Below, in pieces: positions 1 to 50,548 of a stretch of DNA of 50,548 nt (positions are counted from its first letter, which is position 1; each line of letters opens with the position of its first letter). The notes beneath the pieces are model-generated. The model was not told where the DNA came from, did no database searches, and saw only the letters and a list, made by a program, of their open reading frames with translations. The position numbers were made by a program, and so were the translations under genes. The stretch is from a virus. The DNA lies in the IMG/VR virus record IMGVR_UViG_3300027852_000049, positions 1 through 50,548 of that record, one strand, 5' to 3'.

Positions 1-90
1 ATCGCTGGCTGTTGCATCGCTGGCTGTTGCATCGCTGGCTGTTGCATCGCTGGCTGTTGCATCGCTGGCTGTTGCATCGCTGGCTGTTGC
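1..90. repeat. Perfect 15-bp tandem repeat ATCGCTGGCTGTTGC x6 (encodes MQQPA on the minus strand)
   Basis: Six identical units were counted directly at 1-90. The array then degenerates into atgccgccatc. Confidence 0.95.
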
Positions 91-722
91 ATGCCGCCAT
101 CAATCACTTGAGTAGGAGCAACAGGCGTTGTACTCATACCTTGTGGTATATGGGCTGGTGCAGCAGCACCGAAAACAGCAGCACCATCAGGACCTGATGT
201 AATTTCAGGACCGTACCCTACTAACTCTACAAGGCCAAAATTTACAAAAATACCGGGATCGTCAGTGGCACCATTCCCACAAGCATTGCCGTTTATCCGC
301 ACATAGTATCCCCTTTTCAACGTTTCAGGATCTACTATTAAAGAAGCACCACCCGCTGTATAAACTTTTGGTGGGAAACCAGTGCTGAATTTAAAAATGA
401 AACAACCAGCGAACCCTTCTCTGTTTGAGTAAGGAACACCTTTCGCATCAATACCATCACCATCAATATACTTCCAGCTAAAGTTAGGTTGATTGTATTG
501 ACCATTCGGGAATCCTGCTGTAGCTGCCGCTTGAAGCTTGCCTACAAATTCTTGTAGACCCGGATCATTTTTAGCCACTGCGATGGCCATGAAGTATTCG
601 ACACGAGGGTTACCTTGTTTATCGGTAAGCTGTGCACCCTTCTGGTTTTTAGTATTGGGAATGAAAGCAGACCCTTGAACTAATCGACCGACAGGGGTTG
701 TAAATTGAATTTTCTCTGACAT
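1..722 (-). CDS. ssDNA-binding protein, DUF2815 / T7 gp2.5-like (N-terminal OB-fold part; the ORF runs off the window start and resumes at 50333..50548)
   Basis: Hand translation of the minus strand. ATG at 722-720, with AGGAG (revcomp of 729-733) 6 nt upstream, and the frame is open to position 1. Sequence: MSEKIQFTTPVGRLVQGSAFIPNTKNQKG...WKYIDGDGIDAKGVPYSNREGFAGCFIFKFSTGFPPKVY...RGYYVRINGNACGNG...GIFVNFGLVELVGYGPEI. The layout resembles DUF2815/gp2.5-type SSBs, and the gene sits in the nuclease(DUF2800)-SSB-polymerase order. It is absent from the ORF track because no stop lies inside the window on this side. Confidence 0.55.
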   Translation of the reverse strand, partial: MSEKIQFTTPVGRLVQGSAFIPNTKNQKGAQLTDKQGNPRVEYFMAIAVAKNDPGLQEFVGKLQAAATAGFPNGQYNQPNFSWKYIDGDGIDAKGVPYSNREGFAGCFIFKFSTGFPPKVYTAGGASLIVDPETLKRGYYVRINGNACGNGATDDPGIFVNFGLVELVGYGPEITSGPDGAAVFGAAAPAHIPQGMSTTPVAPTQVIDGGMQQPAMQQPAMQQPAMQQPAMQQPAMQQPA

Positions 723-725
723 GTG

Positions 726-1838
726 TTACTCCTGATTAAAAATTAATTTTGCCCTACTTCCATCATCTCTCACGAGTTTCATGGAAGTGGGTTGTTTACC
801 ATGATACGGCTTAATGACGCTTCCGTCAATAGCGTTTTTCTTTAATAAAGTTTTAGCTTGAGTAGGGGTGATTACATCTGTCTTGGTTAAGTCTACACCC
901 ATTAAACTACCTAATGCCACGACCTCTTCTTTCGGTTTCAACCATTTATCGCGTGAGTATCCTTGCACCACATCAAAACCCGGAATAGGTTTGCCTGACC
1001 GCATGCGTGACAGTGCATCAATTTCCAAAGCTTCTTTCCGATTTTTAACAGCTTCCTCAGCCAACTCAAGAATCTCTAACTCATAACCTAAAGCATTGTT
1101 ACTAACAATTTGTGGTAATGGTGACATTATGTACTCGAACGCTTTAGCAGCAGCTTCTCTCGCAGCCGGACACACGTGTCTGCCCGGACAGTACGTGCAA
1201 TGTCTGCCTGATGAAACAGGTGCTGTATTGGAATCGCTGGCAGCACAAGCGGTTGCCATTTCACCTATGTAATCACGAATGCCACCAAACGTTGTGTTCC
1301 ATGTTCTAACAAGACCGTTACCGTCATAACATCTTGGTTGTACGATATTGAGAACGATCTTTGTGGCCAACAAGAATGGTTTACCCAATGCGTTAAGTAC
1401 ACCTAAAGCATATGCCATTAATTGATAATTCTCGAACGCAACAACGGATCCATGACCATATTTAAAATCCCACACATGAACGACATCTAACGCCTCGTCG
1501 TACCAAAATGCGTCAGGTGTACCCCAACAGTCAGTATGAATTTGTGGCATGGACACCCTTGTTTCTATGGACGCATTAGTTGTTACTGATCTGACCACAT
1601 CAACGTACTGATGCGCGGCCTCAATCATCTCATCAGTGACTATTACACCGTTGGGCGTCAAGTCATCAACACCGACAGGTCTACCAAAGAATAAGCACTC
1701 ACCAACCCAATGAGCAGCTGTGCCTTCTTTTGATGACTCAGTTTCCTCCTCCTCAATACCGTGAATCATGGTACGTCTACCGTGACAATTCACGGTAGGG
1801 TACATACCTGATGGTGCGTATTTAGCATGAGCCGTCAT
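726..1838 (-). CDS. PD-(D/E)XK exonuclease, DUF2800 / Cas4-like with C-terminal Cys cluster
   Basis: MTAHAKYAPSGMYPTVNC is a DUF2800-type N-terminus. VHVWDFKYGHGSVVAFENYQLMAYALGV is the D-x-K core. GRHCTYCPGRHVCPAA matches the Cas4-like C-x2-C-x5-C motif. I placed the start at the ATG at 1838, which overlaps the upstream stop as TAATG. The ORF-track start at 1871 is probably an over-extension. Confidence 0.8.
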   Translation of the reverse strand: MTAHAKYAPSGMYPTVNCHGRRTMIHGIEEEETESSKEGTAAHWVGECLFFGRPVGVDDLTPNGVIVTDEMIEAAHQYVDVVRSVTTNASIETRVSMPQIHTDCWGTPDAFWYDEALDVVHVWDFKYGHGSVVAFENYQLMAYALGVLNALGKPFLLATKIVLNIVQPRCYDGNGLVRTWNTTFGGIRDYIGEMATACAASDSNTAPVSSGRHCTYCPGRHVCPAAREAAAKAFEYIMSPLPQIVSNNALGYELEILELAEEAVKNRKEALEIDALSRMRSGKPIPGFDVVQGYSRDKWLKPKEEVVALGSLMGVDLTKTDVITPTQAKTLLKKNAIDGSVIKPYHGKQPTSMKLVRDDGSRAKLIFNQE

Positions 1839-2551
1839 TATGCACCCATGTGGTCTAATACAACATCCCAAAGGTCAGGGCGATTGTTCAACATAGGTAT
1901 CGCCTTGATGCTGTTAGCATTCAATAATGCCTGACAGCGAGGTTGATCAAATTCATTATCACGAACTTGCTTATTTAACCGGGCAAGAAACTGTTCCCAT
2001 GTCACCCCAGCAAGTGATGCCTGTGCTGAAGGAATCATGGGTTGCACTTCAGGTTGTTGCACTTCCGGTGGTATAACAGCTGGTTCAGCAAACGCAGCAA
2101 CACCTTCAGTAACATCTTCACTTTGGGTAACTTCTGGTACTTTAGTTGTTTCAAAACGAACCTGTTCAACCAATTCTTTAGCTACACCCTTTTTCAGCTT
2201 CCAACTACCGTCGTTATTCTGAGTCTTACCTGATGAATGGATACGTTTGTCCCAAGGGAAACCAGACGTATCAAGAGTTACATCAGCCTTACGTTCGTTC
2301 TTATACCATTCAGCAGCACCGCCTGAAGGCACATGATCAGGAACATCAACCCCATTGAACTGTCGTTTGACAGGCTTTTCATCAGGCACCATTACGATAG
2401 GGTCAGGTTCCGACATTTCGTTATGAGTCGGTGCTGGCATCTCACCGACAGCTTGTGATGTCGGTGAAGTATGTAAGCTGTCAATGAGATGTCTAGCACT
2501 TACAATATCTTCGTCATTAGTGGGGTCAAACTGTATATTTATTTTTAACAT
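1838..2551 (-). CDS. hypothetical protein, first gene of the leftward operon
   Basis: 237-aa ORF with ATG at 2551-2549 and an AAGGAA Shine-Dalgarno sequence (revcomp of about 2557-2565). It has Pro/Glu/Val-rich low-complexity stretches and the motif LDTSGFPWDKRIHSSGKTQNNDGSWKLKKG. No family assignment is possible from memory. Confidence 0.6.
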   Translation of the reverse strand: MLKINIQFDPTNDEDIVSARHLIDSLHTSPTSQAVGEMPAPTHNEMSEPDPIVMVPDEKPVKRQFNGVDVPDHVPSGGAAEWYKNERKADVTLDTSGFPWDKRIHSSGKTQNNDGSWKLKKGVAKELVEQVRFETTKVPEVTQSEDVTEGVAAFAEPAVIPPEVQQPEVQPMIPSAQASLAGVTWEQFLARLNKQVRDNEFDQPRCQALLNANSIKAIPMLNNRPDLWDVVLDHMGA

Positions 2552-2567
2552 TTTTGTTTCCTTTCTA

Positions 2568-2597
2568 TTGCGTGAAGTTGCATAGTAGTCCTATAAT
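2568..2597 (+). promoter_or_regulatory. candidate sigma70-type promoter for the rightward unit
   Basis: TTGCGT (2568-2573), 18-nt spacer, TATAAT (2592-2597). The first downstream ATG is at 2632. Confidence 0.4.
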
Positions 2598-2611
2598 GAC
2601 GGACGTGTCAA
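2582..2611 (-). promoter_or_regulatory. candidate sigma70-type promoter for the leftward replication operon
   Basis: On the minus strand: TTGACA (2611-2606), 18-nt spacer, TACTAT (2587-2582). The ATG of the first leftward gene is at 2551. This element interleaves with the rightward promoter. Confidence 0.4.
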
Positions 2612-2631
2612 TAACGAAATGGAAATAATTT

Positions 2632-2793
2632 ATGAAAGGTCTATCAGAAATTCACGTAGTACCATCAAACGAAATATATGATCACGTAGCGTCTGATAAT
2701 TGTTTATGTGAACCTCGTAATGTAGGTAACATATGGTTCCATAAACCGATGGATATCGTGATGGAGGAATGCAATGACGCTATCCCTTCGTGA
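2632..2793 (+). CDS. small hypothetical protein (53 aa), below the ORF-track length cut-off
   Basis: Hand translation: MKGLSEIHVVPSNEIYDHVASDNCLCEPRNVGNIWFHKPMDIVMEECNDAIPS, stop TGA at 2791-2793. It overlaps the helicase start by 20 nt. The H..P...H....C-x-C-x-P pattern resembles small phage proteins I recall. The SD is weak. Confidence 0.4.
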   Translation: MKGLSEIHVVPSNEIYDHVASDNCLCEPRNVGNIWFHKPMDIVMEECNDAIPS

Positions 2794-4471
2794 TTATCAA
2801 CAGTCAGCTAAAGACTCTATATTGCATGACTGGATAAATAATCGCAATGTGATGGCGGTGCTACCTACCGGTGCCGGTAAAACCGTATTGTTCGGATCAA
2901 TCATTAATGATCACAAAGGTGCTGTGTGTGCAATTGCCCATAGACAAGAGCTCGTGGGTCAGATAAGTATGGCGTTAGCCCGGTATGGTGTGAGGCATAA
3001 AATTATAGGACCCACCAGTACAGTAAGATCCATCATCGCAGAACATCATCTTGAATTAGGTGCGTCATTTTACGACCCTAATTCAAACGTATCAGTAGCA
3101 GGGGTAGACACATTAGTACGACGTACCAGTCAGTTATCCCATTATTTAAAACAGGTCACGTTGTGGGTGATTGATGAGGCTCATCACGTCCTTGATGGCA
3201 ATAAATGGGGTAAAGCTGTCAACATGTTCCCTAACGCAAGAGGGCTGGGTGTGACTGCTACACCATCAAGAGCTGATGGTCGTGGCCTTGGTCGTCACAC
3301 TGATGGAGTGATGGACTCAATGATTGAAGGCCCTTCAATGAGGGAGCTGATTGATCGAGGATTCCTATGTGATTATAGAATTTTCGCACCACCTTCAGAC
3401 CTCGACATGTCATCAGTCACTGTTAGTGATCGGACCGGTGAATATAATGCTAAAAAATTAAAAAAAGCTGTTCAGAAATCTCACCTTGTGGGGGATGTCG
3501 TACAGCATTATTTAAGAATAGCGAGTGGTAAACAAGGGGTCACTTTTGCGACCGACGTTGAGACTGCCACTGATATCAGTAAACAATTCAATGACAACGG
3601 TGTTAAAGCAGAAGTGGTTAGTGCTAAAACACCTGATAGGATTCGTAACGAAATTATCAGACGATTCCGAAGAAAAGAACTTCAACAGTTAGTGAACGTG
3701 GATCTGTTCGGTGAAGGGTTTGATTTACCAGCAATAGAAGTTGTCAGCATGGCACGGCCTACACAATCCTACGGGTTATACATTCAGCAGTTTGGTAGAG
3801 CACTGCGGTTATGTGATGGTAAAGAATACGGAATTATCATCGATCACGCGGGTAATGTAGTAAGGCACGGGTTACCTGACAAACCTAGAGTTTGGTCACT
3901 TGACGCACGTGAGAAACGACCAAAACTTAAGAACCCTGAAGACGATATTCCTCTGCGATATTGCGTTGAATGCACCCAGCCTTATGAGCGCATAATAGCG
4001 AGATGTCCTTACTGTGGGCATTACCCTATACCGGCCGGCAGGGATAAACCTGAGTATGTAGACGGTGATCTAACTGAGATGTCACCTGATTTATTAGCTG
4101 AAATGAGAGGTGAAATAGCAAGGATTCAACAACCACCTGAGTATGTAGCAAACAGACTTGAACAGGCAGGGGCACCACTGGCGGCATCAAGAGGTGCATA
4201 CAGTAACCACAAGAAACGACAAGAAGCTCAAGCAGAATTAAGTGACTCGATTGCATGGTGGGCAGGTTATCAAAAGCATGCAGGGCGTACTGACAGCGAA
4301 AGTTATCGGTTGTTTTATCATTTATTTGGAATGGATGTGTTAACAGCACAAGCACTTGGAAGGCCCGACGCAATAACGCTGAAGGGTAAATTGGATGGTC
4401 ATATAGGAGAATTACATGCCAGAACATTACAACAACCATTACACACGACGCTTGACAGAGGAGGAAATTGA
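2774..4471 (+). CDS. SF2 DEAD/DEAH-box DNA helicase with C-terminal zinc ribbon
   Basis: Motif I VLPTGAGKT, motif II VIDEAHHV, motif III GVTATPSR, motif VI QQFGRALR. The zinc ribbon is CVECTQPYERIIARCPYCGH. Confidence 0.85.
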   Translation: MTLSLRDYQQSAKDSILHDWINNRNVMAVLPTGAGKTVLFGSIINDHKGAVCAIAHRQELVGQISMALARYGVRHKIIGPTSTVRSIIAEHHLELGASFYDPNSNVSVAGVDTLVRRTSQLSHYLKQVTLWVIDEAHHVLDGNKWGKAVNMFPNARGLGVTATPSRADGRGLGRHTDGVMDSMIEGPSMRELIDRGFLCDYRIFAPPSDLDMSSVTVSDRTGEYNAKKLKKAVQKSHLVGDVVQHYLRIASGKQGVTFATDVETATDISKQFNDNGVKAEVVSAKTPDRIRNEIIRRFRRKELQQLVNVDLFGEGFDLPAIEVVSMARPTQSYGLYIQQFGRALRLCDGKEYGIIIDHAGNVVRHGLPDKPRVWSLDAREKRPKLKNPEDDIPLRYCVECTQPYERIIARCPYCGHYPIPAGRDKPEYVDGDLTEMSPDLLAEMRGEIARIQQPPEYVANRLEQAGAPLAASRGAYSNHKKRQEAQAELSDSIAWWAGYQKHAGRTDSESYRLFYHLFGMDVLTAQALGRPDAITLKGKLDGHIGELHARTLQQPLHTTLDRGGN

Positions 4472-4667
4472 GTCAGGTAGACTTGATGTTAAGTTAGACC
4501 CATACAGGGTGTGTGATATTTACAAAACAGGTGGTGGTGCACGTGAGCAGATCGTTAAGAAAGGTTTGCGTTGGACAACCAAAGGTGACAGTGAGCGCAA
4601 AGTGATTATAGAAATCATACAAGCGTGCCGGAGGCGTTTAGAAATGTTAGACGAAGACGGATTATGA
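4416..4667 (+). CDS. hypothetical protein (possibly DUF3310-like)
   Basis: AGGAGA lies 6 nt upstream of the ATG at 4416. The ORF overlaps the helicase 3' end by 56 nt. PEHYNNHY ... IVKKGLRWTTKGDSERKVIIEIIQACRRRLE loosely recalls DUF3310 (HY ... KY..R...K ... helical tail). Confidence 0.5.
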   Translation: MPEHYNNHYTRRLTEEEIESGRLDVKLDPYRVCDIYKTGGGAREQIVKKGLRWTTKGDSERKVIIEIIQACRRRLEMLDEDGL

Positions 4668-4816
4668 AATGTCCACGTTGCGGAAGCATCAATACTTGTG
4701 TAGATGCTAGTAGAAAAAAAGAAGGAACCGTAAAGAGAGTTAGGTGGTGTAACAATTGCGAAACTACCTTTAACACAATAGAGGTATTAGATGAACATAA
4801 AGGAGAAGTAAAATGA
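4664..4816 (+). CDS. NrdR-like zinc-ribbon protein lacking an ATP-cone (50 aa)
   Basis: MKCPRCGSINTCVDASRKKEGTVKRVRWCNNCETTFNTIEV aligns by eye with the NrdR N-terminus (MxCPxC....kViDSR....g..vRRRR.C..C..RFtTfE). The ATG at 4664 overlaps the upstream stop as ATGA. The track start at 4625 is a GTG extension. Confidence 0.6.
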   Translation: MKCPRCGSINTCVDASRKKEGTVKRVRWCNNCETTFNTIEVLDEHKGEVK

Positions 4817-5499
4817 ATGAAGCACATAAAGTGTTAGACCATGGCTTAGTTAGATTAGTTGACAGTATGGGGTCAGATTTATCCATAGTAAGAAATGCTA
4901 GAGTATCGTATGACGCAGCATGGCGAGCGGGGGAGGATAAAGGTGGTGATGCTCGATTAATTAACTACCTTTATAAGAATGGGCACAACACCCCGTTTGA
5001 GGCGGTAACTGTATCCTTTGAGGTGAAAGCACCTATCTTTGTATTCAGACAATGGCACAGGCATAGAACACAATCCTACAACGAGCTGTCAGCAAGGTAT
5101 CGTGAATTACCAGAGGAGTTCTATGTTCCTGAGTTGGATCAAATAACCACGCAGTCTACAGACAATAAACAGATGAAGACTGATGATTTGCACCCACGAG
5201 GGTATGAATTACAATCTTTAATTAGGAGGCAGAATGAAGCATCTTTTGCAACATACAAAAACCTACTCCATACAGGTTGCCCAAGAGAGCTGGCGAGATC
5301 GGTCCTACCTGTAGGGACGTATTCCCATATGTTTGCTACAGCCAACTTAAACAACTGGTTTAAGTTCTTGGGTGAGCGACTACATCCTCACGCCCAGTAT
5401 GAGATCAGGGTATATGCAGAGGTTATATTGAATGAGTTAGAAAAAATAGCACCCATATCAGTTGGTGTATTCAAATCATCAAACGGAGAATTAAAATGA
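4813..5499 (+). CDS. thyX: flavin-dependent thymidylate synthase ThyX
   Basis: The ThyX signature RHRTQSYNELSARY (RHRxxSxxxxSxR) is present. Size is 228 aa. ATGA overlap with the upstream gene. Confidence 0.9.
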   Translation: MNEAHKVLDHGLVRLVDSMGSDLSIVRNARVSYDAAWRAGEDKGGDARLINYLYKNGHNTPFEAVTVSFEVKAPIFVFRQWHRHRTQSYNELSARYRELPEEFYVPELDQITTQSTDNKQMKTDDLHPRGYELQSLIRRQNEASFATYKNLLHTGCPRELARSVLPVGTYSHMFATANLNNWFKFLGERLHPHAQYEIRVYAEVILNELEKIAPISVGVFKSSNGELK

Positions 5500-5864
5500 A
5501 AACAGTTATAGAACAACACGCTAAATTAGTTTCTGATCTGGCCAAACCGGGTTGTGATATTAAGAATGAAATGACCTCTGACATGGCCCACGAACTTCAC
5601 ATGGCTGTAGGTGTCAGTGGTGAGGCTGGTGAGCTGTTAGATGCTATCAAGAAACATGTAATCTATGGTAAGGATCTTGACGTAAATAATGTTGTGGAAG
5701 AGTTGGGTGATATCGAATTTTATTTAGAAGGTTTGCGTAAATCAATAGGTATCACCCGCAACGAAACCCTCAACGCTAACATTTCCAAATTAAGAAAACG
5801 ATATGAATCAGGATCGTTTAGTAATGACCAAGCTGTTGAAAGGAAGGATAAACAGGATGGATGA
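5496..5864 (+). CDS. mazG: MazG-like nucleoside triphosphate pyrophosphohydrolase
   Basis: GEAGELLDAIKKHV ... VEELGDIEFYL is the paired EExxE/D-type MazG helix motif. Size is 122 aa. ATGA overlap with thyX. Confidence 0.8.
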   Translation: MKTVIEQHAKLVSDLAKPGCDIKNEMTSDMAHELHMAVGVSGEAGELLDAIKKHVIYGKDLDVNNVVEELGDIEFYLEGLRKSIGITRNETLNANISKLRKRYESGSFSNDQAVERKDKQDG

Positions 5865-6333
5865 TTTATACGTATGGGCTAAGAAGTGGAATATCCCATG
5901 GGAAGCTATCAGGGACTTGCAGAAAGCCATGGGTACATTGCCTGAGATTAATACAACATCTGTTAACCACCCACCCACTAATGAAGCAGAAGCCAGTGCT
6001 CGTATAAGGTTGGATGCTGCTAAAAGTGGTGCTCTGTTGTTTAGAAATAATGTGGGGGCTATGCAAGATGATAACGGTCGTATCGTAAGGTACGGGTTGG
6101 CCAATGAGTCGCGTCAGATGAATGAGAACATCAAGTCATCTGACTTGATTGGTATCCAATCAGTCAACATCACCTCTGGCATGGTTGGTCAAACAATAGG
6201 TCAATTCATAGCTATTGAAATGAAAGCACCCGGTTGGGTTTTCAGTGGAACCCCTCGTGAGGTAGCACAACGGAAATTTATTGAACTGGTCATATCACGA
6301 GGTGGTGCTGGGAAATTTAGTACCGGTAGTTGA
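5857..6333 (+). CDS. VRR-NUC / PD-(D/E)XK family nuclease
   Basis: LLFRNNVGAM ... SSDLIGIQS ... GQFIAIEMKAPG ... AQRKFIELVISRGGAG matches the VRR-NUC pattern (D ... E-x-K ... Q). I chose the ATG at 5857 (MDDLYVW), with AGGAAGGA upstream. It overlaps the mazG stop. Confidence 0.6.
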   Translation: MDDLYVWAKKWNIPWEAIRDLQKAMGTLPEINTTSVNHPPTNEAEASARIRLDAAKSGALLFRNNVGAMQDDNGRIVRYGLANESRQMNENIKSSDLIGIQSVNITSGMVGQTIGQFIAIEMKAPGWVFSGTPREVAQRKFIELVISRGGAGKFSTGS

Positions 6334-6367
6334 CGGCCCCGTCAGTAACAGTTAATATCTCTTTAAA

Positions 6368-6387
6368 TAATTTGGAGAAAAAGATGA
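6368..6387 (+). repeat. 20-bp direct repeat copy 1: TAATTTGGAGAAAAAGATGA (stop + SD + ATG)
   Basis: Identical to 6537-6556. It contains GGAG and the ATG at 6384. Confidence 0.9.
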
Positions 6388-6539
6388 CTTGTTCAGACAT
6401 ATTCAATTGCTGCGACTGTGGGGGTCGAGAATCAGAAGATGATTCATGTGGGTGCCCCTACTGTTGGTCATGCAATGCTTGCGATGAGTGTTTAGATGAC
6501 AATGAAGAAGACTGTCTAAACACTGACTATAACATGTAA
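6384..6539 (+). CDS. Cys-rich acidic miniprotein (51 aa, 11 Cys)
   Basis: MTCSDIFNCCDCGGRESEDDSCGCPYCWSCNACDECLDDNEEDCLNTDYNM. GGAG lies 7 nt upstream of the ATG at 6384. The track start at 6330 is a TTG extension. Confidence 0.55.
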   Translation: MTCSDIFNCCDCGGRESEDDSCGCPYCWSCNACDECLDDNEEDCLNTDYNM

Positions 6540-6556
6540 TTTGGAGAAAAAGATGA
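6537..6556 (+). repeat. 20-bp direct repeat copy 2: TAATTTGGAGAAAAAGATGA
   Basis: Identical to 6368-6387. It contains the stop of the Cys-rich ORF, GGAG and the ATG at 6553. Confidence 0.9.
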
Positions 6557-6852
6557 GTAGAATGAACCCTGTTGACCGTAAGCGGTTGATAATAAAAGCA
6601 GCAGTGGATGTGTCCGAACGCGACGGTTTTAACAATGTGCGTCGTGAAGACATAGCTAAAGCTGCCGGTGTGTCGGAGGGTCTGGTGTCGCAATACCTTG
6701 GTACGATGAAGAGTCTTAAAAGGACTGTCATGAGGCATGCTGTGAAGGAAGAACGACTGTCGATCATTGCTCAAGGATTAATTAATAAAGATCCTTATGC
6801 TATGAAGGCACCGGTGGCGGTTAAAGAAGCGGCAACTCGGTCGCTAATGTGA
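6553..6852 (+). CDS. short TetR-family HTH DNA-binding protein (99 aa, no ligand-binding domain)
   Basis: RKRLIIKAAVDVSERDGFNNVRREDIAKAAGVSEGLVSQYLGTMKSL matches the TetR_N consensus (il.aA..lf.e.G...vt..dIAkaAGVS.G.ly.YF.sKe.L). Confidence 0.7.
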   Translation: MSRMNPVDRKRLIIKAAVDVSERDGFNNVRREDIAKAAGVSEGLVSQYLGTMKSLKRTVMRHAVKEERLSIIAQGLINKDPYAMKAPVAVKEAATRSLM

Positions 6853-9227
6853 TTGAGCGTATAGCTGCATGGGAACCATTGGCCCAGTATGATCAATTCA
6901 TCTTGCATAACACCGAGAAAGAACCTTTAGACCACAGGACACTACTGCCGGGGAGTCCACATGATCCTGTCAACTGGCTGAGGCTTGATGATGCTATCAA
7001 CATGGCCAACATGTACGATCTTGGTGTTGGTTTTGTAGTTAATGAGGCATGCCCTATACACCTACTTGATATCGATCATTGTGTGGTTGATGGTAAATGG
7101 TCACCACTCGCGTCATCCATGATGAACACGTTGGCGGGTGCTTATTGGGAAGTGTCGATGTCAGGTGATGGTTTGCACTGCCTATTCACGGGTGATGTGC
7201 CTGAACACTCGTGTAAGAATATTAATGAAGGTATTGAGCTTTACACTGAAGGCAGATACGTAGCATTGACTGGCACTAATGCTATGGGTAATGCGATGCT
7301 CGACTGCACCCTTGGTGCCCAGCAGATCGTACAACAATACTTTCCACCCACGTTCGCTAACAATACGACTGATTGGAATACTGAAGCTGTTGAAGGGTGG
7401 GATGGCATACCGGATGACATGCAACTGATCCAACGAATGACCAGTGCTGGCAGTGCTGACGCACGTGCAGCGGCTGCTTTTGGTGGCGACAACCGTAAGG
7501 CAACATTTAATGATTTATGGACGGCTAACGAGCCCGTGCTAGGGTTCAGCTATCCTCATGAATCGAACCCTTATGATCAGTCGTCAGCTGATGCAGCATT
7601 AGCACAACATTTGGCGTTCTGGACAGGCAACAACCACGAGCGTATGAAGCGATTGATGCTTCAATCCGCACTAAATCGTGATAAATGGGACTGGCATAAA
7701 AATTACCTGAACATGACGATCCGAAATGCAGCGGGTCGTCAGAAGGAATTTCATCAACAAACCAATAAACAGGAAGCAGAGTTGGTACCTTGTCAACCTG
7801 TTGAGACAATGCCTATTGACGCTCAGAAGACTGAAGGTCATCAATTTCTAGGGGTTGATCAAGAAATTGAAATGTTCCAAGGCTGTGTGTATGTAGGTTC
7901 AGATCATAAAATACTGACACCCCGTGGGCACTTAATGAAGCAGGATCGATTTAATGCTGTGTACGGTGGTTATGAGTTTACTATCACCGCCGATAATTCT
8001 AAAACTACTAACAAACCATGGGACGCATTCTTACTGAATCAAGCTGTTAATTTCCCGAAGGCTGACCATAAAATTTTCAGACCGGCTTTACCTGCTGGCA
8101 CTATTGTCGATGAGGATGGTCACACAGGGGTTAATATCTATGTGCCGATTGAAACTAAACGAACTAATGATGATATTGCACCCTTCCTCAATCATATGAG
8201 GCTGTTGTTTCCTGAAACGTTGGACTTGAATATTGCACTGTCATACATGGCCAGTTTGGTTCAGAACCCCGGTGTTAAATTTGCATGGTGTCCTGTCATA
8301 CAAGGGGTTGAAGGAAATGGCAAAACATTCCTAATGAAAGTGATGGAATATTGTATTGGCTCACGGTACTGCCATTTCCCTAACGCTGGTGACTTAATAG
8401 GTAACGGCTTTAAATTTAATGGTTGGTTATATGGCACCATCTTTATAGGGTGTGATGAGATCCATACTAATGGTCGGTTTGATGTACTGGAAGGATTGAA
8501 ACCTGTCATCACTAACTTGACCCTTGAATATCAATTCAAAGGACAGGATCAATTTGTGGGTGATAATTTATCCAACTGGATCACATGCACTAATCACAAG
8601 GATGCTGTGCCAGTAAGTCGTAATAACCGACGGTATGCTACTTTTTACACCGGTCAACAAAGTGCTGATGATGTCATGAGGCAGATGGGTGGTGACTACT
8701 TCCCTAAATTGTGGAAATGGTTTAATAACGGTGGTGCAGCAGCTATCAATGGGTATCTCAGAAGTATGAATATTAACCCTAAAGATGACCCCGCAAAAGA
8801 CTGTCAGAGAGCACCGTATACGAGTAGTACTGATGAAGCGATATCAATGTCTATGGGCCGGGTGGAACAAGAAATACAAGAGGCTATTGACCGTGGTGAT
8901 GCTGGATTCCGCAACGGTTGGATATCATCAATTCCACTCACTCGTTTGCTGAAGGAGCATGGCTTTGACAAGTTCATACCCCCTAATAAACGTAAGGCTA
9001 TGCTTGAGACATTAGGTTACGTTCCTCACCCCGCGTTAAAAGATGGACGGGTCAATAACACAATCGTTGCTGAAGATGGCAAAGCGAGGCTTTACGTACA
9101 CCTTGAGCATCCATCAATCGGTATTATTGATCAATCACAAGTGTCACGATTATATGCAGACGCTCAGTCTTACAGCACCGGCCTGAGTATTAATAACCAC
9201 CCCTCGAACTCAAAAGATTGGAGTTAA
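6849..9227 (+). CDS. bifunctional primase-polymerase (AEP) / SF3 (D5/P4-like) helicase
   Basis: AEP motifs LLDIDHC (DxD) and SGDGLHCLF (sGxGxH). Walker A GVEGNGKTF and Walker B IFIGCDEI. Size is 792 aa. GTG start overlaps the upstream stop. Confidence 0.85.
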   Translation: MIERIAAWEPLAQYDQFILHNTEKEPLDHRTLLPGSPHDPVNWLRLDDAINMANMYDLGVGFVVNEACPIHLLDIDHCVVDGKWSPLASSMMNTLAGAYWEVSMSGDGLHCLFTGDVPEHSCKNINEGIELYTEGRYVALTGTNAMGNAMLDCTLGAQQIVQQYFPPTFANNTTDWNTEAVEGWDGIPDDMQLIQRMTSAGSADARAAAAFGGDNRKATFNDLWTANEPVLGFSYPHESNPYDQSSADAALAQHLAFWTGNNHERMKRLMLQSALNRDKWDWHKNYLNMTIRNAAGRQKEFHQQTNKQEAELVPCQPVETMPIDAQKTEGHQFLGVDQEIEMFQGCVYVGSDHKILTPRGHLMKQDRFNAVYGGYEFTITADNSKTTNKPWDAFLLNQAVNFPKADHKIFRPALPAGTIVDEDGHTGVNIYVPIETKRTNDDIAPFLNHMRLLFPETLDLNIALSYMASLVQNPGVKFAWCPVIQGVEGNGKTFLMKVMEYCIGSRYCHFPNAGDLIGNGFKFNGWLYGTIFIGCDEIHTNGRFDVLEGLKPVITNLTLEYQFKGQDQFVGDNLSNWITCTNHKDAVPVSRNNRRYATFYTGQQSADDVMRQMGGDYFPKLWKWFNNGGAAAINGYLRSMNINPKDDPAKDCQRAPYTSSTDEAISMSMGRVEQEIQEAIDRGDAGFRNGWISSIPLTRLLKEHGFDKFIPPNKRKAMLETLGYVPHPALKDGRVNNTIVAEDGKARLYVHLEHPSIGIIDQSQVSRLYADAQSYSTGLSINNHPSNSKDWS

Positions 9228-9229
9228 TT

Positions 9230-9616
9230 ATGAATAATTTAGAAAACTGGTTTGATGATAATTTCAGTGATCAATATGAAGATATCGTCAAGAATGGTTT
9301 TGAAGGTATTACTTATCAGTCAGATTGTGAAGAATTGTTTGATGAGCACTTCGACGATATCAAACAGCTGTTACTTAAAACAACACCCTTCATCAATGAA
9401 AAGACAGAACCTTCCGTTAAAGCAGCATGGTTCAATGTGGCTATAACCATGCTGGCCATGCAGTACGAAAGCCGACAGTTGATAGACTCAATTATCATAC
9501 ATCATAAGGGTGATAGATCGTTAACCGTTAGTGAAATATTAGAGTTATCAGACGGTGATATCACTATTGCTAAAAAAGTATTTGAAATATTAGTTGACAC
9601 CGTTACCGGTAACTAA
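9230..9616 (+). CDS. acidic hypothetical protein
   Basis: GGAG lies 6 nt upstream of the ATG at 9230. By hand count, the first 50 residues hold about 14 D/E versus 3 K/R. Confidence 0.6.
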   Translation: MNNLENWFDDNFSDQYEDIVKNGFEGITYQSDCEELFDEHFDDIKQLLLKTTPFINEKTEPSVKAAWFNVAITMLAMQYESRQLIDSIIIHHKGDRSLTVSEILELSDGDITIAKKVFEILVDTVTGN

Positions 9617-9656
9617 TACACTGGTGTCGAACTTAACGAAACCGAAGGATACTAAA

Positions 9657-9854
9657 ATGAAAACTGATATATCAAAAAATGGCGACGCAGAACTTTCTTT
9701 ACAGGTGTTCAACAATGAGCACCTGTATAACCTACGTCACGATCGTGACGCTTTGGACGATGCCATTAACGAGCACTTCACTTACACGTTCTGTCAGTAC
9801 GGTGTGCTTCTTGCGGATCTTGCCGAAGACTTAGCGGAGATGGAAGATGAGTAG
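9657..9854 (+). CDS. small acidic hypothetical protein (65 aa)
   Basis: AAGGA lies upstream of the ATG at 9657 (MKTDISKNG...). The C-terminus is ADLAEDLAEMEDE. Confidence 0.55.
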   Translation: MKTDISKNGDAELSLQVFNNEHLYNLRHDRDALDDAINEHFTYTFCQYGVLLADLAEDLAEMEDE

Positions 9855-10140
9855 AAAAATTTCAATAGAAGCGGCCCAAGCGTTCCATAGCGGAACACCT
9901 TTTAGCAAAAGTAATACTCACGTTAGAGTGATGGAAGACGGAAGAGTGACCTTGTTGTTATTTAACAATATCATTGCTGTTAGAAATGGTAACGCACTGA
10001 GTGTTACCTTGGCCGGATGGCCAACAGCAGCTACCCGCGAACGGTTGAATGCTCTTGATGGTGTGACTGCTCGTCAGAAAGATGGTTGTCAGTACATTAA
10101 TGGTCTACCAGTGAGTGATCACAGTATGGTGTTGATATGA
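9847..10140 (+). CDS. hypothetical protein
   Basis: 97-aa ORF that overlaps the upstream gene by 8 nt. The motif LAGWPTAATRERLNAL recalls a widespread phage family of unknown function. Confidence 0.6.
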   Translation: MSRKISIEAAQAFHSGTPFSKSNTHVRVMEDGRVTLLLFNNIIAVRNGNALSVTLAGWPTAATRERLNALDGVTARQKDGCQYINGLPVSDHSMVLI

Positions 10141-10343
10141 ATTTAGCAGAACTGACAGACGTGCCAACGTTGCAAGTGATGGTTTCAAAATTATGGATGT
10201 TGCTTGATGAAATTGACACCCTTGATGATGTATGTAAAAGCAATGACGATGCGTTCAGAAACCTCACTAGACATGTGCAACAGAAGAGACATGAAGTTTT
10301 AACAAGTGATGGGTATAACTTAATGGTTAGGAGTGAAAGATGA
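10137..10343 (+). CDS. hypothetical protein
   Basis: 68-aa ORF with ATGA overlaps on both sides. Confidence 0.55.
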   Translation: MNLAELTDVPTLQVMVSKLWMLLDEIDTLDDVCKSNDDAFRNLTRHVQQKRHEVLTSDGYNLMVRSER

Positions 10344-10852
10344 TGAATTTAGAGGAAAAGGCGAAACGATTTGCAACAGAACGACATGAAGCAATTGGGC
10401 AGGTGCGGAAATACACAGGTGAGCCGTACATAAACCACCCTGCTTCGGTTGTTGAGATTGTTCGTGGCGTACCGCATACGGATGCGATGATTGCCGCTGC
10501 ATGGCTGCATGACACGGTAGAGGATACCAAAACAACGCTGACTGAGATTGAAGAGCACTTCGGTGTTGAGATTGCTATGTTTGTGGAGATGCTGACAGAT
10601 GTGAGTAAGCCAGAAGATGGAAACCGTAAGGCTCGAAAGGAGATTGATAGAGCGCACACAGCTTTAGCTATGCCACCAGCAAAGACTATAAAGCTGGCCG
10701 ATCTGATCGATAACTTATCCAGCATAATTGAGCGCGACCCTGAGTTTGCACAGGTGTATTTGCGAGAAAAATCTGCACTGCTTGAGGTGCTTACCGAAGG
10801 CGATAATGCTCTTTGGCAAAGGGTTAGCGACATTATTCGTGATGCGCTATAA
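10340..10852 (+). CDS. RelA/SpoT-type HD-domain protein (small alarmone hydrolase-like)
   Basis: RHEAIGQVRKYTGEPYINHPASVVEIV ... AAWLHDTVEDT ... HFGVEIAMFVEMLTDVSK matches the (p)ppGpp-hydrolase HD domain pattern (H..Q.R....PY..HP..Va ... LHDvvEDT ... fG..va.lV..vT). At 170 aa there is no synthetase domain. Confidence 0.8.
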   Translation: MMNLEEKAKRFATERHEAIGQVRKYTGEPYINHPASVVEIVRGVPHTDAMIAAAWLHDTVEDTKTTLTEIEEHFGVEIAMFVEMLTDVSKPEDGNRKARKEIDRAHTALAMPPAKTIKLADLIDNLSSIIERDPEFAQVYLREKSALLEVLTEGDNALWQRVSDIIRDAL

Positions 10853-10941
10853 CACCCATGCTCAGCGAATCCGCCGGAGCTGCTTGTTGTGCGATTAATT
10901 TTATAGGTATTTGCCACCTTTGACGGCATGGGGAAATGAAG

Positions 10942-11196
10942 ATGACAACTAAGAAGAAAACAATAGAGCAAAAAATTGAAGATGGTATAAGCAAAGCATT
11001 TGATAAGCATCAGCAAGGTACCACTATCTCTGACTGTAATTTTATTGGGGCTAAGTTTGATGAGGCAGCAACAGAAGCTATAACAACTATTGCTGAAGGT
11101 TTATTAGAAAACGCCAAAGCACTTGGTACTCTTGTTCATGTATTAAAGGCATCAAATGTTGAGATAGAGACAATGGTGGAAATTAATGGGTCATAA
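10942..11196 (+). CDS. hypothetical protein
   Basis: ORF MTTKKKTIEQ..., with GGGGA 7 nt upstream of the ATG at 10942. An in-frame ATG at 10936 is too close to the SD. The stop lies in a CATAACGCTTTAAT junction motif. Confidence 0.55.
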   Translation: MTTKKKTIEQKIEDGISKAFDKHQQGTTISDCNFIGAKFDEAATEAITTIAEGLLENAKALGTLVHVLKASNVEIETMVEINGS

Positions 11197-11231
11197 CGCT
11201 TTAATCAAAGAGGCGCTGAACGGAGATGGTA

Positions 11232-11459
11232 ATGAGAGTTAACGTAAAAACATTAAATGAAGTGTTGAAATCGTTGCAGACTCCAAAATTTGAAGGAGAA
11301 GTAACTAAAGCCGCACTAATGAGCAGGCTTGATGAGTTTGACATTGCAGACGATGACAAAGGCGAATTATGTACAAAAACCGAACGGACTATCACTCTAA
11401 TTGCAGCTAGGTACTGCAACGAGGATGGATGCTGGCTTGAGTGGGAGCTTGATTTATAA
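11232..11459 (+). CDS. hypothetical protein
   Basis: GGAG lies 6 nt upstream of the ATG at 11232 (MRVNVKTL...). The stop lies in a TATAACGCTTTAAT junction motif. Confidence 0.55.
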   Translation: MRVNVKTLNEVLKSLQTPKFEGEVTKAALMSRLDEFDIADDDKGELCTKTERTITLIAARYCNEDGCWLEWELDL

Positions 11460-11462
11460 CGC

Positions 11463-11501
11463 TTTAATTCAGTAGCAAATAACCGCTGCTACTGAATTAA
11501 A
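11463..11501 (+). promoter_or_regulatory. perfect 14-bp-stem hairpin (possible weak terminator / RNA element)
   Basis: TTTAATTCAGTAGC (11463-11476), an 11-nt loop, then GCTACTGAATTAAA (11488-11501). The stem is AT-rich and is followed by TTTAAC, which is not a clean U-tract. Confidence 0.4.
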
Positions 11502-11550
11502 TTTAACGACAAAAATCGGAACGGTTATTTGTCAAATGGAGATACTTGTT

Positions 11551-11784
11551 ATGCCTTTATACAAATGTAATGAATGTGGTTGTATTGAAAATACGGCTGT
11601 TGGGTCTTACTGGGGAAAAGAAGAGAAGCTGTGTTCCGAATGTTCAACCGGTGAGTGGCACGGAAAATTTGAAAAAAGAAGCGCTGTTGGCATGCACATC
11701 ACTCGCGCTGGTTTCTTATATGGGGAACCGAATGAGCATCATAATGCAGATTTCAGGACTATAAGAATAGTTGAGGATGCATAA
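11551..11784 (+). CDS. zinc-ribbon hypothetical protein
   Basis: MPLYKCNECGCIENTAVGSYWGKEEKLCSECSTGEWHGKF carries two CxxC pairs. GGAG lies 9 nt upstream of the ATG at 11551. Confidence 0.6.
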   Translation: MPLYKCNECGCIENTAVGSYWGKEEKLCSECSTGEWHGKFEKRSAVGMHITRAGFLYGEPNEHHNADFRTIRIVEDA

Positions 11785-11814
11785 CGCTGTTAGGCGAATT
11801 TAGGAGAAATGAAA

Positions 11815-12105
11815 ATGAATACAGCAAGGATATATAAAGATATTGATGGCAACGATTGCACCATTCAGCAAATGGTTAGAAATGAACCACAATGGGCAGC
11901 AGCTCGTATCCAGCAGGCCGAGAAATATGAAGAGGAACTAAAGCTGTGGTACAGGCAGCAAGGAGCCAGAGCCGGAAGAGACGGTAATGGGCCAAACCAC
12001 GGACACTCAACGGCTGGTGTATGGGATTCTGACAACGGGCGCATTGCAGGACATGATTGCGCTGAATGCACGCTATTTGAAATGGCTAAGGCGTTGAGCG
12101 CCTAA
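11815..12105 (+). CDS. hypothetical protein
   Basis: AGGAG lies 8 nt upstream of the ATG at 11815 (MNTARIYK...). The in-frame ATG at 11809 is too close to the SD. Confidence 0.55.
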   Translation: MNTARIYKDIDGNDCTIQQMVRNEPQWAAARIQQAEKYEEELKLWYRQQGARAGRDGNGPNHGHSTAGVWDSDNGRIAGHDCAECTLFEMAKALSA

Positions 12106-12130
12106 CAAATAACTAAAAGAGGGTGTAAAT

Positions 12131-12307
12131 ATGTCCATTGAAGAGCTCATATCAGAAATTATTAAACTCGCAAAAATACCTGAAGAAATAATTTGCCTTG
12201 ATTGTTTGAACACTTTGCGAACTACAGAGGTTATTTCTAACAATGACAAATGTACTGTGTGCGGAAACAGAATTGATATAAATAATCTTAGTAACATAGA
12301 GGTATAG
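12131..12307 (+). CDS. zinc-ribbon miniprotein (58 aa), below the ORF-track cut-off
   Basis: Hand translation: MSIEELISEIIKLAKIPEEIICLDCLNTLRTTEVISNNDKCTVCGNRIDINNLSNIEV, stop TAG at 12305-12307. GAGGG lies 7 nt upstream. It is co-oriented with all neighbours, so I prefer it over the antisense track ORF 12073..12297. Confidence 0.5.
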   Translation: MSIEELISEIIKLAKIPEEIICLDCLNTLRTTEVISNNDKCTVCGNRIDINNLSNIEV

Positions 12308-12409
12308 AAACTTACTAAGCAACATAACGCCCTAGCTCACTAGTGGGAAGGCGCGAAGCAACTGAGCATCAAGTGCAGCGACTTGTTATACGAAAACGGA
12401 GTAAATACT

Positions 12410-12664
12410 ATGAATAAAAACGAAAATATAAAATATCAACTAAAAACATTAGCCGCTTACTCTCCTGACGACTTGGGTTGCCCAGAGATTGAAGTTATAC
12501 ATGATTTGCAAGAACTCACGTACAGAGCGGCTATTCAGCAATTCGACACAGGTTTTGTAACAAACCTAATGACAACGGGGACCAAAGAGTATGACGCGAT
12601 TCAAGCTGGTGTAAAAATTGGCGAGAAGCTTAGGTCAAAAGTGCTATCTGTTTTTAGCGCATAA
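12410..12664 (+). CDS. hypothetical protein
   Basis: GGAG lies 8 nt upstream of the ATG at 12410 (MNKNENIKYQL...). The stop lies in a CATAACAGCGG junction motif. Confidence 0.55.
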   Translation: MNKNENIKYQLKTLAAYSPDDLGCPEIEVIHDLQELTYRAAIQQFDTGFVTNLMTTGTKEYDAIQAGVKIGEKLRSKVLSVFSA

Positions 12665-12688
12665 CAGCGGTAATAAGCGGAACTATTA

Positions 12689-12850
12689 ATGAAAATTAAG
12701 ATATCAGAATGTTGTAAAGCACCCATGATTTTATTGTGGGGGACCAATGAGAAAATCTGCTGTAAGTGCACAAAAGCGTACCCTTGGGATCTTAAAAAAG
12801 GCGTCAAGAGCGTACTAACTAATAATGTAGGAGGTAAGAATGAAAAATAG
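12689..12850 (+). CDS. Cys-rich miniprotein (53 aa), below the ORF-track cut-off
   Basis: Hand translation: MKIKISECCKAPMILLWGTNEKICCKCTKAYPWDLKKGVKSVLTNNVGGKNEK, stop TAG at 12848-12850. It overlaps the next start. The SD is weak. Confidence 0.4.
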   Translation: MKIKISECCKAPMILLWGTNEKICCKCTKAYPWDLKKGVKSVLTNNVGGKNEK

Positions 12851-13103
12851 TGAATGTGCTGCACGTCAATGTAGTGATCAGATGTATTGTGATAAATGTG
12901 CGCTGGTGTGGGATATGAACGACCCTGAGCCACCTGAATGCTTGAAGCCTAATAAAGTGGCGATGTCCAATAAAGAACGTCAGGCTGCTTTAAAAAAGAA
13001 AAGGAAGGATGCTGGGTTACTCAGAAGCGAATGGTATCTGACTGCTGAGGAGAAGAAGATGGTGAATGGCTACATCGAAGAGATTCGGTCAACTACTGGC
13101 TGA
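12840..13103 (+). CDS. hypothetical protein with Cys-rich N-terminus and basic helical C-terminus
   Basis: A strong AGGAGG lies 5 nt upstream of the ATG at 12840. The protein contains CAARQCSDQMYCDKCALVW and KERQAALKKKRKDAGLL. Confidence 0.65.
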   Translation: MKNSECAARQCSDQMYCDKCALVWDMNDPEPPECLKPNKVAMSNKERQAALKKKRKDAGLLRSEWYLTAEEKKMVNGYIEEIRSTTG

Positions 13104-13168
13104 TCTCTATCTCTATCTCTATCTCTATCTCTATCTCTATCTCTATCTCTATCTCTATCTCTATCTCT
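13103..13168. repeat. perfect hexanucleotide microsatellite (ATCTCT) x11
   Basis: Eleven identical units were counted, starting on the last base of the TGA stop at 13101-13103. Confidence 0.95.
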
Positions 13169-13178
13169 AAAAAAGCCA

Positions 13179-13216
13179 CCCCTACCCCACACTTTTGAAA
13201 GTATCAGGGGTAGGGG
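13179..13216. other. inverted repeat CCCCTACCCC / GGGGTAGGGG with nested ACTTT/AAAGT palindrome
   Basis: 10-bp perfect arms at 13179-13188 and 13207-13216 with an 18-nt loop. The loop contains ACTTT TG AAAGT (13191-13202). An A6 run lies just upstream on the plus strand, giving a T6 run 4 nt after the stem on the minus strand. Confidence 0.7.
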
Positions 13217-13310
13217 GTAAGTTGTTGATTTTAAAGGTGAAAAACCGGTAATTTTAGTGCCACCCCGGATACCCTCCACCTTACCCTATCCCCCCCAGTA
13301 TCCCACCCAC

Positions 13311-13336
13311 CTATCTCTATCTCTATCTCTATCTAT
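13311..13336. repeat. second, shorter (ATCTCT)n array (about 3.5 units)
   Basis: ctATCTCTATCTCTATCTCTATCTAt. It has the same unit and phase orientation as 13103-13168. Confidence 0.9.
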
Positions 13337-13521
13337 ATAATAATACATTTACATTAAAAGTAAGGGGTAGTAAGGGGTATATCTAGGGTAATACTATAAA
13401 AAACAACAAGTTACTGAAAACCCCGGATGGTTAAATATGGCAGGGTAGTAAAGTATTTGACAGGGTATTTTGTGATTATGATAGTATTCGCGTGAACTGT
13501 AAGACTGTGGAGATAGAGATT

Positions 13522-14022
13522 ATGATGACTGGTAGACGTATAAAATTCTGTCAGATCTATGTCGCAAATCATTGTGATAACGCGACGCAAGCGGCCCGTG
13601 ACGCTGGTTACAACGGTGAATATGTCAGTAACGTTGCACATGAGATGTTGAAGAATTTTGAGGTACAGCTGTACATAGAGGAGCTGAAAGCACAAGAAGC
13701 TGCTGTTGCTGGTATTACCCGTGAGTCGGTCCTTGAGGCATTCGGTAAGATTGCATTCAATAACGTGCGTGATATTTTCGATACATCAGGTGGTATACGA
13801 CCTCTTCATGAGATGACCGAAGCAGCGTCGTACGCAATTGAAGGCGTTGAGGTCGTCGCTAACAAACAGGGTGATGACGTTGAATACATACACAAAATCA
13901 AGACAGCGAAGAAACTGGACGCACTGAAAGAACTCGGTAAGCACTTCAACATCTACGAGGATCACCAAGCTTCCAACGGTACAATGGTTGTAAACTTCGA
14001 CGGTAAGTTTGCTAATGTTTGA
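13522..14022 (+). CDS. terminase small subunit (Terminase_2 / P27-like)
   Basis: RRIKFCQIYVANHCDNATQAARDAGYNGEYVSNVAHEMLKNFEVQLYIEE matches the small-terminase HTH pattern (f..eYl...Nat.Aa..AGYs...a...g..ll.n..v...i). GGAG lies 9 nt upstream of the ATG at 13522. The gene sits immediately upstream of terL. Confidence 0.8.
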   Translation: MMTGRRIKFCQIYVANHCDNATQAARDAGYNGEYVSNVAHEMLKNFEVQLYIEELKAQEAAVAGITRESVLEAFGKIAFNNVRDIFDTSGGIRPLHEMTEAASYAIEGVEVVANKQGDDVEYIHKIKTAKKLDALKELGKHFNIYEDHQASNGTMVVNFDGKFANV

Positions 14023-15379
14023 TAACACGAGTTTCAGGATCACTAAAGCTCAAGATCGGGCGATGGACATGTTGGTGTCTGATGCAACACATGGTGCGTT
14101 AGGTGGCGGCTCACGGTCAGGTAAGACGTTTCTGCTAGTACTGGTGGTTCTGTTACGAGCGATGAAGGCACCTAACAGTCGCCATGCGATATTCAGATTC
14201 AGGTTTAATGCGATCAAATCATCCATTATTCTTGATACACTGCCTAAAGTTCTATCACTATGCTTCCCTGATGCACCACCCCTTTCAATAATGCTGAATA
14301 AGACTGATTGGTACATGGTGTTACCTAACGGGTCTGAAATATGGTTCGGTGGTCTTGATGATAAGGAACGTACTGAAAAAATCCTAGGAATGGAGTTTGC
14401 CACCATTTACTTCAACGAGTGCTCACAGATACCTTGGGGTTCAATTGTGTTAGCACTGACCCGGTTAGCACAGAAGACAGAAAACCTTGAGTTGAAGGCA
14501 TTCTACGATTTCAACCCACCCAGTAAGCAACATTGGACATACCTACGGTTCGTTCGTAAGATTAACCCTGAAAATAAAATGCCTGAGTCCAATGAGTTCG
14601 ACTTTGGCTTCTACCTCATCAACCCTGCTGACAACATTGATAACCTCGACAAGAAGTACATCAAGATGTTGGAAGGTCTGCCTGAGAAGGCCCGGAACAG
14701 GTTCTTGTTAGGTAAGTTCAGCGATGACAGTGATGGTGCGTTATGGTCCGAAGAGCTGTTGAGTCAGAATCGTAAAGGTGGATCAGATGTCCCTGAGTTC
14801 TTACGTATTGTTATTGCAGTAGATCCGTCAGGTTGCAGCGGTCCTGAAGATACACGGTCAGATGAGGTTGGTGTCGTTGTTGCGGCATTAGGTACAGACA
14901 GTCACGGATACTTGCTTGAAGATCTGTCAGGTCGTCATGGTCCTGAGCAATGGGCTGATATTGTCAACGAGGCATACACAAGGCATAAGGCTGATCGTGT
15001 CGTTGCTGAAGGTAACTACGGTGGAGCGATGGTTGAGGCTGTTCTTAAAGCTAAGAATCCAAGCCTTCCTTTCACGATGGTGACAGCCACAAGAGGTAAG
15101 ATTATTCGTGCTGAACCGATATCTGCATTGTATGAGCAAAAGAAAATACATCACGTGGGCTATTTCCCTGAAGTAGAAGATCAGTTATGCTCCATGACAT
15201 TGAGTGGTTACCAAGGGTTGAAGTCACCAGACCGAGGGGACGCAGTTGTATGGGGTTTCACTGAGTTATTCCCCGGTATGACACGTAAGGCTGAAGACGA
15301 AAATTGGCGACCACCTAATGTTAATGTACAATCACGATCAGCATCACGATTCGATAACACTACTAGACGGAGATTTTAA
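14015..15379 (+). CDS. terminase large subunit
   Basis: Walker A GGGSRSGKTF, followed by FNECSQ (Walker B-like). The C-terminal nuclease-type region reads VIAVDPSGCSG...DEVGVVVAALG. The ATG at 14015 overlaps the terS stop. Confidence 0.85.
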   Translation: MFDNTSFRITKAQDRAMDMLVSDATHGALGGGSRSGKTFLLVLVVLLRAMKAPNSRHAIFRFRFNAIKSSIILDTLPKVLSLCFPDAPPLSIMLNKTDWYMVLPNGSEIWFGGLDDKERTEKILGMEFATIYFNECSQIPWGSIVLALTRLAQKTENLELKAFYDFNPPSKQHWTYLRFVRKINPENKMPESNEFDFGFYLINPADNIDNLDKKYIKMLEGLPEKARNRFLLGKFSDDSDGALWSEELLSQNRKGGSDVPEFLRIVIAVDPSGCSGPEDTRSDEVGVVVAALGTDSHGYLLEDLSGRHGPEQWADIVNEAYTRHKADRVVAEGNYGGAMVEAVLKAKNPSLPFTMVTATRGKIIRAEPISALYEQKKIHHVGYFPEVEDQLCSMTLSGYQGLKSPDRGDAVVWGFTELFPGMTRKAEDENWRPPNVNVQSRSASRFDNTTRRRF

Positions 15380-15380
15380 G

Positions 15381-15551
15381 ATGGGATCAATATTTAAGAA
15401 ACCAAAGACACCTAAGTTGGAACCAGTGAAAGTAGCCCCAGTGACTGACGATAAGGAAAGTAAACGTAAGTCACAGATGGATGCTGCCCGTAAGTATGGC
15501 GGTACTGGTAGACAAGGTACAATTTTGTCAGAAGGCAGTAAACTTGGTTAA
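15381..15551 (+). CDS. small basic conserved-looking protein (56 aa)
   Basis: MGSIFKKPKTPKLEPVKV...GRQGTILSEGSKLG. The PK-rich N-terminus plus the TIL(T/S)..G..LG C-terminus recalls small proteins found next to portal genes in many phages. Function is unknown. Confidence 0.5.
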   Translation: MGSIFKKPKTPKLEPVKVAPVTDDKESKRKSQMDAARKYGGTGRQGTILSEGSKLG

Positions 15552-15609
15552 GTGGACAACGGCTCAAGTGAAGAGCCAATCTAACCACTTGTTCGAGAAG
15601 CATCAGCCA

Positions 15610-17121
15610 ATGATGTCGCTGTATCAGACCTTGGCTGAGCATTTCTATCCTGAGCGAGCTGACTTCACTACCACCCGCAACATCGGTCAAGAACTGGCTG
15701 ATAGTCTTGTTGACTCGTACCCGGTGCTTGTCCGTCGTGATCTAGGCAACTCGTTTAATGCGATGCTGAGAGATGGCGACTGGTTTAACATCGGTATTGA
15801 CGGCACTCCTGACCACTTGGGTGCTTCATGGTTACAGCATTCAACACGTAGGTTACGTAAGCTAATGGGTAGCAGGGAATCTAATTTTGTGAGAGCCACG
15901 AAAGAGGGTGACCATGATTATGCTACATTCGGTCAGACGGTCATTAGTGTTGAGATGAACAAGAAGAACGATGGCTTACTCTTCCGGTGTTGGCACTTGC
16001 GTGATGTTGCTTGGTTTGATGATGAATCAGGTCAGGTGGGTGGTGTTGTTCGCCGATGGAAGCCTACTTATCATCAGTTGGACCAAACGTTCGGTGAAGA
16101 TAAGTTACATGAAAATTGTAACGAAAAGGTAAAGACTAACCCTTTCAAGGAGGCCAATATCACCCACATGGTATTACCTTCTGATATGTATGGGGATGAG
16201 AAGATTGAAAGTAAATTCCCGTACGTGTCGATCTACATCGACATGGATAACGAGCACATTATTGAAGAAGTCGGTATGAACCACAAGATGTATGTGGTCC
16301 CACGGTTTCAGACAATAGCTGGTAGTCAATACGCTTACTCACCTGCAACAGTTGTTGGGCTTCCTGATGCGCGAGCATTACAATCGATGACTCACACGTT
16401 GCTTGAAGCGGGTGAACGTTATGCACGACCACCTATTATTGCCACACAAAAAGTTATACGTGGTGATGTGGACTTAGCACCAGATGGTATTACGTGGGTT
16501 GATAATGAATACGACGAGAAGATGGGTGCGTCGTTGCGTCCGTTGAGTCAAGACCGTGGTGGTTTCCCTATAGGTTTGGAAATGAGGGAGAATATTGTCG
16601 AAGTGTTATCGTCAGCATTCTATCTGAACAAACTGTCATTGCCTGATACTAACCGTGATATGACAGCTTATGAAGTGTCTGAACGTATGAAACAGTTTAG
16701 GCGCGAGAACTTACCTTTATTCGCACCAATCGAGTCAGAATACAACGGTCAATTGTGTGAGATAGCTTTCAGTATAGCAATGAGTGCCGGGTTCTTCGGT
16801 TCACCAATGGATATTCCTGATTCATTAAAAGGACGCGAGGTACAGTTCAGATTTATATCACCATTGAGTCAGTCTGAAGAAGAGGAACGCGCTAATAAGT
16901 TCGCTCAAACAAGCAAGCTGTTGGCTGAAGCAGCTCAATTCGATCAGGGTGTTGAGTTGAATGTGAACTTTGACGAGGCTGTACGTGATGCAGTTATGGG
17001 TATCGGAGCACCTGCTTCATGGTTGGCCAATGAGGAAGAGGTTGAAGTTAAACGTCAACAAATAGCAATGCAACAGGCGGCTATGGCTGCGATGGAACAA
17101 GGAGTGACAGGTGGACAGTAA
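15610..17121 (+). CDS. portal protein (podovirus head-to-tail connector type)
   Basis: Assigned from its size of about 500 aa, its position directly after terL, and its acidic/Gln-rich C-terminus. The start is uncertain: ATG at 15610 was chosen, but TTG at 15544 and GTG at 15568 are in frame. The track start at 15481 overlaps the preceding gene. Confidence 0.65.
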   Translation: MMSLYQTLAEHFYPERADFTTTRNIGQELADSLVDSYPVLVRRDLGNSFNAMLRDGDWFNIGIDGTPDHLGASWLQHSTRRLRKLMGSRESNFVRATKEGDHDYATFGQTVISVEMNKKNDGLLFRCWHLRDVAWFDDESGQVGGVVRRWKPTYHQLDQTFGEDKLHENCNEKVKTNPFKEANITHMVLPSDMYGDEKIESKFPYVSIYIDMDNEHIIEEVGMNHKMYVVPRFQTIAGSQYAYSPATVVGLPDARALQSMTHTLLEAGERYARPPIIATQKVIRGDVDLAPDGITWVDNEYDEKMGASLRPLSQDRGGFPIGLEMRENIVEVLSSAFYLNKLSLPDTNRDMTAYEVSERMKQFRRENLPLFAPIESEYNGQLCEIAFSIAMSAGFFGSPMDIPDSLKGREVQFRFISPLSQSEEEERANKFAQTSKLLAEAAQFDQGVELNVNFDEAVRDAVMGIGAPASWLANEEEVEVKRQQIAMQQAAMAAMEQGVTGGQ

Positions 17122-17371
17122 GGAATTATTCTGTCCCGATATCACCCGACAGGAGCATATCGCTATCAAAGCGTTAAGCAAAGGGGAGGCAACGGCTGAT
17201 CAGCAGGTGTTAGCTCTTCAAGTAGTAGTAAACAAATTGTGTGTTACCCATGACTTAAGCTACGTTCCGGGTGAGCCCAGTGCTAGTGCATTCATGAGTG
17301 GTCGTCAATTTGTTGGTTACAAGGTTATTAAATTTACGAAACTACCTGTTTCGGACAACGAGGGGAATTAA
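17111..17371 (+). CDS. hypothetical head-module protein
   Basis: GTG start with AAGGAG 6 nt upstream. The 86-aa ORF lies between the portal and scaffold genes. Confidence 0.5.
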   Translation: MDSKELFCPDITRQEHIAIKALSKGEATADQQVLALQVVVNKLCVTHDLSYVPGEPSASAFMSGRQFVGYKVIKFTKLPVSDNEGN

Positions 17372-18340
17372 ATGTTTGGATTAAAATATAGATTTATGGA
17401 AGGTGAGCCGGGAGCAGCGGGAGGTGCACCAGCACCAGCAGGCGGTACACCAGCACCAGCACCAGCACCAGCACCAGCAGGAGGTGCACCAGCAGGAGGT
17501 GCACCAGCAGGAGGTGCACCAGCAGGCGGTACACCAGCACCAGCAGGTGACAGTAACTTTTTTGCTGCGATGCCTGATGATTGGCGTACACAACTAGCCG
17601 GCGATGACAGCAAGCGGTTGACACAGCTGGAGCGTGTCAGTGATATGCCCACGTTTGTGAATAATTACTTTAGTGCTCAAGATCGTATCCGTAAAGGTGA
17701 GTTGTCAACCGGTTTGCCTGACAACCCTAGTGATGAACAGCTGACGGAATGGCGTGAAGCAAACGGTGTACCGTCATCACCCGCTGACTACAAAGTGGAA
17801 TTATCTGACGGTCTTGTCATGGGTGATGAAGATCTTAGGATTTTAGATAAAGTGCTAGTAGTTGCTCACGCAAATAATGTCAGCAACTCGGTAATGTCAC
17901 AGCTTGCATCAGCAATGTTAGAGGGCCGTGAGGTTGAGGCCCAACAGATGTCATTGGTTGATGATGAGCATAAAAATGTTGGTACTCAACAGCTGAAACA
18001 GTTGTGGGGTAATGATTATGCTAAGAATTTGAACACGGTGATGAATTGGATGGGTCAATTGCCTGAAACCATACGTGATGATGTGCTTAATTCACGCATG
18101 GGTAACGGTATGATGATGACCAACAGTCCTGAATTTTTGATATGGGCCGCGACACAAGCGTTTGATATCAACCCTAGTGCGACAGTTGTGCCTAACTCTA
18201 ACAATCCTATGCAGAGTATTAACACTGAAATTGAGGAACTTGAAGCACGAATGGGTACTGATGAGTGGTATAAAGATCGTGCCGCACAAGAACGTTACCA
18301 AGAATTAATAAACGCTAAAGATAAAATGGAGAATAAATAA
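17372..18340 (+). CDS. scaffolding protein (putative) with N-terminal GGAPA/PA repeat tract
   Basis: Assigned from its position between portal and capsid genes. It is helical and charged ([34 protein letters not shown]) and has a low-complexity N-terminus. Confidence 0.55.
17420..17545. repeat. coding tandem repeats: 15-nt GG(A/C)GGT(G/A)CACCAGCA units interspersed with CCAGCA hexamers
   Basis: Read directly from the sequence. GGAGGTGCACCAGCA occurs 3 times in perfect tandem at about 17479-17523, and (CCAGCA) runs about 5 times at about 17449-17478. Confidence 0.9.
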
Positions 18341-18570
18341 TGGAAACTTACGCAAGTAAAGTAATTGTGAAAGCATGCCTGATTGGATCAATCGAGGGCC
18401 GTATCATCACACCAAAGAACAAGAAGATTAAACCGTTCGAGGTCAGTGATCATTACATAGCCCAACATTCACCACACGCGGGTGGATACTTCGTGTGCCA
18501 TGGTGACACAAGACAGGAGTTTATGACAGCCGTTGCATTCGATGAGATGTATGAGAAATCGAAAGGTTGA
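18340..18570 (+). CDS. hypothetical protein
   Basis: 76-aa ORF with a TAATG overlap with the scaffold gene. Confidence 0.5.
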   Translation: METYASKVIVKACLIGSIEGRIITPKNKKIKPFEVSDHYIAQHSPHAGGYFVCHGDTRQEFMTAVAFDEMYEKSKG

Positions 18571-18730
18571 TTATTAATTACTGATAGCTTATATTTATTA
18601 CGTACTTGACAAGTAGACCCTTGATGAAGTGGTTTGACCCCGTGTAAACGGCTAACTCATTAAAACTTCAGACGGCTAACTCGAACGGATAGTGTGATAA
18701 CTTTTTTTAATTTAACTTGAGGACAAAACG

Positions 18731-19558
18731 ATGAGCGATACAGCTTTTCAGAAAATGTTCCGTAAAGAGTTTATTGCTGGGTTCGAGAAGTCACAGTCGT
18801 TAGCACGACGTACAGTGACCACTGAAACCGACATTAATGGTAATGAGGCTGTATTCCTCGTTGCTGACTCTGGTGGAGCTTCAGCGGTTACTCGTGGCGT
18901 GAATGGTGATATACCGACACGTACGGATAACTTAAATCAATATACCGCGACGCTTAAAGAGTGGCATGACGTGCCTGAGCGTACGAACTTCAACATCTAT
19001 GCTTCACAAGGTGATGGTCGTCGTATCATGCAACAAACGTCTATGGCAGTTATCAATCGTAAGATCGATTCTGACATTCATGCGGGTCTGTCTACAGCGA
19101 CTGTAACTTGGGGTGCTGCTGCGGTTGCAACATTAACCTTGGTGACAACAGCTAAGACTAAGTTGGGTAATGCTTTTGCATTAGAAGAAGAGCCATTCGC
19201 TCTGATTACCCCGGCTTTCCACGGCTACTTAATGGGCTTAAATCAATTTACTTCAGCTGACTATATCAATCTGAAGCCTTTCGAGAACGTAAGTAAATCG
19301 AAAGCTTTCAACTGGTATGGTGTTAACTGGATTGTTGACGGCGGTCTACCCGGTGCTGGAACTGCTTCTGCATCATGCTTCATGTACTCACGAGCTGCTA
19401 TTGGTCATGCTTGTGACGTTGAAAATATTTCAACACACGTGGGTTATGATGAGAAGAATGATAAATCTTGGGCACGTTGCTCAACATTTATGGGTTCTAA
19501 GCTTCTTCAAAACAGCGGCATTGTGAAAATGCTTCACAATGATTCAGCGTTGTCTTAA
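18731..19558 (+). CDS. major capsid protein (putative, short HK97-fold type)
   Basis: GAGGA lies 7 nt upstream of the ATG. The gene is preceded by a 160-bp non-coding leader and followed, after one small ORF, by a strong terminator. It is placed after the portal and scaffold genes. The F..F...fi.gFE N-terminus resembles capsid families I recall. Confidence 0.65.
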   Translation: MSDTAFQKMFRKEFIAGFEKSQSLARRTVTTETDINGNEAVFLVADSGGASAVTRGVNGDIPTRTDNLNQYTATLKEWHDVPERTNFNIYASQGDGRRIMQQTSMAVINRKIDSDIHAGLSTATVTWGAAAVATLTLVTTAKTKLGNAFALEEEPFALITPAFHGYLMGLNQFTSADYINLKPFENVSKSKAFNWYGVNWIVDGGLPGAGTASASCFMYSRAAIGHACDVENISTHVGYDEKNDKSWARCSTFMGSKLLQNSGIVKMLHNDSALS

Positions 19559-19570
19559 TAGGAGATTAAC

Positions 19571-19846
19571 ATGGCTTATGCAACAACTAACCCTCCACGT
19601 ATGATGACTTCTGCCGTAGGCAAAGGTCCATCATGGTGGAGTTATGATTCAGCAGATGCTGCTACAACAGTACGTGGTGCTAACTACATCTCAGATGCTG
19701 AAGAGCTTGGTATGGCTGTAGGTGATATTGTTATTCAGTCCGACTCTGCCGGTGGTACTGTCGCGCACATGTACAATGTGTTAGCGGTAGGAGCTGCTGG
19801 TGCGGATCTGTCTGATGGTGTCGCTATTGGTGCGGTCAATACTTAA
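19571..19846 (+). CDS. hypothetical small head protein (possible decoration/cement protein)
   Basis: 91-aa Gly/Ala-rich ORF immediately after the capsid gene and before the terminator. Confidence 0.45.
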   Translation: MAYATTNPPRMMTSAVGKGPSWWSYDSADAATTVRGANYISDAEELGMAVGDIVIQSDSAGGTVAHMYNVLAVGAAGADLSDGVAIGAVNT

Positions 19847-19870
19847 GATTAAGTATTGAATGTATGACAA

Positions 19871-19899
19871 GGGTAGTACAGTTGTACTACCCTTTTATT
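19871..19899 (+). terminator. rho-independent terminator after the capsid genes
   Basis: GGGTAGTAC (19871-19879), AGTT loop, GTACTACCC (19884-19892), followed by TTTTATT. Confidence 0.75.
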
Positions 19900-19922
19900 A
19901 AACCTGAAGGGGGGTTATTAAC

Positions 19923-20369
19923 ATGAGTAAAAAGAAAATTACAGTGACACCGGTCAATCCATCGTTGTTCCAACTTTCGCAACACGGACATCAAAGTTTT
20001 GACGCAATGGTTCCGTCAAATTACACAAAGGACAATCTTGAAGACCCGGCATTGTGGTCACATGTCTCAAATAAAGTTCGTGTCGGTGATGAGATCCGTG
20101 TACTGGCTGAAGACGGATCATTCTATGTGTTACTGATGGTTGTCTTTATAGCGGGATCACAAGTAAAGACTAAAGTTATTTTTGGTACTGAGTTGGAAGT
20201 GGTAGATCCTTCCGCTAAACCATTGGGTGACTTTGAAGTTAAAATGCGAGGCACTAAAAAGTGGTGTGTCGTCAACCGTATTACAGGTGAGGTCGTTGAG
20301 GAATTGATACCCACTCAAGCGGAAGCATTACGTGCTATGAGTGATTTAGAAAAAGCACTTAAATCTTAA
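19923..20369 (+). CDS. hypothetical virion protein
   Basis: GAAGGGGGG SD. The 148-aa ORF lies between the capsid and adaptor genes. Confidence 0.55.
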   Translation: MSKKKITVTPVNPSLFQLSQHGHQSFDAMVPSNYTKDNLEDPALWSHVSNKVRVGDEIRVLAEDGSFYVLLMVVFIAGSQVKTKVIFGTELEVVDPSAKPLGDFEVKMRGTKKWCVVNRITGEVVEELIPTQAEALRAMSDLEKALKS

Positions 20370-20380
20370 ATAGGTGATAT

Positions 20381-21571
20381 ATGGCTGTTGATAAACTGGC
20401 GTTGTATAACAATGCTTTACTTCTAATTGGTCAGCGATCATTAGCCAATATTACTGAGAACAGACCGCCTCGCTTCCTGCTAGACGGTGCTTATGATCTT
20501 GACGCAGTACAATATTGCCTTGAGATCGTACAGCCTCAATTCGCAACTAAAATTATTGCGCTCAACTCACCCACTCCTAGTGGTGAACATGGGTTGGATA
20601 GTGTGCATGAGCTTCCTGCCGATTACATCAAAGTTGTAAAAGTTTTCAGTGATGACAAGTTGGACCAAGAGGTCAATCGATATCTGATAGAAGGTAAATC
20701 GGTTGTAACAGAGCATGCTGTCATTTATGTTCGTTATGTGAGTAATGACAAGGTGGCCGTCTTCGATGACTGGACGCCCTCATTCACACGGGTAGTGGCT
20801 GCATACCTTGCTCGTGAGATATCAGTTAAAGCTGCACCTGATGAATACTTAAAGATTGAACAGTTATTTTTAGACAGGGTTGAAGCAGCACGGGGTCTTG
20901 AGCAAGAGAGTGAGCCAGATGTTAGACCGTCGTCGCCCATTACCACGTTATCTAACGAATGGTTAAGGATCTATAACGATGCGTTATTAATACTAGGGCT
21001 CGACGAGATATCATCTGCTAACGATGACTCTAACAGACGGTCTAAATTGGACAGGGCTGTTGATGCAGGAGTTGTGAGTAACATGCTTGAAGATACAGGG
21101 TGGACATTTGCTGTAACATCCACGAAGATAGAATTCGATCCTTCAGTTGAACCATCATGGGGATACCGTTATGCATTCGCTAAACCGTCAAAACTCCATC
21201 GTATAGTAGGACTATTTGGCGATGAGCACATGCAATCACCATTAAAGAATTACCAAGACGAAAGCGGATACTTTTTCGCTGACGTTGATGAGATATATTT
21301 CCAATTTATCAGCACCGACTTTCTAACCAACCCCTCTCAGTGGCCTGTCTTCTTTAAGCGATTAATTGCTAGTCGATTAGCTAAAGATGCTTCAGCGGCA
21401 CTGATGAAAGAAGGTGCTGACCCTAAACGTGCCGACATCGAACATGATAGTCGTCGCAACAGTGCTATGTCTAACGACGCCATGTCTTCCCCACCACGAC
21501 GAATACAGTCTGGCAGTTGGGTTAATTCACGGTATCGTGGTGGCAATCGCAACAGACCCGGTGACTATTAA
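20381..21571 (+). CDS. tail tubular protein A / adaptor (T7 gp11-like), tandemly duplicated
   Basis: Both halves open with the gp11-like N-terminal pattern. Compare T7 gp11 [20 protein letters not shown]...[20 protein letters not shown]. Half 1 reads LALYNNALLLIGQRSLANITEN...; half 2 reads WLRIYNDALLILGLDEISSANDDSNRRSKLDRAVDAGVVSNMLEDTGWTFA. At 396 aa it is about twice the 196 aa of gp11. Confidence 0.6.
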   Translation: MAVDKLALYNNALLLIGQRSLANITENRPPRFLLDGAYDLDAVQYCLEIVQPQFATKIIALNSPTPSGEHGLDSVHELPADYIKVVKVFSDDKLDQEVNRYLIEGKSVVTEHAVIYVRYVSNDKVAVFDDWTPSFTRVVAAYLAREISVKAAPDEYLKIEQLFLDRVEAARGLEQESEPDVRPSSPITTLSNEWLRIYNDALLILGLDEISSANDDSNRRSKLDRAVDAGVVSNMLEDTGWTFAVTSTKIEFDPSVEPSWGYRYAFAKPSKLHRIVGLFGDEHMQSPLKNYQDESGYFFADVDEIYFQFISTDFLTNPSQWPVFFKRLIASRLAKDASAALMKEGADPKRADIEHDSRRNSAMSNDAMSSPPRRIQSGSWVNSRYRGGNRNRPGDY

Positions 21572-24216
21572 TGCTAAGAGGTCACGTCAATAAGTTTAAC
21601 AGGGGTGAAGTAGATAATATTGCTTTAGCTAGAGATGACGTTGAGAAGGTCAAGAATACTGCTGCTTATATGAATAATTTCATGCCTGCAAGATTAGGAC
21701 CTATGACTTACCGTCAAGGTAGTGAGTACATAGGTGTCATCCCTAATGAAGCTCACATGGCACCATTCGTAGCAGCAATTGATGACGTAGCACTTCTTGA
21801 GTTCTCAAACAATACAATAAGGGTGTGGGTGAATGATGAGTTAATTAGTCGTTCCGCTGTTACTACTAGTGTCACAAACGGTGCTTTTACTTCAGACCTT
21901 ACCGGTTGGACCGACACGTCTGGTGCAGGGTCAAGTTCAGCATGGGAGACTGGGGGTTATGCAAGGTTGACGGGTAACGGCACCACAGCTGGGGCCATAT
22001 ACCAAACGTTAACCACTGAGACAGGTGTTGAGAACAGCATTACTGTGGTTATTAGTGTGGCACCCGTGATCTTCAGTATAGGTACAGGTGGTGATGGATC
22101 CTTTGATATATTTTCAGGGACGCTTGAACCCGGCACCCACTCGTTTGCTTTTACACCAACATCCAACGTTACTCTGACATTTTCAAATAGTGAGCTTTAT
22201 AGTGCGTTGGTTGATTCAGTTACAGTCGATGGCGCAGGGATTCTTACACTACCGACTGAGGTAACAACAGCAATGTTACCATCGTTACGATACGCTCAAT
22301 CGGCTGACATTTATTATTGTGCAGTCAATGGTGCTCATCAGTTTAAAGTGGAACGTCGCGGTAAAAAATCATGGTCGGTGGTCAAGTATCTTGCTAAAGA
22401 TGGTCCGTTTGGATCATTGAACGACAGTAATATGACGTTAAAGGCTTCATCTTTAAACGGTAATGCCACATTGACAGCCTCTGATGATTACTTCACTGAT
22501 GACAATATAGGGCAGCTTTTTAAGTTAGGGTCATCAGGTCAGAATGTTGAAGCAAGTGTTACTGTCGAAGATACAGGAACGAACAGTATCCGTGTGACAG
22601 GTGCTGAAAACTTACGTGAGTTTAGGTTAATCATTACAGGGTCATGGTCAGGTACTGTAACGCTGCAAAGATCAACTGATGATTCTTCATGGGATGATAA
22701 GAAAACTTACTCAAACAACGTTAATGTCACTTATGATGACAATCTTGATAATGCAGAATTGTATTATAGACTGTGGGTTAAAACAGGTAACTTCACATCC
22801 GGGACAATTGGTCTTGAATTAGCATATTCAGGGGGATCAATAGAGGGTGTAAGTCGTATAACAAGCGTTGTGTCACCAACTGTCGCTAACTCTCAGGTAC
22901 TTAAAGATTTTGGTAAAACTAAAGCTACTCGTGACTGGTATCCGGGTTCGTGGAAAGAAGGTAGTTACCCTTCATCTGTGGAATTTTACGAAGGTCGTAT
23001 ATGGTGGGGTGGTAAGAATAAAGTATGGGGGTCTGTATCAGATTCATATACATCTTTTGATAGGGATATTGAGGGTAATTCTTCATCCATAGTAAAGACT
23101 ATTGGTTTCGGCCCGGTTGACGTAGTGAAATGGTTAGCGTCATCATCACGGTTGATAATGGGTATTGCTTCAGACGAGATAGCGATCAGGTCTAGTTCAT
23201 TTGGTGAGATATTAACTCAAGATAATGCAAACCTTAAGTCAGGCTCTAACCAAGGTGCTGCTGACAACATACCTCTGAAGATAGACGATAAGGTTTACTT
23301 TGTACAACGGTCTACCATCAAGATTTTTGAGATGGCATATAACCTGTCAAGTGATGTGCATGAAGGGGTTGATATCATGACGCTAAACCCCAGTATCTGC
23401 AAAGAGGGTATTAAGCGAATAGTGTTCGCTCGTCAGCCTGAGACACGGTTACATGTTGTGATGAATGACGGAACAGAGCGTGTATATCTAGCCGAGAACG
23501 CAGAAGACGTACGGGCGTGGAGTAGATTGAGCACTGATGGTTTCATTGACGATACTGTGGTATTACCTTCCGTGAATGAAGATAAAGTTTATAGAATCGT
23601 CACAAGGACTGGTGGTAGGTATCTTGAAAAAGCGGCAATGACGAATGAATCCAAGGGTGGTAATATCAGCAAACATTTTGATTCATTCGTTCAATACAGT
23701 TCACCGGGCACAACTATATCAGGGCTATCACACCTTGAGGGTAAAACGGTAGCTGTGTGGGCAGACGGTCAAGGCAGAGGAACATTCGTGGTATCGTCAG
23801 GTTCTATCACAGTCGGCTCACCATGGGTGGATGTGATAGTCGGTCTTCCTTATGTTGCAGATTACACATCTAATAAACTGGGTGGGGCATTTACTGCTGC
23901 ATTAGGAAGTGGTTTACAGTCAGTATTAGGGTTGTACAAACGAATCGTCAATGTGGGCCTTGTGTTAAGCGACTATAGAGTGGGCTCGCTTCAGATCGGT
24001 TCTGACCAATCGTTATTGTACGATCTTCCTTTGATTGAAGATGGCACAGACATAGTGCCTAATACAACTATTGATTATGATGAAATAGCTTTTGAGTTTG
24101 ATGGGGAAGATGAAGTTGATCCCCGTATACATATTAGAGCTACCGGACCTTGCACAATACAGGCATTACTTTATGACATTAAAGACCCTAGACCACCTAA
24201 AAGTCCGACCGGCTAA
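21571..24216 (+). CDS. tail tubular protein B / nozzle (T7 gp12-like, putative)
   Basis: Assigned from its 881-aa size, its position immediately after the gp11-like gene (TAATG overlap), and its beta-rich composition. Confidence 0.5.
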   Translation: MLRGHVNKFNRGEVDNIALARDDVEKVKNTAAYMNNFMPARLGPMTYRQGSEYIGVIPNEAHMAPFVAAIDDVALLEFSNNTIRVWVNDELISRSAVTTSVTNGAFTSDLTGWTDTSGAGSSSAWETGGYARLTGNGTTAGAIYQTLTTETGVENSITVVISVAPVIFSIGTGGDGSFDIFSGTLEPGTHSFAFTPTSNVTLTFSNSELYSALVDSVTVDGAGILTLPTEVTTAMLPSLRYAQSADIYYCAVNGAHQFKVERRGKKSWSVVKYLAKDGPFGSLNDSNMTLKASSLNGNATLTASDDYFTDDNIGQLFKLGSSGQNVEASVTVEDTGTNSIRVTGAENLREFRLIITGSWSGTVTLQRSTDDSSWDDKKTYSNNVNVTYDDNLDNAELYYRLWVKTGNFTSGTIGLELAYSGGSIEGVSRITSVVSPTVANSQVLKDFGKTKATRDWYPGSWKEGSYPSSVEFYEGRIWWGGKNKVWGSVSDSYTSFDRDIEGNSSSIVKTIGFGPVDVVKWLASSSRLIMGIASDEIAIRSSSFGEILTQDNANLKSGSNQGAADNIPLKIDDKVYFVQRSTIKIFEMAYNLSSDVHEGVDIMTLNPSICKEGIKRIVFARQPETRLHVVMNDGTERVYLAENAEDVRAWSRLSTDGFIDDTVVLPSVNEDKVYRIVTRTGGRYLEKAAMTNESKGGNISKHFDSFVQYSSPGTTISGLSHLEGKTVAVWADGQGRGTFVVSSGSITVGSPWVDVIVGLPYVADYTSNKLGGAFTAALGSGLQSVLGLYKRIVNVGLVLSDYRVGSLQIGSDQSLLYDLPLIEDGTDIVPNTTIDYDEIAFEFDGEDEVDPRIHIRATGPCTIQALLYDIKDPRPPKSPTG

Positions 24217-24550
24217 CAGAGACGATGTTATCGCAATCAACGGTGAGTCTTATGATCACTCATTTAAGGGGTACACAGCCCTTGTGGATGGTCAACCGGC
24301 TGCTATAGCGGGTGTTATGTTTCATAATCCTTTAACTGCTTTCCTGAATATAGCAGAGGGTATTGATCCTAAGAAACATAAGCGGTCTGCTGTTATACTC
24401 ACTAGAAAATTGGTAAGTATTATCGAATCACTAGATGCACCAGTGTATGCTGTTGCTGACATACGTCACCCCACAGCATATAATCTGTTGCAACATGCGG
24501 GTTTTAAAAAACATAACGATGAGGTATTTATATGGATCCGGCAACATTAG
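24173..24550 (+). CDS. small GNAT-fold-like protein (putative acetyltransferase, 125 aa)
   Basis: I chose the ATG at 24173 (MTLKTLDHLKVRPANRDDVIAING...). VRPA..DD...I is a typical GNAT N-terminus, and the C-terminus PVYAVADIRHPTAYNLLQHAGFKK is GNAT-like. No clean Q/RxxGxG/A motif was seen. The ORF overlaps the nozzle gene 3' end by 44 nt. Confidence 0.3.
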   Translation: MTLKTLDHLKVRPANRDDVIAINGESYDHSFKGYTALVDGQPAAIAGVMFHNPLTAFLNIAEGIDPKKHKRSAVILTRKLVSIIESLDAPVYAVADIRHPTAYNLLQHAGFKKHNDEVFIWIRQH

Positions 24551-25005
24551 CAACAGTAGCTTCGGTAGGGTCAACAGCATTAGGTGCTTATGGTAGTTAC
24601 CAAGACGGTAGGGCTCAAAATGAGGCTGCTAAATTTGAGGCGAAACAACTGAAGCAGCAAGGTGAAGCAGCCTATGCTAAAGGAACTAAGGATGCTGCTG
24701 AAGAACGTCGTAAAGCATCCGTAATAATGGCCAATGCAAGAGCTGCTGGTGCAGCAAGTGGTGGTGCCACAGACGAGGGTATGTTGGAGACAACAGCTGA
24801 CATTGGTGCAGCAGGTGAATATAACTCCATGGCAGCAATGTTTGATGCTGAGTCTGAACAACGAGGTTATAACAACAAAGCTTCGGCAAGAAAATACGAA
24901 GGTGCTCAAGCAAAAGCTGCTGGTAAAACTAAAGCTTTGTCAACAATATTGGGTGGTGCATCAAGTGTTGCTTCAAAATGGAAAAAAACACCAAAAGAGA
25001 CTTAA
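24532..25005 (+). CDS. putative internal virion / ejection protein (gp14-like position)
   Basis: 157-aa Ala/Gly/Lys-rich ORF with a hydrophobic N-terminus (ATLATVASVGSTALGAYG). It lies directly after the nozzle region. Confidence 0.35.
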   Translation: MDPATLATVASVGSTALGAYGSYQDGRAQNEAAKFEAKQLKQQGEAAYAKGTKDAAEERRKASVIMANARAAGAASGGATDEGMLETTADIGAAGEYNSMAAMFDAESEQRGYNNKASARKYEGAQAKAAGKTKALSTILGGASSVASKWKKTPKET

Positions 25006-25008
25006 GTC

Positions 25009-26772
25009 ATGCCAGTGATACCTAATCAATTATCATTAAATCGTCGTCTGCCTACAGGCAAGTCAGCTATTGCTACTTACAACCCTGCACCTTCTGGTTT
25101 CCATGACGCAGCAGATGTTTTCAATTCAGTAACAGTAGCCCTCGATAAACGTACGGATGGCGAGGTCAGTAAAGCTAAAGCTGATTTCCTTGTGATGAAG
25201 GCTGAGCAAGATGCAGCGTATGATAATGATGAAGACTATAAAACCATTCAGGAACGGTACACTGAGAAGATGACCACAGGCATGGGTAATCTGGCTGGTA
25301 ATATTTCAGATCCTGAAGCAAGAACTGCATTTACAGATTGGGCAAGACCTTCTGTGGCCACAGGTATTCAGGGTGCTAAGAAAAAAGCCTTTAATGCTGA
25401 ATCAGATTATGAGGTTGGAGGGCTTAACGAAAGGTTGGAAAAACTTCGTGAAGCATCAATGACTGGTGAAGTTACTGTTGACCCTGTTACTGGTGAACGT
25501 TCGGACCCCATGATTATGGGACGAAATGCTGCTAACGACATGATAGATTACATGGTGGCTCAAAATTTCATGAAGGCCACTGACGGTGTTGCAATGAAGA
25601 AGTCATTCAAGACAAGTGTTGCCATAGGTAAGCTTGAAATGATGGAGCCTGAGAACCGTGTGTACGCTTTAAAACAGGATTGGGCTAAGAACTTACCGTC
25701 TGATACCCATGCTAAGCTGCTAAGGGCTGCTGAGGACGAGCTGATTGATGACAAAGCTCAACGCATAGTGGATGGTTTCAATGACAAAAACTTTGACTTG
25801 GGTCAAGCTGATGAAGCTTCTCGTAAGATTAAAGATGCAGATCTTCGTGCTGAGGTTGAGACTCGATACAACGTGTTATACACACGACGTAAGATGGACA
25901 CTCTTGATAGTCAAAAGTCATTTGTGGATGATCAGTGGGATTCAATCAAATCTGGTGACATCACAGTCCGTCAGCTGAAAGCTAAACACCGTGACGAGTG
26001 GGACAATTTGACAGCATCACAGCAGAATACTATGTATGCGGCTGAGGCCAGTAGAGCTAAAGCTAGTCCGAATCGTTACAACAGTGATGCTGAGTTATTA
26101 CTAAATAAATTGAAGCATCAGAAAGACTTCCCTTCATTGCTTAATAAATTTTTAGAAGTTAGAAGTACCTTAAGTCCTGAACAGGATAAAAGGTGGAGTT
26201 CCGTGTCAATTGATGGTGCTGTACCTGAAGAATACAACGGTATGATGACAGCAAGTCAACTCGTGACGGCACGGTTCCAAAAGGACAAAACCACCAGTAA
26301 GTCACTCAAGGCTGATACCCTGTTAGCTGTTGATGATTTTGTCCGTCGTGAGACAGAACTGAATAAAGGTGTCGCACCCACTAACGATAAGATTAACTCA
26401 TTCATAGATGACAGATTAATGGATTATGACCCTCCGGGTTGGGGTAATTCAGGAATGCTTAGTACGATGAGTGATAAGAATAAAAACTTATTGCTCGATG
26501 AGTTCAGAACGACTGACCCTGTTGCTTGGGGAAGAGTTTCAGATCTATTACCTCTGATCGATCCTAATGCAAGCAAGGATGAATGGATCAACAGTTTACG
26601 TAAGACTAGCGAGGGTGATATCAGATGGGCAATCACACGTATTAAACGTACGGATCGTAAGTTATTCAATAAAGCTATTAAAGAGTTACGGATGGTGGGG
26701 AAACCATTTAGTAATGGCGATGTGATTGATCAGTATGTGTACGAAAGAGAGAAGGCAGATGCTAATAGATGA
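25009..26772 (+). CDS. putative internal virion / ejection protein (gp15-like position)
   Basis: 587-aa charged, helical ORF. The assignment rests on gene order only. Confidence 0.3.
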   Translation: MPVIPNQLSLNRRLPTGKSAIATYNPAPSGFHDAADVFNSVTVALDKRTDGEVSKAKADFLVMKAEQDAAYDNDEDYKTIQERYTEKMTTGMGNLAGNISDPEARTAFTDWARPSVATGIQGAKKKAFNAESDYEVGGLNERLEKLREASMTGEVTVDPVTGERSDPMIMGRNAANDMIDYMVAQNFMKATDGVAMKKSFKTSVAIGKLEMMEPENRVYALKQDWAKNLPSDTHAKLLRAAEDELIDDKAQRIVDGFNDKNFDLGQADEASRKIKDADLRAEVETRYNVLYTRRKMDTLDSQKSFVDDQWDSIKSGDITVRQLKAKHRDEWDNLTASQQNTMYAAEASRAKASPNRYNSDAELLLNKLKHQKDFPSLLNKFLEVRSTLSPEQDKRWSSVSIDGAVPEEYNGMMTASQLVTARFQKDKTTSKSLKADTLLAVDDFVRRETELNKGVAPTNDKINSFIDDRLMDYDPPGWGNSGMLSTMSDKNKNLLLDEFRTTDPVAWGRVSDLLPLIDPNASKDEWINSLRKTSEGDIRWAITRIKRTDRKLFNKAIKELRMVGKPFSNGDVIDQYVYEREKADANR

Positions 26773-28825
26773 TCAATATGTGGATGATGAGATTGAACTG
26801 GATGAGGTGTTACAGAAAGCTTCACAAGTTGACCCATTGCAGCATGCGTCAGACCTTGACCTTGCAGCCAATACAATGTTACCTGTCGATGTAGTTCAAC
26901 GAAACCGTGATCAAATTAAGAAAAGTGAACGTGCTGCTTACATCGACTCTGTGGATCTTGCTGCAAATAACCCTAAAACAGCAGCCTTCATAAGTAATTA
27001 TAACAATGCGGCTGTGTCGTTAGACCATGTTGAAGCATTACAGGGTATGGAGGATGACGTTAAGCGACATAATACAAATCTTCTTCTCAACACCGGTAAA
27101 AATTTCGCTAATACTGCTGTCAAACTGACAGGTGACTTTCTTCAATTTGCAGGACATACGTCAGATTCTTTTGAAGAGACAATGACTGAACTCACAGGGG
27201 TCAATCCCGGTATAGAATGGGGTGATGACGGTCTATCATTCAGTATGAAGTTAGACCCAAAACGTCAAGATGATCAGATGTACGGCAAGATGTTATCTGA
27301 ATATAAACCGTTTGATTATGTGGAGAACTTCAATTGGGATAATCTTAAAGAAGACCCAAGCATTATGAACCTTGCTGGTTATATCGTTGAGCAAGGAGGA
27401 GGTAGTCTTCCTCATATGATAGCAGCAATGTATACGGCACCCGCATATCTCATGTCACGTACAGAGGACATAGCAGAGAATCGTATGGTCAACATGGGTT
27501 CCGAAGAAAACCCTACGTGGAATGAGTTAGGTAAGTCCTTTGTACCAGCACTCGCAGTGGCTGTATCCGAACGTCTTGCTGGTAAAGTGGTACTCGGCAG
27601 AGGTGGTGTTACGGGGGTTGGATCAGGTGTTAAAGCCGTGGGTGGTGCAGCAGCTACAGAAGCGGGTACTGAGTTTATACAAGAAGGTATTGAGTATTTA
27701 GGTGAGACAGTAGGCACTAAAAAAGTTGTAGATTTTGGAGAGATGATAGACCGTCAATTTGCTGGTGCTGTCGCGGGTGGTGGTGTTGGTGGTGGTATCC
27801 GTGGCATAACAGCAACGCACGAAGCTATAGCTAACCGTAACGGTCAGCAAGTAGCTAATGTAATGTCATCGCTTGGTGAGCAAGATACGATTGATAGAAT
27901 GGTCGCTTATGCTCAAAGTGAAAATTTGGATCAGGTGGGACCATTACAACATAAAGAATTTCTTCAGTCTGTAGGGGAGGATATTGACATTATCGTGAGT
28001 GGTGATGCTGTGTCAGAACTTCAGACAGAATCTGAATATTTTGCAGATGCGAACGGTGAAGACGTACACATACCTTTAGATGTTTTTGTGAGTGAAATAG
28101 CACCTGATGTTGAGTTAATGGCTGAGTTACGACCGCACATTAAAACTTCAGGTAGCGGGTTGACGATGCAACAACTTGACTCTGGTGATTCACAACACAA
28201 GTCTGCTATCCGTAAACTGCTTGAGTCGGCTGAGAAAGAAGAGGCTATCAAGTCTGAAGCTGATGAAATTTACAATCAGGTGGTTCAGCAAATAGTAGAC
28301 ACTCGACGTCAAGGTCAGGCTACAGCCAGAATTAGTGCTCAAATTATACCTGCTTATGTTACGTCATATGTTGCACGAGCAAGGGATAGAGGGTTTGATA
28401 TATCAGTGAAGGACACCTTTGCTAAGATGGGCTTAAAGATCGTGGGACCACAAGAAGCTGCTGCACCTAATGAGATCTTAAATCAAGCACAGGAAGATGG
28501 GTACAAGGGTTCCAACGAACAACAAGCTGTTGAATGGAATGAGGCTGTAAGTAAAGGCATGCTGATGGATGAAGAGTCTCGTCGTATCCGTGCTGATAAC
28601 ATGAATGTTGAATTTGACCCAAACAGTGCTCACGATCCCGCCTTCAAGACAGGGCCTTCTTTCGATAGTGAACAAAAGTTTAGTGATTTAACGATATCTG
28701 AGTCTATAATTATTGAAGAGACTGGTGAAACTGTTCAGGTTGAAAGGAACGCTCAAGAAGTTTGGGATGAGACTCAATCGCGTAAATCAGAATTACAACA
28801 ATTGTTAGCTTGTATAAGGGGTTGA
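26759..28825 (+). CDS. putative internal virion / ejection protein with Gly-rich hydrophobic segments
   Basis: The ATG at 26759 overlaps the upstream 3' end. The glycine-zipper-like stretch GVGSGVKAVGGAAATEAGTEF...AGAVAGGGVGGGIRG suggests membrane insertion. The assignment otherwise rests on gene order. Confidence 0.3.
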   Translation: MLIDDQYVDDEIELDEVLQKASQVDPLQHASDLDLAANTMLPVDVVQRNRDQIKKSERAAYIDSVDLAANNPKTAAFISNYNNAAVSLDHVEALQGMEDDVKRHNTNLLLNTGKNFANTAVKLTGDFLQFAGHTSDSFEETMTELTGVNPGIEWGDDGLSFSMKLDPKRQDDQMYGKMLSEYKPFDYVENFNWDNLKEDPSIMNLAGYIVEQGGGSLPHMIAAMYTAPAYLMSRTEDIAENRMVNMGSEENPTWNELGKSFVPALAVAVSERLAGKVVLGRGGVTGVGSGVKAVGGAAATEAGTEFIQEGIEYLGETVGTKKVVDFGEMIDRQFAGAVAGGGVGGGIRGITATHEAIANRNGQQVANVMSSLGEQDTIDRMVAYAQSENLDQVGPLQHKEFLQSVGEDIDIIVSGDAVSELQTESEYFADANGEDVHIPLDVFVSEIAPDVELMAELRPHIKTSGSGLTMQQLDSGDSQHKSAIRKLLESAEKEEAIKSEADEIYNQVVQQIVDTRRQGQATARISAQIIPAYVTSYVARARDRGFDISVKDTFAKMGLKIVGPQEAAAPNEILNQAQEDGYKGSNEQQAVEWNEAVSKGMLMDEESRRIRADNMNVEFDPNSAHDPAFKTGPSFDSEQKFSDLTISESIIIEETGETVQVERNAQEVWDETQSRKSELQQLLACIRG

Positions 28826-28829
28826 TCGA

Positions 28830-29216
28830 ATGCCTAAAAAAATGACATCTGCTGAGCTTGCCGAACTACAAGGCAAAGGTGCTAAAGTTATTCGTGAACC
28901 ACGTCAGGTTGAAGTTCAAGGTATGGACTCAATAATGAAAGGGTTCAAGGAATTGGTTGACTCGATCAATGAAACAGCTAACTCTCGAAACAAAGAGATA
29001 CTTTGTGCAATCGATAAATTAACAGAGACTATCTGTAGCAAATCAATGGGTGGTACAGATGTATCTGTGGACTTAACACCCATTGCTGATATGATTACTC
29101 GCATGAATGAACCGGTGCAAAAAATTCCTTATGAGTTTAATGTTGACCGGGATCATAGAGGATTGTTATCTAAGATTACAGCAACACCTATTACTAAAAT
29201 CACTTTGGATTCATAA
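28830..29216 (+). CDS. hypothetical protein
   Basis: 128-aa ORF with an AAGGGG SD. Confidence 0.5.
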   Translation: MPKKMTSAELAELQGKGAKVIREPRQVEVQGMDSIMKGFKELVDSINETANSRNKEILCAIDKLTETICSKSMGGTDVSVDLTPIADMITRMNEPVQKIPYEFNVDRDHRGLLSKITATPITKITLDS

Positions 29217-29554
29217 TGCCTATCAAGATAGAAGTTGACGACAAACCAACATTGAGTTTTGACGAGGTTCATATGGTCAGTCAGCGGATCAAACAGAAAC
29301 AACGCGCTCATGTTGACGACAAAGTACTCTATCAGCTGGTTATCATTTACCAACTATACGCTGTAGATGACAATGGGTATATTCATTATTCACCTGACGG
29401 GCATAGGGTGAGTGTTACAGATTATGTAAGTTATGCAACAGCTCACGCAGCTGTTAATGAAATGACATGTGTAAATGCGCTTGCAGCAACTAAAGCGGCT
29501 ATTGCTTTCATAATCAACGATATTGGATCACACCATGTCACAGGGGTGAGCTGA
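29216..29554 (+). CDS. hypothetical protein
   Basis: 112-aa ORF with a TAATG overlap. Confidence 0.5.
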   Translation: MPIKIEVDDKPTLSFDEVHMVSQRIKQKQRAHVDDKVLYQLVIIYQLYAVDDNGYIHYSPDGHRVSVTDYVSYATAHAAVNEMTCVNALAATKAAIAFIINDIGSHHVTGVS

Positions 29555-31296
29555 TGACAATAACAGTAGGGTGGGTTGGTAACGGTAGACAATTTACAGC
29601 CAATATAGGATCAGATACCGTCACTGTTGTTAAGTATAGAGGTTCAGGTGGTACACCCAGTGCTGCTGCTGCGGATGGTAGTAAAGAGGGTGCAACCGCA
29701 TTAACAGTAACTGTCAACAAGACAGGTATTGCATTGTTTGTCACACTACCTTCTGCTTTAGATTTCACCGGTACAGAAGCTAATGAATACGTGTACGTGT
29801 GGGGTAAGTTTTTAGCTGCTTCAATTTTGGCAAACGTGGGTGATGTTGATGGGGGTTTTGGTGTATGTATGAGTTCAGGAACACCTACTGCTTCTAACTA
29901 TTCATTGTTCAGCCAATATGGTGCAGATCGTCCACCTAAAGATTGGGTTCGTATGGTGCAAGATCCTACGAAAACTAGGTCAGCAGGGGCAGGAACACTA
30001 ACCACTTCAAACATCACCCACATAGGTGTATTTGCCAACGTGGGTACAACTACTGCGAGGTTTGACAACTTACTATTGGATGCTTGTGATGTTGGCACAG
30101 GGCTGAAGGTTACAGGCACGTCAACGGTAGGTTTAATTGAAGAATTGTTAGCTGATGAAGCTACGAATGCGTACGGTGTTGTAGTACCACTGAATGACTC
30201 AGAATCTGCTACAGAGTTATCCGGTGAATTAATACTTGGTGATGACACTGGGGTCCTTGCTACAACCATTAATGATGAAGACTCAAAGGTGTTTGCGTCT
30301 GAACCGCTTTACTATAATTCAGGACTGGTTGCAGCAGTGCCTTTATCATTCACAAACATATCTTGTGTGGGCAACGGTACTGGTGATACTACCATTACTT
30401 TCGGGCAAGCAGTAGGAACATTGCAAGGGCGTAACGGAATATCAATAGTGGGCAACCCTACTTATGATTTTGGCTTCGACCGTGATGATGGAAATGTGGA
30501 AGCTGCTGATCTTTTCGGTTGTTCATTGGAAAATTTAACAGGCACTATCAACTTGGATGGTACTCACGACTTCAAAGGTAATACTGTATCAGGTTGCGGG
30601 GCGATGTCGATAGCGTCTGATGCTCATAGTATGACGCACGTTGCGTCAGGTCAGATGACATTGACAGGTGGTGCAAATTTAATTGATCCTTTGGTGATTA
30701 ATAACACGGGGTCAAGTAGTGTAGTAACTGATGATTTGGCTGAGGTTCTTGGTGACTTTACGTCGGACGGGTCCAACCATGCAATAGAGCTTACATCGGT
30801 GGGTGCCGGTACAATGTCATTTAACAATCAGTTGTCTGGTTATGAGACAGGTGTCTCTGGTTCACCGGTTACACCTACATCAACTGGTAATGAAGCAGTA
30901 TACGTCAACGTTGCATCAGGTACATTGACCATCAACGTTGCATCTGGTGCATCTACACCAAGTATTAGAAGTGCTGGTGCAACAGTGAATGTTGTTATAG
31001 CACCTGTTACATTGAACATCGATGTGATTGATGAGAACACTAAAGCTGTAATAACTGACGCAAGAGTACACGTTATTGCATCAGGTGGTGGTACACTTCC
31101 TGATGGGACGGTCATCATCGACGCTGCATTAGTCAATGGGAGTGGTAGAGCATCAGGTACAGCGGCTGGTGGACAAGAATTTGTAGGACTAGTAGTTGAT
31201 GCTGATACTCCTGCAATTCACGTAGCAAAGCCGATATCGGGTACAATACCGTCGGGTGGTTTAACATTACAGGTTAGTTTGGTTTTGGATGAATAA
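29554..31296 (+). CDS. virion structural protein, fibre-like (G/T/V/S-rich)
   Basis: 580-aa ORF with beta-rich low-charge composition and a TGATG overlap. Confidence 0.45.
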   Translation: MTITVGWVGNGRQFTANIGSDTVTVVKYRGSGGTPSAAAADGSKEGATALTVTVNKTGIALFVTLPSALDFTGTEANEYVYVWGKFLAASILANVGDVDGGFGVCMSSGTPTASNYSLFSQYGADRPPKDWVRMVQDPTKTRSAGAGTLTTSNITHIGVFANVGTTTARFDNLLLDACDVGTGLKVTGTSTVGLIEELLADEATNAYGVVVPLNDSESATELSGELILGDDTGVLATTINDEDSKVFASEPLYYNSGLVAAVPLSFTNISCVGNGTGDTTITFGQAVGTLQGRNGISIVGNPTYDFGFDRDDGNVEAADLFGCSLENLTGTINLDGTHDFKGNTVSGCGAMSIASDAHSMTHVASGQMTLTGGANLIDPLVINNTGSSSVVTDDLAEVLGDFTSDGSNHAIELTSVGAGTMSFNNQLSGYETGVSGSPVTPTSTGNEAVYVNVASGTLTINVASGASTPSIRSAGATVNVVIAPVTLNIDVIDENTKAVITDARVHVIASGGGTLPDGTVIIDAALVNGSGRASGTAAGGQEFVGLVVDADTPAIHVAKPISGTIPSGGLTLQVSLVLDE

Positions 31297-31310
31297 GAGG
31301 ATATTTTAAA

Positions 31311-32960
31311 ATGGCTTGGATAGATGATTACAGTGTGGATTTCGCAACAGGGAACGTGAGACATGTTTCGGGTACAACTCGTTACCCTATTATTGATATG
31401 CATAGAGCGTTGATTAGTTTAGCGGGTCAAGCGACAGCTAGTGGTGATGACTTAGGTGATATCACAGATCTGTTTGTACCGAGTAAACGTGCGTCTGATA
31501 CAGACATAACGTTGAACTCACCTATGAACATTGATGATACAGCTGCTCAATTTATGTACGGTGGTTCGATCACATACGGTGTCGCGGCCGCTGAAAAATA
31601 TTCAGGTCTTGCCATCGGTGGGAAGTATGCCGCTGATGCTTTACCGCAGGTGTTTCAGGATAATCTGAAACTTACAAATTACTGGGGTTTCAGTTACAGT
31701 CCTGATGCCGATCTTGGTTACGCTGTTAGATTGCTTGTTAAATCAAGAACAGGTGGTGTAGATATTGATGGTGGCAGAGTGAGGGTTCAATCACGAGGAT
31801 ACACCCACCCATTTCGTGAAGCTAAGACGGTGCTGGGTTCAAACGAATCTGTGGCTACACCGGGCGACGTGTCAATTCTTGACGTGTTCAACAGCGTAGC
31901 AATTGGTACTGTTTCTGGTTACACAGATATTGTTAACACAGAAGGTTATCAGAATATTGATTACGCCAATGGTAATGGTGCTCAACCGTACCACATGCAA
32001 TGGACCAAAGGCTCTCGTACTAAATCTGATGTTTACAGCCGTATTAAGTGGGAGACTCGTGATGGTACAGCCGAAACGCTTTACGGTCTGAACGGTGAGT
32101 TCTTCCGTGGTATTACCCATGAGATTGTTGTTGACACCCCAACTGGTACACTTGTAGATGGTGCTGGTATTACATGGGCCACTGGTACAGGACAGCTTTT
32201 AGCTATGGATAGTCCTACCGCAGCTACAAAGATTTGGATTCAACTATTAACAGGTGTTGCACCCACAGACAATGATGTACTGACAGCTGGTGGTACAGTT
32301 GCTGTCAACGTAAGTGTCACCGTCGTTGCGTTAGGTGCAGAGTCTGTTGCTGGTAACTACACCGGTTCATGGATCGGCAGCAAAGGTGCTGCACAAGCAG
32401 TTGCTGATGTCGGTAGTACTGACAGCTTCTTAGATTTGCTTGGTGTAACTCAAGCACCACCTAACCTACAATCAGCTGCTGTGGGTGGTATGGTGATTGG
32501 TGAAGACAGGGTTGCTTTAGGTAAGTCACTTGACGGGACTAGCATTAATAAATCTGAATACGCTGCTGCTGCTGGTAATGACTTGGGCGACGGCACCATT
32601 GTTGTCAGCACCACTATCAGTAATGTTCCAACGTCAGGTTGGGTGCGTATTGATAATGGGGCTGGTGGCGAAGACTCTTACAAATATTCATCATTTACAG
32701 GGTCCACATTCACATTAGACGGTATGACTTTAAGTCAGAATTATACAGCTGCTGTCAATGTATACCCTATGATTTTAGATTTAGTAGCGGCGGCTGCAAC
32801 GGAATCATCAGCATGGATTTATTCTACTGATACCATACTTGCAGGTCAGGTTGTGGATGACGGATCAGTTAACTCAACACCGACTATTCCGTTCCCATTG
32901 TCAGGAAGTTTCACCGAAACCGGTTTTAGCGTAAGTATCGTTCGTACACCGGATGCGTAA
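31311..32960 (+). CDS. virion structural protein
   Basis: 549-aa ORF with an AAGAGGA SD and G/T/A/V-rich composition. Confidence 0.45.
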   Translation: MAWIDDYSVDFATGNVRHVSGTTRYPIIDMHRALISLAGQATASGDDLGDITDLFVPSKRASDTDITLNSPMNIDDTAAQFMYGGSITYGVAAAEKYSGLAIGGKYAADALPQVFQDNLKLTNYWGFSYSPDADLGYAVRLLVKSRTGGVDIDGGRVRVQSRGYTHPFREAKTVLGSNESVATPGDVSILDVFNSVAIGTVSGYTDIVNTEGYQNIDYANGNGAQPYHMQWTKGSRTKSDVYSRIKWETRDGTAETLYGLNGEFFRGITHEIVVDTPTGTLVDGAGITWATGTGQLLAMDSPTAATKIWIQLLTGVAPTDNDVLTAGGTVAVNVSVTVVALGAESVAGNYTGSWIGSKGAAQAVADVGSTDSFLDLLGVTQAPPNLQSAAVGGMVIGEDRVALGKSLDGTSINKSEYAAAAGNDLGDGTIVVSTTISNVPTSGWVRIDNGAGGEDSYKYSSFTGSTFTLDGMTLSQNYTAAVNVYPMILDLVAAAATESSAWIYSTDTILAGQVVDDGSVNSTPTIPFPLSGSFTETGFSVSIVRTPDA

Positions 32961-32962
32961 GT

Positions 32963-34165
32963 ATGCCTTTAAGTGCTGACTGGGATGCTAAGATAATAAC
33001 GATACCAGTGTCAGAAATGACACTGGTTACTGGTACTCGTTATAAACTCACAGTCGCTTACTGGTGGGTACTTTTAAGGGAACTCAACGGTTCAGATCAA
33101 GGGGTGGTCGATACAGTAAACGCTCCTTTATTTCAGAATACATCACCCACTACTACTACCCCTCGAATTGTTGAAGTAATTAATGGTTGGCAAGTGGCTT
33201 ATGAAAGTGGCACTTATTCATTGGAGTTCACGGATGGTAACACTAACATCAGGGAAGTTGAAATAACTAACCCCGGTGTCAGTGTTGGTACTAACAATAC
33301 CTCCGCTTTAATTAACCCTACAGTGCTTGAAGCTGGTGTATTCGGTGGTAGAGTTGTTGTTGACATACTTTACGGTGTGGGAGGTACAGGTAAAACACCC
33401 ACTGGTGATATTATCGGAACGTTCCGTGCACCAAGTAATAATATAACCGACGCTATTAGTATCGCTGTTGGACAGGGTATTAAAGAATTATTTTTCAACG
33501 GTGACGCTGTTATTAATGAAGACTTGTCTGCTGAATACAAAATTGTGGGTGATTCACCATTTAATGTTTTAACAGCAAATCCTATCGCTGATCTCACAGG
33601 TTGTGCTATCGAGAACATGACTGTTTCAGGTGAGCTTGATGGTTTGAATATTCTTCAGGGATGTAGGATAAACAATATCACGGGGGTATCAGGCGCAGCA
33701 TACAATTGTGCGGTTAAGTCTGGTGTTGAGGTCACGGGGGACTTTGAGATGGTAGGGTGTTATTCTTCGACAGAAGGATCGTTGTTCGCTGAAATCACAC
33801 ATGTTAGTGGTAACATGATTGTACGTGATTACCACGGGTCATTAAAAATCAGCAATGTTGCAAACGGTACTCATTCGATAGGTATTGAGAACGGTGGTAG
33901 AGCTATTGTGGGTTCAGACTGTACAGGTGGTGAGGTTCATCTACGCGGATCACCGTTTGATATTGTTGATGATTCCCAAGTAGGTTGCATTGTATATGAT
34001 GAGACTGAAAGTTCTAAAGTTCGTGAGATGTATGCCCGGTTGAACTTAGATAACACTATTGATATGACACATCACGTTGATGGTCGAATAACTAGCTCTG
34101 ATAATTCAATTACGGTTAATGTAGCAGATGATGGCAATGGTGGTAAGATTACGAGCAGAACCTGA
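32963..34165 (+). CDS. virion structural protein (possible beta-helix)
   Basis: 400-aa ORF with repeated short G-x-V/I-N-type turns, for example INNITGVSGAAYNCAVKSGVEVTGDFEMVGC. Confidence 0.4.
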   Translation: MPLSADWDAKIITIPVSEMTLVTGTRYKLTVAYWWVLLRELNGSDQGVVDTVNAPLFQNTSPTTTTPRIVEVINGWQVAYESGTYSLEFTDGNTNIREVEITNPGVSVGTNNTSALINPTVLEAGVFGGRVVVDILYGVGGTGKTPTGDIIGTFRAPSNNITDAISIAVGQGIKELFFNGDAVINEDLSAEYKIVGDSPFNVLTANPIADLTGCAIENMTVSGELDGLNILQGCRINNITGVSGAAYNCAVKSGVEVTGDFEMVGCYSSTEGSLFAEITHVSGNMIVRDYHGSLKISNVANGTHSIGIENGGRAIVGSDCTGGEVHLRGSPFDIVDDSQVGCIVYDETESSKVREMYARLNLDNTIDMTHHVDGRITSSDNSITVNVADDGNGGKITSRT

Positions 34166-34371
34166 TGGGTGGCGTTGATACAATATCATTAGGGTTCCAA
34201 TGCGGTGATCCCGTCGGTGTAATATCATTAGGCTTCGTATGTGATGGGGTTAATGTAATTACACCGGTGAAGGCTCCGGGTAATCATGTCAGATTCTTCG
34301 ATCAAGCACGTGGTGAAGACGATGATATTTTAATGTTAGTAACTGCATTCATGGAGATGCTTGATGAGTAG
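34165..34371 (+). CDS. hypothetical small protein
   Basis: 68-aa ORF with a TGATG overlap upstream and an overlap with the giant gene start downstream. It contains an internal duplication, ISLGFQCGDPVGV / ISLGFVCDGVNV. Confidence 0.45.
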   Translation: MGGVDTISLGFQCGDPVGVISLGFVCDGVNVITPVKAPGNHVRFFDQARGEDDDILMLVTAFMEMLDE

Positions 34372-37300
34372 TATCAATTTCTGTTTAAAAAAATTCGGAG
34401 CTGTCACTGATGCTGATGCGGTAGCAGAGTTAGTTAAATCAGGCTTAACCGAAGAACAAGCTGTTAACCAACAGATAGCGAATATTGATTCTGAAATTGA
34501 CAGTATCGCACAGCAAGTGACCAATCAAGGTGGTAGAGTTGCCAATGACAGAGGTGCACCAATAACGGCTGATGAATTTCATGATAATCTGATAGAAGCA
34601 TTAACAGCAAGTCCTAACGGTGCGTCAGCATATGCTTACACGGCTGACGAATACGCGACAATGAAGTTAGTGTCTTATGACGACGGTCGTGCTGGATTCG
34701 CAATCAGACGAGATGGGATGATTGTATCGTTGTATAAGCATCCTGATTCACAATTGAAAGGTGTTGTCGATCTGATGATACAAGAAGCTGTAGAGCAGGG
34801 TGGTACGAGGCTTGAGGCATTTGAAGGTTTTTTAACAGAGTCCTATGGTAGAAATGGTTTTGTGGAAGCAGACCGTTATTCGTGGGATGAAAACATGGCA
34901 CCTGACAACTGGGATGCTGAAACAATGGGTAAGCCTGATGTGCTTGCCATGACATTAGATAAGGGGTTATATGATGAAGCAAGAGAAAATCAGAGTGCCA
35001 ATACAGAGGGATTACAAGACCTTGGCAGAGCACGAACAAGCGATGGAAGAGTACGACGAGAAAGTCGCCTTTCAGAAAAGCAGAATGAAGCGATCCGGGG
35101 TCGTGAAGCAGACGGCTCCCTCAAAGGGCTCCCTCGACAAGTAGGTGGTTTCAATGCGTCAGCATGGGCTAATGCGGCTTCGGTTGCTCAGGAGTATATG
35201 GCTAACGCTGGGTTGGAATATTTACCACCATCAAATTATGTAAAGGTTGATCCTGAAAGGTCTGCAAAAATAGCACAAGCTTTTGATGGGATGGACCATG
35301 CACCTAACGATCCTGAAGTTGCGGCTGCATATACTGCAATGATCAATGAAACGATCGAACAATATAGAGCTATCGTTAACAGTGGGTTGAAAGTTGAATT
35401 TATAGACGGTGCTGATCCGTACGAAAGCAGCCCTCGAATGATGACCGATGACGTACGTGACAATAATCACATGTACGTTTTCTCAACACGCGAAGGGTTT
35501 GGGTCAGATGATAATTTTGACCCTGTTGACAACCCTTTGTTACTAGAGACTGATTTCAAGATATCAGGTCAGGTAGCACTGGCTAACGATCTATTCAGGG
35601 TAGTTCATGATTACTTCGGTCATGTTAAAGAAGGTGTGGGATTCCGTGCTGATGGTGAAGAAAATACATGGCGTTCTCACATATCGATGTACAGCCCGTT
35701 GGCTAGAAAAGCTGTTACAACCGAAACACGCGGTCAAAATAGTTGGGTAAACTATGGGCCATACGGTGAAACTAACCGGTCAGCTACCGCTGAAAATACA
35801 GTCTTTGCAGATCAAAAAATTGGGATACTACCTGACTGGGTGATGGACGATTCACAAGATCTGCACCAACAAGGTACTCCTGATTTAGACATGTCTGATA
35901 AGGCAAGAATGCGACGTGCTAAAGATATGGGCTTTGACATCAATACTACATATTATCACGGGTCACCTGATAGCCGTGGTATATGGGATGAAGGTTTTGA
36001 TAAAAAAGGTTCCGTGGGAATAGGTGAGAATAGACCATTCTTTTTCAGTAGTGATAAGCGATTAGCATCTAGTTACGCTGATGACAATCGTGCCTTTGAT
36101 TATCAAAACGCGGTAGCTGAGACAATTCCCGTCAGACTTAAAATGACAAACCCTAAACGTATCCGATGGGACGGTGGGGGTTTCCGTGGAAAAAGGAACG
36201 GTAAAACTTATTCCATCGATGAGGAGATTAATATCGCTCGTGAACAAGGTCATGATGGTTTGATAGTTGATAACATTCGTGACGAGTATGCAATGACTGG
36301 TGCACCGGGTAATGTGACTGTTGTCTTTGAACCCTCTCAGATAAGGTCAGTCAACGCGGCTTTCGACCCGGCTCTTGAGGATAGTTCAAGGTTGCTTTAC
36401 CAATCACAAACACCTGTCAATGAGTTAGGTTTTTACAGTGGTGTCAATAAAGCTGTAATGGACATGAATTTTCCGCAGTGGAAAAAAGGTGGTAAGCAGT
36501 TAACAGAAGTTGAGTCAGCACGACTTGATGAGCTAAACCTGATCAGCTACAACATTAAGGATGATAACGACCCGTTAGCTATTGAGTTAGCAGCACTTGA
36601 GCAGAAGCAACGTGTATCAGAAGGTCTGGTGTCTGGTGCTGAAATTTTAGCAAAGCTGAAAAAGACAGGTGGTGTTAAAGAAGTTGAAGTGAAATGGCTT
36701 GGTCTTAATGAGTTCTTACAGTTGCGAGACAAATACACCCGTGATGAAGTAATGGAATTTGTACAAGAGAATGGTCTTGAAGTGGTGGAGACAGTTGCTG
36801 ATGAGTTAGAGAATGATCAAGAATTAACCACTCTTGAATGGGACAGCGGTACTATATGGGATGATCCTGAAGCGTGGGATCATGACATTGAATATTACTC
36901 TGATGAAGCTGAAGACAATGGGATATTGGACAGAGTGGTTGAAAGTCTTCTTGAAAGAAATTCAGATCGTTACAACGAAGAAAAAGAAGATGATGAGTCT
37001 GCTGTTGAATATTTTACAAGGCTTGATGATGAATACGGACTCACCGATGAGGTTCGTGACGAAGCTGAAAGTATGGCTGAAGAAGCGTACATGTATAACC
37101 CAGTGTATATATATTCAGCCCAAAACGATGGTGTTGATCTGTTTATTTTTGGTAACGATGAACAAGGGTATAGTATAAGGAAAGACGACTGGCGTAACTG
37201 GAACAACAGCGTTACAGACATTGAAATTTATTCATTGAATGAGGCTGAAATACAGGCTGAAAACTATGCTCGTGAGGAAGAATTAATAGGCTATGCCGAT

Positions 37301-40300
37301 GATCAAGATGGAAATGTAGCTAAATGGTCCGACTACAATATTGAAGACACACCTTGGGATAACTACAGAGAGATTAAGCTTCAACTTCCTCAGATGGATA
37401 GTTTCTACCATAACGTGCATTTTGACGAAGAGAATATTGTGGCATTCTTGAGGGTCACAGATCGTGATCTTTATGTCACACCAAGAAGACAGTTGACCAA
37501 AGAGGAACGGGCGCACGTCGAACATCCTGATAACGCTGAGATACAGAACGAGATCGAGGCCGTTGAGAAGTTATTACCCGCTGAATTTGACCGCATACAG
37601 CAGTTACTTAAGGATAATATCAAAGACGAAGATGCACATAAGTTTGAAGAGAAGCTAAACGATTACACATCGTGGGAAGGTATTGCAAGCGCGATAGGTC
37701 TTGATGAAAGTTCTGTCAGTGGTTACAGGATGATGAAAAAAAGCATCACCAACCTTAATGATCTTAAGTTCAAGAACAACACCCCTCTGAACTCAACAGA
37801 AGCACGGTATGGACGGGCTGGTATAGAGAAAGCTAACACGTACTTTATCGATGAGTATCAATCTGATTGGGCTTCTGAAGGGCGTGAGCAAGGGTTCAAG
37901 ACTGGTGAGCGTGATGTCATTGAAATGGAGGAAGAGGTATTAGCTCTATCAGGAGCTTTAAACAATGAAATATTAAGTAAGTATAGTGAGTTTGTTGAAC
38001 CATATCTTGCTGACATAGAAGAAGAGCTGGGTCTATCTGACCCTGAAAGTGAATTTAATAAATTTGTGTTTTCAAATAAATTTCAATCGTTAATCAAAAG
38101 TAATTTCCAACACATCAAAGAAGGCTATGAGGGTGCGATATTAGATAAGATTATTGATATCGCTAAAGACATCGAGGCGGCTGATAAAGAGTGGTTGTAT
38201 GGGTTAAGAGATAGAATTAAGCAGATCGAGACACTTGATAAAGCAGTACAAGGTGAGCAAAACGGTGTATCGGACATGCCGTTAAAAGGTGATTTGTGGA
38301 TACCCTTTGGTCTTAAGCGAGCAATCACTGATGCTATTGAAAATGGTTACGAAGCAATTGCATGGCCTAATAATGAAGCATTACAACAGCGGTGGTCACG
38401 TAGTTATAATTACGAAGCTCAGTATGACAAAAAAATGCCTTCTGTGATGAAGAAGTTGATGGGTGAAACACCTGTACAGCTCACATTTAAGGGTGGTGAA
38501 ATTACAGATCATAGAGATAATTACACAATTAACAAAGTGCCTTTCGGGAAGAACGGTCATAAGTTTGAGGTGCGTACATCAAGCACTGCTGGTGAAGCTG
38601 CTAAGACCGCACCATTAGTTGTGGATACGAAAGCCGATGCTGAAAAGCACATAAATAGTTTGTTGAGAGGTCGTGATAAAATACAGAGCGGTTACTGGAC
38701 TATACCTATCACTGACAAGTTGAAAGCTGATGTGCAGAAGTCAGGGTTCCCTTTGTACCAAGAATACCGTGGGTCGTTCAACCCTGAAACAATGGTGATG
38801 AAGCTAGGGGAAAGTTCTGACCTATCTACATTCTTACATGAATCAGCTCACTTTTTCTTAGAGATGGAAAAGCAATTTGTAAGAGACTACGGTAACACTG
38901 ATGATCACGAGACGTTATTGAAGTGGTTGAATGTTTCGTCATTGGAAAATATCACTGTTGAACACCATGAAAAATTTGCTGAGACTTTTGAAGCGTACTT
39001 ACGGACAGGCAAGTCACCTTCTGCGAAACTACGTAACGTGTTCACGGAATTTGCTGACTGGTTAAGTCGTATCTATAAGACTCTTATTGACTCACGATTG
39101 ACAAGATCAAAGCTCGACCCTGAAATCACAGGTGTGATGGATCGGTTGTTAGCCACCAAAGCTGAGATAGAATCAGAACTTTCAAGCCCACAATATGACG
39201 AACTGTTTAGGTCTAAAGAGCAAGCTGGTATGACTGATAAACAATGGGAAAAATATCAGCAGGATATCAGTAAGCGTAAGACCGTTGCCCAAGGTGACAT
39301 CAACGATAAAGTGCTTAAAGAATACCGTAAGCGTTTGAGTAAAGAATGGCGTAAGGAAGAAAGTGAGATCCGTGATGCTGAAATTGAAAGGTTGGATCAG
39401 ACACCACCTTACCGTCTGATTAAAGCCCTCAAGACTTACAAGATGAACAAGGCGGAGATTCACGATATTGTGGATACAACCACCTTGACTGATGCTCAAC
39501 GTCGCAAACTTAATAGTTTTGTTAGTGACAATGAAGCAGCCATGAACCCTGTTGAAGTAGCAGAAGAGTTTGAATTTGAAAATGCTCAAGATATGGTGGC
39601 CACCATCTTAGGGTTAACACCGGTGAAAGAAGCAGCTAAGGTCATTGCTGAGCAAAAAATGAAGGACAAGTACGGTGACTTTATTAACGATGGATCACTT
39701 GAAGCTGAGGTTCGTCAAGCCGTACGTAATGACCAACAAGCTAAAATTTTAATGCACGAGATTAAAGCTCTCGACAAGAAGTCTAAAATTAATAGGACAT
39801 ATCTGAAAGATGAAGCTGCTCGAATGATTGCCTCTATGAAGTTTGGTGAAATTCGTCCTAATAAATATTATCGTAATGAGATTAAAGCTGCACAAGATGC
39901 TGTTACTGCTAAAAGTGCTGATGAGAAACTTCATGCTAAGACACGACAACTAGCTAATCATTATTTATACAAGGAAGCACTTGCTACTAAAGAGAAGATA
40001 GAAAAGCACCGTAAGTACATTAAGAACGTTCAGTCATTCGATTATGGAAGTACAGTAGAGGCTAGTTATGTGGCCAATATGAAAATGCTATCAGAGTCAT
40101 ATGACATGAGGAAAAATCCTGATCAACCACGTAACGTTGAGTCGTTGATCAATTGGATGATTACACAAACTGAAGATATCAATAACTTCGTGAGTCTTGA
40201 GATCCTTGATGTAAATTTGGCAACCATGCTGTCGCGTCGTGATAATGGTGAGACTGTGAATTACACGTTGCCTACGTGGGAAGAAATGACTGCTGCTGAA

Positions 40301-42382
40301 ATTAAATCTGTACATGACATGCTGAAACACATGAGATTTGTGGGTGGCCAGTTGTCAGATACAGCTAAGGTCAGAATGGGTGAGGAACGTCAATCCGCTG
40401 CTGATTCTGTTAAAGCTAACGCACGGGAAACAATCGTTGCTAAGCATGTCGAGAAGAAGACAGACCGTATCAAGGATGGGGTGAAACGATTCCTTCATTC
40501 ACATAGGCGTCTTGCTGGGTTGTTCTTCAGACTGGACGGGTTTGAGTACGACGGAGAGCTTGCTAAACAATATGACAAGGTAGTTGATGCGGGTAACGTT
40601 GAATTAGAGCTTACAGGCGTTATGACGAAGGATATGGATAATGCTTTCAAGAAGGTGTACAAGAAGATCAGTCGTCGGAATGAAGCTACTGTCACGAAGT
40701 CTGACGGTGAAAATTGGACATTAACTCATCGAGCAAGGTTTGTGCTTGCGTTGAACTGGGGTAATGACGGCAACCGTGAAGCAGTACTTGAAGGTTTAAA
40801 TAATAAATTTGAGGATGAATATACTGCTGAAGATGTCATGGCGATGATGTCAACCATGGGTAAGGACGAGTTGAATGCTGTCAATGCTGTATGGATAGCT
40901 AAAGAACAATTGTGGCCTAAGATGTCAGCGGTCAGTGTTCGCATGACAGGGGTGACACCTGCTAAAGTGGTACCTTCATCGTTCAAGGTCAATGGTGTTC
41001 ACATGGTTGGTGGGCACTATAAGCTTCATTACATGGAGGACCCTAATGATGCTGGCCGTAAAGATCTTGAGGTGGATAAGAATATTCAGAAGCAAAGCAT
41101 CAGTATGTCACAGCTAGGCACTATGATTGCACGTAAAGGATCTGGTGGTCGTCAAGTAGATTTAGAACTTCAGCATCTATTCACTGACATTGGAGAGGAC
41201 ATCCACTACATTGCTTATGCTGAGATGGCTAAAGATTTATCACGAGTATTAAAAGGGTCTAATAATCCTCTTGTCGCAGCCATACAGCGTCATCATGGTG
41301 TGCCGTTCTACAAGAACTTAATTGATACAGTAGATGGTATTATTAACCCTCCTGATGCATCTAAAGGGGTATTTTGGCCGGGGTTAAAGTGGGTGAGGGG
41401 TAACCTCACATATGCTTATCTGGCAGGCAGTGTCCGTAACGTGGTGCAACAACCAATAGCATTGACAAACGTTCTGTCACAACTTGGTGAAATCCACACA
41501 ATTAAGGGGATCATGAATTTCTATGCGAACCCTGTTGATAACTGGACGAAGGTTCGTGAAGAGTCAATGTTTATGGCACATCGTACGGAATTAGTTAACC
41601 GTGAGGCACGTGAGCAACTGGCCAAGATGGATTCGATACATCCTACATGGGGTGCTATCAAACAGGGTGCTTTTGCACCTCAAACATTCATGGATTCATT
41701 AATAGCATTCCCTGCATGGATGGGTGCTAGAGATAAGTACATGGCTGATCATCCTGACGCTGACGTAAAGAAAGCTATAAAATATGCTGACGAGATGGTG
41801 GCTAAAACTGTTGGATCGGGAATGACTAAAGATATCGGTAACATCTTGAATGCTACCGAGGCCGAGAAACAAATAACATTCATGGGTACTTTCTTTAACG
41901 TCACGTACAACCTCCATGTGGAAAATATGGAATTGTTAAAGTCTGGTAAAATTAACGGGTTTGAATACGCGAAGAGAGTAGGTTGGATGGCTATTGCACC
42001 GGCACTATTATCTGTGTGGTTATTGTCGGACTTACCTGATGACCCTGATGAAGTACCTATGCACTTGATGAAAGAAGTTGCTTTTTATAATTTCTCATCA
42101 ATATTTTTAATACGGGACTTAATGAGTGTGATTGATGGTTTCACCCCGTCACTACCGGGTCTTCAGTTCGGTACAGGTGCAGTGAGAGTTGCTAATGAAG
42201 TGACAGATGTAGCCACTGGCGATGAAGAGCTTGACATGAACACAGTGGCCAGTATCATCAGAGGCTTACAACCATTAGCACCATTGCCGGGATCAGGTCA
42301 GGTCGCTAGAACACTTGAGGGGATATCAGATGAAAATCAAACCACTTGGGGATCACTTGTTGAAGGTAAGGACAGGAACTAA
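34364..42382 (+). CDS. giant polyvalent virion protein (2,672 aa): GNAT-like + HDxxGH module + ART-like + HExxH zincin-like + C-terminal hydrophobic region
   Basis: A single uninterrupted ORF. The GNAT-like module (~34610-34960) reads GRAGFAIRRDGMIVSLYKHP...GGTRLEAFEGFLTESYGRNGF...KPDVLAMTL. FRVVHDYFGHVKEGVGFRADGEENTWRSH lies at ~35594-35680. The ART-like module (~35940-36370) reads YYHGSP...RPFFFSSDKRLASSYAD...GHDGLIVDNIRDEY...VVFEPSQIRSVNAAFDP. HESAH lies at 38837-38851, followed by HHEKFAETFEAYLRTGKSPS. Hydrophobic segments lie at ~41980-42130. The first track codon (34361) is TTG; the ATG is at 34364. Confidence 0.7.
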   Translation: MSSINFCLKKFGAVTDADAVAELVKSGLTEEQAVNQQIANIDSEIDSIAQQVTNQGGRVANDRGAPITADEFHDNLIEALTASPNGASAYAYTADEYATMKLVSYDDGRAGFAIRRDGMIVSLYKHPDSQLKGVVDLMIQEAVEQGGTRLEAFEGFLTESYGRNGFVEADRYSWDENMAPDNWDAETMGKPDVLAMTLDKGLYDEARENQSANTEGLQDLGRARTSDGRVRRESRLSEKQNEAIRGREADGSLKGLPRQVGGFNASAWANAASVAQEYMANAGLEYLPPSNYVKVDPERSAKIAQAFDGMDHAPNDPEVAAAYTAMINETIEQYRAIVNSGLKVEFIDGADPYESSPRMMTDDVRDNNHMYVFSTREGFGSDDNFDPVDNPLLLETDFKISGQVALANDLFRVVHDYFGHVKEGVGFRADGEENTWRSHISMYSPLARKAVTTETRGQNSWVNYGPYGETNRSATAENTVFADQKIGILPDWVMDDSQDLHQQGTPDLDMSDKARMRRAKDMGFDINTTYYHGSPDSRGIWDEGFDKKGSVGIGENRPFFFSSDKRLASSYADDNRAFDYQNAVAETIPVRLKMTNPKRIRWDGGGFRGKRNGKTYSIDEEINIAREQGHDGLIVDNIRDEYAMTGAPGNVTVVFEPSQIRSVNAAFDPALEDSSRLLYQSQTPVNELGFYSGVNKAVMDMNFPQWKKGGKQLTEVESARLDELNLISYNIKDDNDPLAIELAALEQKQRVSEGLVSGAEILAKLKKTGGVKEVEVKWLGLNEFLQLRDKYTRDEVMEFVQENGLEVVETVADELENDQELTTLEWDSGTIWDDPEAWDHDIEYYSDEAEDNGILDRVVESLLERNSDRYNEEKEDDESAVEYFTRLDDEYGLTDEVRDEAESMAEEAYMYNPVYIYSAQNDGVDLFIFGNDEQGYSIRKDDWRNWNNSVTDIEIYSLNEAEIQAENYAREEELIGYADDQDGNVAKWSDYNIEDTPWDNYREIKLQLPQMDSFYHNVHFDEENIVAFLRVTDRDLYVTPRRQLTKEERAHVEHPDNAEIQNEIEAVEKLLPAEFDRIQQLLKDNIKDEDAHKFEEKLNDYTSWEGIASAIGLDESSVSGYRMMKKSITNLNDLKFKNNTPLNSTEARYGRAGIEKANTYFIDEYQSDWASEGREQGFKTGERDVIEMEEEVLALSGALNNEILSKYSEFVEPYLADIEEELGLSDPESEFNKFVFSNKFQSLIKSNFQHIKEGYEGAILDKIIDIAKDIEAADKEWLYGLRDRIKQIETLDKAVQGEQNGVSDMPLKGDLWIPFGLKRAITDAIENGYEAIAWPNNEALQQRWSRSYNYEAQYDKKMPSVMKKLMGETPVQLTFKGGEITDHRDNYTINKVPFGKNGHKFEVRTSSTAGEAAKTAPLVVDTKADAEKHINSLLRGRDKIQSGYWTIPITDKLKADVQKSGFPLYQEYRGSFNPETMVMKLGESSDLSTFLHESAHFFLEMEKQFVRDYGNTDDHETLLKWLNVSSLENITVEHHEKFAETFEAYLRTGKSPSAKLRNVFTEFADWLSRIYKTLIDSRLTRSKLDPEITGVMDRLLATKAEIESELSSPQYDELFRSKEQAGMTDKQWEKYQQDISKRKTVAQGDINDKVLKEYRKRLSKEWRKEESEIRDAEIERLDQTPPYRLIKALKTYKMNKAEIHDIVDTTTLTDAQRRKLNSFVSDNEAAMNPVEVAEEFEFENAQDMVATILGLTPVKEAAKVIAEQKMKDKYGDFINDGSLEAEVRQAVRNDQQAKILMHEIKALDKKSKINRTYLKDEAARMIASMKFGEIRPNKYYRNEIKAAQDAVTAKSADEKLHAKTRQLANHYLYKEALATKEKIEKHRKYIKNVQSFDYGSTVEASYVANMKMLSESYDMRKNPDQPRNVESLINWMITQTEDINNFVSLEILDVNLATMLSRRDNGETVNYTLPTWEEMTAAEIKSVHDMLKHMRFVGGQLSDTAKVRMGEERQSAADSVKANARETIVAKHVEKKTDRIKDGVKRFLHSHRRLAGLFFRLDGFEYDGELAKQYDKVVDAGNVELELTGVMTKDMDNAFKKVYKKISRRNEATVTKSDGENWTLTHRARFVLALNWGNDGNREAVLEGLNNKFEDEYTAEDVMAMMSTMGKDELNAVNAVWIAKEQLWPKMSAVSVRMTGVTPAKVVPSSFKVNGVHMVGGHYKLHYMEDPNDAGRKDLEVDKNIQKQSISMSQLGTMIARKGSGGRQVDLELQHLFTDIGEDIHYIAYAEMAKDLSRVLKGSNNPLVAAIQRHHGVPFYKNLIDTVDGIINPPDASKGVFWPGLKWVRGNLTYAYLAGSVRNVVQQPIALTNVLSQLGEIHTIKGIMNFYANPVDNWTKVREESMFMAHRTELVNREAREQLAKMDSIHPTWGAIKQGAFAPQTFMDSLIAFPAWMGARDKYMADHPDADVKKAIKYADEMVAKTVGSGMTKDIGNILNATEAEKQITFMGTFFNVTYNLHVENMELLKSGKINGFEYAKRVGWMAIAPALLSVWLLSDLPDDPDEVPMHLMKEVAFYNFSSIFLIRDLMSVIDGFTPSLPGLQFGTGAVRVANEVTDVATGDEELDMNTVASIIRGLQPLAPLPGSGQVARTLEGISDENQTTWGSLVEGKDRN

Positions 42383-42385
42383 ATC

Positions 42386-44446
42386 ATGACCACATCATAT
42401 CAAAATCGATTAGGCACATCACCAGAAGAAGGTATCAAGGCACCCACAGTAGTATCTACAGTAGGTAATATTACCTTAGCCGGTGAGCAAACAATAAACG
42501 GTGTAGACGTAGTAATTGGCAGTAGGGTGTTAGTACGTTTGCAAACAAATCAGGTAGAGAACGGAATCTATGTATGTGAAATGGGCACATGGTCACGGTC
42601 TACTGATTTCAACCAAGCCAACGATGTTATAACAGGGGTGTTGGTGGTTGACGGAACGACCAATCAGATATTCAGATTAAGTTTTGACGGTGAGTATGAG
42701 GCTGATGTAACACCTGTTACATTCCAAGAGTATATGAATGAATTATACCTTGGTGCCAAAGCATCCAACCCAACAGTCAATAACGCGGGTGGACCGCTAA
42801 TCGCTGGTAACGAATACTTTAATACTACAACTAATCTGTCGATGGTGTATACGGGGTCAGCTTGGCAAGACAAAGGTCTGGCTGCAATTCAACGTGAGAC
42901 ACTGATAGCTACAACAGGTCAGACGGTATTCAACCTGTTGACAATGACATATTCGACAGCTATAGCAAACCTGTCTGTATACATAAATGGCGTGAGACAA
43001 GTACCCTCTGCTTACACTGAAACGTCAGTATCAAGCGTAGAGTTTAGTGAAGGACTGGACGAAGGTGACCTTGTTGAATTTATTTCAGCAGAGACTGTCA
43101 CAAATAGTGTTGCTAGTTCAGCTATTATTCAGTACACACCTGCTGGGGTGGGTGCTGTACCAACCAATGTCCAAGAGAAGTTGCGTGAGTCTGTATCAGT
43201 CAAAGATTATGGCGCGGTTGGTGATGGGGTTACTGACGATACGGCAGCTATTCAAGCGGCTATTGATTCTTTGTCCAGTGGTGGTAAAGCATTTGTTCCA
43301 ACAGGGGTTTACCATGTTGACAATCTGTCTCTATCAGGAGGTCAATGCTTGATTGGTGAAGGGGTGTCATCGGTTATTAAGCTGAAGACAGGAGCTATTG
43401 TAATCAAGAACCAAAACAACATCCTTTCTGATATAAGACTGGGGCTTCAAGGGTCAGCCACGACAACAGAGGTTATTTTATTTAAGACCTTAACCGCTGA
43501 TTCTTCAACGATAACAGCATACAACCATATCAAGAGTGTCTATATTGATGCTGATGCTACAGTAGATGGTGTTGTATTTGATGCATCAGATAAGCCGAAT
43601 TTATGGAATTTCATTAGTGATCTAATAATAAGAGATTGCAAAATAGGCATCACCTTCGCTTCACCAGACACTATCACGACTAAATACAATAACTCAAATT
43701 TCTTTAACAATATAGATATCCATACTTGTGTTAAAGGTGTTTATGTAGAAAGTGGCTATGCAGACGCAAATATTTTCAGTGGTCTTGATATTGGAGCTGC
43801 AACCAGCATAGAAATAGACTACAACACAGCCACAGTTAATAGCGTGGCTAGAATGATAATCAACGGTTACATATCTTGGGATTTCACGGGGTCAGTCAGG
43901 GTTTCCGGTTATTCGCCCGGAGGTGTGCTTAACGGGGATGGTGTTACAAGATTAATGAGTAACACATCAGGCGAGTACTCAACGCAGCCTCTACTATTGG
44001 AGCGAAATGATTCGGCTGGCAGTGTGTCTATGGCTTTCAAGAACACAAGTAAAGCTATTAAGTTGGGTATAGATGCTGGTAAATCAGGTGCGCCTTTGCA
44101 TGTTGATGATAAGTTTCATGTTACTAGCGCAGGCACTTCCATTGTTGCAGAAGGTGAGGCCGCAGTAATTATTTCGGCTGATAGAACGGACTCTGCGGGA
44201 TCTAGCTTAATAGAAATTAAGAATACATCTAAGACCGTATTATTAGGTCTTAACTCTGGTAAATCAAGGTCGCCAGTATCAGTTGACACGGAATTACACA
44301 TTGGTGGTGCAATAAGAATCCCAGATGGACTTACCGCACCAGTTGCAATAGTAGGGGAAGCGCAATTATATGTTGATACAGCAGACGGTGATTTGAAGGT
44401 AATATTTGGTGATGGTACAGTAAAAACGATAGTAACTGATGTTTAG
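42386..44446 (+). CDS. tailspike / depolymerase 1 (pectate-lyase-type beta-helix) with N-terminal anchor domain
   Basis: VKDYGAVGDGVTDDTAAIQAAIDSL is the pectate_lyase_3 / GH28-like N-cap motif. About 260 aa precede it, and a roughly 60-aa duplicated unit lies at the C-terminus. Confidence 0.75.
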   Translation: MTTSYQNRLGTSPEEGIKAPTVVSTVGNITLAGEQTINGVDVVIGSRVLVRLQTNQVENGIYVCEMGTWSRSTDFNQANDVITGVLVVDGTTNQIFRLSFDGEYEADVTPVTFQEYMNELYLGAKASNPTVNNAGGPLIAGNEYFNTTTNLSMVYTGSAWQDKGLAAIQRETLIATTGQTVFNLLTMTYSTAIANLSVYINGVRQVPSAYTETSVSSVEFSEGLDEGDLVEFISAETVTNSVASSAIIQYTPAGVGAVPTNVQEKLRESVSVKDYGAVGDGVTDDTAAIQAAIDSLSSGGKAFVPTGVYHVDNLSLSGGQCLIGEGVSSVIKLKTGAIVIKNQNNILSDIRLGLQGSATTTEVILFKTLTADSSTITAYNHIKSVYIDADATVDGVVFDASDKPNLWNFISDLIIRDCKIGITFASPDTITTKYNNSNFFNNIDIHTCVKGVYVESGYADANIFSGLDIGAATSIEIDYNTATVNSVARMIINGYISWDFTGSVRVSGYSPGGVLNGDGVTRLMSNTSGEYSTQPLLLERNDSAGSVSMAFKNTSKAIKLGIDAGKSGAPLHVDDKFHVTSAGTSIVAEGEAAVIISADRTDSAGSSLIEIKNTSKTVLLGLNSGKSRSPVSVDTELHIGGAIRIPDGLTAPVAIVGEAQLYVDTADGDLKVIFGDGTVKTIVTDV

Positions 44447-44521
44447 TCGCACAGTAGAAGAATAAACGGTTAATTACGTCAAAGGGTTCACTTTTGAGCC
44501 AAACATATTTAAGGACATATC

Positions 44522-46357
44522 ATGAGTTTAACTAAAGTAAAAGGCGCGGTTTGGGACAGCAAAGACAACGGGCTTGGTGTTAACGTCAAAGATTATGGAG
44601 CTGTGGGTGATGGGGTGACTGATGATACAGCGGCTATACAGGCGGCTTTAGACTATGCGGCAACTAACGGTAAAGAGGTATACTGTTCTGGTGGGGACAC
44701 CTATAAGATAACAACGCTACTTGTTAAAAACGGTACTAAGTCGTTTACCAGCAACGGTGCTGTTCTTGTTCCCCTTGGCTCAACAAACCCTAGCAATTTA
44801 ACAACAGAGGCGGTTATTGTTTTACAAGGTGATCTCACAGGTGGAGCAGCAGTAGACGACTGTATTATCGGTTTAGAGATAGATATGCAGAACGGTGACA
44901 GAACGGCTATTCTTGGGGATGGTTGTACAGCTTGCACGTTTGTTAATAATAGAATTTACGGCTTTACTAACGATGCCGCTAATAATCATCGGGGCATACG
45001 ATTACAAGAAGGTCCAACACGTAATCGCATTACAAATAATGAAATAGTCGGCTATAGCTCACCAACTCAACGCGGAATGTTGATTGATATATGGGCTTCA
45101 CTTACAGGGCTACCTTCATTCGGTGGTTTCTTTACAGGAACGGTAAGCACGGCAACATCACCCGCTGATAGAAATATAATCTCTGAGAACATTCTAACGA
45201 ATGGTTCTTATGCTGTGAATATGCAGGGCTGTGAGCATACGGTTGTGTCAAACAACATAATGCACAATCAAAATCATCGTGGCATGTGGGTAGGTAATGC
45301 CTCTTGGTATAACACGATTTCAGATAACATAATAACAACGTTTGCATCATCCGCAGTCTTGTTGGGTTATGGAGCTTGCCACAACCTTGTATCGAATAAC
45401 CATTGTCGAAACGAAGGTGCTCACGGGGTAGGCGGCGAGGCCGTTATAAACATCAATACAGGCTCTTCCTATAACCTGATAATAGGTAATCATCTTGATG
45501 CTCCGCTTAACTACTCAGTATATATATCAACCGATAGCTCGAATAACGTAATAGACGGTAACTATTCAAAGAATGCTTATGTAGCTTGTTTCGCAGTTGA
45601 AAATGATTTGATCTCAACAAGACCTACTAATAACTTTTACTCAAGACCAAATTATGAAGACCCTACTTTATTAGACCCCCCTAACTCAACATCGTGGACA
45701 TACAATGATCTTGAAAATACCATTTTTCAAAATAACGTTATCCATTCTGGTTATGCGGGGAGAGTACCACCAGCATTCTTCATATCACAAATTGAAAATG
45801 ATCTTATAGGAGCAACAGCAACTAAATTGACAGGTGTTACTCTTAAAAATAACACAGTGTTAACTAATATTAATATGGGTTACGGGGTTTGCATCTACGA
45901 ACACGTTGCCGCTCAATTAACAAAAGTGAAAGCTATTGGTAATTCATGGCCTGAAGAAATGGTTGCCAGTACGTTAGACTTTACTGGTATGAATACGATA
46001 TCAGCGACTATTGATATGAGGGATGTTGGGTTAATTTACTCAAAGAATAACGGGGTACTGGATGATCTTATCGGTGCTACACCTATTACATTCACTGATG
46101 CTGACGCTACCCCTGATGTTTCAACATGGGAGTTTTTTAATTTCGCAAACACAGCAGCAACAGATGTGACTGATTTTGATGGTGGATATGATGGTCAAGA
46201 GATAATGTTAAGAGGCGACCCAAATACTACAATTAAATATAACTCTGCTTTGATACGAACAAAAGGCGCTGTAGATGTAGTAATCGGAAGCTCTAATAAT
46301 CTCATAAGGTTCAAATTGTTAGGCAGCATTTGGTTTGAGATGTGGAGAAACTTTTAA
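44522..46357 (+). CDS. tailspike / depolymerase 2 (right-handed beta-helix), no long N-terminal anchor
   Basis: VKDYGAVGDGVTDDTAAIQAALDYA begins at residue ~22. It is followed by many NN-x-I/V beta-helix rungs (FVNNRIYG, ITNNEIVG, ISENILTN, VSNNIMHN, ISDNIITT, VSNNHCRN, IIGNHLD, VIDGNYS). Confidence 0.75.
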   Translation: MSLTKVKGAVWDSKDNGLGVNVKDYGAVGDGVTDDTAAIQAALDYAATNGKEVYCSGGDTYKITTLLVKNGTKSFTSNGAVLVPLGSTNPSNLTTEAVIVLQGDLTGGAAVDDCIIGLEIDMQNGDRTAILGDGCTACTFVNNRIYGFTNDAANNHRGIRLQEGPTRNRITNNEIVGYSSPTQRGMLIDIWASLTGLPSFGGFFTGTVSTATSPADRNIISENILTNGSYAVNMQGCEHTVVSNNIMHNQNHRGMWVGNASWYNTISDNIITTFASSAVLLGYGACHNLVSNNHCRNEGAHGVGGEAVININTGSSYNLIIGNHLDAPLNYSVYISTDSSNNVIDGNYSKNAYVACFAVENDLISTRPTNNFYSRPNYEDPTLLDPPNSTSWTYNDLENTIFQNNVIHSGYAGRVPPAFFISQIENDLIGATATKLTGVTLKNNTVLTNINMGYGVCIYEHVAAQLTKVKAIGNSWPEEMVASTLDFTGMNTISATIDMRDVGLIYSKNNGVLDDLIGATPITFTDADATPDVSTWEFFNFANTAATDVTDFDGGYDGQEIMLRGDPNTTIKYNSALIRTKGAVDVVIGSSNNLIRFKLLGSIWFEMWRNF

Positions 46358-46854
46358 TGAAAGATTGGGTACAAACATTAGCCACAGTAGCACCCACCAT
46401 AGCCACTGCGCTCGGTGGCCCGGTAGCTGGTATGGCAGTACAAATAGCAACCTCTGCGCTTGGTATTGATAATAACCAGCAAGCTCTTGAAGACGCTGTG
46501 ATCTCAGGCAACCCTGAAGTTCTTTTAAAGCTACGAACCGCTGAAGCTAACCTGAAGATCGAATTGAAGCGATTGGACATTGAGCTTGAAAAGATACACG
46601 GTGGTGATAGAGACAGCGCACGAGATATGGCGAAGGTTAATATGCTTCCTCAGATTATCCTCAGTGCTATTTACACCATTGGTTATTGTGTAATATTGTG
46701 GCAATTCGTGACAGGTGAGGTTAAGATATCAGAAGAAACATCAGACACTTTCACATTGGTGTTGGGTGTGTTAACGGCTGCTCAAACTCAAATAATGAAC
46801 TTTTGGTTTGGGTCATCTTCTGGTTCTAAACATAAAGACGGTGGTATGAAATGA
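46357..46854 (+). CDS. holin, 3-TM GTA/HP1-type (PF11351-like)
   Basis: GGPVAGMAVQIATSALGI ... NPEVLLKLRTAE ... DRDSARDM ... NFWFGSSSGSKHK matches the remembered 3TM-holin pattern, which ends in yyFGSS.GS..K. TAATG overlap with tailspike 2. Confidence 0.7.
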   Translation: MKDWVQTLATVAPTIATALGGPVAGMAVQIATSALGIDNNQQALEDAVISGNPEVLLKLRTAEANLKIELKRLDIELEKIHGGDRDSARDMAKVNMLPQIILSAIYTIGYCVILWQFVTGEVKISEETSDTFTLVLGVLTAAQTQIMNFWFGSSSGSKHKDGGMK

Positions 46855-47147
46855 CTACGGAGGAGCAATTGGTTGACTTGACTAAAAGGCTTGATGATCA
46901 TTTAGAAAACTTCAATATACATGAAGCTCATGAAATTGAACGTCACCGACAACTCTTGATGTCGCAACAACTCAACACTGAAGCGTTAAATGAACTAGCT
47001 ACATCAACAGCAGGACTCGTTGAAGCTTGGTCAGCAGCTGAAGGTGCAGTCAAAGTGGGTGCTGCTGTTGGTAAAGTCATAAAATGGGCAGCAGGATTTG
47101 CAGTATTAGCTGGTGCCCTTAGTTGGATAGGGATACCTCATAAATGA
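46851..47147 (+). CDS. tail-anchored coiled-coil membrane protein in the lysis cassette
   Basis: 98-aa ORF with a helical N-terminus and a C-terminal TM segment (VIKWAAGFAVLAGALSWIGI). ATGA overlaps on both sides. Confidence 0.5.
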   Translation: MTTEEQLVDLTKRLDDHLENFNIHEAHEIERHRQLLMSQQLNTEALNELATSTAGLVEAWSAAEGAVKVGAAVGKVIKWAAGFAVLAGALSWIGIPHK

Positions 47148-47491
47148 AATTAGCAAACGATTCAGTCAACATACAAGGATTACAGGTTCAGATGAAACCT
47201 GTCCTCCAAATAGCAAAAGATGTATGGTGGGATGAGATAAAGGTAGTCCTAACAATTACAGCAGGACTAGACGGGATTCATTCAGCTGGGTCATATCATT
47301 ACTATGGCTTCGCGGTTGACCTTCGCACATGGGGTGAGGACGGTAATCAGGTCAGTGATGAAGTCAGAAAAAGATTAGCTTCAATTCTTGCATCACACCT
47401 TAAGCATTTCTCACCCTATTTCGACGTGATAGTTCACAGTACACATATCCATGTTGAGTTTGACGCAATGAGGGCTGGTATAGTTTTTTAG
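47144..47491 (+). CDS. endolysin, zinc peptidase M15 family (D-Ala-D-Ala / L-Ala-D-Glu peptidase type)
   Basis: SYHYYGFAVD (H-x6-D) and HSTHIHVEFD (H-x-H) are the M15 zinc ligand pattern. The gene is the last of the rightward unit. Confidence 0.7.
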   Translation: MKLANDSVNIQGLQVQMKPVLQIAKDVWWDEIKVVLTITAGLDGIHSAGSYHYYGFAVDLRTWGEDGNQVSDEVRKRLASILASHLKHFSPYFDVIVHSTHIHVEFDAMRAGIVF

Positions 47492-48078
47492 AACCGGCTA
47501 TCAGCATATGCAGTACTTGTTGTCTGATATTCAGGTTGGACACAATCATCACCGTAAGAGTCTAACCCTTTCAAAACTTTTTCCATAAGAGTGATGTTAT
47601 CTGACAGTTGAGTGATGTTGATGTTATTGTGCTCAATTTTTTGAAGAAGAACACCCTCGTATAAGTTCGGACCGTCAGTAACACTCACCCTGCCCAACTG
47701 ATTGTGGAATATTTTGCTTTTATTCTCACAATTGGTGATCATCATACGTTGGTTCTCCAATGCTTCTTCAACAATGTTAATTGCTTTGGTAACGACGTTT
47801 CCTGACCAATCTTCGTTATTTATTATTTGACCAAATAATTCTGCTATCTTACCTGCCACTTCATCAACTGCTGGTTGCTGCTGGCAACCGTGTTTTTCAA
47901 AGTAGGCACGATCATCAGCAGTTTTGATCATGTTATACGCTGTCAGCGCCCGGTGAAAAGACTCATCGTCACCGCCCTCTTTATCAGGATGATGCACGTT
48001 AGCTTGATGCTTGAATGCCTTTTTAATTTCCTTGTCTGATGCGTCATCTTTAACGCCTAAAATTTCATATGGTGTCAT
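47488..48078 (-). CDS. J-domain (DnaJ-like) co-chaperone protein
   Basis: MTPYEILGVKDDASDKEIKKAFKHQANVHHPDKEGGDDESFHRALTAYNMI is a canonical J-domain with an HPD tripeptide. No Gly/Phe or zinc-finger DnaJ regions follow. ATGA overlap with the polymerase stop. Confidence 0.85.
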   Translation of the reverse strand: MTPYEILGVKDDASDKEIKKAFKHQANVHHPDKEGGDDESFHRALTAYNMIKTADDRAYFEKHGCQQQPAVDEVAGKIAELFGQIINNEDWSGNVVTKAINIVEEALENQRMMITNCENKSKIFHNQLGRVSVTDGPNLYEGVLLQKIEHNNINITQLSDNITLMEKVLKGLDSYGDDCVQPEYQTTSTAYADSRF

Positions 48079-50096
48079 CTTAATGGGTCCACTAATTTTT
48101 TAACTTCGTTAATATAATAATCATAATCGACATCACCTCTTGCTTGAGTGATGTCATTACATTCCGTTACGTTCCATCCGACACTAATACCTATGCGTCT
48201 GAATTTCTCAGGGTTTTCTTTTAAAGGTGGCATAATTTTAACGAGTTGTTGGGTAATACCGGGCACCGTGGGTTTACTAATATAATATCTTGTAATACGC
48301 TGAAGCTCTTCGATATCGCTGAATCCATCATTTAACACTAGACTACTAGACCTTGGAACCTTTGTACGGAGCATGAAGTCAAACAGGTTGTCATGATTCT
48401 TCACAAACGACTCTATGTCAGCATTCCGAACTAACGCTGCTTCAGCGGCCTTAGCTACAACGATGGAGCTATGATTCTGGTGCCAATCGAGTTCATATTC
48501 ATAAGCACCTTTACGCTTCAGCTTGCCGTCCTCATACTCACCGATGTAATTATTAACATCACGTATGAACATACGACTATATTTGACTGACTCTAGCTCA
48601 AGTTTCGTATAGTCTTCCCATTGCTTAGCTATATCAGCCACCATTTTTTCATGAACTCGTGGTATACGAACAGTCAAACCGTCAGTATTTATCTGAATCA
48701 TCTGTAAGTCAGGGATTACACGCAACCACTCGGCCAACATGCATAATAATAATTGACCATTGATTGTAATTCTCATGGTGTATAAAGGGTCATAGAAAGG
48801 GCTGTACTGATTATTGCTATCACCGTACACACCATTCAACGCAAGCTTTAACATTGCATTTTCAGGAGTACCTTTTTTGTGACTTTTACGTTGGTTGTAC
48901 ACGTCCAAATAGATATCACAGAACTGCTCACCAAGATGTTCAGGGTACAGCCTATTGGCTATGGCAAGGTTAGGGTAGTAACTGGCCACATCTAAATCAA
49001 TAATAATGTGATCATCGTCTGACTCAACGGTGGTTGACTCTATAGACCCGTGTATACCACCTGTGCCGAACACATAATTGAAACCATCAACTGTACAGTT
49101 CAGTCCTGATTTATCTTTCAACCCACTGATGAATCGGACAGGTTGATTCTTTAAAAGGTTGATGTCCAAAGAGGTTAATTTGACACCTTTCTTACGTTGA
49201 AACGTAGTAGCGGAAGGAGCCATTTCCTCAGTCAGATCATGAACTTTTATCATCGATGGATCCATGAAAGACGCCATTTCAGCAGACACTTCAATGGACT
49301 CAAACACACCTTTTGTTTTGGTTATATCTTTATTTATTAACCACTCTCGAACCAGTTGGAACGGTCTAGTTTTGAATACAACACTGCTCAGAACAGCAGC
49401 ACCCAACCTCATATGAGGCCGAGGGGTTTGCTTCATATTTTTGTTATTAATGCCCAGTTCCATCATGAAATAATCTTTACCAATTTTGGTATCATTATGA
49501 TTCATGAAATTACGGTTATACTTAGCACTTAACGTTTCACGAAATTCAATCATAGGCCTGCTGTGCTCCATGAATTTCAATGTTTCATCCACATCATTAA
49601 CGTTGTAAACTTTAAGGTTATCCATCTCAGGATATGTCAACATCGAACCGGGTTTGTAAGGCAGGTCTATTATGTTAGGCGACCTCATGTTGAACTCTAA
49701 CATCTTCAAACTTGTGGATTTAGATACGTTATCGTAATGCCATATTTTATACAGATCTATTTGTGGTACTAACGTTTCGCTATCCCACACTTGATGTCCG
49801 AAACCCCTGTCTGAGTCAATGATCGACTGTGCTTTCTTATACAACATATAAGAGTCTGCGTAACCGGCCATGCAAAGCGTATGAAGTACGGGGTAATCGA
49901 ACCCTATGTTATTGAAACCCACCATTCGACTATTAGAATTCATAAGGTACTTCATGAACCCTATAATCTCATGTGATTCATTAACCCTTTCCGATATTTC
50001 AAAGACACGGCAAGCACCATCGCTCACACGTTTCACAGCCATTGTGAAAATGTTCGGATAGGTTTCTAAATCGTAACCGTAGTCGTTATAAATCAT
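48075..50096 (-). CDS. DNA polymerase with DEDDy 3'-5' exonuclease; polymerase motifs look family-B-like
   Basis: Exo I is YDLET, Exo II is GFNNIGFDYPVL, Exo III is YNVNDVDET. Motif A-like is DLDVASYYPNLAI (compare DxxSLYPS). Motif B-like is KLALNGVYGDS (compare KxxxNSxYG). Motif C-like is QINTDGL (compare DTDS). Confidence 0.75.
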   Translation of the reverse strand: MIYNDYGYDLETYPNIFTMAVKRVSDGACRVFEISERVNESHEIIGFMKYLMNSNSRMVGFNNIGFDYPVLHTLCMAGYADSYMLYKKAQSIIDSDRGFGHQVWDSETLVPQIDLYKIWHYDNVSKSTSLKMLEFNMRSPNIIDLPYKPGSMLTYPEMDNLKVYNVNDVDETLKFMEHSRPMIEFRETLSAKYNRNFMNHNDTKIGKDYFMMELGINNKNMKQTPRPHMRLGAAVLSSVVFKTRPFQLVREWLINKDITKTKGVFESIEVSAEMASFMDPSMIKVHDLTEEMAPSATTFQRKKGVKLTSLDINLLKNQPVRFISGLKDKSGLNCTVDGFNYVFGTGGIHGSIESTTVESDDDHIIIDLDVASYYPNLAIANRLYPEHLGEQFCDIYLDVYNQRKSHKKGTPENAMLKLALNGVYGDSNNQYSPFYDPLYTMRITINGQLLLCMLAEWLRVIPDLQMIQINTDGLTVRIPRVHEKMVADIAKQWEDYTKLELESVKYSRMFIRDVNNYIGEYEDGKLKRKGAYEYELDWHQNHSSIVVAKAAEAALVRNADIESFVKNHDNLFDFMLRTKVPRSSSLVLNDGFSDIEELQRITRYYISKPTVPGITQQLVKIMPPLKENPEKFRRIGISVGWNVTECNDITQARGDVDYDYYINEVKKLVDPLR

Positions 50097-50290
50097 TAGT
50101 GTGTTTTAGGAATAATGATAGGTGAAGGGTTCTTTTTGGTTAATTTGACTATCTGATCCTGAAGTGCTTGCATAAATTTTACAGTGCTCTCGGGGTTCAA
50201 ACCGATCCATGTAACAGGTCGGTCAAACTCAATGATGATCTCATCAGATGTACTATGTACCGCTATATTAGGTTTACTCATATGCATCAT
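50096..50290 (-). CDS. hypothetical protein
   Basis: 64-aa ORF with a TAATG overlap with the polymerase start. No obvious SD. A hairpin lies immediately upstream. Confidence 0.45.
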   Translation of the reverse strand: MMHMSKPNIAVHSTSDEIIIEFDRPVTWIGLNPESTVKFMQALQDQIVKLTKKNPSPIIIPKTH

Positions 50291-50292
50291 TA

Positions 50293-50315
50293 AGTGGCGG
50301 CACTACACCGCCACT
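50293..50315 (-). other. GC-rich hairpin between the SSB stop and the next gene
   Basis: AGTGGCGG (50293-50300), CACTACA loop, CCGCCACT (50308-50315). On the minus strand it is followed by TTAATGATG, which is not a clean U-tract. Confidence 0.5.
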
Positions 50316-50332
50316 ATCCTTATAGTTAGTTA

Positions 50333-50548
50333 CTAAGGGTTAACGAACCCAGTGTGAGGCTGTACAACACCTTGTGACTGATCCAACTGTGCCTGTTGCA
50401 CTTTAGCCAACACATCAGGCTGCTGTTGCATCGCTGGCTGTTGCATCGCTGGCTGTTGCATCGCTGGCTGTTGCATCGCTGGCTGTTGCATCGCTGGCTG
50501 TTGCATCGCTGGCTGTTGCATCGCTGGCTGTTGCATCGCTGGCTGTTG
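50333..50548 (-). CDS. C-terminal part of the same SSB gene: MQQPA pentapeptide-repeat linker plus short tail (partial at window end)
   Basis: The ORF is open to the window edge. It encodes (QQPAM)n followed by QQQPDVLAKVQQAQLDQSQGVVQPHTGFVNP and a stop at 50333-50335. The repeat unit and reading phase match the array at 1..90. A Q/P-rich flexible linker before a short C-terminal tip is typical of bacterial and phage SSBs. Confidence 0.55.
   Translation of the reverse strand, partial: QQPAMQQPAMQQPAMQQPAMQQPAMQQPAMQQPAMQQPAMQQQPDVLAKVQQAQLDQSQGVVQPHTGFVNP
50430..50548. repeat. Same 15-bp tandem repeat, 7 full units plus 14 nt, truncated by the window end
   Basis: Units start at 50430, 50445, 50460, 50475, 50490, 50505, 50520 and 50535. 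A degenerate unit (aggctgctgttgc) precedes them at 50417-50429. Confidence 0.95.

Follow-up and report, generated by a model that had tools for sequence, protein, structure and literature searches.

A giant polyvalent protein of an uncultured podophage combines a conserved chassis with variable cargo and is a probable internal virion (ejection) protein

The window analyzed here, which is the whole stretch of 50,548 nt (IMG/VR record IMGVR_UViG_3300027852_000049), represents the complete 50.5-kb genome of an uncultured short-tailed phage (podophage) and raises the question of which role its giant gene plays in infection. All features discussed lie on the plus strand. The giant ORF extends without interruption from 34364 to 42382 (2,672 codons plus stop) and covers 8,019 of the 50,548 nt (15.9%), which bears out an initial annotation of a single ~8-kb ORF filling ~16 percent of the genome. 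Its ATG (34364) is preceded at a distance of 7 nt by a GGAG ribosome binding site (34353–34356), and the mechanical start of the ORF is the in-frame TTG at 34361. An identical protein is already on record (P0001). The product had been read as a polyvalent stack of ART, zincin and acetyltransferase-like modules. All five motif placements match the translation, and this reading is upheld by the ART-PolyVal score, the invariant HExxH motif and a GNAT match with an E-value of 0.0022.

The giant protein joins a large family that has already been described. We found 1,859 homologs at E ≤ 1e-3, the best 119 of which are 1,774–3,974 aa long (nearly all >2,000 aa) and encoded on contigs that reach ~93 kb and in many cases measure 40–55 kb. 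LPD22, ART-PolyVal, GGDEF, GNAT, LPD23, DUF3293, Zeta_toxin, and RadC domains occur in mixed sets, and the order of the modules is shuffled from homolog to homolog. In the query protein, a variable cargo composed of a GNAT-like module (M1), the M2 module, an H-Y-D ART and a ~750-aa middle module lies ahead of a conserved chassis. The latter consists of a zincin-type HExxH domain (M4) and ~1,050 helical residues that end in a hydrophobic helix.

The M4 core (aa 1451–1571; 38714–39076) contains the motifs H1492-E-x-x-H1496 and H1535-E1536-x-F-A-x-x-F-E1543-x-Y. LHESAHFF starts at aa 1491, its HESAH portion (nt 38837–38851) occupies exactly the position proposed earlier for a zincin-like motif, and HEKFAETFEAYL is located at aa 1535. 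HExxH and the downstream Glu are invariant in all homologs, and the AF2 model of M4 shows the order helix, beta-hairpin, HExxH helix, Glu helix. An M4 profile aligned to anthrax lethal factor at marginal E-values of 0.05–0.1, so that HExxH and the zinc ligand E735 were in register; Foldseek with a 1,200-aa C-terminal model retrieved no zincin and no significant PDB fold match. The counterpart of M4 in Bbp10 of phage BPP-1 (aa 700–1000) has been assigned to the CLCA_X zincin family (Lenart 2013). We regard M4 as a putative zincin-type metallopeptidase core and count it with the invariant chassis instead of, as first assumed, with the variable effector modules.

The remainder of the chassis is an almost entirely alpha-helical body (aa 1572–2640; 39077–42283) that matches phrog_9880 (E 8e-176) and was modeled by AF2 as all-alpha (pLDDT 74.5). 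In tblastn searches, the C-terminal half matched BPP-1 Bbp10 (7e-68) as well as CP2 and phages of Caulobacter, Vibrio, and Pseudomonas, and many podophages have the helical body in their large core proteins, as BPP-1 has in Bbp10. The region ~39000–41900, once considered a possible reserve of undescribed effector domains, is this conserved ejection-protein body instead. Near its end are two hydrophobic helices (aa 2535–2558 and 2572–2590; 41966–42133) with Kyte-Doolittle values of 1.59 and 1.39 (family mean 1.73 and 0.93), the first of which is hydrophobic throughout the family. They correspond to the hydrophobic C-terminal segments previously noticed at ~41980–42130, which we found at about aa 2536–2558 and 2572–2590 (nt 41969–42133). 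A repeated cleavage motif was sought at the module borders and not found.

In relatives, the chassis also has an N-terminal LPD22 block, which in the query phage is a separate gene 5.5 kb upstream of the giant ORF (26726–28825; 699 aa with an LPD22 domain and a Gly-rich hydrophobic stretch). This N-block gene matches Pfam LPD22 (2e-11) and the N-terminus of phrog_9880, aligns with the first ~620 residues of giant proteins in 50 of the best 119 of the 1,859 homologs (31–41% identity over ~600 aa), and is syntenic with the phage encoding P0008, where the block is fused to the giant protein. The giant gene is only part of the unit. Between the two genes stands a 5.3-kb cassette (28830–34165) of five genes (128, 112, 580, 549, and 400 aa), which had no match in PHROG and Pfam searches and is missing at the syntenic position in locus L005. 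Its three large genes are Gly/Thr/Val-rich and beta-helix- or fibre-like, and the two genes downstream of the giant ORF encode pectate-lyase-type tailspikes, in agreement with the location between fibre-like genes and tailspikes given in the initial annotation. A supposed 198-nt gap upstream of the giant ORF is actually occupied by a 68-codon ORF (34165–34372). The overall gene order (terminase, portal, capsid, tube A, tube B, small ORFs, a 587-aa gene, N-block, cassette, giant ORF, two tailspikes) is the same as in epsilon15 and locus L005. It places the giant gene in the internal-virion-protein (gp16/IVP-D) slot between tube B and the tailspikes, in the orientation of the structural genes.

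Among the cargo modules, the ADP-ribosyltransferase suspected at ~35940–36370 was confirmed at the sequence level as ART-PolyVal (aa 530–664; 35951–36355; Pfam PF18760, E 5.9e-10, 40.5 bits vs a cutoff of 31.2). Its motifs YYHGSP, FFFSSD, ASSYA, GHDGLIV, DEYA, and QIRSVNAAF start at aa 530, 559, 568, 629, 640, and 659, respectively. The triad H532, Y571, D640, whose conservation we examined across 60 family copies, is intact in the query; counted from the ATG at 34364, the histidine is H532 and not H533. Precisely aa 505–672 are missing from the closest relative (P0002), and the cassette boundaries are at ~aa 505–672.

M2 (aa 246–500; 35099–35863), an alpha/beta domain, is the best-conserved part of the giant protein (59% mean column identity vs ~25% identity in the body) and was found in 117–118 of the best 119 of the 1,859 homologs at 50–65% identity. 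Invariant are H415 and H420 of the motif HDYFGH, which begins at aa 415, as well as G431-E432, H439, and the run E454-T-R-G-Q-N-S460; D416 and E433 are kept in at least 90% of the sequences. According to the confident AF2 model (pLDDT 89.6, pTM 0.88), the invariant His/Asp/Glu residues fall on three consecutive helices. The M2 profile matches 5,272 representative proteins, and comparison with BFVD viral models gave matches with E down to 8e-27 and a TM of 0.92. One of the BFVD homologs carries a fused MuF head-morphogenesis domain, a protein of Rhodococcus phage E3 that contains M2 has a structural-protein annotation, and M2 was also detected in Octadecabacter, Nostoc, and Microcystis phage proteins. 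No match was obtained in Pfam or, by sequence or Foldseek, in the PDB. The ‘HDxxGH’ module described at ~35160–35840 is a real and highly conserved domain, but it is not an HD phosphohydrolase. The model and the conservation pattern, which is typical of an active site, suggest a metal-site-like domain with a fold of no known match.

M1 (aa 81–200; 34604–34963) matches phrog_2563 but no Pfam model and is carried by ~40 of the best 119 of the 1,859 homologs, every time immediately 5′ of M2. Its best PDB-sequence match was the GNAT YjaB (2kcw; E 0.12 with profile A1 and 0.0022 with core profile A7) across the beta4-alpha3-beta5-alpha4 core, which lends borderline significance to a GNAT-like module, as was proposed for ~34610–34960. 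Stand-alone M1 relatives have the canonical RGxG motif. In the query, GNAT motif A reads SQLKGV and is thus non-canonical, and therefore M1 may be inactive. The middle module(s) (aa 684–1440; 36413–38683) occur in 25–40 of the best 119 of the 1,859 homologs and had no match in Pfam, PHROG or PDB. They contain an acidic linker (aa 801–900, 38% Asp+Glu) and the invariant polar motifs HFDEEN..TDR, E.QSDW..GR, and PF..W..KR..A.E.GY. Elsewhere, this module is a stand-alone protein of 730–1,125 aa, one of which (P0125) occupies the internal-virion-protein slot of another podophage. M2 and the middle module are the two conserved modules of the giant protein for which no known fold or function was matched.

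Taken together, the product of the giant gene is probably a polyvalent internal virion (ejection) protein in which a conserved chassis carries variable cargo, and the podophage would use a tail-tube-B/ejectosome mechanism. The family is almost cysteine-free (0.04% Cys in the query, family median 0, vs 0.82% for the remaining ORFs of the window), in line with the proven ejected N4 proteins gp50, gp51, and gp52, all with 0 Cys (1.1–1.4% in N4 replication enzymes). We infer that a few copies would reside above the portal, packed into the capsid core, and would be threaded unfolded through the tail and an envelope conduit during infection; being almost without cysteine, the protein could therefore not be cross-linked by the oxidising periplasm. 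Refolding would take place at or inside the cytoplasm, and the LPD22 protein and the hydrophobic C-terminal helix would sit at the inner membrane. NAD+-dependent modification of host targets by the ART module may follow, the GNAT-like module and M2 may act on other molecules of the host, and the zincin may either regulate the polyprotein or cleave it into its active parts.

It is improbable that the giant protein has an essentially structural role in the ejectosome or core and that its enzyme-like modules are degenerate relics, acting as spacers or packing mass without catalysis in the host. Such a role would suit the C-terminal 45%, a helical body without enzymatic signature, the non-canonical GNAT motif A, and the fact that Pfam sees one domain only in 2,672 aa; however, the ART triad is intact, the zincin residues are invariant, and the best-conserved module, M2, has an active-site-like pattern of polar residues. 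We likewise give little credence to a virion-associated lysin that mainly cuts peptidoglycan at entry by means of the HExxH domain or M2. Ejection systems usually bring a peptidoglycan hydrolase, and PHROG and Pfam searches recognised none among the candidate core proteins in the window. GenBank labels several homologs, from Octadecabacter, Nostoc, Microcystis, and Caulobacter phages, as ‘lysin/lysis protein with beta/gamma crystallin motif’, and the authors of the work on Stx phage phi24B suggested peptidoglycan degradation by the gp47 metallopeptidase. The ‘crystallin’ label goes back solely to the Bbp10 annotation, however, and searches of Pfam, NCBIfam, PHROGs and the PDB gave no match to a family of lysozymes, transglycosylases, amidases or LAS/M15/M23 peptidases. 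Moreover, the top zincin match, lethal factor, is a protein endopeptidase, and the NAD+ and the targets that an ART requires are in the cytoplasm. It is very unlikely that the protein is a cytoplasmic polyprotein for anti-defence or host takeover that is not packaged and is encoded by chance inside the late structural operon: the authors describing Pseudoalteromonas phage vB_PunP_Y3 count their ART gene among the auxiliary metabolic genes, but the gp16/IVP-D slot, the co-orientation with structural genes, the little use that a cytoplasmic effector would have if expressed late, the cysteine avoidance, and the proteomic detection of a polyvalent protein of like size and kind in phi24B virions argue against it.

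The probable ejection protein resembles the polyvalent proteins described by Iyer, Burroughs, Anand, de Souza and Aravind (2017) in uniting ART (PF18760), HExxH and acetyltransferase-like modules in one giant chain, and the family shares LPD22, shuffled modules and a gene location in the phage structural region with the LPD22/ART-PolyVal/MPTase type. It differs in that M2 and the middle module match no Pfam model, LPD families included, and in its detached LPD22 block. Over aa 1469–2672, including the HExxH region, it is ~24–26% identical to Bbp10 and its relatives, the IVP-D-class core proteins of Xanthomonas phages CP2 and PhiXacm4-11 (gp35) and of Caulobacter, Vibrio, and Pseudomonas AF-like phages; identity to the nearest isolates is only ~25%. 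Their genes occupy the same slot ahead of the tail fibres, and PhiXacm4-11 gp35 (2,300 aa) is likewise without PDB structural match. Bbp10 has been listed as IVP-D, and internal virion proteins host cytoplasm-destined domains (Hardies 2016). For most listed isolates, however, tblastn matched the C-terminal half only, and the ART, GNAT-like and middle modules have no match in BPP-1.

In plan, the giant protein is similar to the N4 vRNAP gp50, a cysteine-free protein with proven packaging and ejection, whose layout comprises an NTD, cargo, an HExxH domain, and a 110-kDa alpha-helical CTD without structural homologs. Both combine a membrane-associated N-terminal block, cytoplasm-destined enzyme cargo, an HExxH domain, and a ~110-kDa alpha-helical CTD, but the gp50 cargo is an RNA polymerase and not ART, GNAT or M2. 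Sequence comparison gave no significant similarity (hhalign vs the gp50 CTD, Prob 0.7%). The sole hint of membership in the N4 vRNAP group, which is therefore not established, is a weak PHROG match (E 1.4e-5) between the N-block and the vRNAP family. A link to T7 gp16 and epsilon15 gp17 was not reproduced (hhalign vs epsilon15 gp17, Prob 0.4%). By description only, the protein can be likened to phi24B gp47 (2,811 aa), a giant polyvalent podophage protein with LPD5/LPD1/LPD38 and a MuF-C metallopeptidase instead, which is abundant in virions by proteomics, invisible in cryo-EM maps, and was proposed by its authors to be a capsid-packed ejection protein. Finally, phage T4 Alt is a stand-alone myovirus enzyme of another ART clade with no ejection-protein body fused, yet it is likewise an ADP-ribosyltransferase, which is packaged in the head, injected with the DNA, and modifies host proteins (Iyer 2017).

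The giant open reading frame (ORF) on the plus strand (34364–42382) is uninterrupted and consists of 2,672 codons plus a stop, corresponding to 15.9% of the 50,548-nt window. This confirms the single ORF of about 16% of the genome proposed in the initial annotation, whose quoted motifs were likewise all found in place. A GGAG is located 7 nt 5' of the ATG, and a protein identical to the product is already on record (P0001), on a contig exactly as long as the window. The window looks like a complete contig, and PHROG and Pfam scans point to the layout of a podophage, with the large terminase at 14009, the portal at 15481, the major capsid protein at 18731, tail tube A at 20381, and the 881-aa tail tube B at 21571. 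Of the replication genes found by these scans, those for a helicase and a primase lie on the plus strand and those for DNA polymerase and exonuclease on the minus strand. Directly after tail tube B follow two small ORFs (152 and 157 aa) and a charged protein of 587 aa (all three within 24092–26772, plus strand), a 699-aa protein with a Pfam LPD22 domain (26726–28825, plus strand; referred to as the N-block), a 5.3-kb cassette of five genes (28830–34165), the giant ORF, and two pectate-lyase-type tailspikes (42386–44446 and 44522–46357, both plus strand). The succession of tube B, internal virion proteins, and fibre is that of T7 and epsilon15, and was used by Hardies and co-workers to recognise ejectosome-type podoviruses. 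The phage has no close cultured relative, and the nearest cultured relatives of the giant protein are ~25% identical. Megablast of the region from 30 to 46 kb against phages gave no match, tube B was 23–30% identical to Pelagibacter and BcepC6B-type phages, and the capsid protein had two distant matches only.

The three ORFs following tail tube B are candidates for small and medium ejection proteins by analogy with T7 gp14 and gp15. The 587-aa ORF is charged and helical-looking by sequence and had no PHROG or Pfam match; all three ORFs contain zero cysteine. Just 5' of the giant gene, an ORF of 68 codons (34165–34372, plus strand) occupies an apparent gap, its ATG overlapping the stop of a 400-aa gene and its stop overlapping the start of the giant ORF. 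It carries a 13-aa internal duplication ('ISLGF'), which is a 35-nt direct repeat at the DNA level (34173–34207 and 34212–34246, 74% identity). On the other side of the giant gene, the two tailspikes resemble each other in one stretch of ~80 aa with 43% identity where the pectate-lyase domain begins (aa 270–340 and aa 20–100, respectively). The remainder differs, which suggests two receptor specificities.

A database search retrieved 1,859 homologs of the giant protein. The best 119 of these 1,859 were 1,774–3,974 aa long, nearly all exceeding 2,000 aa, and were encoded on contigs of up to ~93 kb, many of 40–55 kb. Precomputed Pfam domains among these 119 homologs included LPD22, ART-PolyVal, GGDEF, GNAT, LPD23, DUF3293, DUF7178, Zeta_toxin, and RadC; LPD22 occurred in most homologs and, in the window, in the detached N-block. 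Mapping the 119 best homologs onto the query revealed two universally conserved blocks, aa ~250–500 (including module M2 with its HDYFGH motif) and aa ~1460–2640 (the mostly helical C-terminal body, or C-block). The other regions were facultative and were present in ~40 (aa 1–245, including the GNAT-like module M1), ~20 (aa 505–680, including the ADP-ribosyltransferase or ART module), and ~25–40 (aa 680–1440, the middle region) of the 119, and the order of the modules varied from homolog to homolog. The closest relative among the 119, P0002, shares 41% identity and runs colinear with the query, except that exactly aa 505–672 are missing, which indicates that the ART module acts as a cassette. 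Iyer et al. (2017) described phage polyvalent proteins as behaving in this way. As in that class, at least two biochemically unrelated domains are combined in one very large polypeptide (ART-PolyVal, a HExxH zincin-type core, a GNAT-like module, and M2 within 2,672 aa), and of the hallmark domains ART-PolyVal, MPTase, and LPDs, which may reside in the protein or its orthologs, PF18760 was found in the query and LPD22 in the N-block. The polyvalent-protein reading of the initial annotation is thus supported, with the corrections described below. An NCBIfam scan of the giant protein and the N-block gave no match.

One correction concerns the extent of the system. The 699-aa N-block shares 31–41% identity over ~600 aa with the N-terminal ~620 residues of the giant protein in 50 of the best 119 relatives, where it is fused to the giant protein; in the window it is a separate gene. 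In the phage encoding the related protein P0008, tube B is followed by ORFs of 126, 148, and 531 aa and by a 2,850-aa giant protein that starts with the N-block. In the window, the ORFs after tube B encode 152, 157, and 587 aa, and the N-block gene, the five-gene cassette, and the giant ORF come next. Three of the five cassette genes are beta-helix- or fibre-like, and the syntenic site in locus L005 lacks the cassette. Based on the N-block homology and the synteny, the functional unit reaches past the single ORF delimited originally. A third arrangement occurs in the phage of P0002, which has a separate 925-aa GGDEF protein upstream of the giant gene (contig L004, 1054–3831 and flanks). The same phage also encodes DnaJ and PAPS-reductase genes; these accessory genes and an ART-PolyVal ORF were listed for Pseudoalteromonas phage vB_PunP_Y3 ('Poorviridae') by its authors.

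Pfam ART-PolyVal (PF18760) matched aa 530–664 over profile positions 9–134 of 140 with 40.5 bits (gathering cutoff 31.2; E = 5.9e-10). Iyer et al. (2017) defined this clade by a His on strand 1, a Tyr on strand 2, and an Asp on strand 5. All three residues are present in the query as H532, Y571, and D640, and in an alignment of 60 family ART copies these positions were His in 53 of 55, Tyr in 47 and Phe in 8 of 56, and Asp in 33 and Glu in 5 of 45 sequences, respectively. The ADP-ribosyltransferase-like module proposed earlier is therefore borne out at the sequence level, its histidine being H532 rather than H533 when counted from the ATG at 34364. No relative of the module was found among PDB sequences.

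The M1 module (aa 81–200) probably has a GNAT fold. Pfam detected nothing GNAT-like in the query or in 18 members of the M1 family, and a word-index search with M1 returned 7 matches only. The top PDB match of the M1 family profile was the GNAT protein YjaB (2kcw; E = 0.12), and this match improved to E = 0.0022 over the beta4-alpha3-beta5-alpha4 core when the profile was trimmed to the core and seven stand-alone relatives (P0240–P0246) were included. A second GNAT structure (1u6m) matched the core profile weakly (E = 0.3). At the position of GNAT motif A (Q/R-x-x-G-x-G/A), the query has the noncanonical PDSQLKGVV (SQLKGV); the stand-alone relatives carry canonical RGxG-type motifs (RGIG, KGVG, DGAG), and a BFVD homolog in which M2 is likewise present has the name 'NAT_SF domain containing protein'. 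The YjaB match, the canonical motifs of the stand-alone proteins, and this homolog together make the fold probable, in line with the earlier GNAT-like designation. The internal virion protein gp13 of epsilon15 (11122–11586 of its record) is also annotated as GNAT-like, based on HHpred, and acetyltransferase folds may hence be a recurrent theme among ejected proteins.

The HExxH module M4 (aa 1451–1571) is likely but not proven to be a zincin. The motif H1492-E-x-x-H1496 was kept in every homolog covering the site, with H1492, E1493, and H1496 conserved in 88–90 of 90 sequences and in 57 of 57 sequences of a second alignment. A second motif, H1535-E1536-x-F-A-x-x-F-E1543-x-Y...G...P, follows 39 residues past HExxH, and its residues H1535, E1536, and E1543 show little or no variation. 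In an AF2 model of aa 1401–2600 (pLDDT 74.5), the HExxH helix is preceded by a short helix and a beta-hairpin and followed by another helix that carries HEKFAE; the two motifs lie on helices 1487–1509 and 1532–1546, placing Glu on the helix next to that of HExxH as in zincins. Upstream of the HExxH helix, the model contains helix 1451–1459 and only a two-stranded hairpin (1470–1473 and 1478–1481; pLDDT 65–80), whereas three strands would be expected for a zincin. A profile of aa 1446–1625 matched the catalytic domain of anthrax lethal factor with marginal significance (E = 0.05–0.1), aligning HExxH with H686-E-x-x-H690 and E1536 with the zinc ligand E735. Spartan was next in this search, also weak (E = 1.9), and single family members weakly matched the Pfam families DUF6782 metallopeptidase (0.0057) and Peptidase_M3 (0.087). 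Foldseek with the 1,200-aa C-block model recovered no zincin from the PDB. Iyer et al. (2017) reported the same lethal factor link for N4-type polyvalent proteins and their HExxH domain, and the counterpart of M4 in Bbp10, the core protein of phage BPP-1, was placed in the CLCA-like zincin family (Lenart et al. 2013). The zincin-like module of the initial annotation thus stands as regards the motif and the following Glu, which are conserved across homologs, and the lethal factor match is of marginal significance. M4 is part of the invariant chassis of the protein family, which consists of the HExxH domain, the helical body, a hydrophobic helix, and the detachable N-block, and it is not a variable effector.

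The helical body following M4 probably connects the giant protein to the internal virion proteins of podophages. Residues 1469–2587 matched phrog_9880 (E = 8e-176), and aa 1469–2672 matched Bbp10 (7e-68) as well as large core-slot proteins of Xanthomonas CP2-like, Caulobacter, Vibrio, Cobetia, and Pseudomonas podophages. The region at ~39000–41900, previously suggested to hold undescribed domains, is accordingly a conserved helical body with known counterparts. Bbp10 is listed as the IVP-D (T7 gp16 class) of the epsilon15 group (Hardies et al. 2016), and according to the same study internal virion proteins host cytoplasm-destined domains such as the N4 virion RNA polymerase. The AF2 model of the C-block was almost wholly helical, and the gene for this large alpha-helical protein comes after tail tube B and before the tail fibre genes, as is characteristic of IVP-D. 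Hydrophobicity of a helix at aa 2535–2553 was kept across the family, and less so that of a second one at aa 2572–2590. In Foldseek searches against the PDB, the 1,200-aa model gave only non-significant matches to helical membrane transporters; the authors of PhiXacm4-11 likewise found no PDB fold match for its 2,300-aa gp35. Hhalign revealed no link to epsilon15 gp17 (Prob 0.4%) or between M4 and the C-terminal domain of N4 gp50 (Prob 0.7%), and hence the IVP-D assignment rests on Bbp10, synteny, and the literature. BLAST of the N-block against the N-terminal domain of N4 gp50 was also negative.

The giant protein contains a single cysteine in 2,672 residues. Among the best 119 of the 1,859 homologs, the median cysteine number was 0 and the maximum content 0.11%, compared to 0.82% in the other ORFs of the window. 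N4 gp50, gp51, and gp52, which are proven to be ejected, have no cysteine in 4,294 residues, whereas the N4 DNA polymerase and primase contain 1.1–1.4%; epsilon15 gp15–gp17 contain 0.11–0.24%. This near-absence of cysteine would fit a protein that has to pass unfolded through the tail channel and across the oxidising periplasm. Synteny, cysteine avoidance, and the virion proteomics of phi24B gp47, an analogous protein, lend indirect support to a delivery into the host together with the DNA. As a simple sequence signature, near-total cysteine avoidance could help to spot ejected proteins in metagenomic phages.

M2 (aa 246–500) is the best-conserved region of the giant protein, with 59% mean column identity across 25 diverse members. 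H415, H420, G431-E432, H439, and E454-T-R-G-Q-N-S460 were invariant, and D416 and E433 were conserved in at least 90% of the sequences. AF2 predicted a confident alpha/beta structure (pLDDT 89.6, pTM 0.88), with a small sheet succeeded by three consecutive helices that bear the conserved polar residues. M2 had no match in Pfam or among PDB sequences, and none of its 79 Foldseek matches in the PDB was significant. An exhaustive profile search retrieved 5,272 representative proteins, each standing for a cluster at 50% identity; most were 1,000–3,900 aa long, and 3,373 reached E ≤ 1e-30. Four settings were seen among isolates. In 199 mycobacteriophage records of ~155 kb, M2 forms a ~195-aa stretch of proteins labelled hypothetical; it is also part of gp205 of Rhodococcus phage E3 (a 'structural protein' by annotation), of a Synechococcus phage protein of 2,803 aa, and of the Nostoc, Microcystis, and Octadecabacter 'lysins'. 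Models in BFVD matched M2 with E-values down to 8e-27 (TM 0.92), and one such protein is fused to a MuF head-morphogenesis domain. The matches always come from virion or polyvalent settings of phages, and M2 is thus a widespread virion-context domain.

Several known activities were considered for M2. An iron enzyme resembling the aromatic amino-acid hydroxylases was suggested by TPH2/PAH as the top Foldseek matches (E = 0.35, TM 0.15), and human PAH, the sequence of which was verified, carries the iron-site motif HELLGH. The hhalign comparison with human PAH covered only 10 residues (Prob 0.2%), reducing the likeness to at most a possible convergent 2-His motif. A second zincin, of the HExxxH variant of Iyer et al., was not supported, as hhalign detected no relation between M2 and M4 and the match to selecase was weak (TM 0.35, E = 2.7). 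An HD phosphohydrolase, considered for the 'HDxxGH' module of the initial annotation, had to be abandoned: neither the H...HD...D signature nor an HD fold was recovered, no Pfam HD family matched at E ≤ 1, and no HD-domain protein was among the 79 Foldseek matches. The conserved motif DGSLxGLP is not a repeated protease cleavage site, occurring once per protein and always ~165 aa before the HD motif, and this fixed distance makes it part of M2. M2 is probably a metal-dependent enzyme with an apparent metal site, for which the candidate residues are H415/H420 from the first helix, E432/E433/H439 from the second, and E454-R456-Q458-N459 from the third. That it represents a new metal-dependent enzyme fold with the one activity needed by every member of the ejected-protein family is a tentative proposal that we regard as less likely than not. 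In that case, M2 might breach the envelope or modify host nucleotides or proteins by a novel type of reaction. Being widespread, confidently folded, and without known relatives, M2 offers a concrete target for biochemistry.

If M2 were such a new enzyme fold, the middle module of ~750 aa would be a second undescribed enzyme. This region (aa 684–1440) contains several blocks with invariant polar motifs, had no Pfam, PHROG, or PDB relative (a profile search against PDB sequences gave nothing meaningful), and returned 10 matches only in a word-index search. Located between its conserved blocks, aa 801–900 (36761–37063) contain 38% Asp+Glu and 6% Lys+Arg and could form a flexible acidic or DNA-mimicking linker. 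Elsewhere the middle module occurs as a stand-alone protein of 730–1,125 aa; the gene of one of these (P0125, aligned to aa 734–1373 with E = 3e-29) follows tube B in another podophage, at the site of the internal virion proteins. That the middle module is conserved and also occurs on its own could be useful to others.

Of all phage molecules, polyvalent ejected proteins encounter the host first, and they probably carry enzymes for counter-defence and takeover. The giant protein is a further case of this described polyvalent/ejection class and nothing categorically new, and it provides a clean map of an invariant chassis versus swappable cargo for one family. The remaining interest lies in the biochemistry of M2 and the middle module and in a possible polyprotein processing by the zincin. 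The overall interpretation as an ejected multi-effector is supported with corrections, and delivery to the cytoplasm is a step that we infer. An experimental precedent is phi24B gp47: this polyvalent protein of ~2,800 aa was found in virions in large amounts, and its ejection has been proposed. The plan of N4 gp50, with a membrane-associated N-terminal block, cargo, a HExxH domain, and a large helical C-terminal domain, is also that of the giant protein, but the cargo of gp50 is an RNA polymerase, in place of which the giant protein carries the ART, GNAT-like, and M2 modules.
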